From a virus (lineage: Duplodnaviria; Caudoviricetes): a stretch of DNA of 64,000 nt. The position numbers and the translations under genes were made by a program. The stretch lies in the IMG/VR virus record IMGVR_UViG_3300025868_000002, positions 8,812 through 72,811 of that record; one strand, 5' to 3'. Positions 1 through 64,000 of the stretch are shown piece by piece. Every line of letters begins with the position of its first letter. The first letter of the stretch is position 1. Below the pieces are notes generated by a model, which was not told where the DNA came from, made no database searches, and was given only the letters and a program-made list of their open reading frames with translations.

Positions 1-56
1 GTGGACTGCAACATAGAATACCCAGATTTACTTTGGGACGCGAAAGGTAAAAAATA

Positions 57-824
57 ATGTTTTCTAATATAAGGAATTTTGTAAGAAATGCTTCATTTCT
101 TATAGTAATTATTGGTTTCATTTTTTATGGTACTCAATGTTATTATAAAAATAAACTATCAGATATAGCAGTGCAATTAAATAATGAAAAAGCAAAAACA
201 GAAAAAATAGAAACTAAATATAATGAAAAAATTGGTAAATATACAACTAAACTTGCCTATTTAGAATCAAATCTAAAGGAATCTGGGTATGTAACCGATA
301 AGCAAAAAAATACTATAAAAATATTAGAAAAAGAATTAAATGCAAAAATAAATGAAGTAAGTATATTGGGCATCCAAATTGATTCCTTGCAAAATTCAGG
401 ACAGGCACAAATTATTGTCACACAAAAGGATACCATAAGATATACCATAAGTGAAAAAAAGAATGGGGTAGGGTTATACTTAACATTGTGGCACCCACAA
501 GGTACCTATTCCTATACAATAAAGCATGACCCCCTGACTATGGAACTATATATGGCAAAAGATAAAAGTACAGGGTTTAAAGTTGGTTCCGTAATATTTC
601 CTAATAATGATAACATAAAAGTATCTCGTTGGGACATACTGTATGATCCGGATACAAGAGCTTGGTATCAGAAATTTCTGGACGATATAAAAGTAAAGGG
701 AGGTATTCTTTTAGGAGATTATAATGGTGTTTATATGTCGGTAGGTTACAAAAAGATTAGCCTTGGTCAAGCATTTATTGAATCAGGAAAATCTTATATA
801 CTAAGCTATGAAATAAAGGATTAA
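57..824 (+). CDS. Membrane-anchored coiled-coil protein with a beta-rich C-terminus; spanin-like candidate
   Basis: N-terminal TM helix (SFLIVIIGFIFYG), long heptad-rich segment, C-terminal amphipathic beta strands. The spanin role is inference only. Confidence 0.45.
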   Translation: MFSNIRNFVRNASFLIVIIGFIFYGTQCYYKNKLSDIAVQLNNEKAKTEKIETKYNEKIGKYTTKLAYLESNLKESGYVTDKQKNTIKILEKELNAKINEVSILGIQIDSLQNSGQAQIIVTQKDTIRYTISEKKNGVGLYLTLWHPQGTYSYTIKHDPLTMELYMAKDKSTGFKVGSVIFPNNDNIKVSRWDILYDPDTRAWYQKFLDDIKVKGGILLGDYNGVYMSVGYKKISLGQAFIESGKSYILSYEIKD

Positions 825-826
825 TA

Positions 827-1495
827 GTGATGAAAGTGTTAGGGAATGGTTATGTAGAATTGCTAGAAAGCATGGGTGATGACCTAGCTATAGTTAACGC
901 AGCGAGAAAATCATTTGATACAGAATCAAAGGAATTTAGTGATAAAGACAGAAAGCTTCTTAGATATATGTGGGATAACAAACATACCTCACCATTTGAA
1001 ATGGTCGAATTTAAATTTGCTGTTAAAGCCCCTTTGTTTGTCGTTCGGCAATGGCAAAGGCATAGAACATGGTCATATAATGAAGTAAGCAGGAGATACA
1101 CAAGCAATAATTTAGACTTTCATATACCGGCAGAGCTTAGATTCCAATCAAAAGAAAATAAACAAGCATCATCTTGTGAAACTTTAAGTAAAAACAAAAA
1201 TAATGATCTTAATAAGCTAATTAGAAAGCATATTAGAAATTCCATTACCATTTATAATAAAATGATTGATGAAGGTGTATGCAGGGAACAGGCGCGTATG
1301 GTATTGCCGCAGAATATGATGGTTGAAATGGTGGCAAAAGTTGACTTAAGTAACTTAATAAAATTTTTAAAGTTACGTAATCACCCACATGCACAGCTAG
1401 AAATACAGGAATATGCAAGAGAAATAGAAAACATTATAACACAAATAGTCCCCGAAACAATGAAATTGTATTATAAATCTAATGCAAAAAAATAA
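827..1495 (+). CDS. thyX: Flavin-dependent thymidylate synthase
   Basis: ThyX motif RHRTWSYNEVSRRY, plus HTSPFE, REQARMVLP and RNHPHAQLEI. Confidence 0.96.
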   Translation: MMKVLGNGYVELLESMGDDLAIVNAARKSFDTESKEFSDKDRKLLRYMWDNKHTSPFEMVEFKFAVKAPLFVVRQWQRHRTWSYNEVSRRYTSNNLDFHIPAELRFQSKENKQASSCETLSKNKNNDLNKLIRKHIRNSITIYNKMIDEGVCREQARMVLPQNMMVEMVAKVDLSNLIKFLKLRNHPHAQLEIQEYAREIENIITQIVPETMKLYYKSNAKK

Positions 1496-1580
1496 GTTTT
1501 GTAATATAAAATAAAAAAAAAATTTGGGCTTGTCTTTCGTGACGTGAAGATGCCGCACGCAAAAACACTAGGAGATTTTT

Positions 1581-2600
1581 ATGCCAAAGATAAATTATAC
1601 ATTCAACGATATGTTTATAAAACCTGCATATAGCGATATTAATTCTAGATCTGAGTGTAATTTAGATACAACATTTTGTGGAAGAACGTATTCTATACCG
1701 CTTGTCCCGGCAAATATGTCCTCTATTGCGGGATATGATATGCTCAAAAAGATGTCAAATATGGGTGGCATAGGGATAATGCATAGGTTTAATGATTACC
1801 TTTTTACTCTACATAACTTAGATGGGGATACAAGGTATGCCGCATCTATAGGTGTAAATAATGTTGACGAAGATATTAAAAATATTTTTGCTGTTTGTTC
1901 ACCTGAATTCATTACGATTGATGTTGCTCACGGACACCATATAAAAGTTGCAAAAGCCATAGAGACCATAAAAAATTATAACAGTGATATAAAAATATTG
2001 GCAGGAAACATTGCAACAGCCAAAGGTGCTTTTTTCTTGGCAAATGCCGGGGCTGACGCTGTGAAGGTCGGAGTTGGCTGTGGCAGCCTTTGCGAAACAC
2101 GAATTCGTACCGGGGTAGGCACACCTCAGTTATCCTCTATAGTTGAGGTCTACGAAGCTATCAAAGGCTCCAGATTTAGCAACGTTGATATTATGGCCGA
2201 CGGGGGTATGGAAACACCTGGCGATGCCGCAAAGGCCATAGCAGCCGGGGCTGATATGGTCATGTCTGGTAACTTTTTTGCTGGCACAAAGGAAACTCCA
2301 CTCCACCTAATGAAAAGTGGAGATTGGCTTAATCCCACACTTTACAAACAATATATGGGCTCTGCATCTTACGCTGGCAAGCACCAGAATGGGCAAGAAA
2401 CAACGAATATTGAAGGAAATTCAAAACTTATACCATATAAAGGTACTTGTGAAAGAATTGTTACCGAGGTTATGAATGGCATTCGGTCATCAATGTCCTA
2501 TGTTGGTGCTAGGACACTTGATGAATTTAGAAGAAATGTAGAGTTTATTGCAGTAACCCCAAATGGAACTAGAGAAGCAAAACCTTTTCTACTAGGCTAA
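1581..2600 (+). CDS. guaC: GMP reductase (IMPDH/GMPR barrel, no CBS domain)
   Basis: [24 protein letters not shown] (catalytic Cys), MADGG. YMGSAS...NIEG matches the Bacillus-type GuaC flap; the IMPDH Arg-Tyr dyad is absent. Confidence 0.82.
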
Positions 2601-5600
2601 CTCCCTCCTATAATATAGTTTAACTTTGTAACCGGCCTCGGCGCTGGCCGCCATATAATGTGTATATTGCCCATCATTCTTTATGTCTAATATTCTTGTG
2701 TTTGAGGATGGATTTTCACCTTGGCGTATTGAAGGAACTGTATATATTTCAGGATCACTTAAAGAATTCCCAATAATATTGAACTTATAAAGAGAGCTTG
2801 AGCCATAATCAGAGAAATTAGTAGCGTCAAAAAAAGTAGGTAATGTTAACGCCGTAACAAGCCTATTATTAATTAAAGTAGGCCTACACATACCCATGCC
2901 CATATATTCATTTACCATATTAAACATATCACTGCCAATTCCTGGATAATATGGCCTATGTATCTCCCAGTTTTGGGGTTCTATAGCACCCCTATATTTT
3001 TCACCCCTATAACTATTATAATTACTGCCGCCTAAATTAGGTACCCTGTGAATAAATGAGCGTCGTACATCGGCAGCAGGTAAAAAAATCCTTTCTTTAA
3101 AAACTCTATCACTATAAATGCCAAAATTAATTAGTTCCACCCTATCACCACCATAATATAATAGCCCATATGTGCCATATGAAATAAATCGTTCACTATC
3201 CGGAATTGATTGTTGACAAATACTGTCACCTAATTTAGTATAAACAAAAATATTATTTCCAATCAGGAATACACCATTCATCGGTTTAAATCTTTCTGAA
3301 GCAAATACATCATGCCAGGGCTCGTTATCATACGAACCAAACCCCCCTATTAGGCCATCACCAAGTATTGATGGGTTACCAACAATAGCTCTTCTTATGT
3401 TATCAAAATCATGCACAATAAGAGCTCCTGTGGGCAATCCGTCATCAGTTAGTTCGTTACCAAATATGCTAGGCCCACAAGTATACACAAATAGATCCCT
3501 ATTAATATCAAATGTATCAACATGGTATCTTACCTGGTCGAAGGATGAACCAGCGTAAGCACGCACCTCATCAAAAAATGGGAGTAATGTTGTGCTATAT
3601 TTTAGGAGTAAATCACCGTCAAAAATATGAAACTTTCTAACTCTAGTAACCTTATTAATGGTTAAAACAGCAATTCTTAATTCATCATTTCTGCTATTAA
3701 ACATCCTCATATCCGCAATGGATTCGGAGGATGAAAGCGCATATTGTTTAATAACAAAACCAAAAGATGGTTTTGCCATGCACCGCAAATAATTATAAGC
3801 CCCGGTATATATATTTTCTTTACTTAAACATATATGAGTTTGCATAAATGCGTCTATTGTAGATGATACTTGTAATCCGCTAGTATAGCTATACGCATAG
3901 CTATCTTGTTTTGTGTCCCATCTCATAATCCCTAAAAAGTTATTCAGCCTTATTGGCACATAAATTATATTTTTATCATCAAGATCAATCTCAATATGTG
4001 TATTATAGTTGATAACATCTTGCCCGTAACCAGGATCTTCACCATATCCACTATAAAGATCATTAAATAGCAGCATAGGTCTACTTTTAAGAAAAGTAAT
4101 TTCGCCATATGGTACTTCTGTGTATGTTTTACCAAACCCAGTATTTTTAGTATATGTTGAATCAACTTGTGTGCCAATGTTTGTCTCCGCTAATTTAAGC
4201 GGATTTAAGGTTTTGCCCAAAACAATTGTGATATCTCGCACAATTGATGTGCCTACCTCTAACTCTCCATTAAAATTGAGCATCCACCCGGAAGTACCAG
4301 GGACATAATTATAGCTTTTTAGTGTGCCTAATCTCCTACCAGGATCATATAGAATGGAATCACCATGCTCCTGTAGCCACGGATCTGTAGTATTACCTGT
4401 TATAGTCATTGCCTGAAAATAGGTATTCCTCACAACTTGCGGATTTAGGTCATCATCCCCGTATGGGGTCAAATTCCAGGGATATACCCCGTGATTTGTA
4501 AACGGTAACCAATTACCCCAATTTACCTTATCATTAGAAAATCTAATACGATAAACCGGGGCGCCATCTGAGGTGCAATCAACAAAAACTTTATTTTGTT
4601 CTGTGTAAGTTAATAAGGGCTCTTCCTCTGTCGGGTTTTTAATATTATCCTGAGTTAGTGTAAAAGTATCAAGCATTATAGCCATTGTGCCGTCAGGGAT
4701 AGCAAAATCCATAAGGGCAAAAACATCTTTTTCTACATATTCTGATGTGATTGGGATAGAATCCTGTGTTCCATGAAGCTCAAGTAATTTTGGAAAATGT
4801 GCACTAATATGGAATTGTACCCTGTTATTGATATTATCATACCCAAAAGTATAAAAATTAGGATCACTAGAACCAAATAAGTAACCAAAAGTGTTAATAA
4901 GGTGTGATTTTAAAACATAATCACAAGTTAAATAAAACTGATCAATCTTAAATTTTAAATTATTTTGCATGCCGCCACTTACGGCACCCAATTTAACATT
5001 GGTTAATTTATTCCAACCAAGCCCCTCATGTGCGCCAACGGCACGCCGTGCATATACTGTTTCCAAAGAGGATTCTGGCTCTGTAATTTCATCGCCGTTT
5101 TCATTAATTATTACAATATAAGTTTTTTCCGTATTTGGATACGTGTATTTATCATAAGATATATGGACATAGTACCAATTAGTATCCACCGGGATGTGCC
5201 TGGTAAAAATTATATCCCCACCATCATCATTTCCGTATGGGTACGCACTTCCTTTAATTCTAATAATTAATTTGCCATACCCAGGGTAGTTAGCATCGAC
5301 ACCCTGGAATTGGCATGAAAATAAGTAATCGCCTTTAGCAAATCTATATTCAGAAGTTCCAGTGTGGCATGAGTTAAGATTAAGTATAAACCCTATGCTA
5401 AATCGTGAATCATGTTTTCCATCATTATATAGAAAATTATCTATTATGGAATCCGGATTACCGAGAACATTCCTGTATTCAGAGGATAACCCATTAATAT
5501 TATAAATTTTATAATCACCCTGGGTAAATTGTGTTATATTTAATCTTGATTGATAATCAGTATTTGGGTATGGCCACAAATCATTATCGGATTCTAATGA

Positions 5601-7859
5601 AATATTACTCAACGAGTTATTCCACAGGCAATCAACATGCATCATAGAATCTTCAGAAGAAACTAAGCCGCCAATTAGTGCACCACCGGACATAGTTTGG
5701 TCATGCCTAAAAGTATCATAAATTACACACTTAGATAACAAAGGCTTATATAAGTAGGTAAAATCATAGCCATTAGGGTCTTTATACAAAAGCTCAAGAT
5801 CAACATTAGTGGATGTGGCCACACTATCCGAATAAACTTCTAATGTTGGGGCACTTATTGGTTCTGTGCTTAAACTGACATAAAGCTGAAGCGGAGTTTG
5901 TGTCCCAATATAATTATCTGATAATTCCGCGCTTAAATTTCCAAAAACCTGAAATTTAAAATCAATTAAATCGGTATCTGGTGCTAAAGTTCTTCCAACA
6001 AATTCATCAGTATACGCAGAATATCTATAATTATTACTATAATTTCGTAATTTATACGTGTATGATTTACTTGGCGGTAATGCTTTCATACCTTGGGTAA
6101 CTATGCCAATACGCTGAATTCTTACCACGGAAGCTACATTCTTAGTATCCGTAAGTGAAAATGTAACTTTTATTTTCATACTATCAAAATTTGGATTAGC
6201 AGAAAAAGAAGAACTTACCCTATCCCAATCTCCCGCCGCGGCATACGAGAATGCAGAGCTATTAATTAATTCGGTCCCTGAATAAACTCCGCTATTATAA
6301 TAATAAATTCTTGCTGTAATATTCCCCTGCTGAATACCAGATTCTATTATATCAAGTGTATAATTTGATTCAGGCTCAATAGAAATATAATCTGTAGTTA
6401 AAGTAAGGCTGGAATTATTTGAGGCCTGCTGAACTAAAAACCTTGGTGAAGAGGCAAAAATACTTATTTGTGGATCGCTACCAACATATTTTGGACCAGT
6501 TTGTATTCTTCCCCAAACAGACGAATAATCTGCTAGCAAATTAGATATTTGTACTGATGAACATGTATAATCATACTTCTCATTTAAAGCATTAACGGTC
6601 ACATCTGCGATCAAACCACCAGAGTTAAATATTTGAACCCCAACACTAGTATCTGTAGTAAACTTACTTGCTACCCAAGGAAACCGAAATATCATTGATT
6701 GTGGAGAATACAAAAATGGAAAAGCATGTTTTAACCCTGATTCAACATAATAAGAAACATCCGAATAAAGCTCAACAGAATTAAATTGACTATAGTTTTT
6801 AATATCAGAAGCTGGTGTGATACTGTAATCCAATACATTATCTGCAAAATATGAATTATTTGTGATATTATTTAAATATATTGCGTGGCCATAACCTAAT
6901 GTTTCTTCTGTATCCCAAATTAATGTGTACAGCGTATCATTATAGGATACACTCCAATTACCTAATATATTAATGGAACCATTTGGTATTACGTTACCGT
7001 TGGTTTGTGATGAAATAATGTTGAAATTTGGGTTTGCATTTACATCCTGCAACCCGGGCTCAGCCGAATGCATATAGTAATCTGTTGGATACGGAACTTT
7101 TGCCAATAATGAAAATGTGGAATCAACAAATTCTGCGTCTTTAGAAAATATTTCAACTCCTCCGCCAGCAAGGGCTGCCTGTTGATTTTGTTGCCATGAC
7201 ACCTTAATTAATCCCGGTAAATTATTAGAAGCAAATACGTTTATTGGTTCCGGCAAAGTTGGTAAATATGACTTTAAAATATGCCTAAAAATATCACTTG
7301 TTAATGAAATTTGAATATCAGATTGATTTAAATTGGCGTAGCAAACTAAAGCAATAGTATATTCCTTATCCTTAGAAAATGTGTACTTCGTTGATGTTGT
7401 AGTAACTTCGCTAGAATTATTACCAGAAATATACTCATGCCAAAGTATTCTTATACCATTTATATATAAGGATGCCTTACATTTACCAGAAAAAGTTAGG
7501 GTAGCCCTAATATTATCAGAAGGTACTATAGTTACCTCATATTTACTAAATTTACTATAGGTAAAATTATGATCAATAAGGGAGTTTAAACTTGCCACTT
7601 CTCTGTGTATCACCGAATAAATATTAGAAACCAAAAGGGTATCAAATAATTCAATTGTTGGTGTCTCCAAGAAATCAGCAAATAATGATAAGCTATCCCA
7701 TATTATAATGGAATCATGTGGAGACACACCAAAACTACTGGGTATAGAATCTGTATAGTTTATTCCATTATTGACACTATCGGAAATTTCTATAGATTTT
7801 CTGTGTTTTGAGAGATCATTTATTTGCTCTATAATTTCTTGTCTCTGAGTTTTCTTCAT
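2592..7859 (-). CDS. Large multidomain tail-tip / receptor-binding protein (1755 aa)
   Basis: Last gene of the tail operon. It has PA14-like, FN3-like (PEPINVFASNNLPGLIKVSWQQ) and LamG-like segments, and the tail-tip motif NYVPGTSGWMLNFNGELE. Confidence 0.7.
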   Translation of the reverse strand: MKKTQRQEIIEQINDLSKHRKSIEISDSVNNGINYTDSIPSSFGVSPHDSIIIWDSLSLFADFLETPTIELFDTLLVSNIYSVIHREVASLNSLIDHNFTYSKFSKYEVTIVPSDNIRATLTFSGKCKASLYINGIRILWHEYISGNNSSEVTTTSTKYTFSKDKEYTIALVCYANLNQSDIQISLTSDIFRHILKSYLPTLPEPINVFASNNLPGLIKVSWQQNQQAALAGGGVEIFSKDAEFVDSTFSLLAKVPYPTDYYMHSAEPGLQDVNANPNFNIISSQTNGNVIPNGSINILGNWSVSYNDTLYTLIWDTEETLGYGHAIYLNNITNNSYFADNVLDYSITPASDIKNYSQFNSVELYSDVSYYVESGLKHAFPFLYSPQSMIFRFPWVASKFTTDTSVGVQIFNSGGLIADVTVNALNEKYDYTCSSVQISNLLADYSSVWGRIQTGPKYVGSDPQISIFASSPRFLVQQASNNSSLTLTTDYISIEPESNYTLDIIESGIQQGNITARIYYYNSGVYSGTELINSSAFSYAAAGDWDRVSSSFSANPNFDSMKIKVTFSLTDTKNVASVVRIQRIGIVTQGMKALPPSKSYTYKLRNYSNNYRYSAYTDEFVGRTLAPDTDLIDFKFQVFGNLSAELSDNYIGTQTPLQLYVSLSTEPISAPTLEVYSDSVATSTNVDLELLYKDPNGYDFTYLYKPLLSKCVIYDTFRHDQTMSGGALIGGLVSSEDSMMHVDCLWNNSLSNISLESDNDLWPYPNTDYQSRLNITQFTQGDYKIYNINGLSSEYRNVLGNPDSIIDNFLYNDGKHDSRFSIGFILNLNSCHTGTSEYRFAKGDYLFSCQFQGVDANYPGYGKLIIRIKGSAYPYGNDDGGDIIFTRHIPVDTNWYYVHISYDKYTYPNTEKTYIVIINENGDEITEPESSLETVYARRAVGAHEGLGWNKLTNVKLGAVSGGMQNNLKFKIDQFYLTCDYVLKSHLINTFGYLFGSSDPNFYTFGYDNINNRVQFHISAHFPKLLELHGTQDSIPITSEYVEKDVFALMDFAIPDGTMAIMLDTFTLTQDNIKNPTEEEPLLTYTEQNKVFVDCTSDGAPVYRIRFSNDKVNWGNWLPFTNHGVYPWNLTPYGDDDLNPQVVRNTYFQAMTITGNTTDPWLQEHGDSILYDPGRRLGTLKSYNYVPGTSGWMLNFNGELEVGTSIVRDITIVLGKTLNPLKLAETNIGTQVDSTYTKNTGFGKTYTEVPYGEITFLKSRPMLLFNDLYSGYGEDPGYGQDVINYNTHIEIDLDDKNIIYVPIRLNNFLGIMRWDTKQDSYAYSYTSGLQVSSTIDAFMQTHICLSKENIYTGAYNYLRCMAKPSFGFVIKQYALSSSESIADMRMFNSRNDELRIAVLTINKVTRVRKFHIFDGDLLLKYSTTLLPFFDEVRAYAGSSFDQVRYHVDTFDINRDLFVYTCGPSIFGNELTDDGLPTGALIVHDFDNIRRAIVGNPSILGDGLIGGFGSYDNEPWHDVFASERFKPMNGVFLIGNNIFVYTKLGDSICQQSIPDSERFISYGTYGLLYYGGDRVELINFGIYSDRVFKERIFLPAADVRRSFIHRVPNLGGSNYNSYRGEKYRGAIEPQNWEIHRPYYPGIGSDMFNMVNEYMGMGMCRPTLINNRLVTALTLPTFFDATNFSDYGSSSLYKFNIIGNSLSDPEIYTVPSIRQGENPSSNTRILDIKNDGQYTHYMAASAEAGYKVKLYYRRELA

Positions 7860-7868
7860 TTTTTGCCT

Positions 7869-10800
7869 TTAGAATTTTGTGTACTTAGCTTTTTCACAAT
7901 GGCCACATCGAACAAAAACCGGAGTTCTATTTAAATATGTTGTGCCACCAGCTCTTACAGAAGTGGGCATACTACCCTCATCATATAATAACACATCCCT
8001 ATGTAAATCATACAAATTACTACCAGCCATTGGTGTTTCGGTAAACCCGGCCTTATCTGCGCCTAAAAACCACAAAGGAAGCCCGTAACAGGTTACACTT
8101 TCGCTTAATGTTGAATCCCTTACCCCAGTATTCATTGTTTCCCAATATGCATACCCATTTGAGTTTTGTTTTTCTAAACCATTACCCCATATTAGAGCGC
8201 TAAACCCATACCTATCATAATTAACAAATAAATCCACATAATCCCTATCTTCAAGGAAGGAAGAAGAATTTGACCATGTTGGGGTTGCCGAAACTTCTGG
8301 GTATAACTTTCCATTTAAAGCAACACTTTCATGCAAGTAGTCACCAACAACATCAACCGTAGTATTAATAGATATTGTTGTGTCATAATTTATTAAAGCT
8401 GAACCACCAAAATTTTCCATTGATATGTTTGCTGGGTTTCTCTCTGAATAGCAAGCCAAAGGCAAAAATGGATTATATCTATTAACATATTTAAGCAAAA
8501 ATTTAGAATATGGATTATGTATTTCTATCTCATTATGTTTTCCAATTAAAATACCACCAGTATCTTCTTTTGCTGCCGAGAAATAAAGCCTACCAGCCCT
8601 ATCTCGTATTCTAAGTTCTAACCCAAGTACTAATGAATTATAGATTATTCTTGAATGTCTTGTAGTGCCATCATACGAACTCCAATAGTGGTTTGCACCA
8701 AACGAAAAATTTGTTATTCCATGGGTATACGTTGCATTGCGTATAACCCCTTTTGTGTCAGCATCTGCATACCCATTTGGGTAATATAAATAATTAAATC
8801 TTGGGATGTCCGTATCATAGACTTTAGGAGTAGTTTCGTAATAAGGGACAATCACTCCATAAGCATTTTTAAGGTTTTCAAAATTTATGCTGCCATTTTT
8901 ATTTAATATAGGTAAATTATCGGGGCTAGCAGCAAAAACTTTACCAACCCCAATACCGGGTATGCTGGAAGCTTTATTCAGGTATCTTTCTGATATTCCA
9001 GCTAATGCTGTAATATGTGGGTTATTTGAAAAATTACTTCTAAAAACAATAGAGGATTCAGTTGTCCTATCGGAAACAGCGGGGATGTAAGTCCATTCGC
9101 CTATTTTGACTTTTTGCTCCGCAATTACTAAATCTGTGGCATTGACTGGATCAAAAACTTTAGAATAAACTAAATTATAATATGTAGAAGATATCCAGGG
9201 GACATCTTCATGATTACCAGAACCAACAGTATAATCAGTGTCCCATACGTCACCAGAGGTGTGCACCCCAGAATTAACCTGATAAAAAGAATTTTCTTGC
9301 GTAGTAGTTATAGCAGCAATGTGAAAATAAAATTTATCTATAAAATACCTATTTTTAGATACAGTAGTTGTATCTTCGTATAATCTTACACCAACAGTTG
9401 TGTCTATAACAGGAAGGGCATACGTTTTTATTCCAGAACCAGCAGAATGTGACCCATCCCAGCCCCTAGGTGGCCGGGGGTCATATTCCATAACTGAATG
9501 TGTTCTATCACCATTTGCATAAGCGTCCGCAGAATACAAACTAGAATTCCTTAACGGGGTAAGTGTATCCCTATAAGGATCGGTATAATCAATTTTAGCG
9601 GTGTATTCGTCGGATGGCAGCGGCATATATTCTTCCGCAAAATCCCAAACTAACGGAACTCTTTCATCAAGCCAAAAGTGTGTTATATCAAAAGCAGTAT
9701 TATCATTTAAAGTATTATGGATTCCATTAACAATTGATGTTCCATTTTGAGTCCCGAATTGGTAAACAGTTGTCACATCTTCATAACCAGGGACAGTTGG
9801 CTCGAATTTTAATACTGGGTAAAGTGGAAAATAAAGTTTTTTATATGATCTATCAATATTCTCATAAGAAGCAATAGGGTCAACTTCATCCTCTGGTTTA
9901 GTGTTTTGTCCCCTAGCAAAAAATCCGTGACCGCGCGGTAACTTATACACTATAGAATAAGGAGTGTCATTGAATACTGTGTTTAAATCATATGCTTGGT
10001 GGACACCATCCCATTTTGCAAAATATAGCCCTGCCCTATCTTCAGTTTTTCCAACATAAGGCACGGATACAAGTTCATCATTATACGCTAACGTTTCTGT
10101 GCCATAAACAGGCACTCTATTACTATTTAAACTAGTTTGTGTGGTGTGTGTATCAAAAATCTCAAGTGCTTGTATCCCAGGCACTAAAAGAACCCAAGAG
10201 AATTCAATATATTTTCCCTGATCGCTATCCATAGGATTATATGCTACTTCTCCGGCTCTGTATGGAATTTTCATCTCTTCAAAGGCAACGGGACAATTAT
10301 TAAATACGGTAGCTAATTCTGCCGGAGTGGGATATCTTCTCTTTCTGAAAGACGGAGGAATATCTCGTGAATCCGCTGATATAGCTAAGCTAAATTCTGA
10401 ATTGGAGAAAGTTTCGGATAACCCATAAATATAAAATTTAAGCGAACGATCAACAGATTCTGTTTTTGTGTCATGCACACGAATACCCTGATAAAGATCA
10501 AGCCCAAGATCACATGGGATAGAAAAAGACGCTATAAATCCTGTTTTTCTAGTTCTTTCTAGTGTGTATAGTGCCAACCAATCTGCGCGGTCTTGCGTAA
10601 TAATAGTCGGATCTTGTATAATAAAATGCTTTCTTGACCCCACATAATATTTGTAACTACTGTCATAAATAGACCTAACATCTATTGCCCTTGATGTAAC
10701 ATATTTATTTTTTATTTCTTCAAGATTAGACGAATCTGGTGTATAAGAAAACCCTGCCGTGGAAGCACCTAATACCGTTATTTCATTTCTAATGTCCTTT

Positions 10801-12800
10801 ATATCATGTTCTAATGATAACCCATTATTTATATGTTTGTTAGTAGAATATTCTTTATATGGCGCTTCGCCAAAGTCATAAATAAATGAACAATTAAAAT
10901 CTACAATAGACTCCCCAGATGTCTTATCTATCTTTATGGAGTGTACACCAAAATTTAAATCAGTATCAACAATACCATTAGAGTCATAACCAAAAAACAA
11001 ACGGTATACTGTTGGATTGTGGCCAGTAGACAAATTTATTCCGCTATAATAATATGTTGTGATATCAGATAAATGTACTGGGTGAATAATATTGTTATAA
11101 GTAAACGTGCCATCATTTATGTAGCCATACACAGAAGACCAATCTGTATCTTCTTTTTTATTCTTATAATAAACTGAGACATTATTTGCAAAACCAGATC
11201 CTCTGCCAAAGCATAAGTCTATCCCCTTACCTGTCCAATCGAATTGCAGGGATGATTCACCCTCACCCATTCTTGTCACAAGGAATCCCTCGGCATCCCT
11301 AGCCTTAACAGATTCAGTATAATTAGAAGAGTCATACTCTGAGGCAGACAATTTTGTCTCAATGGGGACATTTGAGGATATTAATGAGAAATAACCACAA
11401 TATTGCCCAGAAGCTATTTCAGAAATGAAGTAGCCATATTTGTTTAATATATCTTTTATTATATCGTATGCTGTGTCTTGCCCAAAATCATACTCCCAAA
11501 TATATTGATTATTGTCATAATTGACGTTATTCAAAGAGTTAATAATTTTTGGGTACCCTGACAGGGATAGCCCTAGATCAAACATATGTCTTAAATCAGA
11601 GGTATATATAGCACCAGTAGATTGATAGTATTTTTTATAGGCATAAAAATATTTTGGGTCTATATCAGAATGCAGAAGCATAACTTCCGCAATCTTATTT
11701 ATATCCCATTTATCAAAGGCATGTACACGCTTAACACCGTCAGGTTCTGCATAAAGGTAATTATCCGAAAAATACCCAGCGTAGCTGTAGCTAGACTGCA
11801 TGGGGTAATTAAAATTTAAAGTATCAATTGCCTTAGCAAGTATTCCCTCACAGCCCAACTTTAATAAAGTTCCTTTTTCATCCCTACTTACCTCAATAGA
11901 GGAAGTAATGTTTCCAACAAACCTTTTTATAAGATCGCCATTGTACCCGCCGTAAATTGCAATTAAGTTTCCCTTCGAAATCCCACCGAATTTTTCTGCC
12001 TCGCTATTGAATGAATTTGTGTCTAAATCATCATCAATTCTTAAAATAACAGTTGCTGCTGGTATCTGATCATGATCCCTACTAATTGTGTAATTAGTTA
12101 CTTTGTTTATTGTTTCATATGTTGTGGCAATATCACTACCAGCAATTATATTTTCATCGCTATTAGATACGCAGGATGCAGATAATAGCCTGAACTCATT
12201 ATCAATACCACCCCTCTTTATGAAACACACTAAATGAGGATTACTTGACGAATTCCAAAATCTTAGCCTGAATGATAATCCACCATTAGAAGAGGCTGTT
12301 GGTGAATACGTAGCAATTTTTATCTTTATTTCTTCACTACCAGTATATAACCAATCATCAATTAATACAGATGTTAAGTCATCGTTGCCAAAATTATCAT
12401 AATTTGTTGTGTCTCCTTCACAAGAAAGAATAGCACTCCCTTTGTATACTAACTTAAAGGTAATATCCGGGTTAGAAACACCGTCAAAACCAAATAACAC
12501 CCCATAAACAAGGGTCTGCCATTTATCCGTTGTAACACCAGGCGGGTTACCTGTATCCCAATCAAGCATAATGTTAGGAATAGTACCAAATGCCCTCCTG
12601 TTATTGTCTGAAGGTATAGCTTTTGCGGGCGATGTTAAGTTACTATCAGAAATATTAAACGAAGCAAATGAAGCACCCAAAGAAGGAACTGTAAAATTAG
12701 TATTAAAAACTTTTACGCTACAATTATATTTGTTGTATTCATTATCAATAGCATACCGTTGAGTGTTGGTTACATTTGCATTTATATTCTTTATCGACAT
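7869..12800 (-). CDS. Large tail hub / central tail protein (1643 aa)
   Basis: Position in the tail operon. Hub-like segment TISRDHD...GNLIAIYGGY...RFVGNIT and a beta-rich composition. Confidence 0.65.
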   Translation of the reverse strand: MSIKNINANVTNTQRYAIDNEYNKYNCSVKVFNTNFTVPSLGASFASFNISDSNLTSPAKAIPSDNNRRAFGTIPNIMLDWDTGNPPGVTTDKWQTLVYGVLFGFDGVSNPDITFKLVYKGSAILSCEGDTTNYDNFGNDDLTSVLIDDWLYTGSEEIKIKIATYSPTASSNGGLSFRLRFWNSSSNPHLVCFIKRGGIDNEFRLLSASCVSNSDENIIAGSDIATTYETINKVTNYTISRDHDQIPAATVILRIDDDLDTNSFNSEAEKFGGISKGNLIAIYGGYNGDLIKRFVGNITSSIEVSRDEKGTLLKLGCEGILAKAIDTLNFNYPMQSSYSYAGYFSDNYLYAEPDGVKRVHAFDKWDINKIAEVMLLHSDIDPKYFYAYKKYYQSTGAIYTSDLRHMFDLGLSLSGYPKIINSLNNVNYDNNQYIWEYDFGQDTAYDIIKDILNKYGYFISEIASGQYCGYFSLISSNVPIETKLSASEYDSSNYTESVKARDAEGFLVTRMGEGESSLQFDWTGKGIDLCFGRGSGFANNVSVYYKNKKEDTDWSSVYGYINDGTFTYNNIIHPVHLSDITTYYYSGINLSTGHNPTVYRLFFGYDSNGIVDTDLNFGVHSIKIDKTSGESIVDFNCSFIYDFGEAPYKEYSTNKHINNGLSLEHDIKDIRNEITVLGASTAGFSYTPDSSNLEEIKNKYVTSRAIDVRSIYDSSYKYYVGSRKHFIIQDPTIITQDRADWLALYTLERTRKTGFIASFSIPCDLGLDLYQGIRVHDTKTESVDRSLKFYIYGLSETFSNSEFSLAISADSRDIPPSFRKRRYPTPAELATVFNNCPVAFEEMKIPYRAGEVAYNPMDSDQGKYIEFSWVLLVPGIQALEIFDTHTTQTSLNSNRVPVYGTETLAYNDELVSVPYVGKTEDRAGLYFAKWDGVHQAYDLNTVFNDTPYSIVYKLPRGHGFFARGQNTKPEDEVDPIASYENIDRSYKKLYFPLYPVLKFEPTVPGYEDVTTVYQFGTQNGTSIVNGIHNTLNDNTAFDITHFWLDERVPLVWDFAEEYMPLPSDEYTAKIDYTDPYRDTLTPLRNSSLYSADAYANGDRTHSVMEYDPRPPRGWDGSHSAGSGIKTYALPVIDTTVGVRLYEDTTTVSKNRYFIDKFYFHIAAITTTQENSFYQVNSGVHTSGDVWDTDYTVGSGNHEDVPWISSTYYNLVYSKVFDPVNATDLVIAEQKVKIGEWTYIPAVSDRTTESSIVFRSNFSNNPHITALAGISERYLNKASSIPGIGVGKVFAASPDNLPILNKNGSINFENLKNAYGVIVPYYETTPKVYDTDIPRFNYLYYPNGYADADTKGVIRNATYTHGITNFSFGANHYWSSYDGTTRHSRIIYNSLVLGLELRIRDRAGRLYFSAAKEDTGGILIGKHNEIEIHNPYSKFLLKYVNRYNPFLPLACYSERNPANISMENFGGSALINYDTTISINTTVDVVGDYLHESVALNGKLYPEVSATPTWSNSSSFLEDRDYVDLFVNYDRYGFSALIWGNGLEKQNSNGYAYWETMNTGVRDSTLSESVTCYGLPLWFLGADKAGFTETPMAGSNLYDLHRDVLLYDEGSMPTSVRAGGTTYLNRTPVFVRCGHCEKAKYTKF

Positions 12801-12808
12801 GCCTTCTC

Positions 12809-13786
12809 CTAAAAATTATATGTATTAAGTATTGTATACATTACTGCCAGTGACATTGAATACCCGCCTGTTGTATATCTAGTAAAAAAGTCTACAATAT
12901 TAATATCTGCCGATCTTACATTAATAAATAAGGATTCTGGATATATAATAACACAGCTACTGTCACAAAAATCAATTAGTGACTCATTTAGCTTATAAAT
13001 CATTTCGCCATGCTTTACGTAATCTATTTTATCCCACCCCATAGTATATACTTTGTCATAAACAAGAGAAGATGAAATACCAATATACCCCGTGCCATAA
13101 AATGAATATTTATTTAGATTATTTCTTATTTCCTCTATATTACTTGGTAATAACGAGAAGTTAACGCCGTCAAAATCACCATTATCTACTTGTGTGCCAT
13201 GTGTTTCCGTATACCCAGAATAAAAAGTTCTATATTTTGTTCTTTGTATGTTTAATCCCCAGATGTAAACTCCAGTATTTGGCACACCGGAGACATTAGT
13301 GTAATTAGGGTACACAACACTTGTGAAGTAACCATTAGCATCTGATGTTGCTTGTGGGTCACACATAAACCAACACCGATACCACCCGGCATTATTTATT
13401 TTTTCAACCCCATATGAAATGGTATCCAACCCAACAGTAGAACTAAAAAAGCATTCCCCACCAATAAAATTGATAATTATACCTAGTGTGTTGCTGTATG
13501 ACACCCCGTTGATAGCAAATAGTGTCTTTATATTGTCATCTGTGTATGCCTTGAAAAATCCAGAAACAATTATATTGTTTGTTGCCAATATACTGCTAGT
13601 ATCTGATACTATGTAATATGAAAAAGACGGAGTTGGCCCTAACCAACTTTCGGCAATAGTACCATTTGGGGAAATACCATTAGATCCCTGGATTGCCGTG
13701 GGCAACCCCCACCCAGATGAATCTACATAAGAAACACTATTCTTAAGTAAATTTTGTCTTCCTCTTGCTAAATACATTATAACCAA
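12809..13786 (-). CDS. Minor tail protein with a beta-sandwich (spike/CBM-like) domain
   Basis: RQNLLKNS...ISPNG...VSGFFK...GWYRCW...GVYIWGLNIQ pattern typical of phage virion beta-sandwich domains. Confidence 0.55.
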   Translation of the reverse strand: MVIMYLARGRQNLLKNSVSYVDSSGWGLPTAIQGSNGISPNGTIAESWLGPTPSFSYYIVSDTSSILATNNIIVSGFFKAYTDDNIKTLFAINGVSYSNTLGIIINFIGGECFFSSTVGLDTISYGVEKINNAGWYRCWFMCDPQATSDANGYFTSVVYPNYTNVSGVPNTGVYIWGLNIQRTKYRTFYSGYTETHGTQVDNGDFDGVNFSLLPSNIEEIRNNLNKYSFYGTGYIGISSSLVYDKVYTMGWDKIDYVKHGEMIYKLNESLIDFCDSSCVIIYPESLFINVRSADINIVDFFTRYTTGGYSMSLAVMYTILNTYNF

Positions 13787-14733
13787 CTACCTGTTAAAAT
13801 AAAGGGTAACCGAATATCTACTGTAGGATTACCACTAGTATTTTTATAATCTAATATTTTTGTACCAAACTTAATTGTATACGGGTGTATTAACGCATTA
13901 CCATACGTGTCATAAAACCAAGTTACTTTATTGGTATCCTGTTCAAACTGTGCCCCATCTAAATATAATCCTCTACTAACAGCCAAAGACCAATTATAAT
14001 CTATATAAATAACAGGTATTAATGAGTTACCCAATTCAGAATGTTTCATAGCATCAAAATAAACATACATTCTGGACCAATTATTGCTATATTTAATAAC
14101 ACCGCCAGGCAACTCTGATGAGGAAGCACTATACGAAAATGTGTCACCTACTACGTCAAAAATACCACTATATGATGCGTCTGTAATAGGCGAATAAAGC
14201 TGTAAACATATTTTATCAGTATTAAGATTTTTCCCAAATACTGAAAACATATTATGGTAGCTGGCCATAATATTGGTATCCTTATGCTTCAGATAAGAAG
14301 AAACAGCAGATCCTGCCCCATTGATATATGCATTGGCATGTCTCTTTTTATTAAAAGTCAAGGTGGTTACTGGAGAAATAACCTGACCACCGGGTGATAT
14401 ACCCCAATAGATATTGCCTTCATTATAATCAATGTGACTACTCGGAAATAAATTTTTGTATGTTGCAACATTAGGCATTTTATTAAAAAACAAAGTTCCA
14501 TCAGAATTTTCTAAATCACTAATAAATGAATACATCCTATTGATGGCTATCGGAATACTTCCCCAAATAAGATCCCCACTTACACCGGTTGAATCCATAT
14601 AAAACAGTGTTCTTGGCCCATCAAGTGGCTTTATTGTATTCCTATTTTTATTATTGAGCACAACATCAGTTGGATTAACTTTAAAAAAAATTAAACCACC
14701 AGAAGAAGGCAAAAAAGTAAAATTGTGAAACAT
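13777..14733 (-). CDS. Minor tail protein, with a domain related to 12809-13786
   Basis: KNLFPSS...FSVFGK...NWSRMYV...GLYLDGAQFEQ. Confidence 0.55.
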   Translation of the reverse strand: MFHNFTFLPSSGGLIFFKVNPTDVVLNNKNRNTIKPLDGPRTLFYMDSTGVSGDLIWGSIPIAINRMYSFISDLENSDGTLFFNKMPNVATYKNLFPSSHIDYNEGNIYWGISPGGQVISPVTTLTFNKKRHANAYINGAGSAVSSYLKHKDTNIMASYHNMFSVFGKNLNTDKICLQLYSPITDASYSGIFDVVGDTFSYSASSSELPGGVIKYSNNWSRMYVYFDAMKHSELGNSLIPVIYIDYNWSLAVSRGLYLDGAQFEQDTNKVTWFYDTYGNALIHPYTIKFGTKILDYKNTSGNPTVDIRLPFILTGSWL

Positions 14734-15338
14734 TATAAATCCTCAGTATAAATAGTTCTGTACCCAAATAAAAGTATTTCAAACGGATAATTTGGCAGAC
14801 TATAAAATTGTGTTGAATCCATAAATGAATTTGATGCCACATCAAATAATTTAAAATTTATAGTCCTTCCAGAAGAATAGGAATAAGAATCAAAAATTGG
14901 TCTATACCCTTTATATAATGGATTTGTAGGAATAATACCCAATCTAACGTATGGGGCATACGGCTCAAAAACTAATTCCCCTAATAAAGGTATATTAAAC
15001 ATAGACGATGTACTATCAAAAACATCAGATATTTCTATTATATCAGTGGTATCTTCCTGCAAAGCAATGCCGTAATTTGAAAAATTACCATTAACAAACC
15101 CCGATAATGTTCCGCTAACGCTTCTAAAAGATACAGAGCCATAAAACATACTATAGTGACCTTCAGGAGAGACATATGAATAGAAAGATAAGTAGCTAAA
15201 CTTATTTAATGTAGATAATATATTAGATAGCTCAACACCAGATAATAATTCTGGATTACCATGACTGCCAGGTAAATTACCGGCCGCACCGTGAAAGTTA
15301 AACACATTATCATATGTATCTGTTATGCTATACGCCAT
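14733..15338 (-). CDS. Putative minor tail protein
   Basis: 201-aa S/T/Y-rich ORF translationally coupled within the tail operon. Confidence 0.45.
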   Translation of the reverse strand: MAYSITDTYDNVFNFHGAAGNLPGSHGNPELLSGVELSNILSTLNKFSYLSFYSYVSPEGHYSMFYGSVSFRSVSGTLSGFVNGNFSNYGIALQEDTTDIIEISDVFDSTSSMFNIPLLGELVFEPYAPYVRLGIIPTNPLYKGYRPIFDSYSYSSGRTINFKLFDVASNSFMDSTQFYSLPNYPFEILLFGYRTIYTEDL

Positions 15339-15346
15339 CGTTTCTC

Positions 15347-16333
15347 CTAAGATTCATAAACGTCGTCACCGCGTCCGCCACCAAGGGTATTTGTTTTATA
15401 AACACCATAAGATGACCAATCCATACTATCTGGGCCTGTTTTTGAATCTATTTGGTGCCATAAGCGATAAAATGTATTGGGATTAAGTTCTTCTATAATT
15501 TTTTCATGTATTGCCGATGTATAAATAGCATCCCATGCAGAATAAAAAATATCGCCGTATCCTATACCTGTTGTGGCATCATTGGTTGTCCAAGCTTGTG
15601 CCTTAAATCTAGTTTTAGTAGCCCACAAAACATGAGTATAATCAGCATCTAAATTAGTGTATGTGTACCCCAATATTCTAAATCTATGAGAGGATGCGTA
15701 TAGGGTATCCGTTTCAAAATACGGCTCAGACGGATTGTAAAATAATCTATCAGTATGATCAACATTTGACTGAAAAAGGGACTCTAAATATATCTTTAGC
15801 CCAAATTCACCATATTTTCCGTCTGGGGGAGTATATCTGGTAATGGTAGATGAATCAACAGACATTAGACCTATGGAACACCACATTATAGAAGAATCCG
15901 TATGCGTAATATCATTTATCACCGGAAATAAATTTTTTGTGACACCAAGCGACGCATTAGAGACAAACAGCAAAGGTGTTTGATCACTTTTAAGCACAAA
16001 ATCAGAATTGAATGTAACATCTAACGAAATATAACCATTAGTAGCATCCATTTTTGGCGTTATGCCCGTAACAAAATCAGTATCAAACCCAAAACCAAAA
16101 GGGACATCCCAAGAATTCGACGACAAGTCATAAGTTAGGCATACAGGGACATAGGCCGGTATTCGCACGCCGCTTAATAAAGGAATATATAAGGAATCTG
16201 TTATACTATCAACATGCTCTACTATTCTGGTATATAAAGATTTATCTAACGTATGTAAGTATCCACCGGAAAATAAAGATGTTGGGTATCTTCCTAAATT
16301 AGTCTGGTCTGCATTCGCATATATTTTGCCCAT
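15347..16333 (-). CDS. Putative minor tail protein with a C-terminal FN3-like domain
   Basis: C-terminal IIEELNPNTFYRLWHQ...WSSY pattern; tail operon context. Confidence 0.45.
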   Translation of the reverse strand: MGKIYANADQTNLGRYPTSLFSGGYLHTLDKSLYTRIVEHVDSITDSLYIPLLSGVRIPAYVPVCLTYDLSSNSWDVPFGFGFDTDFVTGITPKMDATNGYISLDVTFNSDFVLKSDQTPLLFVSNASLGVTKNLFPVINDITHTDSSIMWCSIGLMSVDSSTITRYTPPDGKYGEFGLKIYLESLFQSNVDHTDRLFYNPSEPYFETDTLYASSHRFRILGYTYTNLDADYTHVLWATKTRFKAQAWTTNDATTGIGYGDIFYSAWDAIYTSAIHEKIIEELNPNTFYRLWHQIDSKTGPDSMDWSSYGVYKTNTLGGGRGDDVYES

Positions 16334-17812
16334 CTACTTTTTCCTCTTACCATAAAAAGATAAATAAAATGATTTTGGTACAGTAAACGGATGATACTTT
16401 TCTAAAGAAGTAACATCAGTATAAACACCATTGTTAAAATATTGATATTTTACTATAACAGTAGTATCACTTATATACGGAATAATCCTATACATTGTTC
16501 CGTCATCCTGCGTGAATTCGGGTGATATAACAGGACCAAATAGGGATAACTGATAATTTTTTGTTAATGCAATTCCCATAAACGTACTACTATCAGTTAT
16601 AAATGAGTTATCTGTATATGTGTCAGAAATATTTTCATCTATAGATAAATACGGATTACTTATATTGCATGTATATTTAAATGTATATATCTTTGGCATT
16701 TGGTTATTATACATATATGCCGAATTATAAAATCTCCCAAAATAGCTAAGTATTGTTTCAAGTGAATTCCATGTTGTGTAACTATAGGCAGCATCGTTTT
16801 TATTTATGTTCCACCAATTACCCGGGGTATAATAATCAATAATAAATGTTTTCCCACCTTTAACATTGGCATAATTTTGGGTTTCAATAGTATGCGATAA
16901 TATGGGAAAGTTGCTTTCATAGATGGCACAATTATTACTTGTATCTAAAGACGAAGCATCATTTAATTTATAAAATGACATATATGAATCATATATATAC
17001 CACGTTGCTGTATAAGTGCTTATATTTTTTAATAAAAGTGTTGTGTTAGAAAATGAGGAGTCACTTATAAGATCCATTAATGACCTGGGGACACTAAAAG
17101 AATGTTGTATAATTCCTGAGCCAAATAATGGTACCCCTATAACACCAAGATATGTGCCATCAGTACCTGTGGAATAATCAAGATAAACTGTCATGTCACT
17201 ATCCGGGTATACCTCATACCCTGATGTGTCAATATGAACAACACCATGTGTTACATTCGATACTAATGGGTTTAACCGTAGTATCCTTAATACACCTGAA
17301 TTTTGCCTTGGATATATGCCATATTCTAATCTTGGTTCATCTGAATAAATATATTCTATATTTTGTGTGTTAGACACATCTGAAATATCAGAGCTATCCC
17401 AAAACATTATGCAATCTGTTCCATCTATATCTTCAGTTCTATCTATAAAGCAAGTATTATCTGTATATAATATTCCATCTGTATATAAAATAGATGCATA
17501 ATTATAAGATACGATAGAAGATATACCTGTAATAGATTTGGATATGCTTAATGAATTAATTGTAAAATCGGAAAAAGCAGAATCACCATTTAATAAAGAT
17601 CCTCCAGAACTTATTGTGGTGTGAAATCCATCAACTGTTGTATCAAAATAATAATTCGGTGGTATAGTATACTCAAAGTGGGAACCCCCCACATGTATTT
17701 TATCTGAAAATATAGTACTAGTATAAGGATATGTCGTATAAATAACGATAGACATATCAGAATTATTTACATAACTATTTTTTAACCACTCAATAATTAA
17801 ATTTGTGTACAT
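16334..17812 (-). CDS. Putative minor tail protein
   Basis: 492-aa beta-rich ORF within the tail operon. Confidence 0.45.
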   Translation of the reverse strand: MYTNLIIEWLKNSYVNNSDMSIVIYTTYPYTSTIFSDKIHVGGSHFEYTIPPNYYFDTTVDGFHTTISSGGSLLNGDSAFSDFTINSLSISKSITGISSIVSYNYASILYTDGILYTDNTCFIDRTEDIDGTDCIMFWDSSDISDVSNTQNIEYIYSDEPRLEYGIYPRQNSGVLRILRLNPLVSNVTHGVVHIDTSGYEVYPDSDMTVYLDYSTGTDGTYLGVIGVPLFGSGIIQHSFSVPRSLMDLISDSSFSNTTLLLKNISTYTATWYIYDSYMSFYKLNDASSLDTSNNCAIYESNFPILSHTIETQNYANVKGGKTFIIDYYTPGNWWNINKNDAAYSYTTWNSLETILSYFGRFYNSAYMYNNQMPKIYTFKYTCNISNPYLSIDENISDTYTDNSFITDSSTFMGIALTKNYQLSLFGPVISPEFTQDDGTMYRIIPYISDTTVIVKYQYFNNGVYTDVTSLEKYHPFTVPKSFYLSFYGKRKK

Positions 17813-17819
17813 ATGCCAC

Positions 17820-19496
17820 CTATACTGTATAACTAGTCTTATATTCCCAATTTGTTGCTTGACCGGTCTCTGAATCTGTTGACCTTATGTAAATATCGTA
17901 TGTACCAGGCAATAGCCCTTTTGTGAGTGATTGATTTCTTGGCCCAACTTCCCAATCTGACCATGTTGAATCACTACTATACGGGCCAATTTGCCTTACC
18001 TGAGTTTTTGCTAAAATGTCTATTTGCCCAAGATTACTGTTTTCTATCAAACCAACGACATTTGATGTAACTTTTATAGTTGCTGTCTTAATAGTTAACT
18101 GTGTTATCAAGTTAGTCAAATCAGAATACCCGCCATGCGAACCGAATCCTGAATATGTCTCTGTAGTCGCCGTATAACAAGAAAACACCGGATTTGCAGA
18201 ACTATCTATTGGAACAATATATTTTGTTCCGGAAAAAATATTAGGGTGCCAATATGGTGACAAATTCAAGTAACTATTAGTAACTGCGGAAGAATCTTTA
18301 TACGTCCCTGTCGGCAACGCACCGCGTATACCATTAATGGGGTCTTCAAATGTGCCAGTCATCTCAGGCACAACGGGGCGCAAATCGGGGATATACATCC
18401 ACCCAGAATCTTCCCAAAAATAAGTAAAATCTCCAGTACCAACAAAAATTGTTGTTAAATCAGACAAATTAGGATAATTTGTGCCTAAATAAATATCACC
18501 TGGGCCACCATATCCAACTGTTTCAAAAACATCAGCTTCATCGTAATACATTTTGCTATTTAGTGGTACGTGCATAGAATTGTATCCGACACAATCAGTA
18601 AAATCTAATGCATTTGCAACGCCATAACCGGAAGTTGTATTAGCCCTAAAACCTATATTATTGTATATTATATTATTCTTAAAATATAATTTATTTTCAT
18701 TAGTATTAGTTAAATCACCAGATAACCAACTAACTGTTTGGTTATATACCCCAGTACCATCCGTAATAATTTGTGTGCAATTTTTCATTGTAAAGTCTAA
18801 ATATTCGCCAGACTCATTAAGATAGAGATTAAATATTGGCCCATAATTTTCATTATATATAATGCACTTTTCAAGCTTTAGTCCTGTCGCCTTTAGAAGA
18901 GTGTTATTTGTCCTAACGGGAAATTTTAAATTTAAAAAGAAGCAAGCAGAAAAATCAACATAAATCTTTGACCCGCCATAAACATAGGCCCCAGTAGCTT
19001 GATCTGAAATTAACGTATGTGCTTGTCCTTCAAACCAGCATCTTTGCACTTTAAATCTAGTATCACCATCCAATAACAAGCTACTAAACATTATACCAGC
19101 ACAGGTTGCAGTATTGGTAGTTGGAAAGTAAAATTTTAAATCTTTAATTATCCAATAATTAGCATAAGTACCAAAATAAACAGGATATCCAGAAGTGTCA
19201 TCCGTAGGGCCTTCAATTGTCGGGACATTATTATTACCATTAGGGTCGTATCCCTCCAGCACGACAAATTCCCCATTACCCCATCCATAGCCCTGTGTAC
19301 CAACAGTATCTAACAGCCTACTTGAAACAAAGACATAATTTTGCCCGGTATAGCATACCTTAATTATATCGCCTGGTTTACCATATAGCTCAAATGTGTC
19401 AGCTAATTTAATCCAAGTCTTAAACGCATTAGTATACGATAAGCCACTATATCCGTCATTTCCCGCCGTGTTATCCAACCACCACGTTTTACCCAT
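17820..19496 (-). CDS. Right-handed beta-helix (pectate-lyase-like) virion protein; possible depolymerase
   Basis: N-terminus WWLDNTAGNDGYSGLSYTNAFKTW...PGDIIKV, repeated I-x-N/KNCT/KNNII rungs, C-terminal Ig-like PGTYDIYIRS; directly after the tape measure gene. Confidence 0.6.
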   Translation of the reverse strand: MGKTWWLDNTAGNDGYSGLSYTNAFKTWIKLADTFELYGKPGDIIKVCYTGQNYVFVSSRLLDTVGTQGYGWGNGEFVVLEGYDPNGNNNVPTIEGPTDDTSGYPVYFGTYANYWIIKDLKFYFPTTNTATCAGIMFSSLLLDGDTRFKVQRCWFEGQAHTLISDQATGAYVYGGSKIYVDFSACFFLNLKFPVRTNNTLLKATGLKLEKCIIYNENYGPIFNLYLNESGEYLDFTMKNCTQIITDGTGVYNQTVSWLSGDLTNTNENKLYFKNNIIYNNIGFRANTTSGYGVANALDFTDCVGYNSMHVPLNSKMYYDEADVFETVGYGGPGDIYLGTNYPNLSDLTTIFVGTGDFTYFWEDSGWMYIPDLRPVVPEMTGTFEDPINGIRGALPTGTYKDSSAVTNSYLNLSPYWHPNIFSGTKYIVPIDSSANPVFSCYTATTETYSGFGSHGGYSDLTNLITQLTIKTATIKVTSNVVGLIENSNLGQIDILAKTQVRQIGPYSSDSTWSDWEVGPRNQSLTKGLLPGTYDIYIRSTDSETGQATNWEYKTSYTV

Positions 19497-19498
19497 AT

Positions 19499-22400
19499 CT
19501 AACCTCTTCTGCCAATACGCCTATAGTCTCCGTTATATGCCTTGCTAATCCCGTCATAAGCAGCTTTTTCAGGGTCACCTTGATTGGAAGTAACCACAAT
19601 TACCGGAAGACCACCACCGATAAGTGCTGGAGACGGCGTAACAAAATCTGCCGGGGCATTTATTAATTTAGCAAGCAGATCAAATTTTTGGCTATTTCTA
19701 GTAATAGCCTCTGTATTCGACCGTAATGCGTCTGTATTTGCCTCATATATCTTTGGTTCTACCTGTTTGGGGGCACTTTTATGCCCACCGCCGAATAGAC
19801 CACCAACAATTCCACCCAATAAAGCACCAGCAACACCAGCAATAGGGTTAGCCTTAAATATTGCTAAGCCTGCTAGCTGACCAAATGATGATCCCAGCCC
19901 GGCATTCCTGGCGGCTTCCGCAGAATTCCCACCAGCCGCTGCTCCTAGCACTTGGCCAAGCATGCTACTCATGCCATATAGCAATGCATTGCTTGCTTGT
20001 GTTTTTGCAAGCTGTCGTGCTGATAACAAATTTCCTTCAATATCGTATTGCTGCCCAATGATTTGTATATCGTTTAATCTGTTTATTCCCTTATTTGTGC
20101 CTGTAACTCCTTCAATAAATTTTTTATCTGTAGCTGTTGGTGATGGCGAAAAATTATAAAATACGCCAGCATCATTTTTTTCCGGTGTCCCCTGCACCAA
20201 CGGATTCGCAAGATATGCTGATGCCCCCCGCTGTATCCCAGAAATAATATGACTTTCTAAAATACCACCACCAATATCATAAGTATTCAGTTGCTTTGCT
20301 TCATCAACACTAATCTCAAATGTGGCTGTTCCAAGGCTTTTTTCAGAAAATCCCCTTAAAGAGTCGCTAAGATACGTTTTTAACTTATCTGAAAGGAAAG
20401 ATTTCCACGCATCCGCAATAGGGGTAAGCAGTTTAACTAAACCGCCATTTTCAGTAACTATGGCACCAATATTGTTTAGTATACCAACAAGGGCGTCTGC
20501 ATAATTTGTGGCTAAGCTGTTTATGTCGGATTGTGCCTGCTTATTATATTCCAAAAGGGTATTTAATTTTATAAGCTGCTTCTCCCTTTCCTCACCTATT
20601 ATAATTCTTTGTTTTTCATAAGTATTTGATTCCAACTCTTTATTAAGTTGCTGACTAAGTGTATCTAATTGTTTCTTTTGATTGTCACTTAACTCTTTGG
20701 AGAATTTTGGCAATTCACCGCTAGCCACGACCATATCTAACAAAGCATTAAGGTTATCCCGGTTAACACCTAAAGCTGAAACTTGGGCCTTATATGTAGC
20801 TATAATATTATTCCGTTGATCTTCTACAGCCCTTTTTTGCAGCTTAAATGATTCTGTTGCAGAATCTATAGAAACAGAGTACTTTTTAAATATATCGCTA
20901 CCAGCCAATAATTCTCTATTGGCTGTTACAACACCTAACACTTTCTTGGAATATTGCCCATATTGCTGTATAAGTTTTGCGTTTTCTTCCCTTACACCAG
21001 TTATACTATTAATGGTTAGGGTATACTCATTATTTATTGATCTCAATCTTTCTTTATATTTAGTATAAATACTTATTAGTTCTTCATTCTTTTTTCTTTC
21101 TTTATCTATCAATTCTTGATTGTATTTTTTTTCATTATATAAATTAGCGTTTGCTTCCACAAGCCCTGTAATCTTTTTAGTAAGGTCCTGAACTGTGAGT
21201 GCTTCCTTATCCGTTAATTCTGAGCTTTTATTAATTTTTTGTAATCTATCTCTATAAATACCAAGTAATTTAGAATTACTTTTAATCTGCGCGTCATAAT
21301 TTTCTAATGATGCATTACTTATTATTTCTGATGATTCCTTTATTCTTCCTTGCAATTTTGACAAAACGGTTGATGATAGATCTTTACCAAAAATTGCTGC
21401 TGATTCAAGTGCCCTATTAAAAGATAATTCGACAAGCTTTACTCCGGATGCTAATTTAGCAAGACCACTATAGCCACTAGTAATTTTCTTCGGTAAATCA
21501 CCAATTCCGTCTCCTCCGGCGGTAGCAACCTTAATTATATTTTTTATCTGCTCAATAAATGCTTTTGTTTTTGGATCTGACTCGTCAAATGTTTTATTTA
21601 TTGCTCTCATTCTTTCAGCATATGTTTCTAATGCTTCTTTTGAAGCATCTGATTGCAGATAATTAGGAAGAATATTAGACTGCAACACTATATCAGATAC
21701 TTTCGCCTGTACATTATTGATATCCGTAATTTTTCCATACATATCTGATACTTGACCTTTAATAACATTAGGGTCAACCACTAAATTTGGCGTGGCATTT
21801 AGTTTATATTTAATACCACCGGCATATCGCGGGGACTGCATGCTAGCAGCTAATTCATGGTTAGCAACAATAAAGTTTGAAAGAAGCCGTGTCATAAACT
21901 CATTTATTTGTGCCTTTATTTCTGGATCGCTTATTTGCTTGGGGTCAAACAATGCCCCAAAAGCTGTATCGGGATCAAATGTTAGTTTGTCTAATTCATC
22001 TTGTACTGCTTTATTTAAGGCAGGGCCAATTTGATTCAGTGTCACAATTTCCTTTGGAAGATTACTGATAATACCATTAAGAACCCCACCAAGATCTAAA
22101 CCACTAAGAGTGGTAAAAGCGTCACCTATATCATACGCGTTATCCGCAATATTAGCGGCATCTAATTCGGAATTGATTTTGACAAAAGCAAGGCCAACTT
22201 TTTCTAATTGTGCTCGGTATGTATCAAGCTCCTGACCAGCACCAAGCCTGGTAGTGTTAATAAAACCAATTATATCGGACATTCCCTGCACAGAATCTTT
22301 AACTGCTTTTGCTTTTTCCTCGGCAGTTGTAAAACCGCCTTCCATCTTTTCCAGGGCTGCTACAATTTGATCATAAGTAATATTACTTAAATCTTTTGAC

Positions 22401-24256
22401 ACACCTTTAAGATTTGTTAATATTCCTAACAATGAGTTAGCTGCAAACTTACCCTCAGTGAAAACTTTTGGGCCAAGATACTTGCCTATTGCCGAAACAC
22501 CACCAAGATCTTTAAACTGTTTAGACACCGCATAATAACGGTTTAACATGTCTATAACATCTTTACCTGCATTAGCGAACCCCTTGTAAACATGTGATAA
22601 ATCTTTTACTGGTGGTGTAGCGTCTTCTGTGGCTTTCTTAAATATTCCAAAATAAGAAATAACACCTAAAATAACAGCGCCAACTGTTAACAATATTGGA
22701 GACAAATTTGCAACTAAAAGTTTTTCAATATGTGACAAAGCCGCTCCAAATGCAAAAAGTGATGTTAAACTACTCGTAGTAAACACACCAAAAAGCTCCC
22801 AAGCCGCAACGGTAAACACACGAAGAGCAACAGTTACCCCAGCTATGAGTGGCCAAATTTTCTTTAAAATAAAAAAGTTAACTAATACAGTAGCAAAAAA
22901 TCCTGTAACTTTAATAGCGGTTGCAATAGATGAAGCATACTTCTTTATAAAATCTGCTGTATGCTGCAAATTCTTTGCAAAATTAGCAAGACCTTCGTTA
23001 GCATCTGTTGTATGGGAAAAAGCGGCAATAATAGCTAATCCAGCGTTTGTAATTTTGGTTTTGAAAATTTCAAACTGTCTAGAAGTTGAAGTAATCTCAA
23101 TCTGTTGGGCCTCCAAAGCGGCACCAAAAGAATTTGATGCCGATGCCGCAGCGCTTAATGCTGTGTCATAATTATCCATTAAACTAATAACCTGTGCATA
23201 ACGCCTACGAGCACCAAGGGCGAATGCTATACTAATTTTTTCTTGCTTGCTTAAATTTTTCCACTTAATGGCTACTTCATCAAGTATTTGTGAAAGTGGC
23301 TTAAATTCCGTGGCTGTTTTGTTTATATCAATACCAATAATTTTTAATTGATTAGTACCCACACCAGTAAAGATACGAGAAAAAATGGTAGATAAAGCAG
23401 TACCAATAAACTCACCACTTTTTCGCGTGCTCTCCTTTAAAGAAGTAATAATTCCGATAACGTGATCTATATCCCCCCCAAATTGCTCAACAACAGGGCC
23501 AACTCTACGTAAAGCAACAGCAATATCCTGTGTAGAAACTGCGTAATTGGCCTGAACATTCTGCAATTTATCAATGAGTGTTATTGATCTTTCTGCGGAA
23601 ATATTAAAAACAGACATAGAGCCAATCATAAGCTCAATGCTCTCTTGGGCGGATAACCCGGAAGCAGTAACAGCTAATAATTGAGAATTGGTTAACGTTA
23701 TAACTTGGGCTGTATCAAACCCTTGTTGGAAGAATAATCTTTGAGTTTCGGCAATTTCTTTAAAAGCGACACCAAATTGTTCCGCAGAACTTAAAATATT
23801 TGCCCTAATTGGGGCAATATCAAAAGACGGGCCACGAATTTTTTGTATATCAACTAAAGTTTTATTTAAAGCAATAGTATTCTTTAATGCGTCGCCAATA
23901 CCCTGTATTGTGTTAAAAACAAGCCTGGAAGCAGCTCCCCATAGGACAACACGACGAATAGCAGTAAAAATATCACTATTAAATTCTTTTACTCCCGCAT
24001 TTGCACCATTAACTCCCTTAGCAACCTCCCTAGCCTTGTTGGCAGCTTCCCCAAGATTCTTATTAGCCTGCTTGGTGGCATCACCAGCAGTTTTACTCAT
24101 CGCCGCTGATGTGCTGTTACTTATACTTTTGCCAAGGGCAGCAACTCTACCCCCAAGCTTTGCCTCCATTTGTGACAATGCGGCATCAATACCACGCATC
24201 ATTTGCGTAGGATCAAATACACCTGTAATTACAAATCTTGCAGTATCTGAAGCCAT
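19499..24256 (-). CDS. Tail tape measure protein (TP901-like core)
   Basis: 1585 aa, helical and Ala/Leu-rich; LVDIQK...EIAETQRLFFQQG...IGTALSTIFSRI core; C-terminal Gly/Ala-rich hydrophobic segment; follows the tail chaperones. Confidence 0.92.
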   Translation of the reverse strand: MASDTARFVITGVFDPTQMMRGIDAALSQMEAKLGGRVAALGKSISNSTSAAMSKTAGDATKQANKNLGEAANKAREVAKGVNGANAGVKEFNSDIFTAIRRVVLWGAASRLVFNTIQGIGDALKNTIALNKTLVDIQKIRGPSFDIAPIRANILSSAEQFGVAFKEIAETQRLFFQQGFDTAQVITLTNSQLLAVTASGLSAQESIELMIGSMSVFNISAERSITLIDKLQNVQANYAVSTQDIAVALRRVGPVVEQFGGDIDHVIGIITSLKESTRKSGEFIGTALSTIFSRIFTGVGTNQLKIIGIDINKTATEFKPLSQILDEVAIKWKNLSKQEKISIAFALGARRRYAQVISLMDNYDTALSAAASASNSFGAALEAQQIEITSTSRQFEIFKTKITNAGLAIIAAFSHTTDANEGLANFAKNLQHTADFIKKYASSIATAIKVTGFFATVLVNFFILKKIWPLIAGVTVALRVFTVAAWELFGVFTTSSLTSLFAFGAALSHIEKLLVANLSPILLTVGAVILGVISYFGIFKKATEDATPPVKDLSHVYKGFANAGKDVIDMLNRYYAVSKQFKDLGGVSAIGKYLGPKVFTEGKFAANSLLGILTNLKGVSKDLSNITYDQIVAALEKMEGGFTTAEEKAKAVKDSVQGMSDIIGFINTTRLGAGQELDTYRAQLEKVGLAFVKINSELDAANIADNAYDIGDAFTTLSGLDLGGVLNGIISNLPKEIVTLNQIGPALNKAVQDELDKLTFDPDTAFGALFDPKQISDPEIKAQINEFMTRLLSNFIVANHELAASMQSPRYAGGIKYKLNATPNLVVDPNVIKGQVSDMYGKITDINNVQAKVSDIVLQSNILPNYLQSDASKEALETYAERMRAINKTFDESDPKTKAFIEQIKNIIKVATAGGDGIGDLPKKITSGYSGLAKLASGVKLVELSFNRALESAAIFGKDLSSTVLSKLQGRIKESSEIISNASLENYDAQIKSNSKLLGIYRDRLQKINKSSELTDKEALTVQDLTKKITGLVEANANLYNEKKYNQELIDKERKKNEELISIYTKYKERLRSINNEYTLTINSITGVREENAKLIQQYGQYSKKVLGVVTANRELLAGSDIFKKYSVSIDSATESFKLQKRAVEDQRNNIIATYKAQVSALGVNRDNLNALLDMVVASGELPKFSKELSDNQKKQLDTLSQQLNKELESNTYEKQRIIIGEEREKQLIKLNTLLEYNKQAQSDINSLATNYADALVGILNNIGAIVTENGGLVKLLTPIADAWKSFLSDKLKTYLSDSLRGFSEKSLGTATFEISVDEAKQLNTYDIGGGILESHIISGIQRGASAYLANPLVQGTPEKNDAGVFYNFSPSPTATDKKFIEGVTGTNKGINRLNDIQIIGQQYDIEGNLLSARQLAKTQASNALLYGMSSMLGQVLGAAAGGNSAEAARNAGLGSSFGQLAGLAIFKANPIAGVAGALLGGIVGGLFGGGHKSAPKQVEPKIYEANTDALRSNTEAITRNSQKFDLLAKLINAPADFVTPSPALIGGGLPVIVVTSNQGDPEKAAYDGISKAYNGDYRRIGRRG

Positions 24257-24267
24257 TTAATTCTCCG

Positions 24268-24594
24268 TTAAAATTTTATTACATTTTTATGACTGCTTGC
24301 AGTTTTGCGACTAGGCGAATAACCAGAACTAGCATTTCCTCGTTGCTTCGCTATGTAAGAAGAAAACCAAGCATCAAATTTTTCATCATCTTCAATAACC
24401 TGTTCTGAAGGGGCCTCGCTATACGGCAAAGAAAAAGCCCAATCATAGGTTTGCAACCAATGCAATAGCCACAATTGAGCATAGGAAAGATCTGATGCTA
24501 TCTCAACAGGAAACATTGAAATTCCACAGCGGCTACTTTCTCGCCATCGTAATTGAACAAATTTATTACGAGCTAGTCGCCTAAGTGTAAAAAA
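24268..24594 (-). CDS. Tail assembly chaperone, -1 frame extension (G-T-like fusion product)
   Basis: The frame is open from the T-TTT-TTA slippery site at 24588-24594 into the 82-aa ORF 24268-24516. Confidence 0.8.
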   Translation of the reverse strand, partial: FFTLRRLARNKFVQLRWRESSRCGISMFPVEIASDLSYAQLWLLHWLQTYDWAFSLPYSEAPSEQVIEDDEKFDAWFSSYIAKQRGNASSGYSPSRKTASSHKNVIKF

Positions 24595-25232
24595 TCAGAA
24601 ATACCTTCTCCCGACCAAAAATATTTAGCATCCATTAGTATAGTCTCAAATTTCTTAAGATCAGTTTCTTGCTCTATACATTCACGACTATTGTATAAGG
24701 GAAGTTCATTTCCTGATTCATCAATGGCAAAAACACAATTTAATAACATATATATTGTTCTTTCTGTTTCAGCAATTGCTTCAACAGAAGTGTTTGTCAA
24801 AGAGCCTAACTGCATAACCATATTAGTTTTCTCTGCCCTATATTGAGAAATCTGATTTTGAATTTTATTTTTTTTGTCTTTTACTTTTACTTTTTTTAAT
24901 TCTTCTTTTGCGTCAACAATTAAAATATCAAGTTCAACAAGTCGCTTTTCATCATTTTTAGTCCATATCCCTCTTTTTTCTGCGCGTAAAAGCAATTCTT
25001 TTGCAGTCAAATAATCGTCATCCTGGAGCAATTTATTATAGTTCTTTGCGTACAAAGCTTCTGCTATTTGCTTTTGGGTTACAGAGGGCAACTTATACTT
25101 AACTGTTAATGCAAAGCCATTTTTATCTTCAGTGTAAGTCTCAACTTTAGTACCGTTAACAATTATATTTAAGATATTTTCATCTTTTTTTAAGTCTTCC
25201 TGCTCAGAAAGCATTTCAGTTGTATCCTTCAT
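24573..25232 (-). CDS. Tail assembly chaperone (G-like)
   Basis: Lies between the tube and tape measure genes; strong AGGAGG RBS; ends just after a slippery heptamer. Confidence 0.8.
   Translation of the reverse strand: MKDTTEMLSEQEDLKKDENILNIIVNGTKVETYTEDKNGFALTVKYKLPSVTQKQIAEALYAKNYNKLLQDDDYLTAKELLLRAEKRGIWTKNDEKRLVELDILIVDAKEELKKVKVKDKKNKIQNQISQYRAEKTNMVMQLGSLTNTSVEAIAETERTIYMLLNCVFAIDESGNELPLYNSRECIEQETDLKKFETILMDAKYFWSGEGISDFLHLGD
24588..24594 (-). other. -1 ribosomal frameshift slippery heptamer U UUU UUA
   Basis: Minus strand reads GAT TTT TTA CAC, an in-phase X XXY YYZ heptamer; the -1 frame continues without a stop into the downstream ORF. Confidence 0.82.
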
Positions 25233-25248
25233 ACCATCCTCCTAAAAT

Positions 25249-25270
25249 AGGGGGCCAAAGCAGGCCCCCT
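25249..25270 (-). terminator. GC-rich hairpin after the tail tube gene; likely partial terminator
   Basis: AGGGGGCC-6nt-GGCCCCCT followed by ATTTT on the minus strand. Confidence 0.65.
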
Positions 25271-25276
25271 TAGTTC

Positions 25277-26599
25277 CTATCTACCAACCAACCCGGTTCC
25301 AATATAATCTGCACTATTAAACTGTAAATCAAATGTCTGTGCACCACGACCAGGTACATCCCGAGAATCACTAACAGACGTAACTTTACCGCCTAAGAAT
25401 CTTATAGATTTCAGCAAAGTACTTTGTGCATGAAGCAAATAATCTTTAGTATTAAAAACATCAATACGTAACCCAATATTACTCATACTCTGGAAGTCAG
25501 AAAGCGATAATGTTGTAACATCTGATGCACTTGTATTCCACTCGTTGAATTTTCCGGCTACCATAGCCCACATCTCAAGGTCAGAATCATTAACAGTAAT
25601 TGTAGCTGTAATACTTGTGCTATTAAGACCCTTATAATATGTGCCTGTATAAATCTGTTTCAAGTCCTCTCTGTCAAACGAGATTTCGTAATCGACAGAT
25701 TGAACTCTGAGCATTTTGTAATCAACAGATCCAGTAACACCGGGTATAGGCTCAGTGGAGACTTGTGTAGTATCCCACATTATAATTTCAAGTTCACCCT
25801 CTTTGACACCACCAACGTTAGACGCAACATCCTGCCCAATTGTGGGGAAAACAGGAGTATTGGAAACCCAGATGTAACGGAATCTGCCAGAAGGACCAAA
25901 ACTATATCCATTCTCCCCTGTGATATCACCAGTGGCATTTTGACCCCAGTATGTATCACTAAGTAGGACACCATCTTCTGTTAAGTAGGCAACACTACCA
26001 TCAGTATGTGTTACATCAAGATGACCAGCGGGACCGCTTACAAGGTCAGGGATACCAATTCTTGCCCCAGCCCAAACATTAAGGAACCATCGCTGTGAAG
26101 CCCCAGAAATCGAAACTGATTCTGTAGCAAAACCATCAACCTGGTAAGTACCTGAAATGCTGTCAATAAAGCAGTTATTAAACCACAATGCCCTAGAAGA
26201 CGCTGTTGCAGATTCAGATTCCTTAATAGAAACCAAGAAGTCTGTGGCGACATCACCAAAAGTGGTATGACTAATAGTTCCATCGTTGCTGTTGGTATTA
26301 TCAGCATTCAGAACACCGTCTGCATACAAAGCAGTATCTGCGTGAGAAGGGTAAGAATGATACCCCGATAATTGGTTCAATATATTAATAGAGCCAAACT
26401 CGTTTAAATCAATTGTTATGGACACAGAAGGATCTGAATCCACAACTTCAACTATGTTTGCATCTGTAAGCTGATTAACTTCTTCAGAGTTTAAGTCACC
26501 TGTATAGCCAAGTGACTGTACACGTTGGCAAACATACTCTTCAGCAAGTAATGCTGCTTGTGGATGCCTAATTTCATTAGGTTTATTTCCGTAACTCAC
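25277..26599 (-). CDS. Major tail tube protein with an apparent internal duplication
   Basis: Position upstream of the chaperones; two similar segments QRVQSLGY...SVSITIDLNE and LRVQSVDY...SITATITVND. Confidence 0.75.
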   Translation of the reverse strand: MSYGNKPNEIRHPQAALLAEEYVCQRVQSLGYTGDLNSEEVNQLTDANIVEVVDSDPSVSITIDLNEFGSINILNQLSGYHSYPSHADTALYADGVLNADNTNSNDGTISHTTFGDVATDFLVSIKESESATASSRALWFNNCFIDSISGTYQVDGFATESVSISGASQRWFLNVWAGARIGIPDLVSGPAGHLDVTHTDGSVAYLTEDGVLLSDTYWGQNATGDITGENGYSFGPSGRFRYIWVSNTPVFPTIGQDVASNVGGVKEGELEIIMWDTTQVSTEPIPGVTGSVDYKMLRVQSVDYEISFDREDLKQIYTGTYYKGLNSTSITATITVNDSDLEMWAMVAGKFNEWNTSASDVTTLSLSDFQSMSNIGLRIDVFNTKDYLLHAQSTLLKSIRFLGGKVTSVSDSRDVPGRGAQTFDLQFNSADYIGTGLVGR

Positions 26600-26619
26600 T
26601 AGTAGCCTCCTTAGCCAAG

Positions 26620-27192
26620 TTATCTTAGCGTAAAGGTATTATCGTATTCAGCCACCGCATCACAAGTGACTTCTATTGAAAACTTCTTCGAAAGATCTGT
26701 TTCTACAAAAACATTATATAACCTTGTTGATATAACATCCTCACATGTAATAACACCAATTAAGGCATTATTGTTAACGTTGTAATTTATAATAGGAATC
26801 GGATTCTTTTCAAGCACAGACGTTATAAAATCGCATAAGTTAATATTTTGTGCCTTATTTTCAGCGGCGATAACAAAAGACAGTGTATATATTTTCCTCT
26901 TAGAATTTGTGCCTAATTCTATTGATTCTGCGGTGTCCGATACTATATCATAGGATATAATGGGCAAAACCATTTGCGTTCTGTAATCTGTATAATCCTG
27001 CTTTCTAACTACCCTTTTTGTCTCTAAATCATCAATCCAAGCAAACCCAGAAACAAAATTTACGGGTGTTGTGCCGTCCGGCCTGTACACTATATCATAC
27101 CCATATTCAGAGAGTATATTGCTAAAATACCAACCTATTGATATCTCAACCAATAAATCAATCCCATATTGTGTGGAATCAAATAATTGCAT
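26620..27192 (-). CDS. Putative tail terminator / completion protein
   Basis: Immediately upstream of the tube gene; LPIISYDIVSD...IELG...YTLSFVIAA pattern. Confidence 0.55.
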   Translation of the reverse strand: MQLFDSTQYGIDLLVEISIGWYFSNILSEYGYDIVYRPDGTTPVNFVSGFAWIDDLETKRVVRKQDYTDYRTQMVLPIISYDIVSDTAESIELGTNSKRKIYTLSFVIAAENKAQNINLCDFITSVLEKNPIPIINYNVNNNALIGVITCEDVISTRLYNVFVETDLSKKFSIEVTCDAVAEYDNTFTLR

Positions 27193-28004
27193 TACCGAAA
27201 CCTCGTTTTTTTAGCGATTACGCTCCTGACACCATTAATAACAGACTCTTTAAAAATATATTTATCCTGCTTATATATTTTTCTATTTGTATCTAGCATA
27301 AAATAAATACCAGCCGCTTTTCTTTGATCCCTTGCCACCCAAGTAACAGCGTGAGAATAATGCCACCGTGAAAAACCGTCGTTTACTGTAGTATACCTCA
27401 TTGCAGTTGGAGACGAAATTTGATACTGTGCCCTCTTACCAAACTCAAATAATCGCCATAAAGAATATTTGGGGTTTAGCTTTGATGTTTGTCCTATTTT
27501 TTTTATAGTTATTTTCTTACTTGGAGCTGTTGCAAATCCGGATGTGTTATGGTATTGTCTAAACTTACTGTCTAATACGGACAAGTTTGTCATACTATCC
27601 ATACGATTAATATTACCAGTTCGCATTATAACGGATTTTATGCCATGCCTTCTAAACATTGTGACAGGCTTTGGACCAAGGGTATAATTTTTAAACTTAT
27701 CAGATTTTGTAATGGCGCTTAAAACAGTTTTTACCCTATTAGAAGAAGAAGTATATACACTTTTAACCCTTGCACGTTCACCAGCCTGTATTTTTTCAAC
27801 TGGTTTGTGACTTTCTGCTTCTATTAAAAGATCCCTCTGTATTGCTACCGCAAGTTTATCTGCTTCTTTATAAATATCCTTCATATCCAAAACAAGATAA
27901 AATATATTTCTTCCGCCAACCCTATGACGTGTTTTTCCAACTGGAACTAAGTTAACCATCTGTATTGTTGTCCCCAAATATAATTGTATTATGCGAGCCG
28001 ACAA
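27192..28004 (-). CDS. Putative neck / tail completion protein (basic)
   Basis: Neck module position; WRLFEFGKRA motif resembles HK97 gp10-like proteins. Confidence 0.45.
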   Translation of the reverse strand: MSARIIQLYLGTTIQMVNLVPVGKTRHRVGGRNIFYLVLDMKDIYKEADKLAVAIQRDLLIEAESHKPVEKIQAGERARVKSVYTSSSNRVKTVLSAITKSDKFKNYTLGPKPVTMFRRHGIKSVIMRTGNINRMDSMTNLSVLDSKFRQYHNTSGFATAPSKKITIKKIGQTSKLNPKYSLWRLFEFGKRAQYQISSPTAMRYTTVNDGFSRWHYSHAVTWVARDQRKAAGIYFMLDTNRKIYKQDKYIFKESVINGVRSVIAKKTRFR

Positions 28005-28188
28005 CTCTTGACAACCTATTAATTTGGTTTAAAACTGTATCACGAACTATATCTTTTTTATCTGGAGTTAAATCCTCGTAATTTGTGTATTTCTCTATAA
28101 TTAACATAATCTTACTAATTGATCTATTAGTCTCTAAATCTAAATAATTTTTATTTCCCCCAAATGAAAATTCCCTTTGTGAACGCAT
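27952..28188 (-). CDS. Hypothetical protein
   Basis: 78-aa ORF with GGAG RBS, filling the gap in the neck module. Confidence 0.5.
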   Translation of the reverse strand: MRSQREFSFGGNKNYLDLETNRSISKIMLIIEKYTNYEDLTPDKKDIVRDTVLNQINRLSRVVGSHNTIIFGDNNTDG

Positions 28189-28206
28189 AACTTATCTCCT
28201 ATATGC

Positions 28207-28668
28207 CTAATTTTTCTTAGAAATTATAACTCGTACCTGATAAAATAAAGAAGAAAAATCAATCGAAAGTATTTCAAAATGTTCGTCATCTATAATGACT
28301 TCTTTTGAATACTTAAAACAATTATCGTTAAAATAATGGGATGTTGTAGAATCACTAATACTAGCGTGCAAAACATATTTTTGATAATTAAAGTCTCCAG
28401 CTTTTGATTCTTCCAATGAATTAATACCCATCGCAGCCTCGGAAGCATAGTCAACTTTTGCACAAGGCACAACCTCATAAACTAATGTTTCTATATAGCC
28501 TTTATTATTACAACTAACACAATAATAAGGAGGAGAATTTAACATAGAAAATTCGTTATATTTTCCGAGGCAGGTGCAATCACTTTTTATAGGTGGAAGT
28601 AACACAGTTGTATCATACTGTTTTATATATTTATACCGTAAATTATTTAAATAATTACCGTAATCCAT
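28207..28668 (-). CDS. Putative head closure protein with a CxC...CxxC Zn site
   Basis: CTC...YYCVSC; position after the connector gene. Confidence 0.5.
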   Translation of the reverse strand: MDYGNYLNNLRYKYIKQYDTTVLLPPIKSDCTCLGKYNEFSMLNSPPYYCVSCNNKGYIETLVYEVVPCAKVDYASEAAMGINSLEESKAGDFNYQKYVLHASISDSTTSHYFNDNCFKYSKEVIIDDEHFEILSIDFSSLFYQVRVIISKKN

Positions 28669-29117
28669 TATAAGGTATCCCTAGCATATAAATCAACCTC
28701 ATACCCACCAACTCTTTGCATATTATATGCTAATATTTTTTGGTTTAGTATTCTCTTAATTTCTTTTTGTTCTTTATATACTGTACTTAATAGTGTTTTT
28801 GTGTCTACCCTCTCAGAACCTAGCCCTATAGAAATTCCTATTCCTTCTGTGATTAACCTATTACCATAATTACTAAATATTGTGTATATAGTCGCATATT
28901 TTATAACTTCCCAAAAGTAGTTGTTACCTATTTCGTTTATTGTGTAATCCCATATAGAAGTGCCGTCGGTAATAATGGCATTCACATTTAATAAGCTGCT
29001 ATACCGTTTTATTGCTATTTTAGCAAATGTGTTTATTTCATTATCAGTGTATGATGTTGAATCTATAAGCTCATAACGAATCTCTCCAATAAAATTATCA
29101 GGCAAATTGGTAGCCAT
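28668..29117 (-). CDS. Putative head-tail connector
   Basis: Helical 149-aa ORF two genes downstream of the capsid gene. Confidence 0.5.
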   Translation of the reverse strand: MATNLPDNFIGEIRYELIDSTSYTDNEINTFAKIAIKRYSSLLNVNAIITDGTSIWDYTINEIGNNYFWEVIKYATIYTIFSNYGNRLITEGIGISIGLGSERVDTKTLLSTVYKEQKEIKRILNQKILAYNMQRVGGYEVDLYARDTL

Positions 29118-29124
29118 TATATAC

Positions 29125-29661
29125 CTACTTATCTAATTCATCCGAATCATCTGCAATATTTATTTTTTTGCTTAAGTTAGCCTTAGATATTTTGGTTGTA
29201 CCTTTGTTATTATTTTTTTTAATTTTATTTAAAGATTCCATAAATCTCATAATAGAATCACTTTTATCAGATTCAATACCGATATCTTTTCTTGACTGTA
29301 AAAATTGGGAAAAAATAACTTTTTCTGCGGAATTCAGCGATAAAGCAAATTCTTTAATTGATTGCTCATCTTGAACAAAAGCGGTTATCATTTCGTTTTC
29401 AGTTAATTCATTAACAGTGTTAGAAATTTTAACTTGCCCATCAATAATACTTATTGTGTCATTTAATTTTATGAAACGGCCAAAACCTGGCCTATTCTTA
29501 TAAGCAACAAATTCTGTCCAGGTAATTTGGGCTGTTTCGCCAGGTTTTAATAATGTACATTTGCCATCAGCGCGTTCTAACGATAGCATACCATTAGATA
29601 TATTATCAACTAAAACAGCCGCATATGGATCTTTAACGTATGTCCCTCTCTTTGAACTCAT
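29125..29661 (-). CDS. Hypothetical protein following the capsid gene
   Basis: 178-aa ORF with AGGAGG RBS. Confidence 0.55.
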   Translation of the reverse strand: MSSKRGTYVKDPYAAVLVDNISNGMLSLERADGKCTLLKPGETAQITWTEFVAYKNRPGFGRFIKLNDTISIIDGQVKISNTVNELTENEMITAFVQDEQSIKEFALSLNSAEKVIFSQFLQSRKDIGIESDKSDSIMRFMESLNKIKKNNNKGTTKISKANLSKKINIADDSDELDK

Positions 29662-29681
29662 AAATTCATCCTCCTTAACCT

Positions 29682-29721
29682 AAAAAATTGAGGCACCAGA
29701 CAACAAAATCTGATGCCTCAA
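29682..29721 (-). terminator. Intrinsic terminator after the major capsid gene
   Basis: TTGAGGCA.CAGA / TCTG.TGCCTCAA stem followed by a T-tract on the minus strand. Confidence 0.7.
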
Positions 29722-29731
29722 TATTGTTTCA

Positions 29732-30700
29732 TTAGTACAGCCGTAACTTGAAAGCACCCTTCGGCTGCCAAATAGCAGCGGCGTACTTATGATCTGCCGT
29801 TATGTACTGAACTTTTCTGGAGTCATCGTCCCAAGTACCGGCCTCAAGACCGCGAAGTTGAGCCAATTCCCCAAGGCCACTACCAAGAACAAACACAGAA
29901 TTTTCGTCCGTGGGGGCAATCCCATATTTCTTATCAGCAACAGCCGGTAACCTAACAACATTAGCACCACGGTATGTCCCAATAAATCCTGTGCGCCAAT
30001 AGTCTAACTTTTGGCGTTCAGGCATAATATTCTGGAATGTGGTAAATTTAGTGATGGGGTTAACCTTAGTCGGGTGACCGATAACCGAGTATACACCGCC
30101 ACCTTCGGATTCCATCATATCAATGGCGTAATCCAAGGCGGCTTCTGTAAGCGACCCACCACTAAGACGAATCAGGTTGTCATTGCCAGATCCGCCAGTA
30201 ACATCAGTCATTGTAATCCCGTCAACACAGGCAGCCCAAACAGTATTAATCTTCAGGTGCAGCAATGCATTAGCAATACCTTCTCGCATAAGATTAATAC
30301 TATCATATGTGCCAAGCTCAAGATCCTCTTTAAGCATTTCAATGGTAACATGGTCATACCTACGCGGAACAGGAATGCTAACGATTTCGTTGTCAATCCT
30401 GACTGCCTCTTTATGACCACCAGATGTTACAGTCCTAGCCTCAAATCCAACGACATCCCTAAACTTAATGTTTGTCGTACTGGCAGGGTATGTTCTCTGT
30501 TCCAACATCAGTGGAGTGGGATCAACCAGGGTAACAAGATCTTCTGCCATTTTAACAATTTCAGAAGCAAAAGCGTATCTGTCCCCGGCACTCGCGGGGT
30601 TTTTCCAATCAATATTTTTCATCATGTCAAGCAGAGCAGCGTCATCTTCTGGAGACGCTAATCGTTGTGACAATTCTCTCGGGATTAAATTAGCAGCCAC
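29732..30700 (-). CDS. Major capsid protein (HK97 fold)
   Basis: 322 aa, highly expressed-type codon usage, followed by a terminator; pattern VIGHPTKVNPI...GFIGTYRGANVVRLP. Confidence 0.82.
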   Translation of the reverse strand: MAANLIPRELSQRLASPEDDAALLDMMKNIDWKNPASAGDRYAFASEIVKMAEDLVTLVDPTPLMLEQRTYPASTTNIKFRDVVGFEARTVTSGGHKEAVRIDNEIVSIPVPRRYDHVTIEMLKEDLELGTYDSINLMREGIANALLHLKINTVWAACVDGITMTDVTGGSGNDNLIRLSGGSLTEAALDYAIDMMESEGGGVYSVIGHPTKVNPITKFTTFQNIMPERQKLDYWRTGFIGTYRGANVVRLPAVADKKYGIAPTDENSVFVLGSGLGELAQLRGLEAGTWDDDSRKVQYITADHKYAAAIWQPKGAFKLRLY

Positions 30701-30730
30701 TATGTAGCCTCCTTATATTATCTTGCGTCA

Positions 30731-31276
30731 TTACACAAGCTCAACAGTAACCCAATCACCCTTTAACTCTATAAATCGAGCGCGGGCAACAACATTAGTG
30801 GTTGCTGTGGTTAATTGGCCATAATCAGTGAAATACAGGGCGGTACCGTAAGCCACCGAACTCCAAGTAATATCAGGAGCCATAAGGCCAATCTTAATAC
30901 CTGATGCATTGGTGTAATCAGTGCCAACATATTCCTGAATTCTAATTCCAGGTAACATCTTAAGGCCAATTATACCCTCTCCATCAGTAATATACTCAGA
31001 TGACAGGCTATTATGGGCAAAATAATCGTCCTCATTCGGCCATTTATAGCCAAGATAAAACATCTGAATTGTGCTAGATGCATCGGCAGAAGTAGCAATC
31101 TGCTTTAACTTCCTGTGACTCTGTACATACACAACACCTTCCGCACTTGTTGTATCCGCCGTATCCTCAACGCAACCAGCGAATTGCCACACAGTACCAG
31201 ATGCCAAATATTCGCCCTGGTGTGCCCAACTGGGGGCATGTAAAACACTTGTCTTATTCATGTGTCCTCCGATCAA
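30731..31276 (-). CDS. Putative capsid decoration protein (likely start 31261)
   Basis: Lies between the scaffold and capsid genes; GGAGG precedes the second Met; beta-tulip-like C-terminus GTALYFTDYGQL...VVARARFIE. Confidence 0.55.
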   Translation of the reverse strand: MIGGHMNKTSVLHAPSWAHQGEYLASGTVWQFAGCVEDTADTTSAEGVVYVQSHRKLKQIATSADASSTIQMFYLGYKWPNEDDYFAHNSLSSEYITDGEGIIGLKMLPGIRIQEYVGTDYTNASGIKIGLMAPDITWSSVAYGTALYFTDYGQLTTATTNVVARARFIELKGDWVTVELV

Positions 31277-31283
31277 TCAATAA

Positions 31284-33038
31284 TTATTCGTAAGTATTCA
31301 GAGCGTCAATCTTGTCTTTCCAGGCTTTTCTAGTTTTTGCAATAGACGTATCACCAGAAACAGTGTAACCTGTGTCTGTTTTCTTTGACGCTTGAACTGT
31401 TTTATCCACATTATCTTTTGTGGATGTTTCGCCTGTTTTAATATCGGTTATAGAAGATTCTCCTTTGGCTTCCTTAGAAGCAACAACGGTTTTCTTCATA
31501 ATAGAAACTGTGAAAGCTAACTGATCATCATCCAATGTCTTAGCATGGGAAATAAATGAGTCAATCTCATCAGCATCTTTAAATTCATAGCCAGAATCTT
31601 TAAGCTCTATTATAGCGTCAGTAGCCCGCTTTTCAATCTGAATAGCCGCAACAGCTTCTTCTGCCTCGCTAAGGGCCTTACCAGACTTTTCAAGTGACTC
31701 GCTTAATTTTAAGACCTCTTCTTCAAGCTCTTTGTTTTTATCTGTCAATTCATCTAACGAAGCTTCAAAAGCCTCTCTTTCATCTGAAATAAGGTCACTA
31801 ACCTTTGCCTCTAAAAGGGCATTAAATTCAGAACTAGCAACCATATCTTCAACAGAATTAAAATTTAATTCCATTCTCTTTCCTCCATTATTGGTTGGAA
31901 GTTTATTACTTCCTTGTTTTTCGCCGTTTTTTTGCAGACTTGCATTTGTAGAATTTAGATCTTTACGGTTCTCATATGTATTAACACTCGATTTAGATTT
32001 TTGTGCGTTTTTCCCACCTTCTAAATCTGTAACATCTAAAGACACACAATCTTTCCCGGCAGGTGTTAATGTGTATGCCCCACCAATAAAAGTAATATTA
32101 CGCAGTATTCTACTAAATGTTTCTGTTGCAAATCTCATTAATAAGTGGTCACAATAAGGATCTCCAGGCAAAAAATCTTTTCCACATGAAGAACATTGTA
32201 CACCACCTATTGCCAATTCAAAAGAATATCTGAGCATACCCTCCTCATTACGATTTTTTAACATTTCTGCTTCTCTAGGAAATCTCTCCTTAAACACATA
32301 AGCCTTTGCCCTTACAGCAACTTTACCACCAGTTTTTACTATTTTTACGGTTCCTGGTTTATTTGTTGGCTTTATCCTTACTAATTGGGAATCATAAAAG
32401 ATACCTTTTATGGCATCCGGGATGTGCTCCTCAACCAATGGCATACCAATTAATGTTAAGTATGACTTTTTAAGTTCTTCACCCAAAATCTGATCTTTGT
32501 TTCTATTAATACCTTCAGCAACTAAAATTAAATCTAAATATAATAAGTCAGATCTAGCAGGGGTATATTTAAGAGAAGTGTTTGATCCGGCATAAACAAG
32601 CTTATCAACTTCATTCTTAAAATTACGTTCAAAAAAATCTAATTCCCTACTTGATTCGGAATCTAATTTGTCATAAACTTTTGTGCTGACAGCGTCTAGT
32701 TTCATTGTGCTTAAATCTTCACTTGCAATTATGGAAGCAGCATTCTTAATCTGCTTCTTTGCTTCTTCAACTTTAAGAATACGATCAGCACTATATAGAA
32801 TTGATTCTACCATATTAGAAAATTCCTGCTTATTTTTCTTTCTGTACACATTTCCGTGTTTCTTAAATATTGAGGAAAATGCAGACTCAGACAGCTTATT
32901 TACCAAAGTGGGGTTACTAGATAATCCTTTAAATTTATCAGTTTCTGATAAAACATGCATAACTGACTTTCTTATTGAATCCATAGCTGCCGCTTTATCA
33001 ACAACTGACTGCCTATTTTTTGTTAAAGATTTTTTCAT
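31284..33038 (-). CDS. Prohead protease / scaffold fusion
   Basis: DLLYLDLILVAEGINRNKD...IGMPLVEEH, CSSCG...CDHL and FIGGA motifs, then an acidic coiled-coil scaffold C-terminus. Confidence 0.7.
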   Translation of the reverse strand: MKKSLTKNRQSVVDKAAAMDSIRKSVMHVLSETDKFKGLSSNPTLVNKLSESAFSSIFKKHGNVYRKKNKQEFSNMVESILYSADRILKVEEAKKQIKNAASIIASEDLSTMKLDAVSTKVYDKLDSESSRELDFFERNFKNEVDKLVYAGSNTSLKYTPARSDLLYLDLILVAEGINRNKDQILGEELKKSYLTLIGMPLVEEHIPDAIKGIFYDSQLVRIKPTNKPGTVKIVKTGGKVAVRAKAYVFKERFPREAEMLKNRNEEGMLRYSFELAIGGVQCSSCGKDFLPGDPYCDHLLMRFATETFSRILRNITFIGGAYTLTPAGKDCVSLDVTDLEGGKNAQKSKSSVNTYENRKDLNSTNASLQKNGEKQGSNKLPTNNGGKRMELNFNSVEDMVASSEFNALLEAKVSDLISDEREAFEASLDELTDKNKELEEEVLKLSESLEKSGKALSEAEEAVAAIQIEKRATDAIIELKDSGYEFKDADEIDSFISHAKTLDDDQLAFTVSIMKKTVVASKEAKGESSITDIKTGETSTKDNVDKTVQASKKTDTGYTVSGDTSIAKTRKAWKDKIDALNTYE

Positions 33039-33558
33039 ACAACGCCCCTAATCGTGTAAATAATGGTGGTTTAGCTATAACTATTAATTCTGACTCTTTG
33101 ATAAATTTTATGCTGTGGGTTTTACCCTTTCTTATTAAAGCAGAGTCACCGGAATATAACTTTTTCTCTGTAAATGATTTCTTACCACGACCTTCTATCT
33201 TTAATAGCACATCACCGGATAAACAATATATTAACTCATTAGAGCTTATATGTGAATGTTTAAATACTTTACTGCCCGGTTTATTACACACAATATGGAA
33301 GAAATCGTATCCTTTTTTTGCGTTATGTTCGATTAATCGTATATAAACAGACTCATCTGCAAGAAATTCCTTATTAGTGTCAAACCGCCTAGTACCAAAT
33401 AATTTAGAGACAAACTTGTCTTCCTTACTAATATCACTTCTTAATATTTTATTTTCCAGGATAGCTATCCTAGTATTGTACCTAAACTCAGAAATTCTGT
33501 GTGCCATTATTAAAAATCCATAAAAAAGTAGTATGTAAAAAAGAGTCACGTTAATCAC
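33013..33558 (-). CDS. Membrane-anchored cupin-domain protein (likely GTG start at 33558)
   Basis: N-terminal hydrophobic helix; cupin motifs KHSH...ELIYCLSG and GDSALIRKGKTH. Confidence 0.7.
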   Translation of the reverse strand: MINVTLFYILLFYGFLIMAHRISEFRYNTRIAILENKILRSDISKEDKFVSKLFGTRRFDTNKEFLADESVYIRLIEHNAKKGYDFFHIVCNKPGSKVFKHSHISSNELIYCLSGDVLLKIEGRGKKSFTEKKLYSGDSALIRKGKTHSIKFIKESELIVIAKPPLFTRLGALYEKIFNKK

Positions 33559-33712
33559 CTTCCCTCTTCTTTTCCAGCAAAATACCCAAAACCTTGTAAA
33601 CAGCGGAGACAAGTCTATCTAATTTTTTATTTACTGTTGTAAGCAAATAAACAGACACCACAATTGGAAAGCCAACCTGAGAAATTAGTTGTGTAATACT
33701 GTCATGCATCAT
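33551..33712 (-). CDS. Small single-TM protein, YvrJ/BhlA-like holin candidate (53 aa, not in the ORF track)
   Basis: Hand translation: MMHDSITQLISQVGFPIVVSVYLLTTVNKKLDRLVSAVYKVLGILLEKKREGD; the GFPIVVSVYLL...KLD signature is present. Confidence 0.7.
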   Translation of the reverse strand: MMHDSITQLISQVGFPIVVSVYLLTTVNKKLDRLVSAVYKVLGILLEKKREGD

Positions 33713-33724
33713 TTCAATCTTTCA

Positions 33725-35947
33725 TTATTCTGGCAAACCCCAATTTTTTGCTGATTTATCTAAAGGGGATTCAATATCATCTTCATTAGAGGATTCTCCC
33801 CAACACTCACATGATGGGTGAGGAGGGTATGTCGCAAAAAAATCATTAATAGAAAGTGTTTTATTATGCATTTCTGCACAATATGAGCAAGTTTTTTCCG
33901 ATAAAGCGGATTTCCACCTATATGCCTTTACACCGTCTTTCTTTGCTTTTGTTAATTCGCCAGCTATAACAGACTTATTATATATTGGCGAGCTATAAAG
34001 TCGTATTCTTTTAGTTTTAAACGCTGCCATTATCCCCCCCACTAAATCAGGAATAAGCGTGGCACGATGCTCTTTGTTTGTTGCTATAATAGAATCTACT
34101 TCCCTATGCATATCATCTATTAAATTATCAGAAAAAGAATCTATCCATTCAACAGCTGAATTCAATAAACTTTCATCAACTTTCTCACCAGAAACTTCAA
34201 AATAAAATAGTGACCTCATTTGAGATTTAATATTTGATTTAAATAAAAATCCATATGTGGAGAATATTGATTCAACCTGGTCATAAGATCTATTCTTTAG
34301 GGCAGAAACTAATTTTTTGCTAATGTTGTCATGTAAAGCGTATAAGAATTCATTAAAAGTTATAATGAGGTCTTCTCTGTCGGGTGAGTTTACGCTTGCT
34401 GTTGATTTTTGGCCACTAGGACCAGATACCTTACTTGGATTTGTGCTGTTATTCTTTACAGACCCATCGGGTGTGTTCTTGCTAAAAGGCAGAAACTCAG
34501 GTCCGCCAAATTGGCTTATCATGCCATCCTTTTTTTCAACGCTTCTCCTTGACAATTCAATATCATAGTCAAGATCAGCGTTTGTAACCGCCGACAATTC
34601 TGACATAAGCCCTCTATCATAAAAAATCTTAACCGCATCAAGAAGCTCTTTTAAATTATACAACTTCATACGAGAAAAAGAAAAACCTGGGTATTCATCT
34701 TCAAACCCATTTTTTATGGCAATTTTTCTCATAACCTGTGTTATCCAGGGAACAAGATAGGATACACGCACACCAGATAAGAATGCGATAAGGCCGAGGA
34801 ATTTCTGCCAATTTTCTGTGGAAGACGCTTCTCCATCAATAAGAACACGAGGGAATCCTAATGAGGATAAAATTTGCTCATTTGTTTCGGAGTATTTCTT
34901 CTCATAAGTTACTAATTCTTCTTTTGGGCCTATGTCAACTATATCAATATCATCTCCAGGCCACAAAAGTAAGTTATTAACTTTCGGAGACATAATTAAT
35001 CTTTCTAGCACAGCCAACCTATGGGGGGCAATAATACCAGTTTCAGTTTCAGCATCAATTTTTCCAGCTTTTATTATTGTGAGCCTATTAATTAATCCCT
35101 CAATAGTGTTGACCTCAAGGGCCTCTATCCGCTTCTTTGTTGATATAGGCCCAAACGCACGCCTAAAATAAGAAGTACCCCACTTAGAGAATGATTTAGC
35201 CCTCAACTTCATATGGGTAGTAAATGGCTCTTTATCGTCTGAAAATAAAGGTATGCCTTTACTATTCTTACCCAACTTAGGGCCAAATTTACTTCTTGAA
35301 TCAACCGATAAGTATATTTTTTCGTTACCATTTTTTAAAAACTCATCATCGTCTATTTCTATAGAAAGTGTATCATGAACTCGTATCTTATATGGTAATT
35401 TATAATAATCACCGTCTAACTCAACTGCGTCATCCCATATTTCGGATACAATAGCATCACCATCTGTAAACAGCCGCTCACAAATTTCTGAGAACACCTG
35501 GTGTATACCATGCGGCTTAATTACAGGAATCCCCTCATTTGTCATTAAATTATTAATATTATTCTTCCATTTGTTTAATAATATTAATAATTCTTCACTT
35601 TTTACGTGTTCAATATTACCCTGAGTAATGGTGAATGCAACTAATCTATCTAAAACTGTACCACATAAAGAATCTGTTTCAACTAATTTTCTTGCTAATT
35701 TGATTTCATTTATTTTTCTTGTATCATTTGTATCTGAATAATTACCAACATTTAGGTACTCCCTAACCTGCTTAAGCAAAAACTCAGTATCTTTTTTTAC
35801 GTTTTCGCTATAGTTTATAGCCAACGCCACAAAATAACTTGTAATGTTAGCCTGCCTAATTGCCAATTCATTTTGGGTTAGGTTTTCGTATTCCTCCATT
35901 GAACCAAGTGCGGTTATATCTGAAACCCAAAAGCTATCTTTACCCAT
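33725..35947 (-). CDS. Portal protein with a fused C-terminal MuF/gp7-type minor head domain
   Basis: Follows the terminase; portal motifs WGTSYF and LSSLGFPRVLIDG; C-terminal YRWKSALSEKTCSYC...PPHPSCEC. Confidence 0.82.
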   Translation of the reverse strand: MGKDSFWVSDITALGSMEEYENLTQNELAIRQANITSYFVALAINYSENVKKDTEFLLKQVREYLNVGNYSDTNDTRKINEIKLARKLVETDSLCGTVLDRLVAFTITQGNIEHVKSEELLILLNKWKNNINNLMTNEGIPVIKPHGIHQVFSEICERLFTDGDAIVSEIWDDAVELDGDYYKLPYKIRVHDTLSIEIDDDEFLKNGNEKIYLSVDSRSKFGPKLGKNSKGIPLFSDDKEPFTTHMKLRAKSFSKWGTSYFRRAFGPISTKKRIEALEVNTIEGLINRLTIIKAGKIDAETETGIIAPHRLAVLERLIMSPKVNNLLLWPGDDIDIVDIGPKEELVTYEKKYSETNEQILSSLGFPRVLIDGEASSTENWQKFLGLIAFLSGVRVSYLVPWITQVMRKIAIKNGFEDEYPGFSFSRMKLYNLKELLDAVKIFYDRGLMSELSAVTNADLDYDIELSRRSVEKKDGMISQFGGPEFLPFSKNTPDGSVKNNSTNPSKVSGPSGQKSTASVNSPDREDLIITFNEFLYALHDNISKKLVSALKNRSYDQVESIFSTYGFLFKSNIKSQMRSLFYFEVSGEKVDESLLNSAVEWIDSFSDNLIDDMHREVDSIIATNKEHRATLIPDLVGGIMAAFKTKRIRLYSSPIYNKSVIAGELTKAKKDGVKAYRWKSALSEKTCSYCAEMHNKTLSINDFFATYPPHPSCECWGESSNEDDIESPLDKSAKNWGLPE

Positions 35948-36230
35948 TTGTATCCCTTACCTTTTTTGAAATCTCATGGATACCCATGGCAGATGCACCA
36001 ACGTATATCCCGGAAGCAATATTCTGAAAAATCCTAACGTAGACAGATTCAGATGTCACACTAAATAATTGTGTATTTATGATAAATGAAAATAACACTC
36101 CTAAAAGAATAGCTGTAATAAACCAAGTTCTAGGATTTGTGAAAAAAAATTGTTTTGTTATAGAAATAATTGTTTTTATTAAAATTGATGCTATGGCAAG
36201 ATTACCAACTAAAAGATCTTGTGTTTCCAT
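35940..36230 (-). CDS. Holin-like membrane protein
   Basis: 96 aa with 2-3 TM segments; GIYVGASAMGIHEISKK C-terminus typical of phage holins. Confidence 0.65.
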   Translation of the reverse strand: METQDLLVGNLAIASILIKTIISITKQFFFTNPRTWFITAILLGVLFSFIINTQLFSVTSESVYVRIFQNIASGIYVGASAMGIHEISKKVRDTNG

Positions 36231-36700
36231 TACTCAACTCCAATACAAATATCATCATGTAGTTTTATGTAAAATGTCTTTATTAATGGTGATTCTAACT
36301 CTGTAAATTTACTATTTACTTTATCTTTTATATGTGTTATCTTATACTTTAAGGCAAAAACAGACTCAAGTATAGTATTAGTTTTTGTCCCTATATCAAA
36401 CACAGCCGTTTTTAACGGCAAAATACTAATAATTTCATTCTTTGTCTCTTCCTCAAGGCTATACACATACCCACCAAGTGCAAGTGAAAGGCAAAGTCTA
36501 TCCCCTAACTTACCTATAATAACCCCCTTTTGGGGCAAGATTGTAATATATACATTGTCTATCTTCCATATAATCCATACAATAACTTTATATATATTGT
36601 CTAATAAGGTAGTTTGGGGTGTAACATAATCCCTTCCCCAATCTTTTATGTCTATTTCTTCATGTATACCTTCATTATTTATAAAAGCCAAGCGTAACAT
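36230..36700 (-). CDS. Hypothetical protein
   Basis: 156-aa coupled ORF. Confidence 0.5.
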   Translation of the reverse strand: MLRLAFINNEGIHEEIDIKDWGRDYVTPQTTLLDNIYKVIVWIIWKIDNVYITILPQKGVIIGKLGDRLCLSLALGGYVYSLEEETKNEIISILPLKTAVFDIGTKTNTILESVFALKYKITHIKDKVNSKFTELESPLIKTFYIKLHDDICIGVE

Positions 36701-36708
36701 ATTAACTC

Positions 36709-37230
36709 CTAAGTATATTGATACAAAAGTTTATATTTCCATGAAGCCGTACCTGTAGTTTTACCAGCCTCTACAACAACAGCAGTATACAAAAACTGCG
36801 TATATGCTGGGTCGTCATATTCATTATATCCCAAGAATGTGTAAATATTTGGAACTGACGGAACAGAAGTTGGAGCTGTTGCCCAATCACCAACCATGGA
36901 ATATATATCAGAATCATTATATGTACTTGGATCTGTAAAAATATTACTTGCATAATACATATGTGTCATATCGGATGAAACCGCATTTTGGTCAGATATA
37001 TAATACTTAAAATTTGTAACATAATTACCGGCACCATGCCCGGAGAATAAAAACCGTCTAACTTCACAATTAAAGTTGCCAATAGTTGAATCTAATGTGC
37101 TTTTACCTGACCCAGGAAGATTTCGCGCAACCCAATAATTAGAACCTGCTACTAAGTTTGTTGCTCGTGTAGAGTCTATAACGGTGCCATCTGTATACAT
37201 AATCTCATTAATTGTAGTGGGTTGTCCCAT
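36709..37230 (-). CDS. Hypothetical, probably virion-associated beta-sandwich protein
   Basis: T/Y/S-rich 173-aa ORF with GGAG RBS. Confidence 0.45.
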   Translation of the reverse strand: MGQPTTINEIMYTDGTVIDSTRATNLVAGSNYWVARNLPGSGKSTLDSTIGNFNCEVRRFLFSGHGAGNYVTNFKYYISDQNAVSSDMTHMYYASNIFTDPSTYNDSDIYSMVGDWATAPTSVPSVPNIYTFLGYNEYDDPAYTQFLYTAVVVEAGKTTGTASWKYKLLYQYT

Positions 37231-37232
37231 TT

Positions 37233-39140
37233 CTACCTCCCAATTATTGGCCCAACGGATACCATTCTAGGTACTGGCATTTTGTCAAAGACCTTTTTCT
37301 TTTCTATTTTTTCATTTTTTCCACAATAAGAAAGTAAAGCATCTACAGCATACATGGTAGAGCTAAACAAATCCTTGTATCCCTTTTCCAATGATTCATC
37401 CGTAGATTTATGATCTGGAACGTAATATTTTCTCCAACCACCGCCCACAGGGCGAGATTTTATCTTACCAAATTGGCCCCTTAAAGCAAGTAAATCAGAG
37501 TATACCGTGTTCAACTCCTCATTTGGGTGTATGCTCACCATTCTTGGCATGTATAGCTTTTTTGATTGCATCATTGCTTTTACTTTAGATACGGTAACCG
37601 TGTTGTATTCTGCTGATGCATTAACTAATCTAAGCATATCCCTCCCATTAGGTATATTTTTTGCTTTTTCATCATTTACTTTATCGACAATCGGGACGAA
37701 ATTATTAGATTCTGGCTCTCTAAGCATATCCCGTAACGCTGTTCCACCACCGCGCTTATCCATATGAAATAACACAACATTAAAGATTTCTATACAAGTT
37801 AAAATTTTATTTAGCATATCGCTATAGCTCATATGGCTCTTTGCAAAAGCGTAGACTATATTATCAAACATATTACCTTGAGTTGTCCCTGGTCTAATAA
37901 TAGTTATCCCAAATTTATCGCTCTCTGTCGCAACATCGACACCCATAACGGTAGGTAGTCTGCAACTTAACAATGGCTCCAAGGGGGCGGAAAAATCCTT
38001 ACTTTTTATAAATCCCCTCATTTCATTCAAATATTCAGGAAATAAAAGATCAGCGTTTGGCGTATCATGGTCCTCAAATTCTATACTATCAGATATTGAC
38101 TGTAGAAGTAAATAAGGGAATTCTTTGCTTCCTAATTTAATAGGCACATTCTTATTTTCTGCTAACCAATCCTCTATGCTTACGGTATCAGAAAATTTAC
38201 CCGACTCGATCTCTTCTATGTTTATTCTAAAATAAAATTTTAGCTTATTTTCTTCTAGCAACTTATTAACAACACTAACTGTGTATTGTCTTGGCCTTCG
38301 GATACCTTTCTGTAAGGAAAAAGAATCCTCATAATTAAATTCCACAACACAGTATTTACCCCTTTGCAATCTTGGGCAAAACCCATATGTCTTTAAATCT
38401 TGATCATCAACCATTTTTGCCATATATTCATCAATAATTTCATAATAATAGTCATCAGTATACCTAATTGTACCACAATACATAAAAGTATTACCTATAA
38501 CATTATGTGTTTTTTCATTATCTGAAAAAGGATCAGATAAAACGTTAGCAAACGGATGTATAACCTTAGTAACTTGGAATTTAGTAAAATCCCTCATCTC
38601 ATCTAAACGTATGTCATTTGCTCTTAAGCCAAGCAATGAATTGCCTTTTTTACCTATAGGCCCGGTAACAATTTGCGAACCATTTTTTAGGTGAACTCTC
38701 CACACATCATTCTGACCTTTATTAATTATCTTTGATGGAGTCCTACAAGATCTATTGCCAAATCCTTTGCGATGAACCTGCATACCCATAGTATCAGATA
38801 ATATTTTTTCTATACCAGAATCCTCAAATATCATGCGACCTTGACGAAATTGTGGCCCCAAAACAAGTTGAGTTCTACTGGGGTATAAAATACTTTTTAA
38901 AATTGAAACAACAGCATTAATTGTAGATTTCATCATGCCACGAGATAAAAGCAATACAGAGTGATCGCAGAACCACGTAGCTTTTAATGCTATTCTAAAA
39001 TGGGGGGAACTTACAGGCAAGCCTAAAATATCTCTTACAGCAAGCACAGGATGCCTGCGGTAAAAGTATACCATTTGCAGTCCTTCTAATTTTTCCTTAC
39101 GTGTAAGGTGTACTTCCTTTAATTTGTTTTTTTGTACCAA
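37233..39140 (-). CDS. terL: Terminase large subunit
   Basis: YRRHPVLAVRDILG, Walker A-like SRGMMKST, Walker B LRANDIRLDE, RNase H-like nuclease MGVDVA. Confidence 0.88.
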   Translation of the reverse strand: MVQKNKLKEVHLTRKEKLEGLQMVYFYRRHPVLAVRDILGLPVSSPHFRIALKATWFCDHSVLLLSRGMMKSTINAVVSILKSILYPSRTQLVLGPQFRQGRMIFEDSGIEKILSDTMGMQVHRKGFGNRSCRTPSKIINKGQNDVWRVHLKNGSQIVTGPIGKKGNSLLGLRANDIRLDEMRDFTKFQVTKVIHPFANVLSDPFSDNEKTHNVIGNTFMYCGTIRYTDDYYYEIIDEYMAKMVDDQDLKTYGFCPRLQRGKYCVVEFNYEDSFSLQKGIRRPRQYTVSVVNKLLEENKLKFYFRINIEEIESGKFSDTVSIEDWLAENKNVPIKLGSKEFPYLLLQSISDSIEFEDHDTPNADLLFPEYLNEMRGFIKSKDFSAPLEPLLSCRLPTVMGVDVATESDKFGITIIRPGTTQGNMFDNIVYAFAKSHMSYSDMLNKILTCIEIFNVVLFHMDKRGGGTALRDMLREPESNNFVPIVDKVNDEKAKNIPNGRDMLRLVNASAEYNTVTVSKVKAMMQSKKLYMPRMVSIHPNEELNTVYSDLLALRGQFGKIKSRPVGGGWRKYYVPDHKSTDESLEKGYKDLFSSTMYAVDALLSYCGKNEKIEKKKVFDKMPVPRMVSVGPIIGR

Positions 39141-40065
39141 GTCTCTTTCGTCCAGTCATTTCTAAAGCTTCTTCCAGAGAGTAACCCCCAGAGATAGTGC
39201 GAAATGCCTTGAGAGAAATTTCTCTTTCTCCATCAGGGTCTAATCGTTCATACTTATCAAGAAGCATATTTAATTCTTCAATTAGAAAATCATATTCTAC
39301 ATTTTGGTATTCCCTCAATGTCTCATCATAAACAGTTGCCAATTCAGCTATACTTCCCTTCTGCCGTTCCGCACCTAAACTTAGCCTATCTTTTTTAGAT
39401 AATCCCAATAATGTAACATAATTTTTTAACTGATCTGATAATTCCTTTACGCTTAAGTCAGTCCTTGAATTTGCTAATAATGAAGTCTGTGCTTTTTCAA
39501 TTAATAGCTGTGTTATCACTAGATTTCGCAGAATATCCCTATCTATAGCGGAATCTAAATCAAAATCATTTATGTAAGTCTGCATCCTACTTCTAATCTC
39601 ATTATCATCGGTGCGAAATTCATATGAAATTCTATCAACGATAGTATTTTTGCCAACGGTAACAGGATTGTTAGTGGGGCTAGAAGATGCCTCTTCTTTT
39701 ATTTCCGATAGTATATTATCCCTTTTTCTTTGCTCATTGTCAAAAAATTCTCTGCCGCCAGGTCCCAATATTGCTAAAACTCTAGTCTTAAGCTTGTAGG
39801 GACAATTTTTCCACTGCATATAAGTTTTCGCTTTAGAAAACTTATTCTTTTTTGTGTAGCCATATAAGGCTAAAAAGAGTACTTCGTATGCAGCCCATTT
39901 AGGTGATTCTGCCGCATTTCTTTGCTTCTTTGTTATGGAAGATGTCTTACTATTTTTTATACCAAGAAAATATAAGTATATTGTTTGGTACATATCCTCT
40001 ATCTCACCTAATCGTATATTAAAAATGGGGCTCTCTAATCCGTACAATTTTTCATCAGTTATCAT
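39097..40065 (-). CDS. Putative terminase small subunit
   Basis: Helical protein directly upstream of and overlapping terL. Confidence 0.45.
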   Translation of the reverse strand: MITDEKLYGLESPIFNIRLGEIEDMYQTIYLYFLGIKNSKTSSITKKQRNAAESPKWAAYEVLFLALYGYTKKNKFSKAKTYMQWKNCPYKLKTRVLAILGPGGREFFDNEQRKRDNILSEIKEEASSSPTNNPVTVGKNTIVDRISYEFRTDDNEIRSRMQTYINDFDLDSAIDRDILRNLVITQLLIEKAQTSLLANSRTDLSVKELSDQLKNYVTLLGLSKKDRLSLGAERQKGSIAELATVYDETLREYQNVEYDFLIEELNMLLDKYERLDPDGEREISLKAFRTISGGYSLEEALEMTGRKRLGTKKQIKGSTPYT

Positions 40066-40606
40066 CAGATACTTCTTTCAATATTGCAAAGGATTCAGCC
40101 AATGATAAATAATAAGCTGTTAAGTGATTACCCTTTATATTTAAAAATTTTCGCAACATCTTAGGATTGGCACCACTTAAAAAAAGTGTTAAGGCTTCTA
40201 ATTGTTTATAAGATAATGCTGGTAAAGCTTTATCAATTAAATCTTTTATTTCATATTGTAGCAGTAAACTAGTACCGGTATCTGTGCAAGTCTTTAAGAG
40301 TACATCTTCTTCATCGCTATGGGATAATTCTTCCATAGAAACAAAATGGTTATACCAGTTATAACCGTCATCCCTATTAACAAAATTAATAGTATCCCAA
40401 TATAATCTTTGAGTAACATAGCCAGAATTATACTTCTTATCTTCTACTTTAAACAATTTCCAAATAGACAATCTAAGCTCTTGCTCGCAATCCTCTTTAT
40501 CACATTCCCTTTTTATAAATTTATTCGTAAGTTTTTTTATGCCCGGCTCATAATACTTAAGGGCATCATCAATGGTTTCTATTACTTTTTCATGTACAAT
40601 AAGCAT
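40055..40606 (-). CDS. Sigma70/ECF-like RNA polymerase sigma factor
   Basis: Region 2-like DKEDCEQELRLSIWKL...YVTQRLYWDTINF; region 4-like LPALSYKQLEALTLFLSG...HTH. Confidence 0.65.
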   Translation of the reverse strand: MLIVHEKVIETIDDALKYYEPGIKKLTNKFIKRECDKEDCEQELRLSIWKLFKVEDKKYNSGYVTQRLYWDTINFVNRDDGYNWYNHFVSMEELSHSDEEDVLLKTCTDTGTSLLLQYEIKDLIDKALPALSYKQLEALTLFLSGANPKMLRKFLNIKGNHLTAYYLSLAESFAILKEVSDDN

Positions 40607-40609
40607 GAT

Positions 40610-41239
40610 CTAGTTTTCTTTCGTAAGCTCAAATATCATAGTCTCTATATTGCTATACAAATCATCTAAAGACCCCCTGTTTCCCAACAGGTAATCCCAT
40701 TCCTGAATAGCGTTGTATAAAGCCTCACCTGTATGTTTCGAATCTACATCTGAACATTCCCCATCATAGCTTGTAATAATATCTTTACATGGATACATAA
40801 GAACTACGGATATCTTACTAAATATATTTTTTACATGTACACCGCTATCGCTTATTGCATGCGATATTAAAAATCTAGGGCCAAATTTATCAAATAGTTT
40901 TAATTCGTCTGATTTTTTGACATCAGTAATAACCGCATTGAAATTTTTCTTGCTTTCGCACAACATGTAATCTTTCTTAATTTTTGATTCTACTTTATCT
41001 ATAAATATGTTTGTATCAATATCTGTTAAAATATTACCAAGATTTTGCAAAAGCCACCTAGATTTTTTTGTTTTTTCACCCCAAAGATTAGATGAATCTA
41101 TTAAAAAATAGTCGTGTACTAACCATTTTAAATAATCAGAAAACGAGTATTTGTAAAAGCCATATTTAGACTTTAAACAATTCCCAACAGTATCCCTACC
41201 GGAATTTGGTTTACCTACCAAACCTATTAATATTCCCAC
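40610..41239 (-). CDS. Deoxynucleoside monophosphate kinase
   Basis: LIGLVGKPNSGRDTV, FSDYLK, RWLLQNLG, VITDVK motifs. Confidence 0.85.
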   Translation of the reverse strand: MGILIGLVGKPNSGRDTVGNCLKSKYGFYKYSFSDYLKWLVHDYFLIDSSNLWGEKTKKSRWLLQNLGNILTDIDTNIFIDKVESKIKKDYMLCESKKNFNAVITDVKKSDELKLFDKFGPRFLISHAISDSGVHVKNIFSKISVVLMYPCKDIITSYDGECSDVDSKHTGEALYNAIQEWDYLLGNRGSLDDLYSNIETMIFELTKEN

Positions 41240-41240
41240 A

Positions 41241-41588
41241 TCATTCCCCTATAATTTTATTTATGGCCGGAGAATCTGACATAACTATGCCCGAACTTAA
41301 TTCAAAATATTTACGTGTTAATTCCGAATCAATGTCATCAATTGTAAATCCCTTTAAAGCAGACCCGTCTTTGGCAAACTTTTTAATTGAGGCATTTATT
41401 TCCTCACACGAAAAATTTGCAAATTTTTCTAACAATGCACAAATACTATCCGCGGAAACTTTCTTCCCCGAATTCGCTTTGGGTTTCTCCCCCTTCCCCA
41501 GGATCAGTATTTCTTCTGCTTTCTTCAGAAGTTTTGCTATCTCTGTATATTGTGCTGCCATTTTCAACCCCCTCATTTTTTGCTGCAT
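41241..41588 (-). CDS. Hypothetical protein (likely start MAAQ at 41561)
   Basis: ORF with a GAGGGG RBS before the third Met. Confidence 0.5.
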   Translation of the reverse strand: MQQKMRGLKMAAQYTEIAKLLKKAEEILILGKGEKPKANSGKKVSADSICALLEKFANFSCEEINASIKKFAKDGSALKGFTIDDIDSELTRKYFELSSGIVMSDSPAINKIIGE

Positions 41589-41814
41589 TAGCCTTTAACT
41601 CTTGCTCTAAAGATGCTGCTATTACCTGTATCTTCTCCTGTGTGTAACCAAGTTGTGCAAGCACCTTAAAAACTAGCGCAATCTTAAAATCAACAATACC
41701 AAACGATTGACCAATCTGACTCTGCAATGCGCCAAATGCCTGACGTATACTCTCATCCCTTTCTGCAATTAGGGATAACATCTCTTGCTTAAGTTTAGTT
41801 CCTTTTTTGTCCAT
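41446..41814 (-). CDS. Hypothetical coiled-coil protein
   Basis: 122-aa ORF with a GAGG RBS; its C-terminus overlaps the next gene. Confidence 0.5.
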   Translation of the reverse strand: MDKKGTKLKQEMLSLIAERDESIRQAFGALQSQIGQSFGIVDFKIALVFKVLAQLGYTQEKIQVIAASLEQELKANAAKNEGVENGSTIYRDSKTSEESRRNTDPGEGGETQSEFGEESFRG

Positions 41815-42247
41815 TTTTCCGCCTCTTCCTTTTTTGTGGTTTCCCTACGCGTATAAAGAATCTATTATATATAATAACACAATATTTACTAAATTCCTGT
41901 AATACGTCTTCACTAGTATTTTCTGCACAATCTATATACTCATTAATTAATTTAGATCTTTCTAATAAAGATTGTGCAAATAATATTGGTTTATAAATAT
42001 TGTCATTAAATTCTTCAATTGTTTTTGATTTGTGTACATCAGTTATTGAACTATTTATTGAGTTAAATATTTTTTCAGAAAAAGAATCGTATTTTAACTT
42101 CTTTTCTTTGCTGCCGAGGGTATAAATAAACCTTGATATGGGGTCTAAAATAGTAAAACAAATATTCTCTAATATATATGATAGCTCCTTATCAACCTCC
42201 TTACAATTATTTTTATTTAAAGATAAAAGCCTGTCATAATTTATCAT
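41795..42247 (-). CDS. Hypothetical protein
   Basis: 150-aa ORF coupled to the polymerase gene. Confidence 0.5.
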   Translation of the reverse strand: MINYDRLLSLNKNNCKEVDKELSYILENICFTILDPISRFIYTLGSKEKKLKYDSFSEKIFNSINSSITDVHKSKTIEEFNDNIYKPILFAQSLLERSKLINEYIDCAENTSEDVLQEFSKYCVIIYNRFFIRVGKPQKRKRRKNGQKRN

Positions 42248-44166
42248 TATTTAATATCACCCCACGAGCTATAACTATAATTGTAATCAACTGTTAAATC
42301 AACTGCTTCCTTAAATTTTTTAAACTCCAATAATGGTCTTAACAAACCCACTGCTTTTTCTACTTCATATTTTGTGCTAACCTCACAAATAAGCTCATCA
42401 TGAATAACCAATATAGGGCGAATGTCCATGTCTGAAGTTCTTAATTTTTCATCAACATTTCTTAAAGCAATTTTCATTATATCGGCAGACGTACCTTGAA
42501 TTGGTGTATTTATAGCTTTTCTAACATCGGCAAAATATAGCTTCCTTTTTTCTGAAGCTAATTCATCATCATCATCTGGCATAACAACTAGCTTAATATT
42601 ATCTAGTCTTCTTTTTCTGCCAAAAGCAGTTAAAATATACCCATTTTCTTCGGCAAATTTAATCACTCTATCAAACCATTTTGTGTTACCAAGAAATCTT
42701 TCTTTATGATTTTTAATTAATTCACGCGCTTTTTCAACTTTAATATTTAGAGTATCGGCCAATTTATGCTCACCCATACCATAAAGGATACCAAAGTTAC
42801 AGGTTTTACTGATTTTTCTTTGCTGTTTTGTTACCTCATCAAGCGGCGTATCAAACAGCAATGAAGCGGCAACCTTATGCACATCTTCACCACAATTAAC
42901 AGAGTCATAAAGATGTGAAAGTTTTGCCATTCCAACTAATATTCTGTATTCCATCTGGTCATAATCCATGGACAAAAAGTAATAACCTTTTCTTGGCATT
43001 ATTGCATATCGCATACTTTCTGTCACATTCTGAAAATTTGGGTCGTTGGATGACATGCGGCCAGTCCCAGCACCAAGACTATTAAAATTAGTATATATTA
43101 TTTCAGACTTGCTATCCTCAATTATTTTTAACCAGGGAATTATATATTTTGTCAAAAGGCTATATAGTTTCTTCCTTTTAGAGTATAACTCAAATATATT
43201 ATCGTCTTCACTTAACCCGTAATTACTAAGTAAATCTGCAAATCTTATTTTATACTTATTTATGTGATAATCGTCAAAGCATATAGATCTGGTTTGGGTA
43301 TAACTAAAATACCGTTTCATGTCCGGAAATCTTGCCAAAATAAGCTCACCAAACTGCTCTCCGGAATTGATATTAAAATTATCACCGGCACCAAGTAACT
43401 TTTTTATTTTGTTATAAATTTCGTCTGCTTTTTCTTTATATTCTTTCTTGAGTGACACTAATTTCTTATAACAAACCCTTACTCCCCTTAATTCCATTTT
43501 GGCAAGTGGGTATATTAAATCAACTTCCACATTATACATATAATTTGGTTCCCACCCAGTTTCTTTAAAATACTCAAATATTCTTAATGTTAAATCTGTA
43601 TCTTGGCAGCAATATTCATATAATTCTTCCGGCTTTAACATGCTAACTTTATTATATTTTATATTATACTTTACAAGTATATCACCTAATTCAACAACAT
43701 TAAAATCAAATATTGTTTTTCCTAAATGTTTTAATTTACATGAATCAAATATGTCTAATAATTTTGCAATTACCAACGTGTCATGTTTACACCTTATGTT
43801 TATATTAAAATCTTTTAACGTAAATTTATAGTCAAATTTTAAATTATGGCCTAAAATATCTTTTTTTTCTAAATATTTAGCTATATATTTCTTAAAAATG
43901 GTCTCATCCAAGTTGTTACCAAATTTATGTTTAAGAGGTATGTAAAAACCCAAACCTGGCTCACCACAAAAGGACACTCCAACAATTTTTGAATTCTGTA
44001 TATTAATGCCATCTGTCTCAACATCATAAGCAATTACACTATATGTTTCTAATATTTCAGAAAGTCTTTTAGCTTTTCTTTCATTATCAACTATATGGTA
44101 ATTACAACCCTCTTTCCTAAACCATACTTCTTCACTAATTGCATTATCAAATAGTAATTGCTGCAT
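42247..44166 (-). CDS. polA: Family A DNA polymerase (3'-5' exonuclease + polymerase; likely start 44166)
   Basis: ExoI YDVETDG, ExoII GHNLKFD, ExoIII YCCQDTD; motif A DYDQMEYR, motif B RKISKTCNFGILYG, motif C IHDEL. Confidence 0.95.
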   Translation of the reverse strand: MQQLLFDNAISEEVWFRKEGCNYHIVDNERKAKRLSEILETYSVIAYDVETDGINIQNSKIVGVSFCGEPGLGFYIPLKHKFGNNLDETIFKKYIAKYLEKKDILGHNLKFDYKFTLKDFNINIRCKHDTLVIAKLLDIFDSCKLKHLGKTIFDFNVVELGDILVKYNIKYNKVSMLKPEELYEYCCQDTDLTLRIFEYFKETGWEPNYMYNVEVDLIYPLAKMELRGVRVCYKKLVSLKKEYKEKADEIYNKIKKLLGAGDNFNINSGEQFGELILARFPDMKRYFSYTQTRSICFDDYHINKYKIRFADLLSNYGLSEDDNIFELYSKRKKLYSLLTKYIIPWLKIIEDSKSEIIYTNFNSLGAGTGRMSSNDPNFQNVTESMRYAIMPRKGYYFLSMDYDQMEYRILVGMAKLSHLYDSVNCGEDVHKVAASLLFDTPLDEVTKQQRKISKTCNFGILYGMGEHKLADTLNIKVEKARELIKNHKERFLGNTKWFDRVIKFAEENGYILTAFGRKRRLDNIKLVVMPDDDDELASEKRKLYFADVRKAINTPIQGTSADIMKIALRNVDEKLRTSDMDIRPILVIHDELICEVSTKYEVEKAVGLLRPLLEFKKFKEAVDLTVDYNYSYSSWGDIK

Positions 44167-45070
44167 CAAAAACCTTCTTGACATTTGTAAAAGCAGTATT
44201 TGGATCTGGATGGTACGTAAGTAAATTAGTTGGATTTGTTGTTCTGGCTTTCTCAATAAATAAATGAGTAAGCATACTAATTGGCTTCCCTGGTATATGC
44301 GTTGGTATTAGCTGATTCTGAACAAACCATTGGGCATACGTGGGTATTTCCGCCCAAGAAGATATAATAGTAGGCCATGAGTTTACCCCTATAACCCCAG
44401 ATGCCCCATAAATTAAACTTATAGCCTCTGTAAGGGAAGTTTTCCCGCGTAAATCAACAACGGCACCACCAAAATCACCAATACGAAAATCTCTGGCATC
44501 TTTCCCTGTCCCTATGATATAAAGTTTTGTGCCAATATAATATTGGGCAACAAGTCGAATAAGTTCCCGCCATCTTTGCTTACTCCAAGTCCTTTCCGCC
44601 TTTTCAGTGGAAACCGCAGAAGATACCGGGTGTACAACAAAATATGGCTCTGGGTTAACAGCATGTTCAATATTCAACCTAAAGGGAAAAGTACTCTTAT
44701 ATTTATTGTATGTCTGAAGATAAATCCATTGTTCTACATATGGAAAAAATCTTGACAAAAATTCTATATATCGTGTCACACCTTCCCCTCCGCTAGACTG
44801 GGTAATAAATTTATCCTCAACTAAAGGTAATTTATCTTTTGGTAAACTAATCTTAAGATAATTTACCATCTGGCCTACGTCAGTTATTGTGATTGGGTAA
44901 TTTGAAAAATTAACTAACTCTCTTGCTAAATTTGGTGCTGGATTCCAAAGCAAAAAATTAATTCCTGAGTAATCACCATTAACCTGAAAAAAATTATCTA
45001 ACCGAGTCAGAAAAGTAAATAAATCACCCAATCCACATGCAACAGCAATATTTTTGTTAAAATCCAACAT
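44147..45070 (-). CDS. GT9-family (heptosyltransferase-like, GT-B) glycosyltransferase
   Basis: GLGD, VVHPVSS...RTWSKQRWRELI, IIGT...DLRGKTSLTEAISLIYGASGVIGVNSWP. Confidence 0.8.
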   Translation of the reverse strand: MLDFNKNIAVACGLGDLFTFLTRLDNFFQVNGDYSGINFLLWNPAPNLARELVNFSNYPITITDVGQMVNYLKISLPKDKLPLVEDKFITQSSGGEGVTRYIEFLSRFFPYVEQWIYLQTYNKYKSTFPFRLNIEHAVNPEPYFVVHPVSSAVSTEKAERTWSKQRWRELIRLVAQYYIGTKLYIIGTGKDARDFRIGDFGGAVVDLRGKTSLTEAISLIYGASGVIGVNSWPTIISSWAEIPTYAQWFVQNQLIPTHIPGKPISMLTHLFIEKARTTNPTNLLTYHPDPNTAFTNVKKVFDAAITI

Positions 45071-45501
45071 TAGAACGGAAGATCATCCCCAAAATCTTCA
45101 TCCTTTCCTGTCTCTTCTTTTTCGGGGCTAGAATCATGTTTGTCTTCGTTTTTACTTTCATTATGTGATTTTGTAATACCCTTAATAGTCTTTGCGTTGA
45201 CCCGCATATAAGACCTTTTGTTTCCTTCCTCATCCTCATACGAATTCTGCTCGTATTCACCCTCAACTAAATACAAATTTCCCTTTTTTATTAAATCCGA
45301 TATATATTCCTTAGCCTTATCGGTACCCCAAAAAATAATGTTGTGCCAATGAGTAATGGTTCTCCACCCACTTTCTTCTTCTTCCGATCTAAACGATCTC
45401 CAAGTAGCTAAAGAAAACGTAACAGGCTGATTAGGCTCCTCATATTTGGCGTCAGCCCCAGCCCTACCAATTAAAACAATTTTATTAAACATACGTTGCA
45501 T
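45070..45501 (-). CDS. ssb: Single-stranded DNA-binding protein
   Basis: NKIVLIGRAGAD, FSLAT, WHNIIFWG, acidic tail DFGDDLPF. Confidence 0.93.
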   Translation of the reverse strand: MQRMFNKIVLIGRAGADAKYEEPNQPVTFSLATWRSFRSEEEESGWRTITHWHNIIFWGTDKAKEYISDLIKKGNLYLVEGEYEQNSYEDEEGNKRSYMRVNAKTIKGITKSHNESKNEDKHDSSPEKEETGKDEDFGDDLPF

Positions 45502-45506
45502 GCCTC

Positions 45507-46280
45507 CTACGAAATAGCCAGATTAACTGCATCTGTAATTTCTTCAAAATTATTATGGAAATATCTTAAAGTTGTTGTAAAAGACTCGTGGCCTAATACC
45601 TTTTTAACAATGTTTTCCCCCGCGCCAGAATTTATTAATTTCGTTGTGTACCCATGCCTGAAACTATGCGGAGAATACTCTTTGCCAAAAAATAACTTTG
45701 TCCAAAAAGAAATGGTACTTTTACTTGTTCTATTTAAAAAAGTTATAAAATACTGATCTAAATAAAAGAGTATTCTGTCATTTACTGGTATTCTCCTTTC
45801 TTTATTTCCTTTCCCTATTACGACTAAAGATTTTGTTTCTGTATCTATATTACTCTTATTTAAATGAGTTAGTTCATCTATACGTAACCCAGTATTATAC
45901 AGCATGTCAAACAAATTAGAAACATGATCACGACTATGCTTTCTGAATTTATAAACCCTTATCCTTTGGATACCTTCTTTAAAAGCAGTATCAGTTATAA
46001 AGTTAGCCTCTCGGTATTTTAGCCTGGGCTTAGCTATAATCGAAAAGTTTATATCAATATTAAATAATTTACAATATACCTTTATTGCCGTAATCCTTCT
46101 GTGCATGCTGCTAGCACTTAAATTTTTGTTTTTTATGATGTAACTTTGTAAATTAGATTCAGTTATAGCATCGTAATTTTCAAAGTATTTTGCTAAGTCA
46201 TTTGTATACGCCTTAACTGTATTGTTGCTTCTGTTTAGGCCCACTAATATGTCAGAAAAAGACTTTAGGCTATGCATCAC
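45507..46280 (-). CDS. XerC/D-like tyrosine recombinase
   Basis: TGLRIDEL, GKGNKER, HSFRH, LGHE...Y: the full R-K-H-R-H-Y catalytic set. Confidence 0.92.
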   Translation of the reverse strand: MMHSLKSFSDILVGLNRSNNTVKAYTNDLAKYFENYDAITESNLQSYIIKNKNLSASSMHRRITAIKVYCKLFNIDINFSIIAKPRLKYREANFITDTAFKEGIQRIRVYKFRKHSRDHVSNLFDMLYNTGLRIDELTHLNKSNIDTETKSLVVIGKGNKERRIPVNDRILFYLDQYFITFLNRTSKSTISFWTKLFFGKEYSPHSFRHGYTTKLINSGAGENIVKKVLGHESFTTTLRYFHNNFEEITDAVNLAIS

Positions 46281-46319
46281 GTACCTCCTGATCGGCGTAG
46301 ATGCAAAAAGTGTGCCAAG

Positions 46320-46643
46320 TTAAGCATTACGCCCCCTGGGGTTACATTTTGAGCAACGCCACTCTAAGTTAGTCAACATATTATTGTACATGTTTCCATC
46401 TTTATGATGTACTTCTAAAAGGCGCGGATTACTCGGGGAAATCCCACATTTACTGCACTTTCTAACCCTTTTAGTATTCATCAAAAGACGTCTAGCCTTG
46501 TTTCTCGAATTTGATTTTTTCGTTTGGTTGTAACTCTTCCTCCAAGATTGATACTTCTTAGAGTTTTTTCTGCGCCACAAACCCATATGTGAAAGCTGAC
46601 TTGGCTTCTTTTTTGTTTTTTTGTGTTCACCCTTTTTCGGCAT
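46320..46643 (-). CDS. HNH endonuclease with a basic N-terminus
   Basis: CSKC...LEVHHKDGN..NN..NL...CSKC. Confidence 0.85.
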   Translation of the reverse strand: MPKKGEHKKTKKKPSQLSHMGLWRRKNSKKYQSWRKSYNQTKKSNSRNKARRLLMNTKRVRKCSKCGISPSNPRLLEVHHKDGNMYNNMLTNLEWRCSKCNPRGRNA

Positions 46644-46803
46644 TCGTTTTTCCCTTGCTTGTTTCTATAAATATAGCGAGTGTACTAATCATAATAGCAA
46701 CTGCTTTATTATACATATGGTTTATTAAAATACCAGATAGTGCAAATGTAAATAATAATTTAACAAAATATTCAAATATTGAAATCCAATCTACATTAGA
46801 CAT
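46627..46803 (-). CDS. Small membrane protein (58 aa, not in the ORF track)
   Basis: Hand translation MSNVDWISIFEYFVKLLFTFALSGILINHMYNKAVAIMISTLAIFIETSKGKTNAEKG fills the gap and overlaps both neighbours. Confidence 0.55.
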   Translation of the reverse strand: MSNVDWISIFEYFVKLLFTFALSGILINHMYNKAVAIMISTLAIFIETSKGKTNAEKG

Positions 46804-47080
46804 TCATAACCTTCTTTGTGTAGAATTCACCCCGTATCCCATTTAATATAAGAACCCAAACCTCTCCAATTTCCGAAATATAACTTATAGACACTACTAT
46901 ACCTACCTTCTCATTTTTTACGGCATCTATAACATTTTTGCCTATACCATTACGCAATACCTCTATTAGACTTGTATACCAAAAAGAATACTGCTTAACA
47001 ATAAAATCAAAGTAAAGCGTATCATCAAGAACACACCTATAAGTATATTTTCCCAAATTTAAGACATTAAAAGTTAACAT
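46796..47080 (-). CDS. Hypothetical protein
   Basis: 94-aa ORF in the operon. Confidence 0.5.
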   Translation of the reverse strand: MLTFNVLNLGKYTYRCVLDDTLYFDFIVKQYSFWYTSLIEVLRNGIGKNVIDAVKNEKVGIVVSISYISEIGEVWVLILNGIRGEFYTKKVMNV

Positions 47081-47088
47081 AATGCACC

Positions 47089-47616
47089 TTATAGAAGTTC
47101 CACTTCATTTCTGCCATCATAAACAAATATAATTATGCTTATTTTGTCGAATAATGTTTTTATGTATCTTATGTATTTTTCTTTTGAATGTTTTTTATTT
47201 TTTGCACAATAAACTATAACACCAGTCACATCATTTTTATTTTCATCTAAACTAACACTATATTTATAAGTTTCAAAATCCTTAAAAAACCCTTCTATAT
47301 AAAACTCATGTAAAACAAAGTAACGTGTTTCATTGATACTTAAATATACAATTGATTCTTTTTGTGGGTTTTTTACAAGCCTATGATAGCAAAAATCACC
47401 TTTACTATAACACAGCAAATATTTTCTTAAGTGTATATTTCCTATAGCTACTATGTAAGTATCTTCTCCATACGCGGAAGAAAGCATGATTAAACTAGTG
47501 TAAAAGTCATTAATTGATGTGGCATTCTTCAATGCGTCTATGTCACCTAAAACATATAGGTCACCTATCGTGCCTACTCTACCTATAACATCAGAAAATA
47601 ATAAGTTTTTACCCAT
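47089..47616 (-). CDS. Hypothetical protein
   Basis: 175-aa ORF in the operon. Confidence 0.5.
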   Translation of the reverse strand: MGKNLLFSDVIGRVGTIGDLYVLGDIDALKNATSINDFYTSLIMLSSAYGEDTYIVAIGNIHLRKYLLCYSKGDFCYHRLVKNPQKESIVYLSINETRYFVLHEFYIEGFFKDFETYKYSVSLDENKNDVTGVIVYCAKNKKHSKEKYIRYIKTLFDKISIIIFVYDGRNEVELL

Positions 47617-47928
47617 TTACTCATCTCTAATTTTTTTCATAACATCTGATGATAATAACCCAGATAGATCTTCTTTATCTATAAAACCAAACCCACATAG
47701 TAATGCAGGGGCATAAACTTTATAGTTAGTCTTAAGGGCATCACATGATACATCTATATAGTTACAAAATTCCAAATTGTTAGCAATATGTGCTTCCATA
47801 GCAGTATAAAGGGCTTCAGCAACATGGCACCCGCTACTTGTGTAAGAAGAACCATTTATGATTACGTTAAATATATGGTCATCATCAAAAGTATCATCAT
47901 CAATTTTTATTACTTGCTTGTTTTTCAT
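47617..47928 (-). CDS. Hypothetical protein
   Basis: 103-aa ORF in the operon. Confidence 0.5.
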   Translation of the reverse strand: MKNKQVIKIDDDTFDDDHIFNVIINGSSYTSSGCHVAEALYTAMEAHIANNLEFCNYIDVSCDALKTNYKVYAPALLCGFGFIDKEDLSGLLSSDVMKKIRDE

Positions 47929-47934
47929 TTATGC

Positions 47935-48501
47935 TCACTTTCTATAGCAGCTACCACAACGTGCTTCGTATATTTCTGAACCACCAACACAGACTTGATC
48001 TTTATTTTTAGTTGATTTCCTATAAGTAAATAATGCATTAAATCTCTTGCACATGGAACAAACAGCCTTAAAAGTAATAACCTCACCATATGGCAAAATA
48101 TTTACCATTTCTTCAAACGGATTCCTGTAAGAATCTAAAGCCAAACCAGAAATATATATGTCAATCCCATGTTTTTCGCATAAGTCAAGTAAAATAGTGT
48201 GCAACCCATTTTTAACAAATTGATATTCATCTATAAAAATGGCATCAACACAAAAGTTTCTGTTCGCCAAGTAAGGAAGAATATCATCAAGGTTATTTAT
48301 TTCCAAGGAAGACATTGCTTCTTTATTATGTGTACATATGGCATCTTCTTCATACCTATTATCTAATTTTGGCTTAAATATATAGATTGTTTTATTTGCT
48401 ATTTTGTATAGTCTTGCTGTTTTTAATAATTCTGTCGTTTTTCCACTAAACATTGGGCCAGTAAATATAACAAATTTCCCAGGTTCCACTATTATCTCCA
48501 T
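47935..48501 (-). CDS. tdk: Thymidine kinase
   Basis: TGPMFSGKTTEL, KPKLDNRY, IFIDEYQF, Zn site CSMC...CGSC, VGGSEIYEARC. Confidence 0.95.
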   Translation of the reverse strand: MEIIVEPGKFVIFTGPMFSGKTTELLKTARLYKIANKTIYIFKPKLDNRYEEDAICTHNKEAMSSLEINNLDDILPYLANRNFCVDAIFIDEYQFVKNGLHTILLDLCEKHGIDIYISGLALDSYRNPFEEMVNILPYGEVITFKAVCSMCKRFNALFTYRKSTKNKDQVCVGGSEIYEARCGSCYRK

Positions 48502-49229
48502 TTTTCTGTTTTAAAATCATCGGTGACAAACAATGGCATGTATTTACTCTCTCTATAGTGTGCAAAAAGGCTATCAATACCGCGTGACCCAAAGCGTATT
48601 TTTGGTTCAGGATTAATTACACCTTTTCTGTACATAAGAACACAAATATCATCTAAGGTATACCTCTTATTATGATATATAGACAATAAATTTTCAAAAG
48701 AATACCTGTTATCAGATAATATAAATTTGTTAGAAATCGAATTTTTTATTAACCTTGTTTTATTTCGTGCTCCAACCCTTTTTACATTATTATAAAAAAC
48801 AAATAATCCCCATTTATCCTTAAGACTATCTAAATTTGCCTTTATTGCAATATTTAGAAACTCAACGTGTTCCAATGTTAAAACAGTACCCTCTTCTGGT
48901 ATAATATAAAATGATCCCTCTTTATCTTTTTCAAGTAAGTCATCAATGTAATCTTCAAAATGGCATATTTTGTTTTTAAGTATGTAAATTGAAAATTTCT
49001 TCGTATCCGATGTATATATTGTTCTAGATTTTCTCCTGTATTCGTGTGGCAATCTTTTTACAAAATATTTAGTGGCCTTACACTGCTCTTTAGCTACGCA
49101 TAAAATTCTAACATTGTTATATATCTCTAATGTTCTATCTATGAAATAACAAAGATGCTTAAAACTCATAATTACCATATCATAGTTCATTACTATTGTT
49201 ATAGGCTTCAAAGATGTCTGGTGCCCCAT
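48492..49229 (-). CDS. Hypothetical protein
   Basis: 245-aa ORF in the operon. Confidence 0.5.
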   Translation of the reverse strand: MGHQTSLKPITIVMNYDMVIMSFKHLCYFIDRTLEIYNNVRILCVAKEQCKATKYFVKRLPHEYRRKSRTIYTSDTKKFSIYILKNKICHFEDYIDDLLEKDKEGSFYIIPEEGTVLTLEHVEFLNIAIKANLDSLKDKWGLFVFYNNVKRVGARNKTRLIKNSISNKFILSDNRYSFENLLSIYHNKRYTLDDICVLMYRKGVINPEPKIRFGSRGIDSLFAHYRESKYMPLFVTDDFKTEKWR

Positions 49230-49539
49230 TGACTCTTTCCTTCAAACTTTTTGTTGGTTTAAACATTTTATGCCACATAAATATTGTTCTTGTTACATGC
49301 TGCGTAGTATTAACCTGCACAAAATTATGCCTTACCCTTTTTATATATGAGCCAGGATAAAATATGCCTAATCCACGTAGTATAACTTTTTCGTCATTTA
49401 ATAATCCTTCCTCTATTGTTTCAAACATTGTTTCAAGTATAAGTTTTATATTTCCCTTGTTAAGTTTATATTTACATGGAAGGTTATGCCAGGCGTATAG
49501 AACTAAGTCATGCTTTGTGGTATTTTTTTTCCCGTCCAT
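49180..49539 (-). CDS. HU/IHF-like DNA-binding protein
   Basis: ILETMFETIEEGLLNDEKVILRGLGIF...FKPTKSLKERVN. Confidence 0.85.
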   Translation of the reverse strand: MDGKKNTTKHDLVLYAWHNLPCKYKLNKGNIKLILETMFETIEEGLLNDEKVILRGLGIFYPGSYIKRVRHNFVQVNTTQHVTRTIFMWHKMFKPTKSLKERVNGAPDIFEAYNNSNEL

Positions 49540-50105
49540 ATTTTCTCCAATTTATCTATTATTTCTGGCCAAGAGTATACTCTATAATCATATAGATCTT
49601 CAGGTAACTCCTTGTTGTGTGGCCTATCAAATAATATTTTTACAACATCAGAGTCTTTCAAAGATTTCATTACGTGACCACTATCATCAATAATGACATC
49701 GTAGCAATCACTCAACATATTCTTACTCTTAGAAGAGGAAGAAGCAAAAACATGTGGTAATATACCGCTACCAAAGTAATTCTTCATCCATTTTAGTTTT
49801 TCACTAAAGGCATACTTTGAGGCTGCTGACGTAAGAATAATAAGCTTAAATCTATCATCAGAAATAACTTTTGTAAGACCATTTATCGCGCCTTCTATGG
49901 GTTTACAATTTAAAAATAAACCTTCCTCATTTAATAAGTCATAAACTTCATTTTTAGGCATCGCTGGAAGCGATTTATGAATTTCCCATTCGGTTATATT
50001 TAATTCCCTTTTATCATTTGTTTTTAATCTGTATAATTTTACCCATTCAGGCATTAAATCTGCTAATACGTCATCCATATCCACACATATCCTAATCTTT
50101 GTCAT
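49503..50105 (-). CDS. 5'(3')-deoxyribonucleotidase (HAD family)
   Basis: ICVDMDDVLAD, EKLKWMKNYF, IIDDS, FDRPHN. Confidence 0.9.
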   Translation of the reverse strand: MTKIRICVDMDDVLADLMPEWVKLYRLKTNDKRELNITEWEIHKSLPAMPKNEVYDLLNEEGLFLNCKPIEGAINGLTKVISDDRFKLIILTSAASKYAFSEKLKWMKNYFGSGILPHVFASSSSKSKNMLSDCYDVIIDDSGHVMKSLKDSDVVKILFDRPHNKELPEDLYDYRVYSWPEIIDKLEKIWTGKKIPQSMT

Positions 50106-50340
50106 CTATTACCTCTTTAAGATCCCTGGTAAAAGAATCCCTATCAGTTTCCAAATAGAATTCTATATCAACTTCTTTTCCGTCAGCCAGAAACACTGTT
50201 TTAACAAAGGGAACCCTTGAATTAAGTTTACCTATTTCAATTATTGAAAGATAAATTTTAATTGGGGGCATTGTAGATCCAAGTCGCATCCCTTTTGAAG
50301 ACCCTTCTGAACTTTCCCAAAAATTTTCTTTTTCATCCAT
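50092..50340 (-). CDS. Hypothetical protein
   Basis: 82-aa ORF with GGAG RBS. Confidence 0.5.
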   Translation of the reverse strand: MDEKENFWESSEGSSKGMRLGSTMPPIKIYLSIIEIGKLNSRVPFVKTVFLADGKEVDIEFYLETDRDSFTRDLKEVIDDKD

Positions 50341-50341
50341 A

Positions 50342-51025
50342 TTAACTCCTTAAATCTGCCCAAGAACCAGGGAAACCCGACAACCCTACCTGATTTAATC
50401 CCTCAAAAATACCTATATGTTGTGACGCAGATGGGTTGGTAACAAGAATAGTTTTAAAGTTTTCCCCTATATGTAAATCCCACCCACGATTCATTGTTGG
50501 GCTTGAAAAGCATTTTAGTAATCTATCCAAATTATTCCAGGAAACAAGATTAGATTGGCCAGATATAGATTTCTTTTTTAAAGCCCCACACACAGATAAC
50601 ACGTCAGTATATCCATGTAAAAATGTATGAAAACCAGAAACCATAAGGCCATCATCGCCATACTGATTAATCCCGTAATTATGTATATCTGAGCACCTTC
50701 CAAAATAATTAGATAAAACTATCATATCTCCGTTTAAAATCCAAATCCTATCAGATTTGTAGTATTTTATTCTATCTAAACTCTGATTTATGCCATATCT
50801 GCCATCTTTCGCCGGTAAAAATCTTGCCTTTATACCTATTGGGAGGCAAGCATACATAAAGGCTGAATATATTCGTTGAATAGATGCCATATCTTCAGAA
50901 TGGTCATCTAAAAAAACAACTTCACGAATGTAACTTCTCATATCGCTATGCAAAAGTGATTTACAAACTGTGGCCAATTCACTTTTTCTATCTTTTACAG
51001 TTATGAATAGTCTATCAAATCCCAT
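50342..51025 (-). CDS. GT2-like (GT-A) glycosyltransferase
   Basis: FITVKDR, VVFLDDHSED, ILNGDM (DxD-like), GWD...SQHIG. Confidence 0.72.
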   Translation of the reverse strand: MGFDRLFITVKDRKSELATVCKSLLHSDMRSYIREVVFLDDHSEDMASIQRIYSAFMYACLPIGIKARFLPAKDGRYGINQSLDRIKYYKSDRIWILNGDMIVLSNYFGRCSDIHNYGINQYGDDGLMVSGFHTFLHGYTDVLSVCGALKKKSISGQSNLVSWNNLDRLLKCFSSPTMNRGWDLHIGENFKTILVTNPSASQHIGIFEGLNQVGLSGFPGSWADLRS

Positions 51026-51032
51026 ATTATGC

Positions 51033-51491
51033 TCACTTACACTCTAGGTAACAAATACCATTATTTATCTTAGTAACTATTATGTCATCACCAACATAGT
51101 CACAATATTTATTTATTGCCGCTACCAATTCTTCAGTTAATCCAGAATTAAATATGATATAACCAAATTTTCTTAAAATAGGTAAATAAGTAGAAATAAC
51201 AGAAATAAAATTATTAAACCCTTTTATTTCATTTACAACTAATAAATCTAAATATTTTATCTTTCTACCAAGCTTATTTCCATAAACAAATGGTGAATTA
51301 GTCACATGAACCTTAACTTTTTTATCTTTTAAATACTCAACTTCAGTATCTGTTATAAAGTGAAGATCACCAAGCGTTACTAAATATTCTATTATAGAAA
51401 AATTTAGGTTACCTATATAGCCAACTGTCGTAATACGCTTATTAATAATAATTCTTTTTAGTATTTCTTGTGTTAATTGTTGTGATGGCAT
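51033..51491 (-). CDS. Degenerate class I SAM-methyltransferase-like protein
   Basis: Rossmann-like pattern ITTVGYIG...YLDLLVVN...YLPILRKFGYIIFN; the glycine motif is weak. Confidence 0.35.
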   Translation of the reverse strand: MPSQQLTQEILKRIIINKRITTVGYIGNLNFSIIEYLVTLGDLHFITDTEVEYLKDKKVKVHVTNSPFVYGNKLGRKIKYLDLLVVNEIKGFNNFISVISTYLPILRKFGYIIFNSGLTEELVAAINKYCDYVGDDIIVTKINNGICYLECK

Positions 51492-51676
51492 CTCTTATTT
51501 TGTACTCCTCTACACCATTTGTAAGTAAAAAACCAATTGAGAGGGTTCCAATAGAAAATTCCCCGTAATGGCCAAGGGATGCAAGAAGTGTGCCAAGAAA
51601 CTTGCTCGATAGGCCTCCCCCCCCCCATGCCAGCATATAAGGATCTAAACTTTTCTATATCTTTTAATTGGTTCAT
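51473..51676 (-). CDS. Small Trp-rich protein spanning a G10 tract
   Basis: 67-aa ORF near the head of the leftward operon. Confidence 0.35.
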   Translation of the reverse strand: MNQLKDIEKFRSLYAGMGGGRPIEQVSWHTSCIPWPLRGIFYWNPLNWFFTYKWCRGVQNKRCHHNN

Positions 51677-51994
51677 CAGTTATAAATTTCCCACAAATTA
51701 GGCAATAGTTGCCAGATGTGTTAGAATGAGGGTAAGTTTTAAAAATTTTGAAAAATATTCCTCAAAACTTAATTTTGTGTTTTTCATCATTATTTTTCCT
51801 TATTTTTGAAATATTTTTTGCAAAAATATAAGATATAGTTTAATAGGTGGCATGTACACACTGATTTGTGTTATTACAGTTGCAATACAATTAATACCAT
51901 GCAAGGAGGAAGAAGCACGTTGCATACTGTTATAACACTAAACCCTGTAATGGAGAGTAAGAATTTTTGGAGCCCTGAATGAAGAAGTATATAA

Positions 51995-52023
51995 AAAATA
52001 GCATAAAGCCAAATATTTGTCAA
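51995..52023 (-). promoter_or_regulatory. Sigma70-type promoter for the leftward replication operon
   Basis: Minus strand TTGACA-17 nt-TATTTT with an extended -10 TG. Confidence 0.6.
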
Positions 52024-52201
52024 GTGCCTTTTTGTAACGTGTTGAAAACAAACAAGTTATATTTTGGGAAAAACCCTGCCGGAAAGTCTGCAAATTGTTC
52101 AAAAATACAAGTCGTTTTATAGCAATGAGTTGCTGGATTCAAGATTTTTCTTTTGTTGCCTATAAAATTTATTGGCATAGATCTTGCTTATGGGAAAACA
52201 C

Positions 52202-52290
52202 GCTTGGGTCGCCTAGTGGCCGATGGCACCGCATTTGTGATGCGGTATGAGAAATCTACACCGTGGGTTCGACTCCCACCCCAAGCTCCA
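52202..52290 (+). tRNA. tRNA-Thr(UGU) with a long variable arm, CCA encoded
   Basis: Acceptor GCTTGGG/CCCAAGC, U73, CCA; D stem GCC/GGC; anticodon stem CCGCA/TGCGG with loop TT-TGT-GA; 17-nt variable region; T arm GTGGG-TTCGACT-CCCAC. Confidence 0.85.
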
Positions 52291-52313
52291 TTAATATATG
52301 TGAAGGAGTTATC

Positions 52314-52484
52314 GTGGACGAGCTGAAAGAAAAAAAAGCACGTAAAAGAAATATAGATAAAAAAAAGAAAATAAAAAATAAAAGTAATCAGCAATATAAG
52401 AAACTAAAAAAGCAAAAACAGAAATCAATACCAGAAATTATAATAAAAGACACAGAATTAGAAGAGTATTACTCAATTAAATAG
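52314..52484 (+). CDS. Small Lys-rich protein (GTG start)
   Basis: AAGGAG RBS before GTG at 52314; the track start at 52263 lies inside the tRNA. Confidence 0.5.
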   Translation: MDELKEKKARKRNIDKKKKIKNKSNQQYKKLKKQKQKSIPEIIIKDTELEEYYSIK

Positions 52485-52561
52485 CACAATTACTGCTTAG
52501 TAATTAAAATTGTGCACCAACTAGGTATTAGTGCCGTTATATACAAAAATAGGGGATAAAG

Positions 52562-53449
52562 ATGAAATACTTGGTGTCAGTTGGCGAGGGTCTGGGAAAT
52601 GTAATTGAAACCCTACCACTAATAAAAGCACTAAAATACAATAAACTTGAGTTTGATATACTTAATTTGTCACATATACCAACAGAAAACGTTGAATGGA
52701 TTTTTAAGGAATATGCAACTGTTATCAAAGGAGAACCAAGAGTAGACCAATATGCTTATCGTATAGAATTGGCAACAACTAAATTTTGCCCAAAATTCTT
52801 TAATAGAACAAAAATACCACTTATAAACAATTTAAACAATCAATTCATTTATAGTACAATCACTAATGAAATAGAAGTTTATCTTAGCATTCTGAATGAG
52901 CTTAACTTTGAAGACGCTGAAATGCCTTATGATGTAGAACTTCCAAAAACAGAAGAAGAAGAACAATTTGACTTCATCCTTATGAATGGGTGTGCTGGGC
53001 GCTCTCAGTTAGAATTTAAACGAAAGAAATATCCTCATATGGCGGAACTAGGTAACCTGCTTATCTCTAAAAAGTATAAGGTGGCATCTATTGGCATCGG
53101 TGATGAGTATGCGGCAGGAGAAAATAAAACCGGAATGTCAATTTGTAAAACGGCTGGATACCTAAGAAGCTGTAAGTTTTTAATAACCAATGATACGGGT
53201 TTTGCACATCTTGCGGCAGCTTTAAAAATTAATGGGGTTATTTTATATACGGCAACTAACATGATTAAAAATTATCACCCAGTGTTCCATAAAACACTAA
53301 AACCAGTAACAGCAGATATACCTTGTCAGCCATGCCAATATCGTAAAACATGGAATCTGTGCTCACCTAAAACGTATAATAAATGGGAATGCCAAAATAT
53401 TCCCTTTAGTAAGATTTTGAAGGAGATAAAAAATGCTGACATTTTTTGA
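52562..53449 (+). CDS. GT9-family glycosyltransferase
   Basis: EGLGNV, KRKKYPHMAEL, KTGMSICKTAGYLRSCKFLITNDTGFAHLAAAL...P. Confidence 0.85.
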   Translation: MKYLVSVGEGLGNVIETLPLIKALKYNKLEFDILNLSHIPTENVEWIFKEYATVIKGEPRVDQYAYRIELATTKFCPKFFNRTKIPLINNLNNQFIYSTITNEIEVYLSILNELNFEDAEMPYDVELPKTEEEEQFDFILMNGCAGRSQLEFKRKKYPHMAELGNLLISKKYKVASIGIGDEYAAGENKTGMSICKTAGYLRSCKFLITNDTGFAHLAAALKINGVILYTATNMIKNYHPVFHKTLKPVTADIPCQPCQYRKTWNLCSPKTYNKWECQNIPFSKILKEIKNADIF

Positions 53450-53654
53450 GAAACATGCCTATATTGGATTTTCTTTTTTGTATGGGTTATCTTTTATTAT
53501 TAATTTTTTGATTTTTAACTTTGTTTTTGGTCTTCCACTTTTACTTTCGACTCTTTTGACAAGTCTTGGCACGATACTTGCTACAGTATTTCTTATGCCA
53601 AAAACGATACGGCGGGAGGCAAAAATAAGTGTTGTTAAGGATTCGCTGTATTAA
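53433..53654 (+). CDS. Small 2-TM membrane protein
   Basis: Hydrophobic 73-aa ORF coupled to the GT9 gene. Confidence 0.55.
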   Translation: MLTFFEKHAYIGFSFLYGLSFIINFLIFNFVFGLPLLLSTLLTSLGTILATVFLMPKTIRREAKISVVKDSLY

Positions 53655-53673
53655 TCAAAGTGGAGGTTAGGTA

Positions 53674-53955
53674 ATGATGAATGCAAAGTGGATTTACGGT
53701 GTTAAAAACATTGTGCCCAAAAGGAAGGTTAACAATGTAATTGACAATTCTAAGCGCAAGCAAGATATGGTTTACCTTACCAAATCTGATTTTACCACGT
53801 TTGCACGTAGATTTAAGCTCGGAAATTGGCGTAACGCTGTTGAGACTATTTGTGGGCCAAGAGCAAGCAAAGAGGTTATTAATTTGTATTCTGACGGTGT
53901 GGAATCTATCGGATTTCGCAAGAGAGAAATACGAAGGGCTGCTGATATTGGCTAA
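53674..53955 (+). CDS. Hypothetical protein
   Basis: 93-aa ORF with GGAGG RBS. Confidence 0.55.
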   Translation: MMNAKWIYGVKNIVPKRKVNNVIDNSKRKQDMVYLTKSDFTTFARRFKLGNWRNAVETICGPRASKEVINLYSDGVESIGFRKREIRRAADIG

Positions 53956-53963
53956 CTAAATAT

Positions 53964-53996
53964 AATGTAGGTGCCACATAAAATGGCACCTACATT
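53964..53996. repeat. Perfect 13-bp inverted repeat upstream of the amidase gene
   Basis: AATGTAGGTGCCA-cataaaa-TGGCACCTACATT. Confidence 0.85.
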
Positions 53997-54012
53997 GCCA
54001 TAAAGGAGTTTT

Positions 54013-54474
54013 ATGACAGAACCAACTAAAATGATAGGTAATCCCAAACATATAGTGCTGCATACATCTGCCACAGAGTATAACTGCAACAAAAATGTGA
54101 TAAATAGAATTCATTTGGAAAAAGGTTACCTTTTAATAGGATACCATTTTGTAATAACCGGATCACCGTTTGATACCGGTATTCCGCAGATTCAACAGGG
54201 TAGACGATTAATTTACCAGGGAGCACACGCCTACCATTTTAATAATACTATTGGTATTTGTGTTACAGGTCACGGCGATGTGGCACCTTGGACAGAATAC
54301 CAGAAGTATCACTTAAAAGTTCTTGTTAACTCTTTGCAGGATATATATAGCATCCCTAATGAGAATATTCTAGGGCACAGGGAAACCCCATACGAAGACG
54401 AACACCATCTAAAAACATGCCCAGGTAACCTTATTGATATGAATGAAATACGAAATTTTTTAAGAATAACATAA
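54013..54474 (+). CDS. N-acetylmuramoyl-L-alanine amidase (T7 lysozyme-like endolysin)
   Basis: IVLHTSA, IGYHFVI, GAHA...IGICV, GHRE, KTCPG Zn ligands. Confidence 0.93.
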   Translation: MTEPTKMIGNPKHIVLHTSATEYNCNKNVINRIHLEKGYLLIGYHFVITGSPFDTGIPQIQQGRRLIYQGAHAYHFNNTIGICVTGHGDVAPWTEYQKYHLKVLVNSLQDIYSIPNENILGHRETPYEDEHHLKTCPGNLIDMNEIRNFLRIT

Positions 54475-54484
54475 GGAAAAATAG

Positions 54485-55285
54485 ATGAAACCAAACAAAA
54501 CACCAAATATCCTATTTCTGGACATAGAAACAGCACCAATGACCTCATATATATGGAGATTGTGGAAACAGGATATAGGGTTAAACCTTGTTGAATCCGA
54601 TTGGCATATGCTTAGCTGGGCAGGAAAATGGATGGGGGATAAAAAAATAATTTCAGACGTGCTCCCAAATTATAAAAAAGAATACAAAGAAAATACAGAA
54701 AATGACATACGTATTTTAGAAAGTCTTTGGGAAGTAATTGACGCTGCTGATATTGTTGTTGCTCATAATGGAAACAAATTTGATATCCCCAAAATAAATG
54801 CAAGATTGCTTTATAATGGGTTTACTCCGCCAAGTCCGTATAGACAAATTGATACTTGTTTGATTGCTCGCTCTATTTTTGGGTTTACCTCTAATAAATT
54901 AGATTACTTAGCACAATACCTTGGTGTAGGTGAGAAAACAAAGCATGAAGGTTTTGACTTATGGCGAAAATGCCTCCAGGGTGATACAAAAAGTTGGGGA
55001 AAAATGGAGAAGTATAATAGAAATGATGTAGTCCTCCTAGAAAAAGTTTTTCATAAACTTGCCCCCTGGTCTAAGTCATTCCCTAATTTTGATATATATA
55101 CTGATGATAATAAACCGCATTGTGTAGCATGTGGTAATACCAATATTATTAATCGTGGCTTTGCTTATACGCAATTAGGTAAATTTCACCGCTATCAATG
55201 TAAATTATGTGGAAAATGGATGCGAGGAAGAAAAAATGTCCTCACAAAAACAAAAAAAACTAAAATTTTAACAAACATATTATAA
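54485..55285 (+). CDS. DEDD/RNase H-like 3'-5' exonuclease with a C-terminal Zn ribbon
   Basis: LDIETAP, AHNGNKFD, SNKLDY, YNRNDV, CVACG...CKLCG. Confidence 0.88.
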   Translation: MKPNKTPNILFLDIETAPMTSYIWRLWKQDIGLNLVESDWHMLSWAGKWMGDKKIISDVLPNYKKEYKENTENDIRILESLWEVIDAADIVVAHNGNKFDIPKINARLLYNGFTPPSPYRQIDTCLIARSIFGFTSNKLDYLAQYLGVGEKTKHEGFDLWRKCLQGDTKSWGKMEKYNRNDVVLLEKVFHKLAPWSKSFPNFDIYTDDNKPHCVACGNTNIINRGFAYTQLGKFHRYQCKLCGKWMRGRKNVLTKTKKTKILTNIL

Positions 55286-55394
55286 AAATGAAAAAAAACA
55301 TAGTTATTGTCGGAGTTTTTTCTAACGAATGGCCTACAAATGAAAAAAAACATAGTTATTGTCGGAGTTTTTTCTAACGAATGGTCTACAAATG
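55286..55394 (+). repeat. 52-bp tandem duplication (1 mismatch) of the glycosyltransferase start
   Basis: Copies at 55286-55337 and 55338-55389, bounded by AAATG at 55286, 55338 and 55390. Confidence 0.95.
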
Positions 55395-56254
55395 TGTTCA
55401 TGGCTAACGCATTTGAAAATATAGGATTTAATGTCTTTAGATTTGACTTTAGGGCATTCCCTAAGCATGAAATACCAAAAATGCTTATTGATTTTATTAA
55501 TTCTATTAATGATGTTTTTTTGATTGTTTTTTGTAAAGTTGATTCTGTGCCAATTAAAACACTAAAAGACTTAACAGGAATCATTCCTACTTGGTATTGG
55601 TTTATGGACCCTATGACTGTCGCAAATACTATTAATGCGGCAGAAAGAGCAAGGGCATGCACCTATGCTAGTTCTACTTCGTATAAAGTAACAGAATACT
55701 TTAAAAACTTTAACAAAAACTCCTATAGAATAATAGAGGGTGTTGATACAACACTCTATAGAAACTTGGGATTAAAAAAAGAATACGATGTCTTGTTTGT
55801 CGGGACACCTGACCAAAAAAGATTAAACTATTTATTAAATGTGCCTTATAATGTAAAAATATTTGGTAATTATTGGCCACAATGTAAGCATGAAACAAAT
55901 CCGCCAATTTATAATGAAGATTTAGTTTTAGCTATAAATAAATCCAAAATTATATTAAACTTTACTAGACCAGATAGCTATTCAGATAGGGTCACCCAGA
56001 TACTCGCCTGCGGTGGATTTGTTTTAACTGAATATGCTGATGATCTTTTTATGGATTTTGGTGATTCATTAACATACTTTACTAATGTAAATGAATTAAA
56101 TCAAGCCATTGGGTATTTCTTAAAAGCACCGACTATAAGATCAAATTATATAAGAAAATATTATAGAAAAAATTTAAAACCATTAATTCAAACATGGGAA
56201 AAAACATGTGATGAAATCATACAACGTGTAAAGGAAAATGATGAACCCATCTGA
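55340..56254 (+). CDS. CgeB-like / GT1-type (GT-B) glycosyltransferase
   Basis: YWFMDP, EGVDTTLY, YDVLFVGT...R, INKSKIILN, SDRVTQILACGGFVLTE; ATG at 55340. Confidence 0.82.
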   Translation: MKKNIVIVGVFSNEWSTNVFMANAFENIGFNVFRFDFRAFPKHEIPKMLIDFINSINDVFLIVFCKVDSVPIKTLKDLTGIIPTWYWFMDPMTVANTINAAERARACTYASSTSYKVTEYFKNFNKNSYRIIEGVDTTLYRNLGLKKEYDVLFVGTPDQKRLNYLLNVPYNVKIFGNYWPQCKHETNPPIYNEDLVLAINKSKIILNFTRPDSYSDRVTQILACGGFVLTEYADDLFMDFGDSLTYFTNVNELNQAIGYFLKAPTIRSNYIRKYYRKNLKPLIQTWEKTCDEIIQRVKENDEPI

Positions 56255-57047
56255 TTTTAGAAAAGGTTTTTGCATTATTATTCCTTCTTGGAATAATAAT
56301 GATTATTTATTTTTTGCTATTAATTCCATAAAGGAATTTTCAAGGTATGACCACCAGATTGTTGTTCATCTAAACCAAGGAAACAACGCAACAAGAGATA
56401 TACTTAGTAAAATGGGATGCCAAGTAACTATGTCACCAAGCAATCTCGGTATAGCTAAGGCAGTAAATACAGCCGCTACCCTTTGTAATAAAGATATCAT
56501 TATGTATTTTAACGATGATATGGTTGCCCTGCCAGGGTGGGATACAGAATTTACAAAATTTGTTTTCGAAAATAATCTAGAACATGAAACCTGGCTAAGT
56601 TCTACCATGATTGAGCCAAGGGGTAAAAGAATAGAAATGCTTGCTCCGTTTAATTACGGTAAACATCCTAAAGAATTTAAAAAAGAGGCAATACTTCGTG
56701 ATTTGCCAAGATTAAAGTCAATGGCGCGTAATAGGAAAGGCACAACCTGGCCGCCAAATCTAATGTATAAAGACATATGGGATAAAATAGGTGGATTTTC
56801 CGAAGAATTCTTTCCTGGTTTCGGGACTGACCCAGACATAGCAAAAAAGATGTGGGATATTGGTTGCAGAGATTTTATTGCCCTGGGCAACAGCTTAGTT
56901 TACCATTTCCAAATGATAACAACAACAAGAGTACTTAATCCGCATACTGAACAACAAATTTTTGAGAAAAAGCACGGTATAACAATTGATAAATTTGTTA
57001 CAGAGTATTTGCATAGGGGGGGACTGTGGTGCCCAAAAAATTGCTAG
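56238..57047 (+). CDS. GT2-family glycosyltransferase
   Basis: IIIPSWNN, NLGIAKAVN, YFNDDM, IGGFSEEFFPGFGTDPD, LVYHF. Confidence 0.88.
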   Translation: MMNPSDFRKGFCIIIPSWNNNDYLFFAINSIKEFSRYDHQIVVHLNQGNNATRDILSKMGCQVTMSPSNLGIAKAVNTAATLCNKDIIMYFNDDMVALPGWDTEFTKFVFENNLEHETWLSSTMIEPRGKRIEMLAPFNYGKHPKEFKKEAILRDLPRLKSMARNRKGTTWPPNLMYKDIWDKIGGFSEEFFPGFGTDPDIAKKMWDIGCRDFIALGNSLVYHFQMITTTRVLNPHTEQQIFEKKHGITIDKFVTEYLHRGGLWCPKNC

Positions 57048-57125
57048 CCACGCCAAACAAACAAACTTATTAAGGTAAAAAATTACATAGTAATTATTAG
57101 TTTAACAAAATATGGTGGTATCATA

Positions 57126-57638
57126 TTGGGAATTATGCAAAAATTTGGGTCTTTCATTAATGAAAAATCGGATATAAGTGAACATTTGCTAACAATATTT
57201 GAGACATGTAGGCCCTATAAGCATATAACAGAATTTGGATTACGTAAGGGTAAATCTACTATAGCTATCCTGGCCTCAACACCCAATAAATTTATTTCTT
57301 ATGAATTATTTCCGATAGAAGAAGAAATAAATAAAATAAAAGAAATGGCAAAAATAGAAAATTTAAATTTTATAGTAAAAATTGAAGATTCAAGAAAATG
57401 TGTAATAGAAGATACTGATGTTTTATTTATTGATACAGAACATAATTATGAGCAACTTTACACCGAATTAACTAAACACGCAAATAATGTTAGGCATAAG
57501 ATTATTATGCACGACACAGAAACTTTCCCAAAAATGACCAGTGCGTTATATGATTTTCTAAATAGTCACCAAGAATGGGAAGTTGAACTTGTAAAACACA
57601 ACAATAACGGGTTAACTATTATACGTAGGTTGCCATAA
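57126..57638 (+). CDS. Class I SAM-dependent methyltransferase (Methyltransf_24-like)
   Basis: EFGLRKGKST, DVLFIDTEHNYEQL, IIMHDT, NNNGLTII. Confidence 0.85.
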   Translation: MGIMQKFGSFINEKSDISEHLLTIFETCRPYKHITEFGLRKGKSTIAILASTPNKFISYELFPIEEEINKIKEMAKIENLNFIVKIEDSRKCVIEDTDVLFIDTEHNYEQLYTELTKHANNVRHKIIMHDTETFPKMTSALYDFLNSHQEWEVELVKHNNNGLTIIRRLP

Positions 57639-57698
57639 AATCTTGGCTTAATTTTTGCAAGAGACAAATGTTAACGGGTTAAACATACAGGAGCTATA

Positions 57699-58412
57699 AT
57701 GTTAACAAAAAAATTATTTATCATTACAAATGAGGAAAGAAGTAGGATGTCCTTAAATGCAATGAAGTCAATAGTTCCACATACCAAAGAAACAGAATTA
57801 AGGGTTTTTCTTAATTGCAAAATTGATTTTAACCCTTTAATTGATTACGCAATGTTTTTCCAAAATATAGATAAAAGAATAAAAATTAACTGTGAAGACA
57901 AAAAATTTGGGCTATCTATGGCATGGAATCACTGCTGTGAACAAACAAAAGAAGATGTATGCATCCTGTTAAATGATGATGTTGTATTAAATGATGAAAA
58001 TTGGGAAACCAATCTTGATGAATTACTCGAAAAAAATAAAAGGCATAAAGTATTTTTGCTCTGTGCCCCAAATGGGTTTAGCGGATTCGCAATAAGAAAA
58101 TCTTTCTGGGAACTTATAGGTGGATTTACACCATTCCCATCCGGCTATTATGAAGATGATGATTTCTTTCTCCGTGTAATGAAATTGTACGGGCTTCACC
58201 ATAAGAAAGAAATAATGGATGAAGTGTTCTTTTCCTTGTATGATAGGGGAATTAAACCTATGTTTGCACATGTCCCTAATCCCTGTGCTAAAAAATGGGA
58301 TAAATCTATAAACTCAAGATTATTCCATAGCATGTGGAAAGAAACGAAAACCAGTACAAGCACAAGTTTTGAAAATAAAAACGGGATTAACTATGAATGG
58401 ATAGGAAAATAA
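57699..58412 (+). CDS. GT2-like glycosyltransferase
   Basis: GLSMAWN, LLNDDV, LIGGFTPFPSGYYEDDDF, AH. Confidence 0.8.
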   Translation: MLTKKLFIITNEERSRMSLNAMKSIVPHTKETELRVFLNCKIDFNPLIDYAMFFQNIDKRIKINCEDKKFGLSMAWNHCCEQTKEDVCILLNDDVVLNDENWETNLDELLEKNKRHKVFLLCAPNGFSGFAIRKSFWELIGGFTPFPSGYYEDDDFFLRVMKLYGLHHKKEIMDEVFFSLYDRGIKPMFAHVPNPCAKKWDKSINSRLFHSMWKETKTSTSTSFENKNGINYEWIGK

Positions 58413-58615
58413 TGAATCACAAGCATTGTAATCATACAATTGAACCACAATTTATACAAGTTGGAGAAATCTTTACAAATCAGGAATGCCCTTTATGCGG
58501 CTCATATTTAAAACTTTGTGGTTATACCCTGCCAAAAGACATAAATGATGTTGTACTGTATGTAGAATGTTTAAAAAATGGGTGTGCATACAAAGGTAAA
58601 AGGACTTTAATCTAA
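58397..58615 (+). CDS. Small Cys-rich (Zn-binding) protein
   Basis: HKHC, CPLCG, C...C motifs. Confidence 0.5.
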   Translation: MDRKIMNHKHCNHTIEPQFIQVGEIFTNQECPLCGSYLKLCGYTLPKDINDVVLYVECLKNGCAYKGKRTLI

Positions 58616-58629
58616 AAGAGGAAATAATT

Positions 58630-58893
58630 ATGGAATTTCATAGTTTGGAAAATAATGGTGACTATAGCCCCAAACTAACTGAAGATTACGCTAATAATTT
58701 AACTACAAGCGAGTTTAGAATGATCGCAAATGACTTGTGCCAAAATCTCACCACAATACATAATGCAAAAATTGTAATCCACACCTTATGTGATATGGTT
58801 GAAGATTTGTATGATTTAGTTGCTAGTGCTATTGATGAAGAAAGTTATAATATTGAAGAGGACGAGGAGTACTCAGACTTCGAGGAAGAATAA
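58630..58893 (+). CDS. Small acidic protein
   Basis: 87 aa with an acidic tail; GAGGA RBS. Confidence 0.5.
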   Translation: MEFHSLENNGDYSPKLTEDYANNLTTSEFRMIANDLCQNLTTIHNAKIVIHTLCDMVEDLYDLVASAIDEESYNIEEDEEYSDFEEE

Positions 58894-59783
58894 TGAAAAT
58901 AACAAATAAATTTAATGTTCCCAAAGCTGTAGTAAGAGCAATAGAAAATGACGGATACTCTTATACAGGCTATATTTCCGTAACACAATTAATATCCCCG
59001 CCAAGATTAAGATGGCTTACAAAACGGCATTGGGATGAACTTGAAGAAGATTGTGTGGATGCCGTGTGGAAACTACTCGGATCTGCCGTTCATGTTATTT
59101 TGGAAAGGGCAGAAGACAAGCATGCCGCAGATTTTCAGGAAATACGATTAGAAGCAGAAACAGATGGTAAAATCTGGTCAGGCCAAGGCGACATCTGGGA
59201 ATCACCAAATATACTTAGTGATTATAAAGTAACAAGTGCATGGGCGGCAGTTAATGATGTTAAACCTGAATGGGAACAACAATTAAATATGCTTGCTTAT
59301 TTATATCGAAAACAAAATTTTGAAGTAAAAAAATTACAAATTGTGGCTATATTTCGCGATTGGTCAAGAATAAGGGCAAAAACATCACAAGATTACCCCA
59401 ATTCTCCTATAAAAGTTATACCTATAAAATTATGGAAAACAGACAAAATAGAAAAATTTATTAAAGAGAGAATGCAGGCTCACACAGAAACAGAAAATAC
59501 CCCTGATGATGAACTTCCCAAATGTACAGAAAAAGAACGATGGGAAAGACCAAAACAATATGCTATAATGAAAAATAACAATAAACGTGCAACAAAACTT
59601 TGTGCCACTGAAGAAGAAGCCCTTGAAATAATTAAAACCTTCTTATCTAAAGGTGATAGTAATTCCTATGACATTGATGTGAGGGAAGGGGAAAGAATAC
59701 GATGCGAACATTATTGCCCTGTTAATAAATTCTGCAACCAATACCAAAATTATATTAAAGAAAAAGAAAAAAAAATTAATTAG
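58893..59783 (+). CDS. Cas4/RecB-like PD-(D/E)xK exonuclease
   Basis: SVTQLISPPR, GSAVH..LE, GQGD...DYKVT, QQLNM, C-terminal C...RCEHYCPVNKFC. Confidence 0.85.
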   Translation: MKITNKFNVPKAVVRAIENDGYSYTGYISVTQLISPPRLRWLTKRHWDELEEDCVDAVWKLLGSAVHVILERAEDKHAADFQEIRLEAETDGKIWSGQGDIWESPNILSDYKVTSAWAAVNDVKPEWEQQLNMLAYLYRKQNFEVKKLQIVAIFRDWSRIRAKTSQDYPNSPIKVIPIKLWKTDKIEKFIKERMQAHTETENTPDDELPKCTEKERWERPKQYAIMKNNNKRATKLCATEEEALEIIKTFLSKGDSNSYDIDVREGERIRCEHYCPVNKFCNQYQNYIKEKEKKIN

Positions 59784-59821
59784 CATAAACGTATAGGTTA
59801 CATTAAAAATGGAGACCAAAA

Positions 59822-60028
59822 ATGATTCTTATTAACTCAAAATTCTACCCACTAAAAGAAGCTGAAACTGGAGAATGCCCGTTTTGTCACAAAGACCTAA
59901 AATTTGAAGAAAACCCCTTTGAGCAAACAATTGAAAAACATGCTATTTGTTGCGGATTTGTTTATAATCTAATGGTAACCGAAGAAAAAAATAAAGTTAA
60001 ACTACATATCAAGCCAACCAAGATTTAG
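59822..60028 (+). CDS. Small Zn-ribbon protein
   Basis: CPFC...CCG. Confidence 0.5.
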   Translation: MILINSKFYPLKEAETGECPFCHKDLKFEENPFEQTIEKHAICCGFVYNLMVTEEKNKVKLHIKPTKI

Positions 60029-60085
60029 TGTTAATATTAGTAAGGAAGTTTATTTAAGCCCTCTAACTAAATACTTGGAGTTATT

Positions 60086-61546
60086 ATGCCTGCATTCACA
60101 AATATAATTTTTGGTATACATAAAAAATGTGGCGGATATGTAAGAAAAGCCACACAAAATTTAGGCGTAAAAGCAATTTACTACTGTACAAGCTGCTGGA
60201 AAAACTCGGCTATTGGAAATTTAAGCCCTGACCATGATGTTTACAGATGGCTTGATATTGATATTTTAGACACACCACAAACAAATAAATTGGGGCTAGC
60301 CTTCCCAACACAGAATACAGATAACTATCAATTTGTCCACGATACAGGATTTAGCTATGTAAGGATTGATTGTGATTGGGATTACAGAGAACCATCTAAT
60401 GGGGAGTTTAACTGGACTCCGTTAGATAATAGGATTATAGAAGGAAATAGGTTAGGCTTTAAGTGGATTTTGACCCTTATATGTAACTCTTCGTGGGGAA
60501 CCACAACTGTCCCCGGCACAACGTCGTTAAACCAGCCGCCTACTGATGTTGCAGACTGGACTAACTTCGTTATGAGGACTGTCGCAAGGTATTCCCTTGG
60601 TAACCAATATACAATGCCAGGATTAACAAAAAATGTTAACCTGTATATGTTCCCTAATGAATGGAATAGCACTTCAAATAAATATGGTGGTTGGGGGGGA
60701 ACATACACCGATCTCCATGATTTAATGAATACTACCTATGATGCTATTAAATATGCTAATCCCGATGCTACCTTTATTATTGGTGCTAGCGGAACCGCGC
60801 ATACATCGGCATTAGCCGTATACGCTGGTTATGGCGATTATGACGTAATAACATCGGCAGGAACATTTTCACCGACAGATATCTCAAGTAGTTACGCTGC
60901 TGAATATACAGACACAACAAATTTTTACAAAAATCTTAAAGGTGATTATATTGATTGCCATTTTTACGGCCCTATTGCCCACGATAACCCAAAAATATCA
61001 CTAATGACAGAGTTAAAAGGATATGCCACATCATCGCCACAGCTTTGCACAACTGAATTTGGCGGTCCAAGCACATACTATGACTCCGATATGAAAGATA
61101 TCGAATTCTTTATGAATCCAATTGAGCGATATTTAAACTACATTAACAAAGGGTTTGCTTTCCAAACTTGGTTTGGCCTTGTCACAACATCAGAAACTTC
61201 AACAAATAGATTTGTTCCCCTAATGGAAAATAAAGATAAAATAAGACCACAATATTATGCCACAAAATTACTAGCTAATTTATTCAAAGATGGGGTTATG
61301 TCTGTTGTGCATATTACAGACAGCCTTTATTTTATATTGGTTTCTCCATTCTATGGTAAATATGTTGCGTGGAAAGCGGGCTCTGACACAACATTTGCGG
61401 CGCAGTCATACACACACACTGCAAATGATTATATACTGGTTTATGACCCTAAAAATGGTAAATACGCAGAAAAAGTATTACCAGATGATGGTATTGTTAC
61501 CCTTACAGATCTTCCATCAATATTTACATATGATTTTACTGCGTAA
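60086..61546 (+). CDS. Clan GH-A (GH39/GH5-like) glycoside hydrolase with an N-terminal Zn-ribbon leader
   Basis: VRIDCDW..EP..GEFNW..LD, acid/base PNEW, DCHFYG, nucleophile TEFG. Confidence 0.75.
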   Translation: MPAFTNIIFGIHKKCGGYVRKATQNLGVKAIYYCTSCWKNSAIGNLSPDHDVYRWLDIDILDTPQTNKLGLAFPTQNTDNYQFVHDTGFSYVRIDCDWDYREPSNGEFNWTPLDNRIIEGNRLGFKWILTLICNSSWGTTTVPGTTSLNQPPTDVADWTNFVMRTVARYSLGNQYTMPGLTKNVNLYMFPNEWNSTSNKYGGWGGTYTDLHDLMNTTYDAIKYANPDATFIIGASGTAHTSALAVYAGYGDYDVITSAGTFSPTDISSSYAAEYTDTTNFYKNLKGDYIDCHFYGPIAHDNPKISLMTELKGYATSSPQLCTTEFGGPSTYYDSDMKDIEFFMNPIERYLNYINKGFAFQTWFGLVTTSETSTNRFVPLMENKDKIRPQYYATKLLANLFKDGVMSVVHITDSLYFILVSPFYGKYVAWKAGSDTTFAAQSYTHTANDYILVYDPKNGKYAEKVLPDDGIVTLTDLPSIFTYDFTA

Positions 61547-61585
61547 TCAACGTGGTTTACTTGAAAGACTATGCTATACCAATTT

Positions 61586-61624
61586 AGGTCCCCCAAAGGA
61601 GCACCCTGGGGGACCTGTTTCTTG
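61586..61624 (+). terminator. Intrinsic terminator-like hairpin
   Basis: AGGTCCCCCA/TGGGGGACCT 10-bp stem followed by GTTTCTT. Confidence 0.65.
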
Positions 61625-61665
61625 GCATAAAATTTGCACTTCATACTTAACTAAAGGAGATTCTA

Positions 61666-61983
61666 ATGGATATTAGTGAAAAAATGGGATACGCTGCTTC
61701 TATAAAAAATCTTAATGACAAAATTAAAACACTTGAAATTGAAATAAATACACTAAAAGAAATAAATAATGCCCTTAGTAATACTATGATTTTAGTGTAT
61801 AAGAATAACTTATTAGCCGAAAATATTGATGAAGATATCCTTAAAGAAAAAATAAAAGAATCTTTAAAAATTGCTAATATAAAATTACCTAGCAATAAAA
61901 TAAAAAAAGAATTAGAAATAACAGATACACATACTGAAAAGAAACCACAAAAAGAAAAAAATTATGATAAAAAATATACTTAA
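61666..61983 (+). CDS. Hypothetical coiled-coil protein
   Basis: 105 aa; AAGGAG RBS. Confidence 0.55.
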   Translation: MDISEKMGYAASIKNLNDKIKTLEIEINTLKEINNALSNTMILVYKNNLLAENIDEDILKEKIKESLKIANIKLPSNKIKKELEITDTHTEKKPQKEKNYDKKYT

Positions 61984-62167
61984 AAAACTAAAACCCCAAC
62001 CTACGGAAGCTATGTGGTGTGTTACACTTACCATTATGAATATGACTACTTGGCATGTGTGGAGACCCCAAAGTACTTGGATGTTTTATTTCTCTCTGTT
62101 ACTTTATCCTCTTTTTTATGTTTTTAGCAAATTATTCCTTAATAAAATACACCAAAATAAACGTTAA
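61964..62167 (+). CDS. Small membrane protein
   Basis: 67 aa with a hydrophobic C-terminal half. Confidence 0.45.
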   Translation: MIKNILKKLKPQPTEAMWCVTLTIMNMTTWHVWRPQSTWMFYFSLLLYPLFYVFSKLFLNKIHQNKR

Positions 62168-62216
62168 ATGGCATTGACCACAAACATGCGTGATACGTAC
62201 TTAAAAAATAACTTTT

Positions 62217-62289
62217 GCCCCCGTAGCTTAAAGGTTAGAACATCAGACTTTCAATCCGGTAATGCTGAGTCCAAACCTCACCAGGGGTA
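62217..62289 (+). tRNA. Degenerate tRNA-Glu(UUC), possible pseudo-tRNA
   Basis: The cloverleaf folds with anticodon TTC, but has mismatches in the acceptor, anticodon and T stems, T-loop TCCAAAC, and CTA in place of CCA. Confidence 0.55.
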
Positions 62290-62297
62290 CTAATGCC

Positions 62298-62386
62298 GGG
62301 GAAATGGCAGAATGGTAATGCGGCAGACTTGAAATCTGTGGCCCGCCCTTGAGACGGTGTGGGTTCAAATCCTACTTTCCCCGCCA
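62298..62386 (+). tRNA. tRNA-Ser(UGA)
   Basis: GGGGAAA/TTTCCCC, G73, CCA; loop CT-TGA-AA; long variable arm; T-loop TTCAAAT. Confidence 0.9.
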
Positions 62387-62408
62387 TAAACTGATTTCAA
62401 ACTAATAT

Positions 62409-62429
62409 ATAGCATGACTCCCATGCTAT
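62409..62429 (+). terminator. Hairpin after the tRNA pair
   Basis: ATAGCATG-actcc-CATGCTAT. Confidence 0.45.
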
Positions 62430-62468
62430 TATAACTAAAATATTTTTTAAAAACTAAAAGTATCACCC

Positions 62469-62705
62469 ATGAATGAACAAGAAAAAAAAAATAAATGGGA
62501 AAATATTTATCCGCCTAAATCAGAAAAATGGACGGATGGATGGTATATATTCAAGTTCTTTAAACAAAAAAAAGAAGACTTTACTTTATATATCCCTTTT
62601 TATGTCGTTGATGGACTAATATACTCAGAAATATATGCATATGTCGAAACTGTAGAAAATGCAAGAAGAACAAATACAGGATATGTGTATAAAATTGAAA
62701 CTTAA
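62469..62705 (+). CDS. Hypothetical protein
   Basis: 78-aa ORF. Confidence 0.5.
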   Translation: MNEQEKKNKWENIYPPKSEKWTDGWYIFKFFKQKKEDFTLYIPFYVVDGLIYSEIYAYVETVENARRTNTGYVYKIET

Positions 62706-62759
62706 TAAAATATAATAAATAGTGTTATTATACATAGACCTTAACCCATAGGAAACCGT

Positions 62760-63824
62760 ATGCCTGCCTTCTCTAATAAAACTATCGGAACACATAAAAG
62801 ATGCGGCGGAAATGTCCATCAAATAAAACAAACATTGGGCACTAAAACATTCTACTACTGCGATAACTGCTCACTGAATTCGTCCGTAAGTAAACTAGAT
62901 ATAAATAATGATGTCTACCTTTTCCATGATGTGCGCGGCTTAATAAAATGGGGAAATAGCCCACAATTTACACTCAACAACTGGGCAAACGCTATTAGTA
63001 AATATGACTTCTTCGCTACTACACCTGGAGCTTGGGAAAACCACGCCAATACTATCGCCACTATTAAAAATGTTAACCCAAAATTTAAAGCAGGAACTTA
63101 CTTCCAAATGCATACCGCAGCCACTTGGATGGCCTCCGCTGGCGAAGGTACTTATCCTAAATTACTGTGGGACTACCTTAGCCTTCACCCAGCAGGATCT
63201 GTAGATGGATCTACTATACCCACTGTGTGGTACACTAACCCTGTATATGATATCTTCAACGCTACTGTGAGACAAACCGCTGCAAACTTGCTAGGTAATT
63301 ATGTTAATACCTATAACCTTAATTGGATATTTTTGGATTTTGTTAGTGTGCCTATCGGTTCTTTTAATGGTTCCTATATCCTTGACTTTAATAGAAATGG
63401 AGTGTCCCTGTGGGATGATACAACAGAACAAGACCAACTGAAACAAGTGTGGTTTGATTATATCTCCGAAATAAGAACAGAAGTAGGAGATGATGTCCAA
63501 ATTATTCCAAACGGAAAACTTGCACTTACAGATGATAGCTTTGCTTCTATTGTTGATGGTTGCTTTGTTGAAGATTTTCCTAAATACTTTTTTGGTAGCG
63601 TTGAATATGACTGGGATGGAGCCTTTAATATAGAACATATACCCTCACTTTATAGCCTTAATCAAAAAAGGTACAGAAATGGTAGAGGAAGTGTATTTAT
63701 ACATAATGACATTAATATAGATACAGATAACTGGCGAAAAGTTAGGGATAAATATCCTAACCTTATTATATGTAATGAGCAAAAAACCGAAGGATTGCCA
63801 CCAGACCCCACACCACCAATGTAA
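62760..63824 (+). CDS. TIM-barrel glycoside hydrolase-like protein (GH114/GH166/GHL15-like) with an N-terminal Zn-ribbon leader
   Basis: IATIKNVNPKFK..TY, WIFLDFV, VQIIPNG, VDGCFVEDF. Confidence 0.6.
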   Translation: MPAFSNKTIGTHKRCGGNVHQIKQTLGTKTFYYCDNCSLNSSVSKLDINNDVYLFHDVRGLIKWGNSPQFTLNNWANAISKYDFFATTPGAWENHANTIATIKNVNPKFKAGTYFQMHTAATWMASAGEGTYPKLLWDYLSLHPAGSVDGSTIPTVWYTNPVYDIFNATVRQTAANLLGNYVNTYNLNWIFLDFVSVPIGSFNGSYILDFNRNGVSLWDDTTEQDQLKQVWFDYISEIRTEVGDDVQIIPNGKLALTDDSFASIVDGCFVEDFPKYFFGSVEYDWDGAFNIEHIPSLYSLNQKRYRNGRGSVFIHNDINIDTDNWRKVRDKYPNLIICNEQKTEGLPPDPTPPM

Positions 63825-63855
63825 TTTAAACCCCCTTCTTTTTAAAAGACCTTAT

Positions 63856-63999
63856 AATTGTCACAGAATACTGTGAATTGTCACAGAATTGTCACAGAAT
63901 ATTGTTAATTGTCACAGAATTGCCTAAAAATACGGTGAAATATCACTAAATATCATAAAATTATAACGAAATGACAAAAAGTGTCACGAAATCGTGACA
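63856..63999. repeat. Array of AATTGTCACAGAAT direct repeats plus TCAC/GTGA inverted repeats
   Basis: Copies at 63856, 63876, 63887 and 63907; palindromes TCACAG-aata-CTGTGA, GTGA-aata-TCAC and TGTCACGA-aa-TCGTGACA. Confidence 0.9.
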
Positions 64000-64000
64000 A

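What the first reader, a model, noticed from the sequence alone, without database searches (positions are those of the whole stretch)
60086..62933. Two unrelated glycoside hydrolases share an ungapped ~57-aa His/Cys Zn-ribbon leader: a candidate modular docking tag
Seen: residues 1-57 of ORF 60086-61546 (MPAFTNIIFGIHKKCGGYVRKATQNLGVKAIYYCTSCWKNSAIGNLSPDHDVYRWLD) and of ORF 62760-63824 (MPAFSNKTIGTHKRCGGNVHQIKQTLGTKTFYYCDNCSLNSSVSKLDINNDVYLFHD) align without gaps at 27/57 identity by hand count. They share H12-x2-C15 and C34-x2-C37. Similarity stops abruptly after the leader. One protein continues as a clan GH-A barrel with intact NE/TE catalytic motifs; the other continues as a different barrel (FLD...VEDF). 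Neither has a signal peptide, and both lie far from the morphogenesis operon on the opposite strand. Inference: the leader is a portable Zn-binding adaptor that plugs interchangeable glycan-degrading enzymes onto a common partner (capsid, tail or a host structure), forming a swappable depolymerase system. I do not recognise this leader as a named family.
Basis: partly seen in the sequence, partly recalled or inferred. Interest (0 to 1): 0.82.

Follow-up and report, generated by a model that had tools for sequence, protein, structure and literature searches.

The report
Zinc-ribbon leader on two phage glycosidases
Two unrelated sugar-cutting enzymes of an uncultured phage begin with the same small zinc-binding domain, which in other phages is a free-standing mini-protein; nothing yet shows that it docks the enzymes onto the virus particle.

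Summary
ORFs 60086-61546 (486 aa) and 62760-63824 (354 aa) share an ungapped N-terminus (27/57 identical, BLASTP E 3e-15, about 30 sd above shuffles), and nothing after it.

The leader is an autonomous H-x2-C…C-x2-C zinc ribbon with the signature G-x-H-K-x-C-G-G-x-V…C-x2-C. AlphaFold2 gives it pLDDT 75-97. It has no Pfam, PHROG, NCBIfam or PDB sequence match.

The family is small and was found only in phage contigs. Elsewhere it occurs as free 55-83-aa proteins, or at the C-terminus of a 106-168-aa protein. A sister phage (L003) encodes four free copies among its glycan genes. One lies 9 nt upstream of a distant homologue of the second enzyme, and that homologue carries its own signal/anchor segment.

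The first cargo is clan GH-A (GH39/PslG-like). The second is probably a GH114/GH168-like barrel.

No other cargo fusion was found in protein searches of 1.8 and 5.8 billion sequences or in motif scans of viral, metagenome and genome collections. Both genes lie outside the structural module.

My best reading is an old, twice-fused partner-binding handle with an unidentified partner. The virion-docking, swappable-depolymerase idea remains untested speculation. Interest is moderate.

The parts
60086..60256 (+). Zinc-ribbon leader (residues 1-57) of the 486-aa protein; ligands H12, C15, C34, C37
   Evidence: Pairwise alignment; family alignment with invariant G10 H12 K13 C15 G16 G17 V19 C34 C37; AF2 pLDDT 75-97 with strands 5-12, 18-23, 30-34, 52-54
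60257..61546 (+). Clan GH-A (GH39/GH42/GH5-like, PslG-like) catalytic barrel plus a beta-rich C-terminal region. FPNEW (N190-E191) is the candidate acid/base and TTEFG (E325) the candidate nucleophile.
   Evidence: tblastn and BLASTP to the Caulobacter phage Cr30 'beta-1,4 xylanase' (E 3e-6 and 5e-13) with the NE motif aligned. That protein hits Pfam GH39, GH42 and GH5 above threshold. Weak direct hits to GH42 and PslG. ESM Atlas neighbours all in one clan. The nucleophile is assigned by reading the sequence only.
62760..62930 (+). Zinc-ribbon leader (residues 1-57) of the 354-aa protein
   Evidence: AF2 pLDDT 78-94 with strands 4-12, 18-24, 30-34, 52-54
62931..63824 (+). Probable GH114/GH168/GH191-like TIM barrel (motifs IFLD and DGCFVEDFP)
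   Evidence: phmmer hits to three GH168 ('GH114 TIM-barrel') PDB entries at E 0.1-0.4. Foldseek top hits are GH168, GH191 and a Planctomycetota barrel at E 2e-5 to 1e-3, but TM is only 0.3 from a low-confidence model. Atlas top cluster is GH114 TIM barrel at 0.88. BLASTP E 8e-6 to the L003 412-aa protein, sharing DG-x-[FW]-[VL]-E-D-[FW]-P.
52562..58412 (+). Context: glycan-handling cluster upstream on the same strand. It holds GT9-like, GT1-like, GT2, a methyltransferase and GT2-like genes, interspersed with an amidase endolysin and a polymerase exonuclease.
   Evidence: Pfam and PHROG hits

Best explanation
**What it is.** The shared 57 residues are an autonomous H-C-C-C zinc-ribbon domain from a small, so far unclassified family found only in phage contigs. 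Its signature is G-x-H-K-x-C-G-G-x-V, then 12-15 residues, then C-x2-C.

**Its usual form.** The commonest form found is a free 55-83-aa protein. In this phage lineage two anciently diverged copies are fused in frame to the N-termini of two unrelated, signal-less TIM-barrel glycoside hydrolases. One is a clan GH-A, GH39/PslG-like enzyme. The other is a GH114/GH168-like enzyme. Both lie at the end of a glycosyltransferase-rich gene cluster.

**The sister phage.** L003 encodes the same domain as four separate small genes interleaved with the equivalent genes. One lies immediately upstream of the GH114-like homologue. The link between ribbon and glycan enzymes is therefore older than the fusion.

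**Inferred mechanism.** The ribbon is a small protein-binding handle that ties the enzymes carrying it to a common, still unidentified partner in the infected cell. It is not part of the catalytic fold.

**Shown:** the domain's autonomy, its duplication, purifying selection on it, the fusion/fission relation, and the absence of export signals.

**Inferred:** zinc binding, any partner binding, and the enzymes' substrates.
For: - **Real, conserved similarity:** E 3e-15, about 30 sd above shuffles, dN/dS 0.22 with saturated dS.
- **Conserved ligands:** nine members share an invariant H/C/C/C plus GG and V.
- **Independent fold:** AF2 models the leader confidently as a small sheet, followed by a low-confidence linker, in both proteins.
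- **Free-standing members:** L003 has four (55, 79, 77, 83 aa). L016 has 73 aa, L037/L088 61 aa and L078 about 58 aa. L038/P0007 carries it C-terminal to a helical region.
- **Fusion/fission:** L003 ZnR-3 ends 9 nt before a 412-aa protein that is a distant homologue of the window's 354-aa enzyme (E 8e-6). That protein has its own N-terminal hydrophobic segment.
- **Extra pair-specific conservation:** the two window leaders also share MPAF-N at the N-terminus and DVY…D at the C-terminus, beyond the family core. This fits a surface specific to this pair.
- **No consistent charge:** net charge across the family ranges from -3 to +6, so there is no uniform basic, nucleic-acid-type surface.
Against:
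- Apart from K13, the family-wide invariant residues are all of the kind that build zinc knuckles. There is no obviously conserved interaction surface across the family.
- Close stand-alone members in unrelated phages have no glycan genes nearby. Any common partner would have to be general, or else the partner differs between lineages.
- In L003 the linked enzyme appears to be exported or membrane-anchored, while the ribbon has no signal. This makes a direct ribbon-enzyme complex there awkward.
- Only two fusions are known, both in one phage lineage.
Confidence: 0.4

Rival explanations
1. Virion docking tag. The ribbon plugs interchangeable glycan-degrading enzymes onto a capsid or tail receptor, making them virion-borne depolymerases.
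For: - The same leader sits on two different glycan-cleaving enzymes with no export signal.
- The L003 homologue is exported by a signal/anchor. The substrate is therefore probably extracytoplasmic, and the signal-less fused form needs another route out.
- By general knowledge, phage depolymerases commonly carry N-terminal anchor domains.
Against: - The genes lie about 25 kb from the tail/baseplate module, on the other strand, among replication, lysis and glycosyltransferase genes.
- There are no PHROG tail-fibre or tailspike hits.
- No further cargoes were found anywhere.
- Free-standing homologues occur in unrelated phages among early-type small genes.
- Monomer-type TIM barrels differ from the usual trimeric beta-helix tailspikes (general knowledge).
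Confidence: 0.15
2. Nucleic-acid-binding or regulatory mini-protein. The family is a set of small early or middle regulators (DNA-, RNA- or polymerase-binding zinc ribbons). The fused forms tether the enzymes to nucleic acid or merely inherit a regulator domain.
For: - Stand-alone members lie in runs of small early-type ORFs beside other Cys-rich mini-proteins.
- Looser relatives of the HK-x-CGG…C-x2-C pattern include Lar-like small proteins and the Fpg C-terminal zinc finger.
- The best structural neighbour of the leader is the zinc-ribbon elongation factor Elf1, but only at Z 2.9.
- Several members are basic, with pI 8.5-9.9.
Against: - Charge is not consistently basic (net -3 to +6). Three of the L003 copies are acidic overall.
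- No sequence match to any nucleic-acid-binding zinc-ribbon family reaches significance.
- There is no obvious reason to tether glycoside hydrolases to nucleic acid. The phage encodes ThyX rather than a base-hydroxymethylase, so it gives no sign of glycosylated DNA.
Confidence: 0.15
3. Passenger or stabilising domain with no dedicated partner. The ribbon gene marks cassette boundaries in this variable region. Recombination fused it to whatever followed, and it now only caps or solubilises the enzymes. It replaces a signal peptide, so the enzymes stay cytoplasmic until lysis releases them as free polysaccharide-degrading enzymes.
For: - In L003 ribbon genes alternate with cargo genes (ZnR-2 before the methyltransferase, ZnR-3 before the GH, ZnR-4 before a GT-like gene).
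- The region differs strongly between relatives. L052 has no ribbon in the 21 kb fetched around its GT9-like gene.
- The fused form lacks the signal/anchor segment that the L003 homologue has.
- An amidase endolysin and a holin-like gene lie in the same strand block.
Against: - dN/dS is 0.22 over a saturated dS. The two leaders also conserve N- and C-terminal segments beyond the zinc core, which argues for a maintained function.
- Both fusions keep exactly the same domain boundary.
Confidence: 0.2

Closest known systems
Generic zinc-ribbon domains (for example Elf1, TFIIB/TFIIS-type ribbons, the Fpg/IleRS zinc finger PF06827, Lar-like phage mini-proteins PF14354)
   Same: - Two zinc knuckles about 19 residues apart (C15 to C34).
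- A small three-stranded sheet in the AF2 model.
- A 'CGG-x-V … [FY]-x-C-x2-C' pattern reminiscent of Fpg and Lar knuckles, seen in looser pattern hits.
   Different: - The first ligand is His in an H-K-x-C knuckle.
- No significant sequence match to any Pfam zinc-ribbon model or any PDB chain.
- The structural match to Elf1 is only Z 2.9.
- It forms a separate small family found only in phage contigs.
N-terminal anchor/adaptor domains of phage tailspike depolymerases (for example K1F/K1-5-type adaptors, CBA120 TSP N-terminal domains); from general knowledge
   Same: A conserved N-terminal module followed by divergent glycan-degrading cargo.
   Different: - Those genes lie in the tail module, are trimeric beta-helix proteins and are proven virion parts.
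- Here the genes lie outside the structural module, the cargoes are TIM barrels, the leader is a zinc ribbon, and virion association is untested.
PslG (GH39-like) and GH114/GH166 PelA-type or GH168 hydrolases
   Same: The cargo domains resemble these exopolysaccharide or fucan endo-hydrolases. As in Psl/Pel operons, they are encoded next to glycosyltransferases.
   Different: - The bacterial enzymes are periplasmic or secreted with signal peptides and have no zinc ribbon.
- Sequence identity is at most about 25%.
- Substrate is unknown.
Cohesin-dockerin style modular enzyme recruitment (cellulosomes)
   Same: Conceptually, one small shared module on different glycoside hydrolases that could recruit them to one scaffold.
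   Different: - No scaffold or cohesin-like partner is identified.
- The module is zinc-based rather than a Ca-binding dockerin.
- Only two cargoes exist.
- No homology.

Membership tests
Zinc-ribbon fold | Two metal-binding knuckles (C/H-x2-C) separated by roughly 15-20 residues | tested here: met
   H12-x2-C15 and C34-x2-C37 are invariant in 9 of 9 members
Zinc-ribbon fold | Beta-hairpins forming a small three-stranded sheet | tested here: met
   AF2 models of both proteins show strands 4/5-12, 18-23/24 and 30-34 at pLDDT 75-97. This is a prediction only.
Zinc-ribbon fold | Binds one Zn2+ | not testable with these tools
   Needs metal analysis of purified protein
Named Pfam/PHROG zinc-ribbon families (Lar_restr_allev, Zn_ribbon_13, zf-FPG_IleRS and others) | Significant match to the family HMM | tested here: not met
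   No Pfam family is matched by more than one of nine members, and the best E is 0.007. No PHROG scores below E 0.014. No PDB sequence hit.
Clan GH-A glycoside hydrolase (GH39/GH42/GH5-like), first cargo | Sequence homology to clan members | tested here: met
   The link is transitive. The cargo matches the Cr30 'xylanase' at BLASTP E 5e-13 over residues 84-256. That protein hits GH39 at 1e-10, GH42 at 6e-10 and GH5 at 3e-7, all above the Pfam cut-offs. The direct Pfam hit is sub-threshold (GH42, E 0.044).
Clan GH-A glycoside hydrolase (GH39/GH42/GH5-like), first cargo | N-E acid/base after strand 4 and a Glu nucleophile after strand 7 | tested here: inconclusive
   FPNEW aligns with the Cr30 WNE motif. 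The TTEFG nucleophile is assigned by eye only. The AF2 barrel is low confidence.
GH114/GH168-like TIM barrel, second cargo | Significant sequence or structure match to the family | tested here: inconclusive
   phmmer E 0.1-0.4 to three GH168 entries. Foldseek E 2e-5 to 1e-3 but TM about 0.3 from a pLDDT-53 model. Atlas score 0.88. No Pfam hit. A two-sequence profile did not improve the result.
Phage tailspike/depolymerase with N-terminal virion anchor | Gene in the tail/baseplate module, or homology to tail fibre/spike families | tested here: not met
   The genes are at 60-64 kb on the + strand and the tail genes at 2.6-26 kb on the - strand. No PHROG structural hits.
Phage tailspike/depolymerase with N-terminal virion anchor | Protein present in virions | not testable with these tools
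   Needs virion proteomics
T4-type capsid targeting sequence | Short (about 10-20 aa) unstructured N-terminal peptide removed by the prohead protease | tested here: not met
   The leader is a folded 57-aa metal-binding domain. Cleavage was not tested.

The most novel reading that the evidence does not exclude
The ribbon is a dedicated docking tag, a zinc-based analogue of dockerin. It loads interchangeable glycan-degrading enzymes onto one receptor, either on the virion or on a membrane or lysis complex. The free ribbon proteins of sister phages would then be competitors or adaptors for the same receptor. This would be a previously undescribed way for phages to assemble and swap depolymerase sets.
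Probability: 0.12. Interest if true: 0.75.

Novelty: new variant of a known kind. Interest (0 to 1): 0.4.

Why it matters
If the ribbon is a recruitment handle, it would be a compact (about 55 aa) natural tag for attaching enzymes to a phage or host structure. That would be useful for engineering depolymerase-armed phages. It would also be a new example of modular enzyme assembly outside cellulosomes.

Without that, the finding still defines a new small zinc-ribbon family found only in phage contigs. It documents a clean fusion/fission case linking the family to glycan enzymes. It also flags an uncultured phage found in many samples that carries four glycosyltransferases and two polysaccharide hydrolases with unknown targets. 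As it stands it is a well-defined hypothesis, not a demonstrated system.

Tried and rejected
- Complex prediction (leader with leader) was closed, so no binding test was run.

**Spurious hits**
- The top hits of the leader HMM in the 1.84-billion library (4220, 424 and 1945 aa) are low-complexity repeat proteins whose scores sum over many stretches. They are not relatives.
- The weak hit of the second enzyme to L101 is a short chance match.

**Ideas tested and dropped**
- I asked whether the C-terminal tails of L003 ZnR-2 and ZnR-3 are remnants of the GH N-terminus. The two tails are homologous to each other (z 8.6) but not to any GH N-terminus (z<1).
- A two-sequence profile of the second cargo against the PDB gave nothing better than the single sequence.

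**Searches for more members or cargoes**
- Word-based searches with the first enzyme's leader and its catalytic part returned only the protein itself.
- The search for related loci with the leader alignments found motif matches but confirmed none by tblastn.
- The sister contig L052, reached through the GT9-like gene, has no ribbon in 21 kb.
- Motif scans recovered only small free proteins or looser relatives, and no new enzyme fusion. These covered viral contigs, metagenomes (CAT codon only) and genomes (CAT codon only).
- Population variants of both proteins are nearly identical and uninformative.
- The two neighbouring Cys-rich small ORFs (58397-58615 and 59822-60028) are not hit by the family HMM.

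**Host**
- The family-A polymerase has no relative above 29% identity among sequenced phages, so no host could be assigned.


Full report
**1. The observation**

The window is the last 64 kb of a 72.8-kb IMG/VR viral contig that CheckV rates 55% complete. ORF 60086-61546 (486 aa) and ORF 62760-63824 (354 aa) are present as described.

- BLASTP aligns residues 1-58 without gaps at 27 identities, E 3e-15. No other segment reaches E<1.
- The local alignment score of the two leaders is 150. Shuffles give a mean of 22, sd 4.3 and maximum 47.
- DNA similarity starts exactly at the ATG. The upstream regions share only an AGGA/GGAG ribosome-binding site.
- Across the 57 codons, nucleotide identity is 62%, dS 1.77 and dN/dS 0.22. 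Nine of the 27 identical residues use different codons.

The two leaders are therefore old paralogues kept by purifying selection. Only two copies exist in the contig and in a longer contig of the same phage.

**2. What the leader is**

A profile of the two leaders, searched against 1.84 billion representative proteins, gave one genuine new hit. This was a free-standing 55-aa protein (P0005, E 3.9e-4). The higher-scoring long proteins are repeat proteins and spurious.

P0005's contig (L003, 37.9 kb) belongs to a sister phage. It shares a 43%-identical GT9-like gene and a similar layout in which minus-strand genes diverge from a plus-strand block. L003 encodes four free paralogues of the leader, of 55, 79, 77 and 83 aa.

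Motif scans added further free members:
- L016, 73 aa.
- L037 and L088, 61 aa.
- L078, about 58 aa.
- L038 (P0007), where the domain ends a 106-168-aa protein.

In the nine-sequence alignment G10, H12, K13, C15, G16, G17, V19, C34 and C37 are invariant.

With that alignment, AlphaFold2 models residues 1-57 of both window proteins at pLDDT 75-97 as a small sheet (strands about 4-12, 18-24, 30-34 and 52-54). A low-confidence stretch follows. This is a zinc-ribbon-type domain.

No family in any library claims it:
- No Pfam family is hit by more than one member, and none below E 0.007.
- No PHROG scores below E 0.014.
- NCBIfam gives no hit to either full-length protein.
- There is no PDB sequence hit.
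- The best structural neighbour is the zinc-ribbon protein Elf1, at an uninformative Z 2.9.

Looser 'HK-x-CGG…C-x2-C' matches in metagenomes and genomes are other small proteins, some with Lar-like tails, and the Fpg zinc finger. These show the general ribbon pattern, not membership.

**3. The cargoes**

*First cargo.* It matches a Caulobacter phage Cr30 protein annotated as xylanase (tblastn E 3e-6, pairwise E 5e-13, residues 84-256). Its FPNEW motif aligns with the partner's WNE. The Cr30 protein hits Pfam GH39, GH42 and GH5 above their thresholds. Direct weak hits to GH42 and PslG, and ESM Atlas neighbours all in the same clan, agree. Clan GH-A membership is therefore supported. The TTEFG nucleophile is read from the sequence only.

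*Second cargo.* The signals are weak but consistent.
- phmmer E 0.1-0.4 to three GH168 fucanase entries titled 'GH114 TIM-barrel'.
- Foldseek top hits to GH168, GH191 and related barrels at E 2e-5 to 1e-3. TM is only about 0.3 because the barrel model is poor.
- An Atlas top cluster named GH114 TIM barrel, at 0.88.

I call it a probable GH114/GH168-like barrel.

Neither protein has a hydrophobic segment.

**4. Fusion and fission**

In L003 the third ribbon gene ends 9 nt before a 412-aa gene. The product of that gene aligns with the C-terminal half of the window's second enzyme (E 8e-6) and shares the DG-x-[FW]-[VL]-ED-[FW]-P motif. That homologue has its own N-terminal hydrophobic signal/anchor segment, as does the 1228-aa protein after it.

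The other L003 ribbon genes precede a methyltransferase-like gene, related by weak Pfam hits to the window's 57126-57638, and a GT-like gene. So in this lineage the ribbon goes with glycan genes whether fused or not, and the enzyme fold does not need it.

The association is not universal:
- Another relative (L052) has no ribbon in the 21 kb fetched around its GT9-like gene.
- Free members in unrelated phages lie among small early-type ORFs with no glycan genes.

**5. Search for further cargoes**

No third enzyme fusion turned up in any of these:
- The 1.84-billion representative search.
- The 'longer proteins' search of 5.8 billion with the nine-sequence profile, which returned only the two window proteins and P0007.
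- Motif scans of IMG/VR with both His codons.
- Motif scans of metagenomes and of GTDB genomes, CAT codon only.

These searches have limits. The word-based search scored only 8000 candidates, and the DNA scans need an exact motif. Still, a widespread swappable-cargo system should have shown up.

**6. Context**

The phage is an uncultured tailed phage. It has a 1585-aa tape measure, a portal and a family-A polymerase at most 29% identical to any sequenced phage.

The + strand block from 52.5 to 64 kb holds, in order:
- tRNA-Thr, then a GT9-like gene.
- A holin-like membrane protein, then an amidase endolysin.
- The polymerase exonuclease subunit.
- GT1-like, GT2, methyltransferase and GT2-like genes.
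- Small Cys-rich ORFs and a PD-(D/E)XK exonuclease.
- The two ribbon-GH genes, separated by a coiled-coil ORF and tRNA-Ser.

All recognisable virion genes are on the other strand. The same two proteins recur almost unchanged on many contigs from many samples.

**7. Interpretation**

The following are firmly shown:
- An autonomous, conserved domain that probably binds zinc.
- Two ancient fusions with an identical domain boundary.
- A lineage-specific link to glycan enzymes.
- No export signal.

The function is inferred. I favour a partner-binding handle (0.40). Three things fit a maintained surface rather than a passive cap. The two leaders conserve MPAF-N and DVY…D segments beyond the zinc core. 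Selection is purifying. The domain travels with glycan genes both fused and unfused.

The rivals are:
- **Virion docking tag (0.15).** It is attractive because the exported L003 homologue suggests an outside substrate. The gene's position, the lack of further cargoes and the free homologues elsewhere count against it.
- **Nucleic-acid-binding or regulatory mini-protein (0.15).** Early-gene neighbourhoods fit. Inconsistent charge and the lack of a rationale for the fusion count against it.
- **Passenger or stabilising domain acquired by cassette recombination (0.20).** The enzymes would then be released at lysis.

**8. Novelty and verdict**

The zinc-ribbon fold is ordinary. The family itself is unclassified. 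Two full-text literature searches found no description of a zinc ribbon heading phage glycoside hydrolases. I rate it a new variant of a known kind, of moderate interest (0.4).

The 'swappable depolymerase docking system' part is not supported by anything found here and remains to be tested.

Noticed in passing
window 63858-64000 (continues in L045 11097-11588): An array of 11-nt iterons (TTGTCACAGAA) starts 34 nt after the stop of the second ribbon-GH gene. In a longer contig it forms three clusters over about 500 nt. Three independent assemblies end inside it. It may be a replication origin or a regulator-binding array.
   Followed up: partly
window 58397-58615 and 59822-60028: Two further small Cys-rich ORFs of 72 and 68 aa. 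The first reads HKHC…CPLC with a Cys spacing one residue longer than the leader's, but the family HMM does not hit it.
   Followed up: partly
window 52562-58412: A phage cluster of four glycosyltransferase-like genes (GT9-like with a C-terminal CxxC…C…C motif, GT1-like, GT2, GT2-like) plus a methyltransferase. The target is unknown: host envelope, virion proteins or something else.
   Followed up: no
window 54485-55285 (+) and 42247-44256 (-): The family-A DNA polymerase appears split. A 3'-5' exonuclease subunit and the polymerase body are separate genes on opposite strands.
   Followed up: no
window 19499-24256: The tape measure protein (1584 aa) has an internal segment (residues 256-415) that matches an endolysin-type PHROG. 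This suggests a cell-wall-degrading domain.
   Followed up: no
L003 10505-14191: In the sister phage a 1228-aa protein with an N-terminal membrane anchor and a weak, sub-threshold TIG-domain hit lies between the GH114-like gene and the fourth free ribbon gene. It matches no family.
   Followed up: no
L003 8171-8410 and 9010-9243: Two of the free ribbon proteins share a homologous acidic C-terminal tail of about 25 aa (z 8.6), absent from the fused leaders. It might be their own interaction segment.
   Followed up: partly
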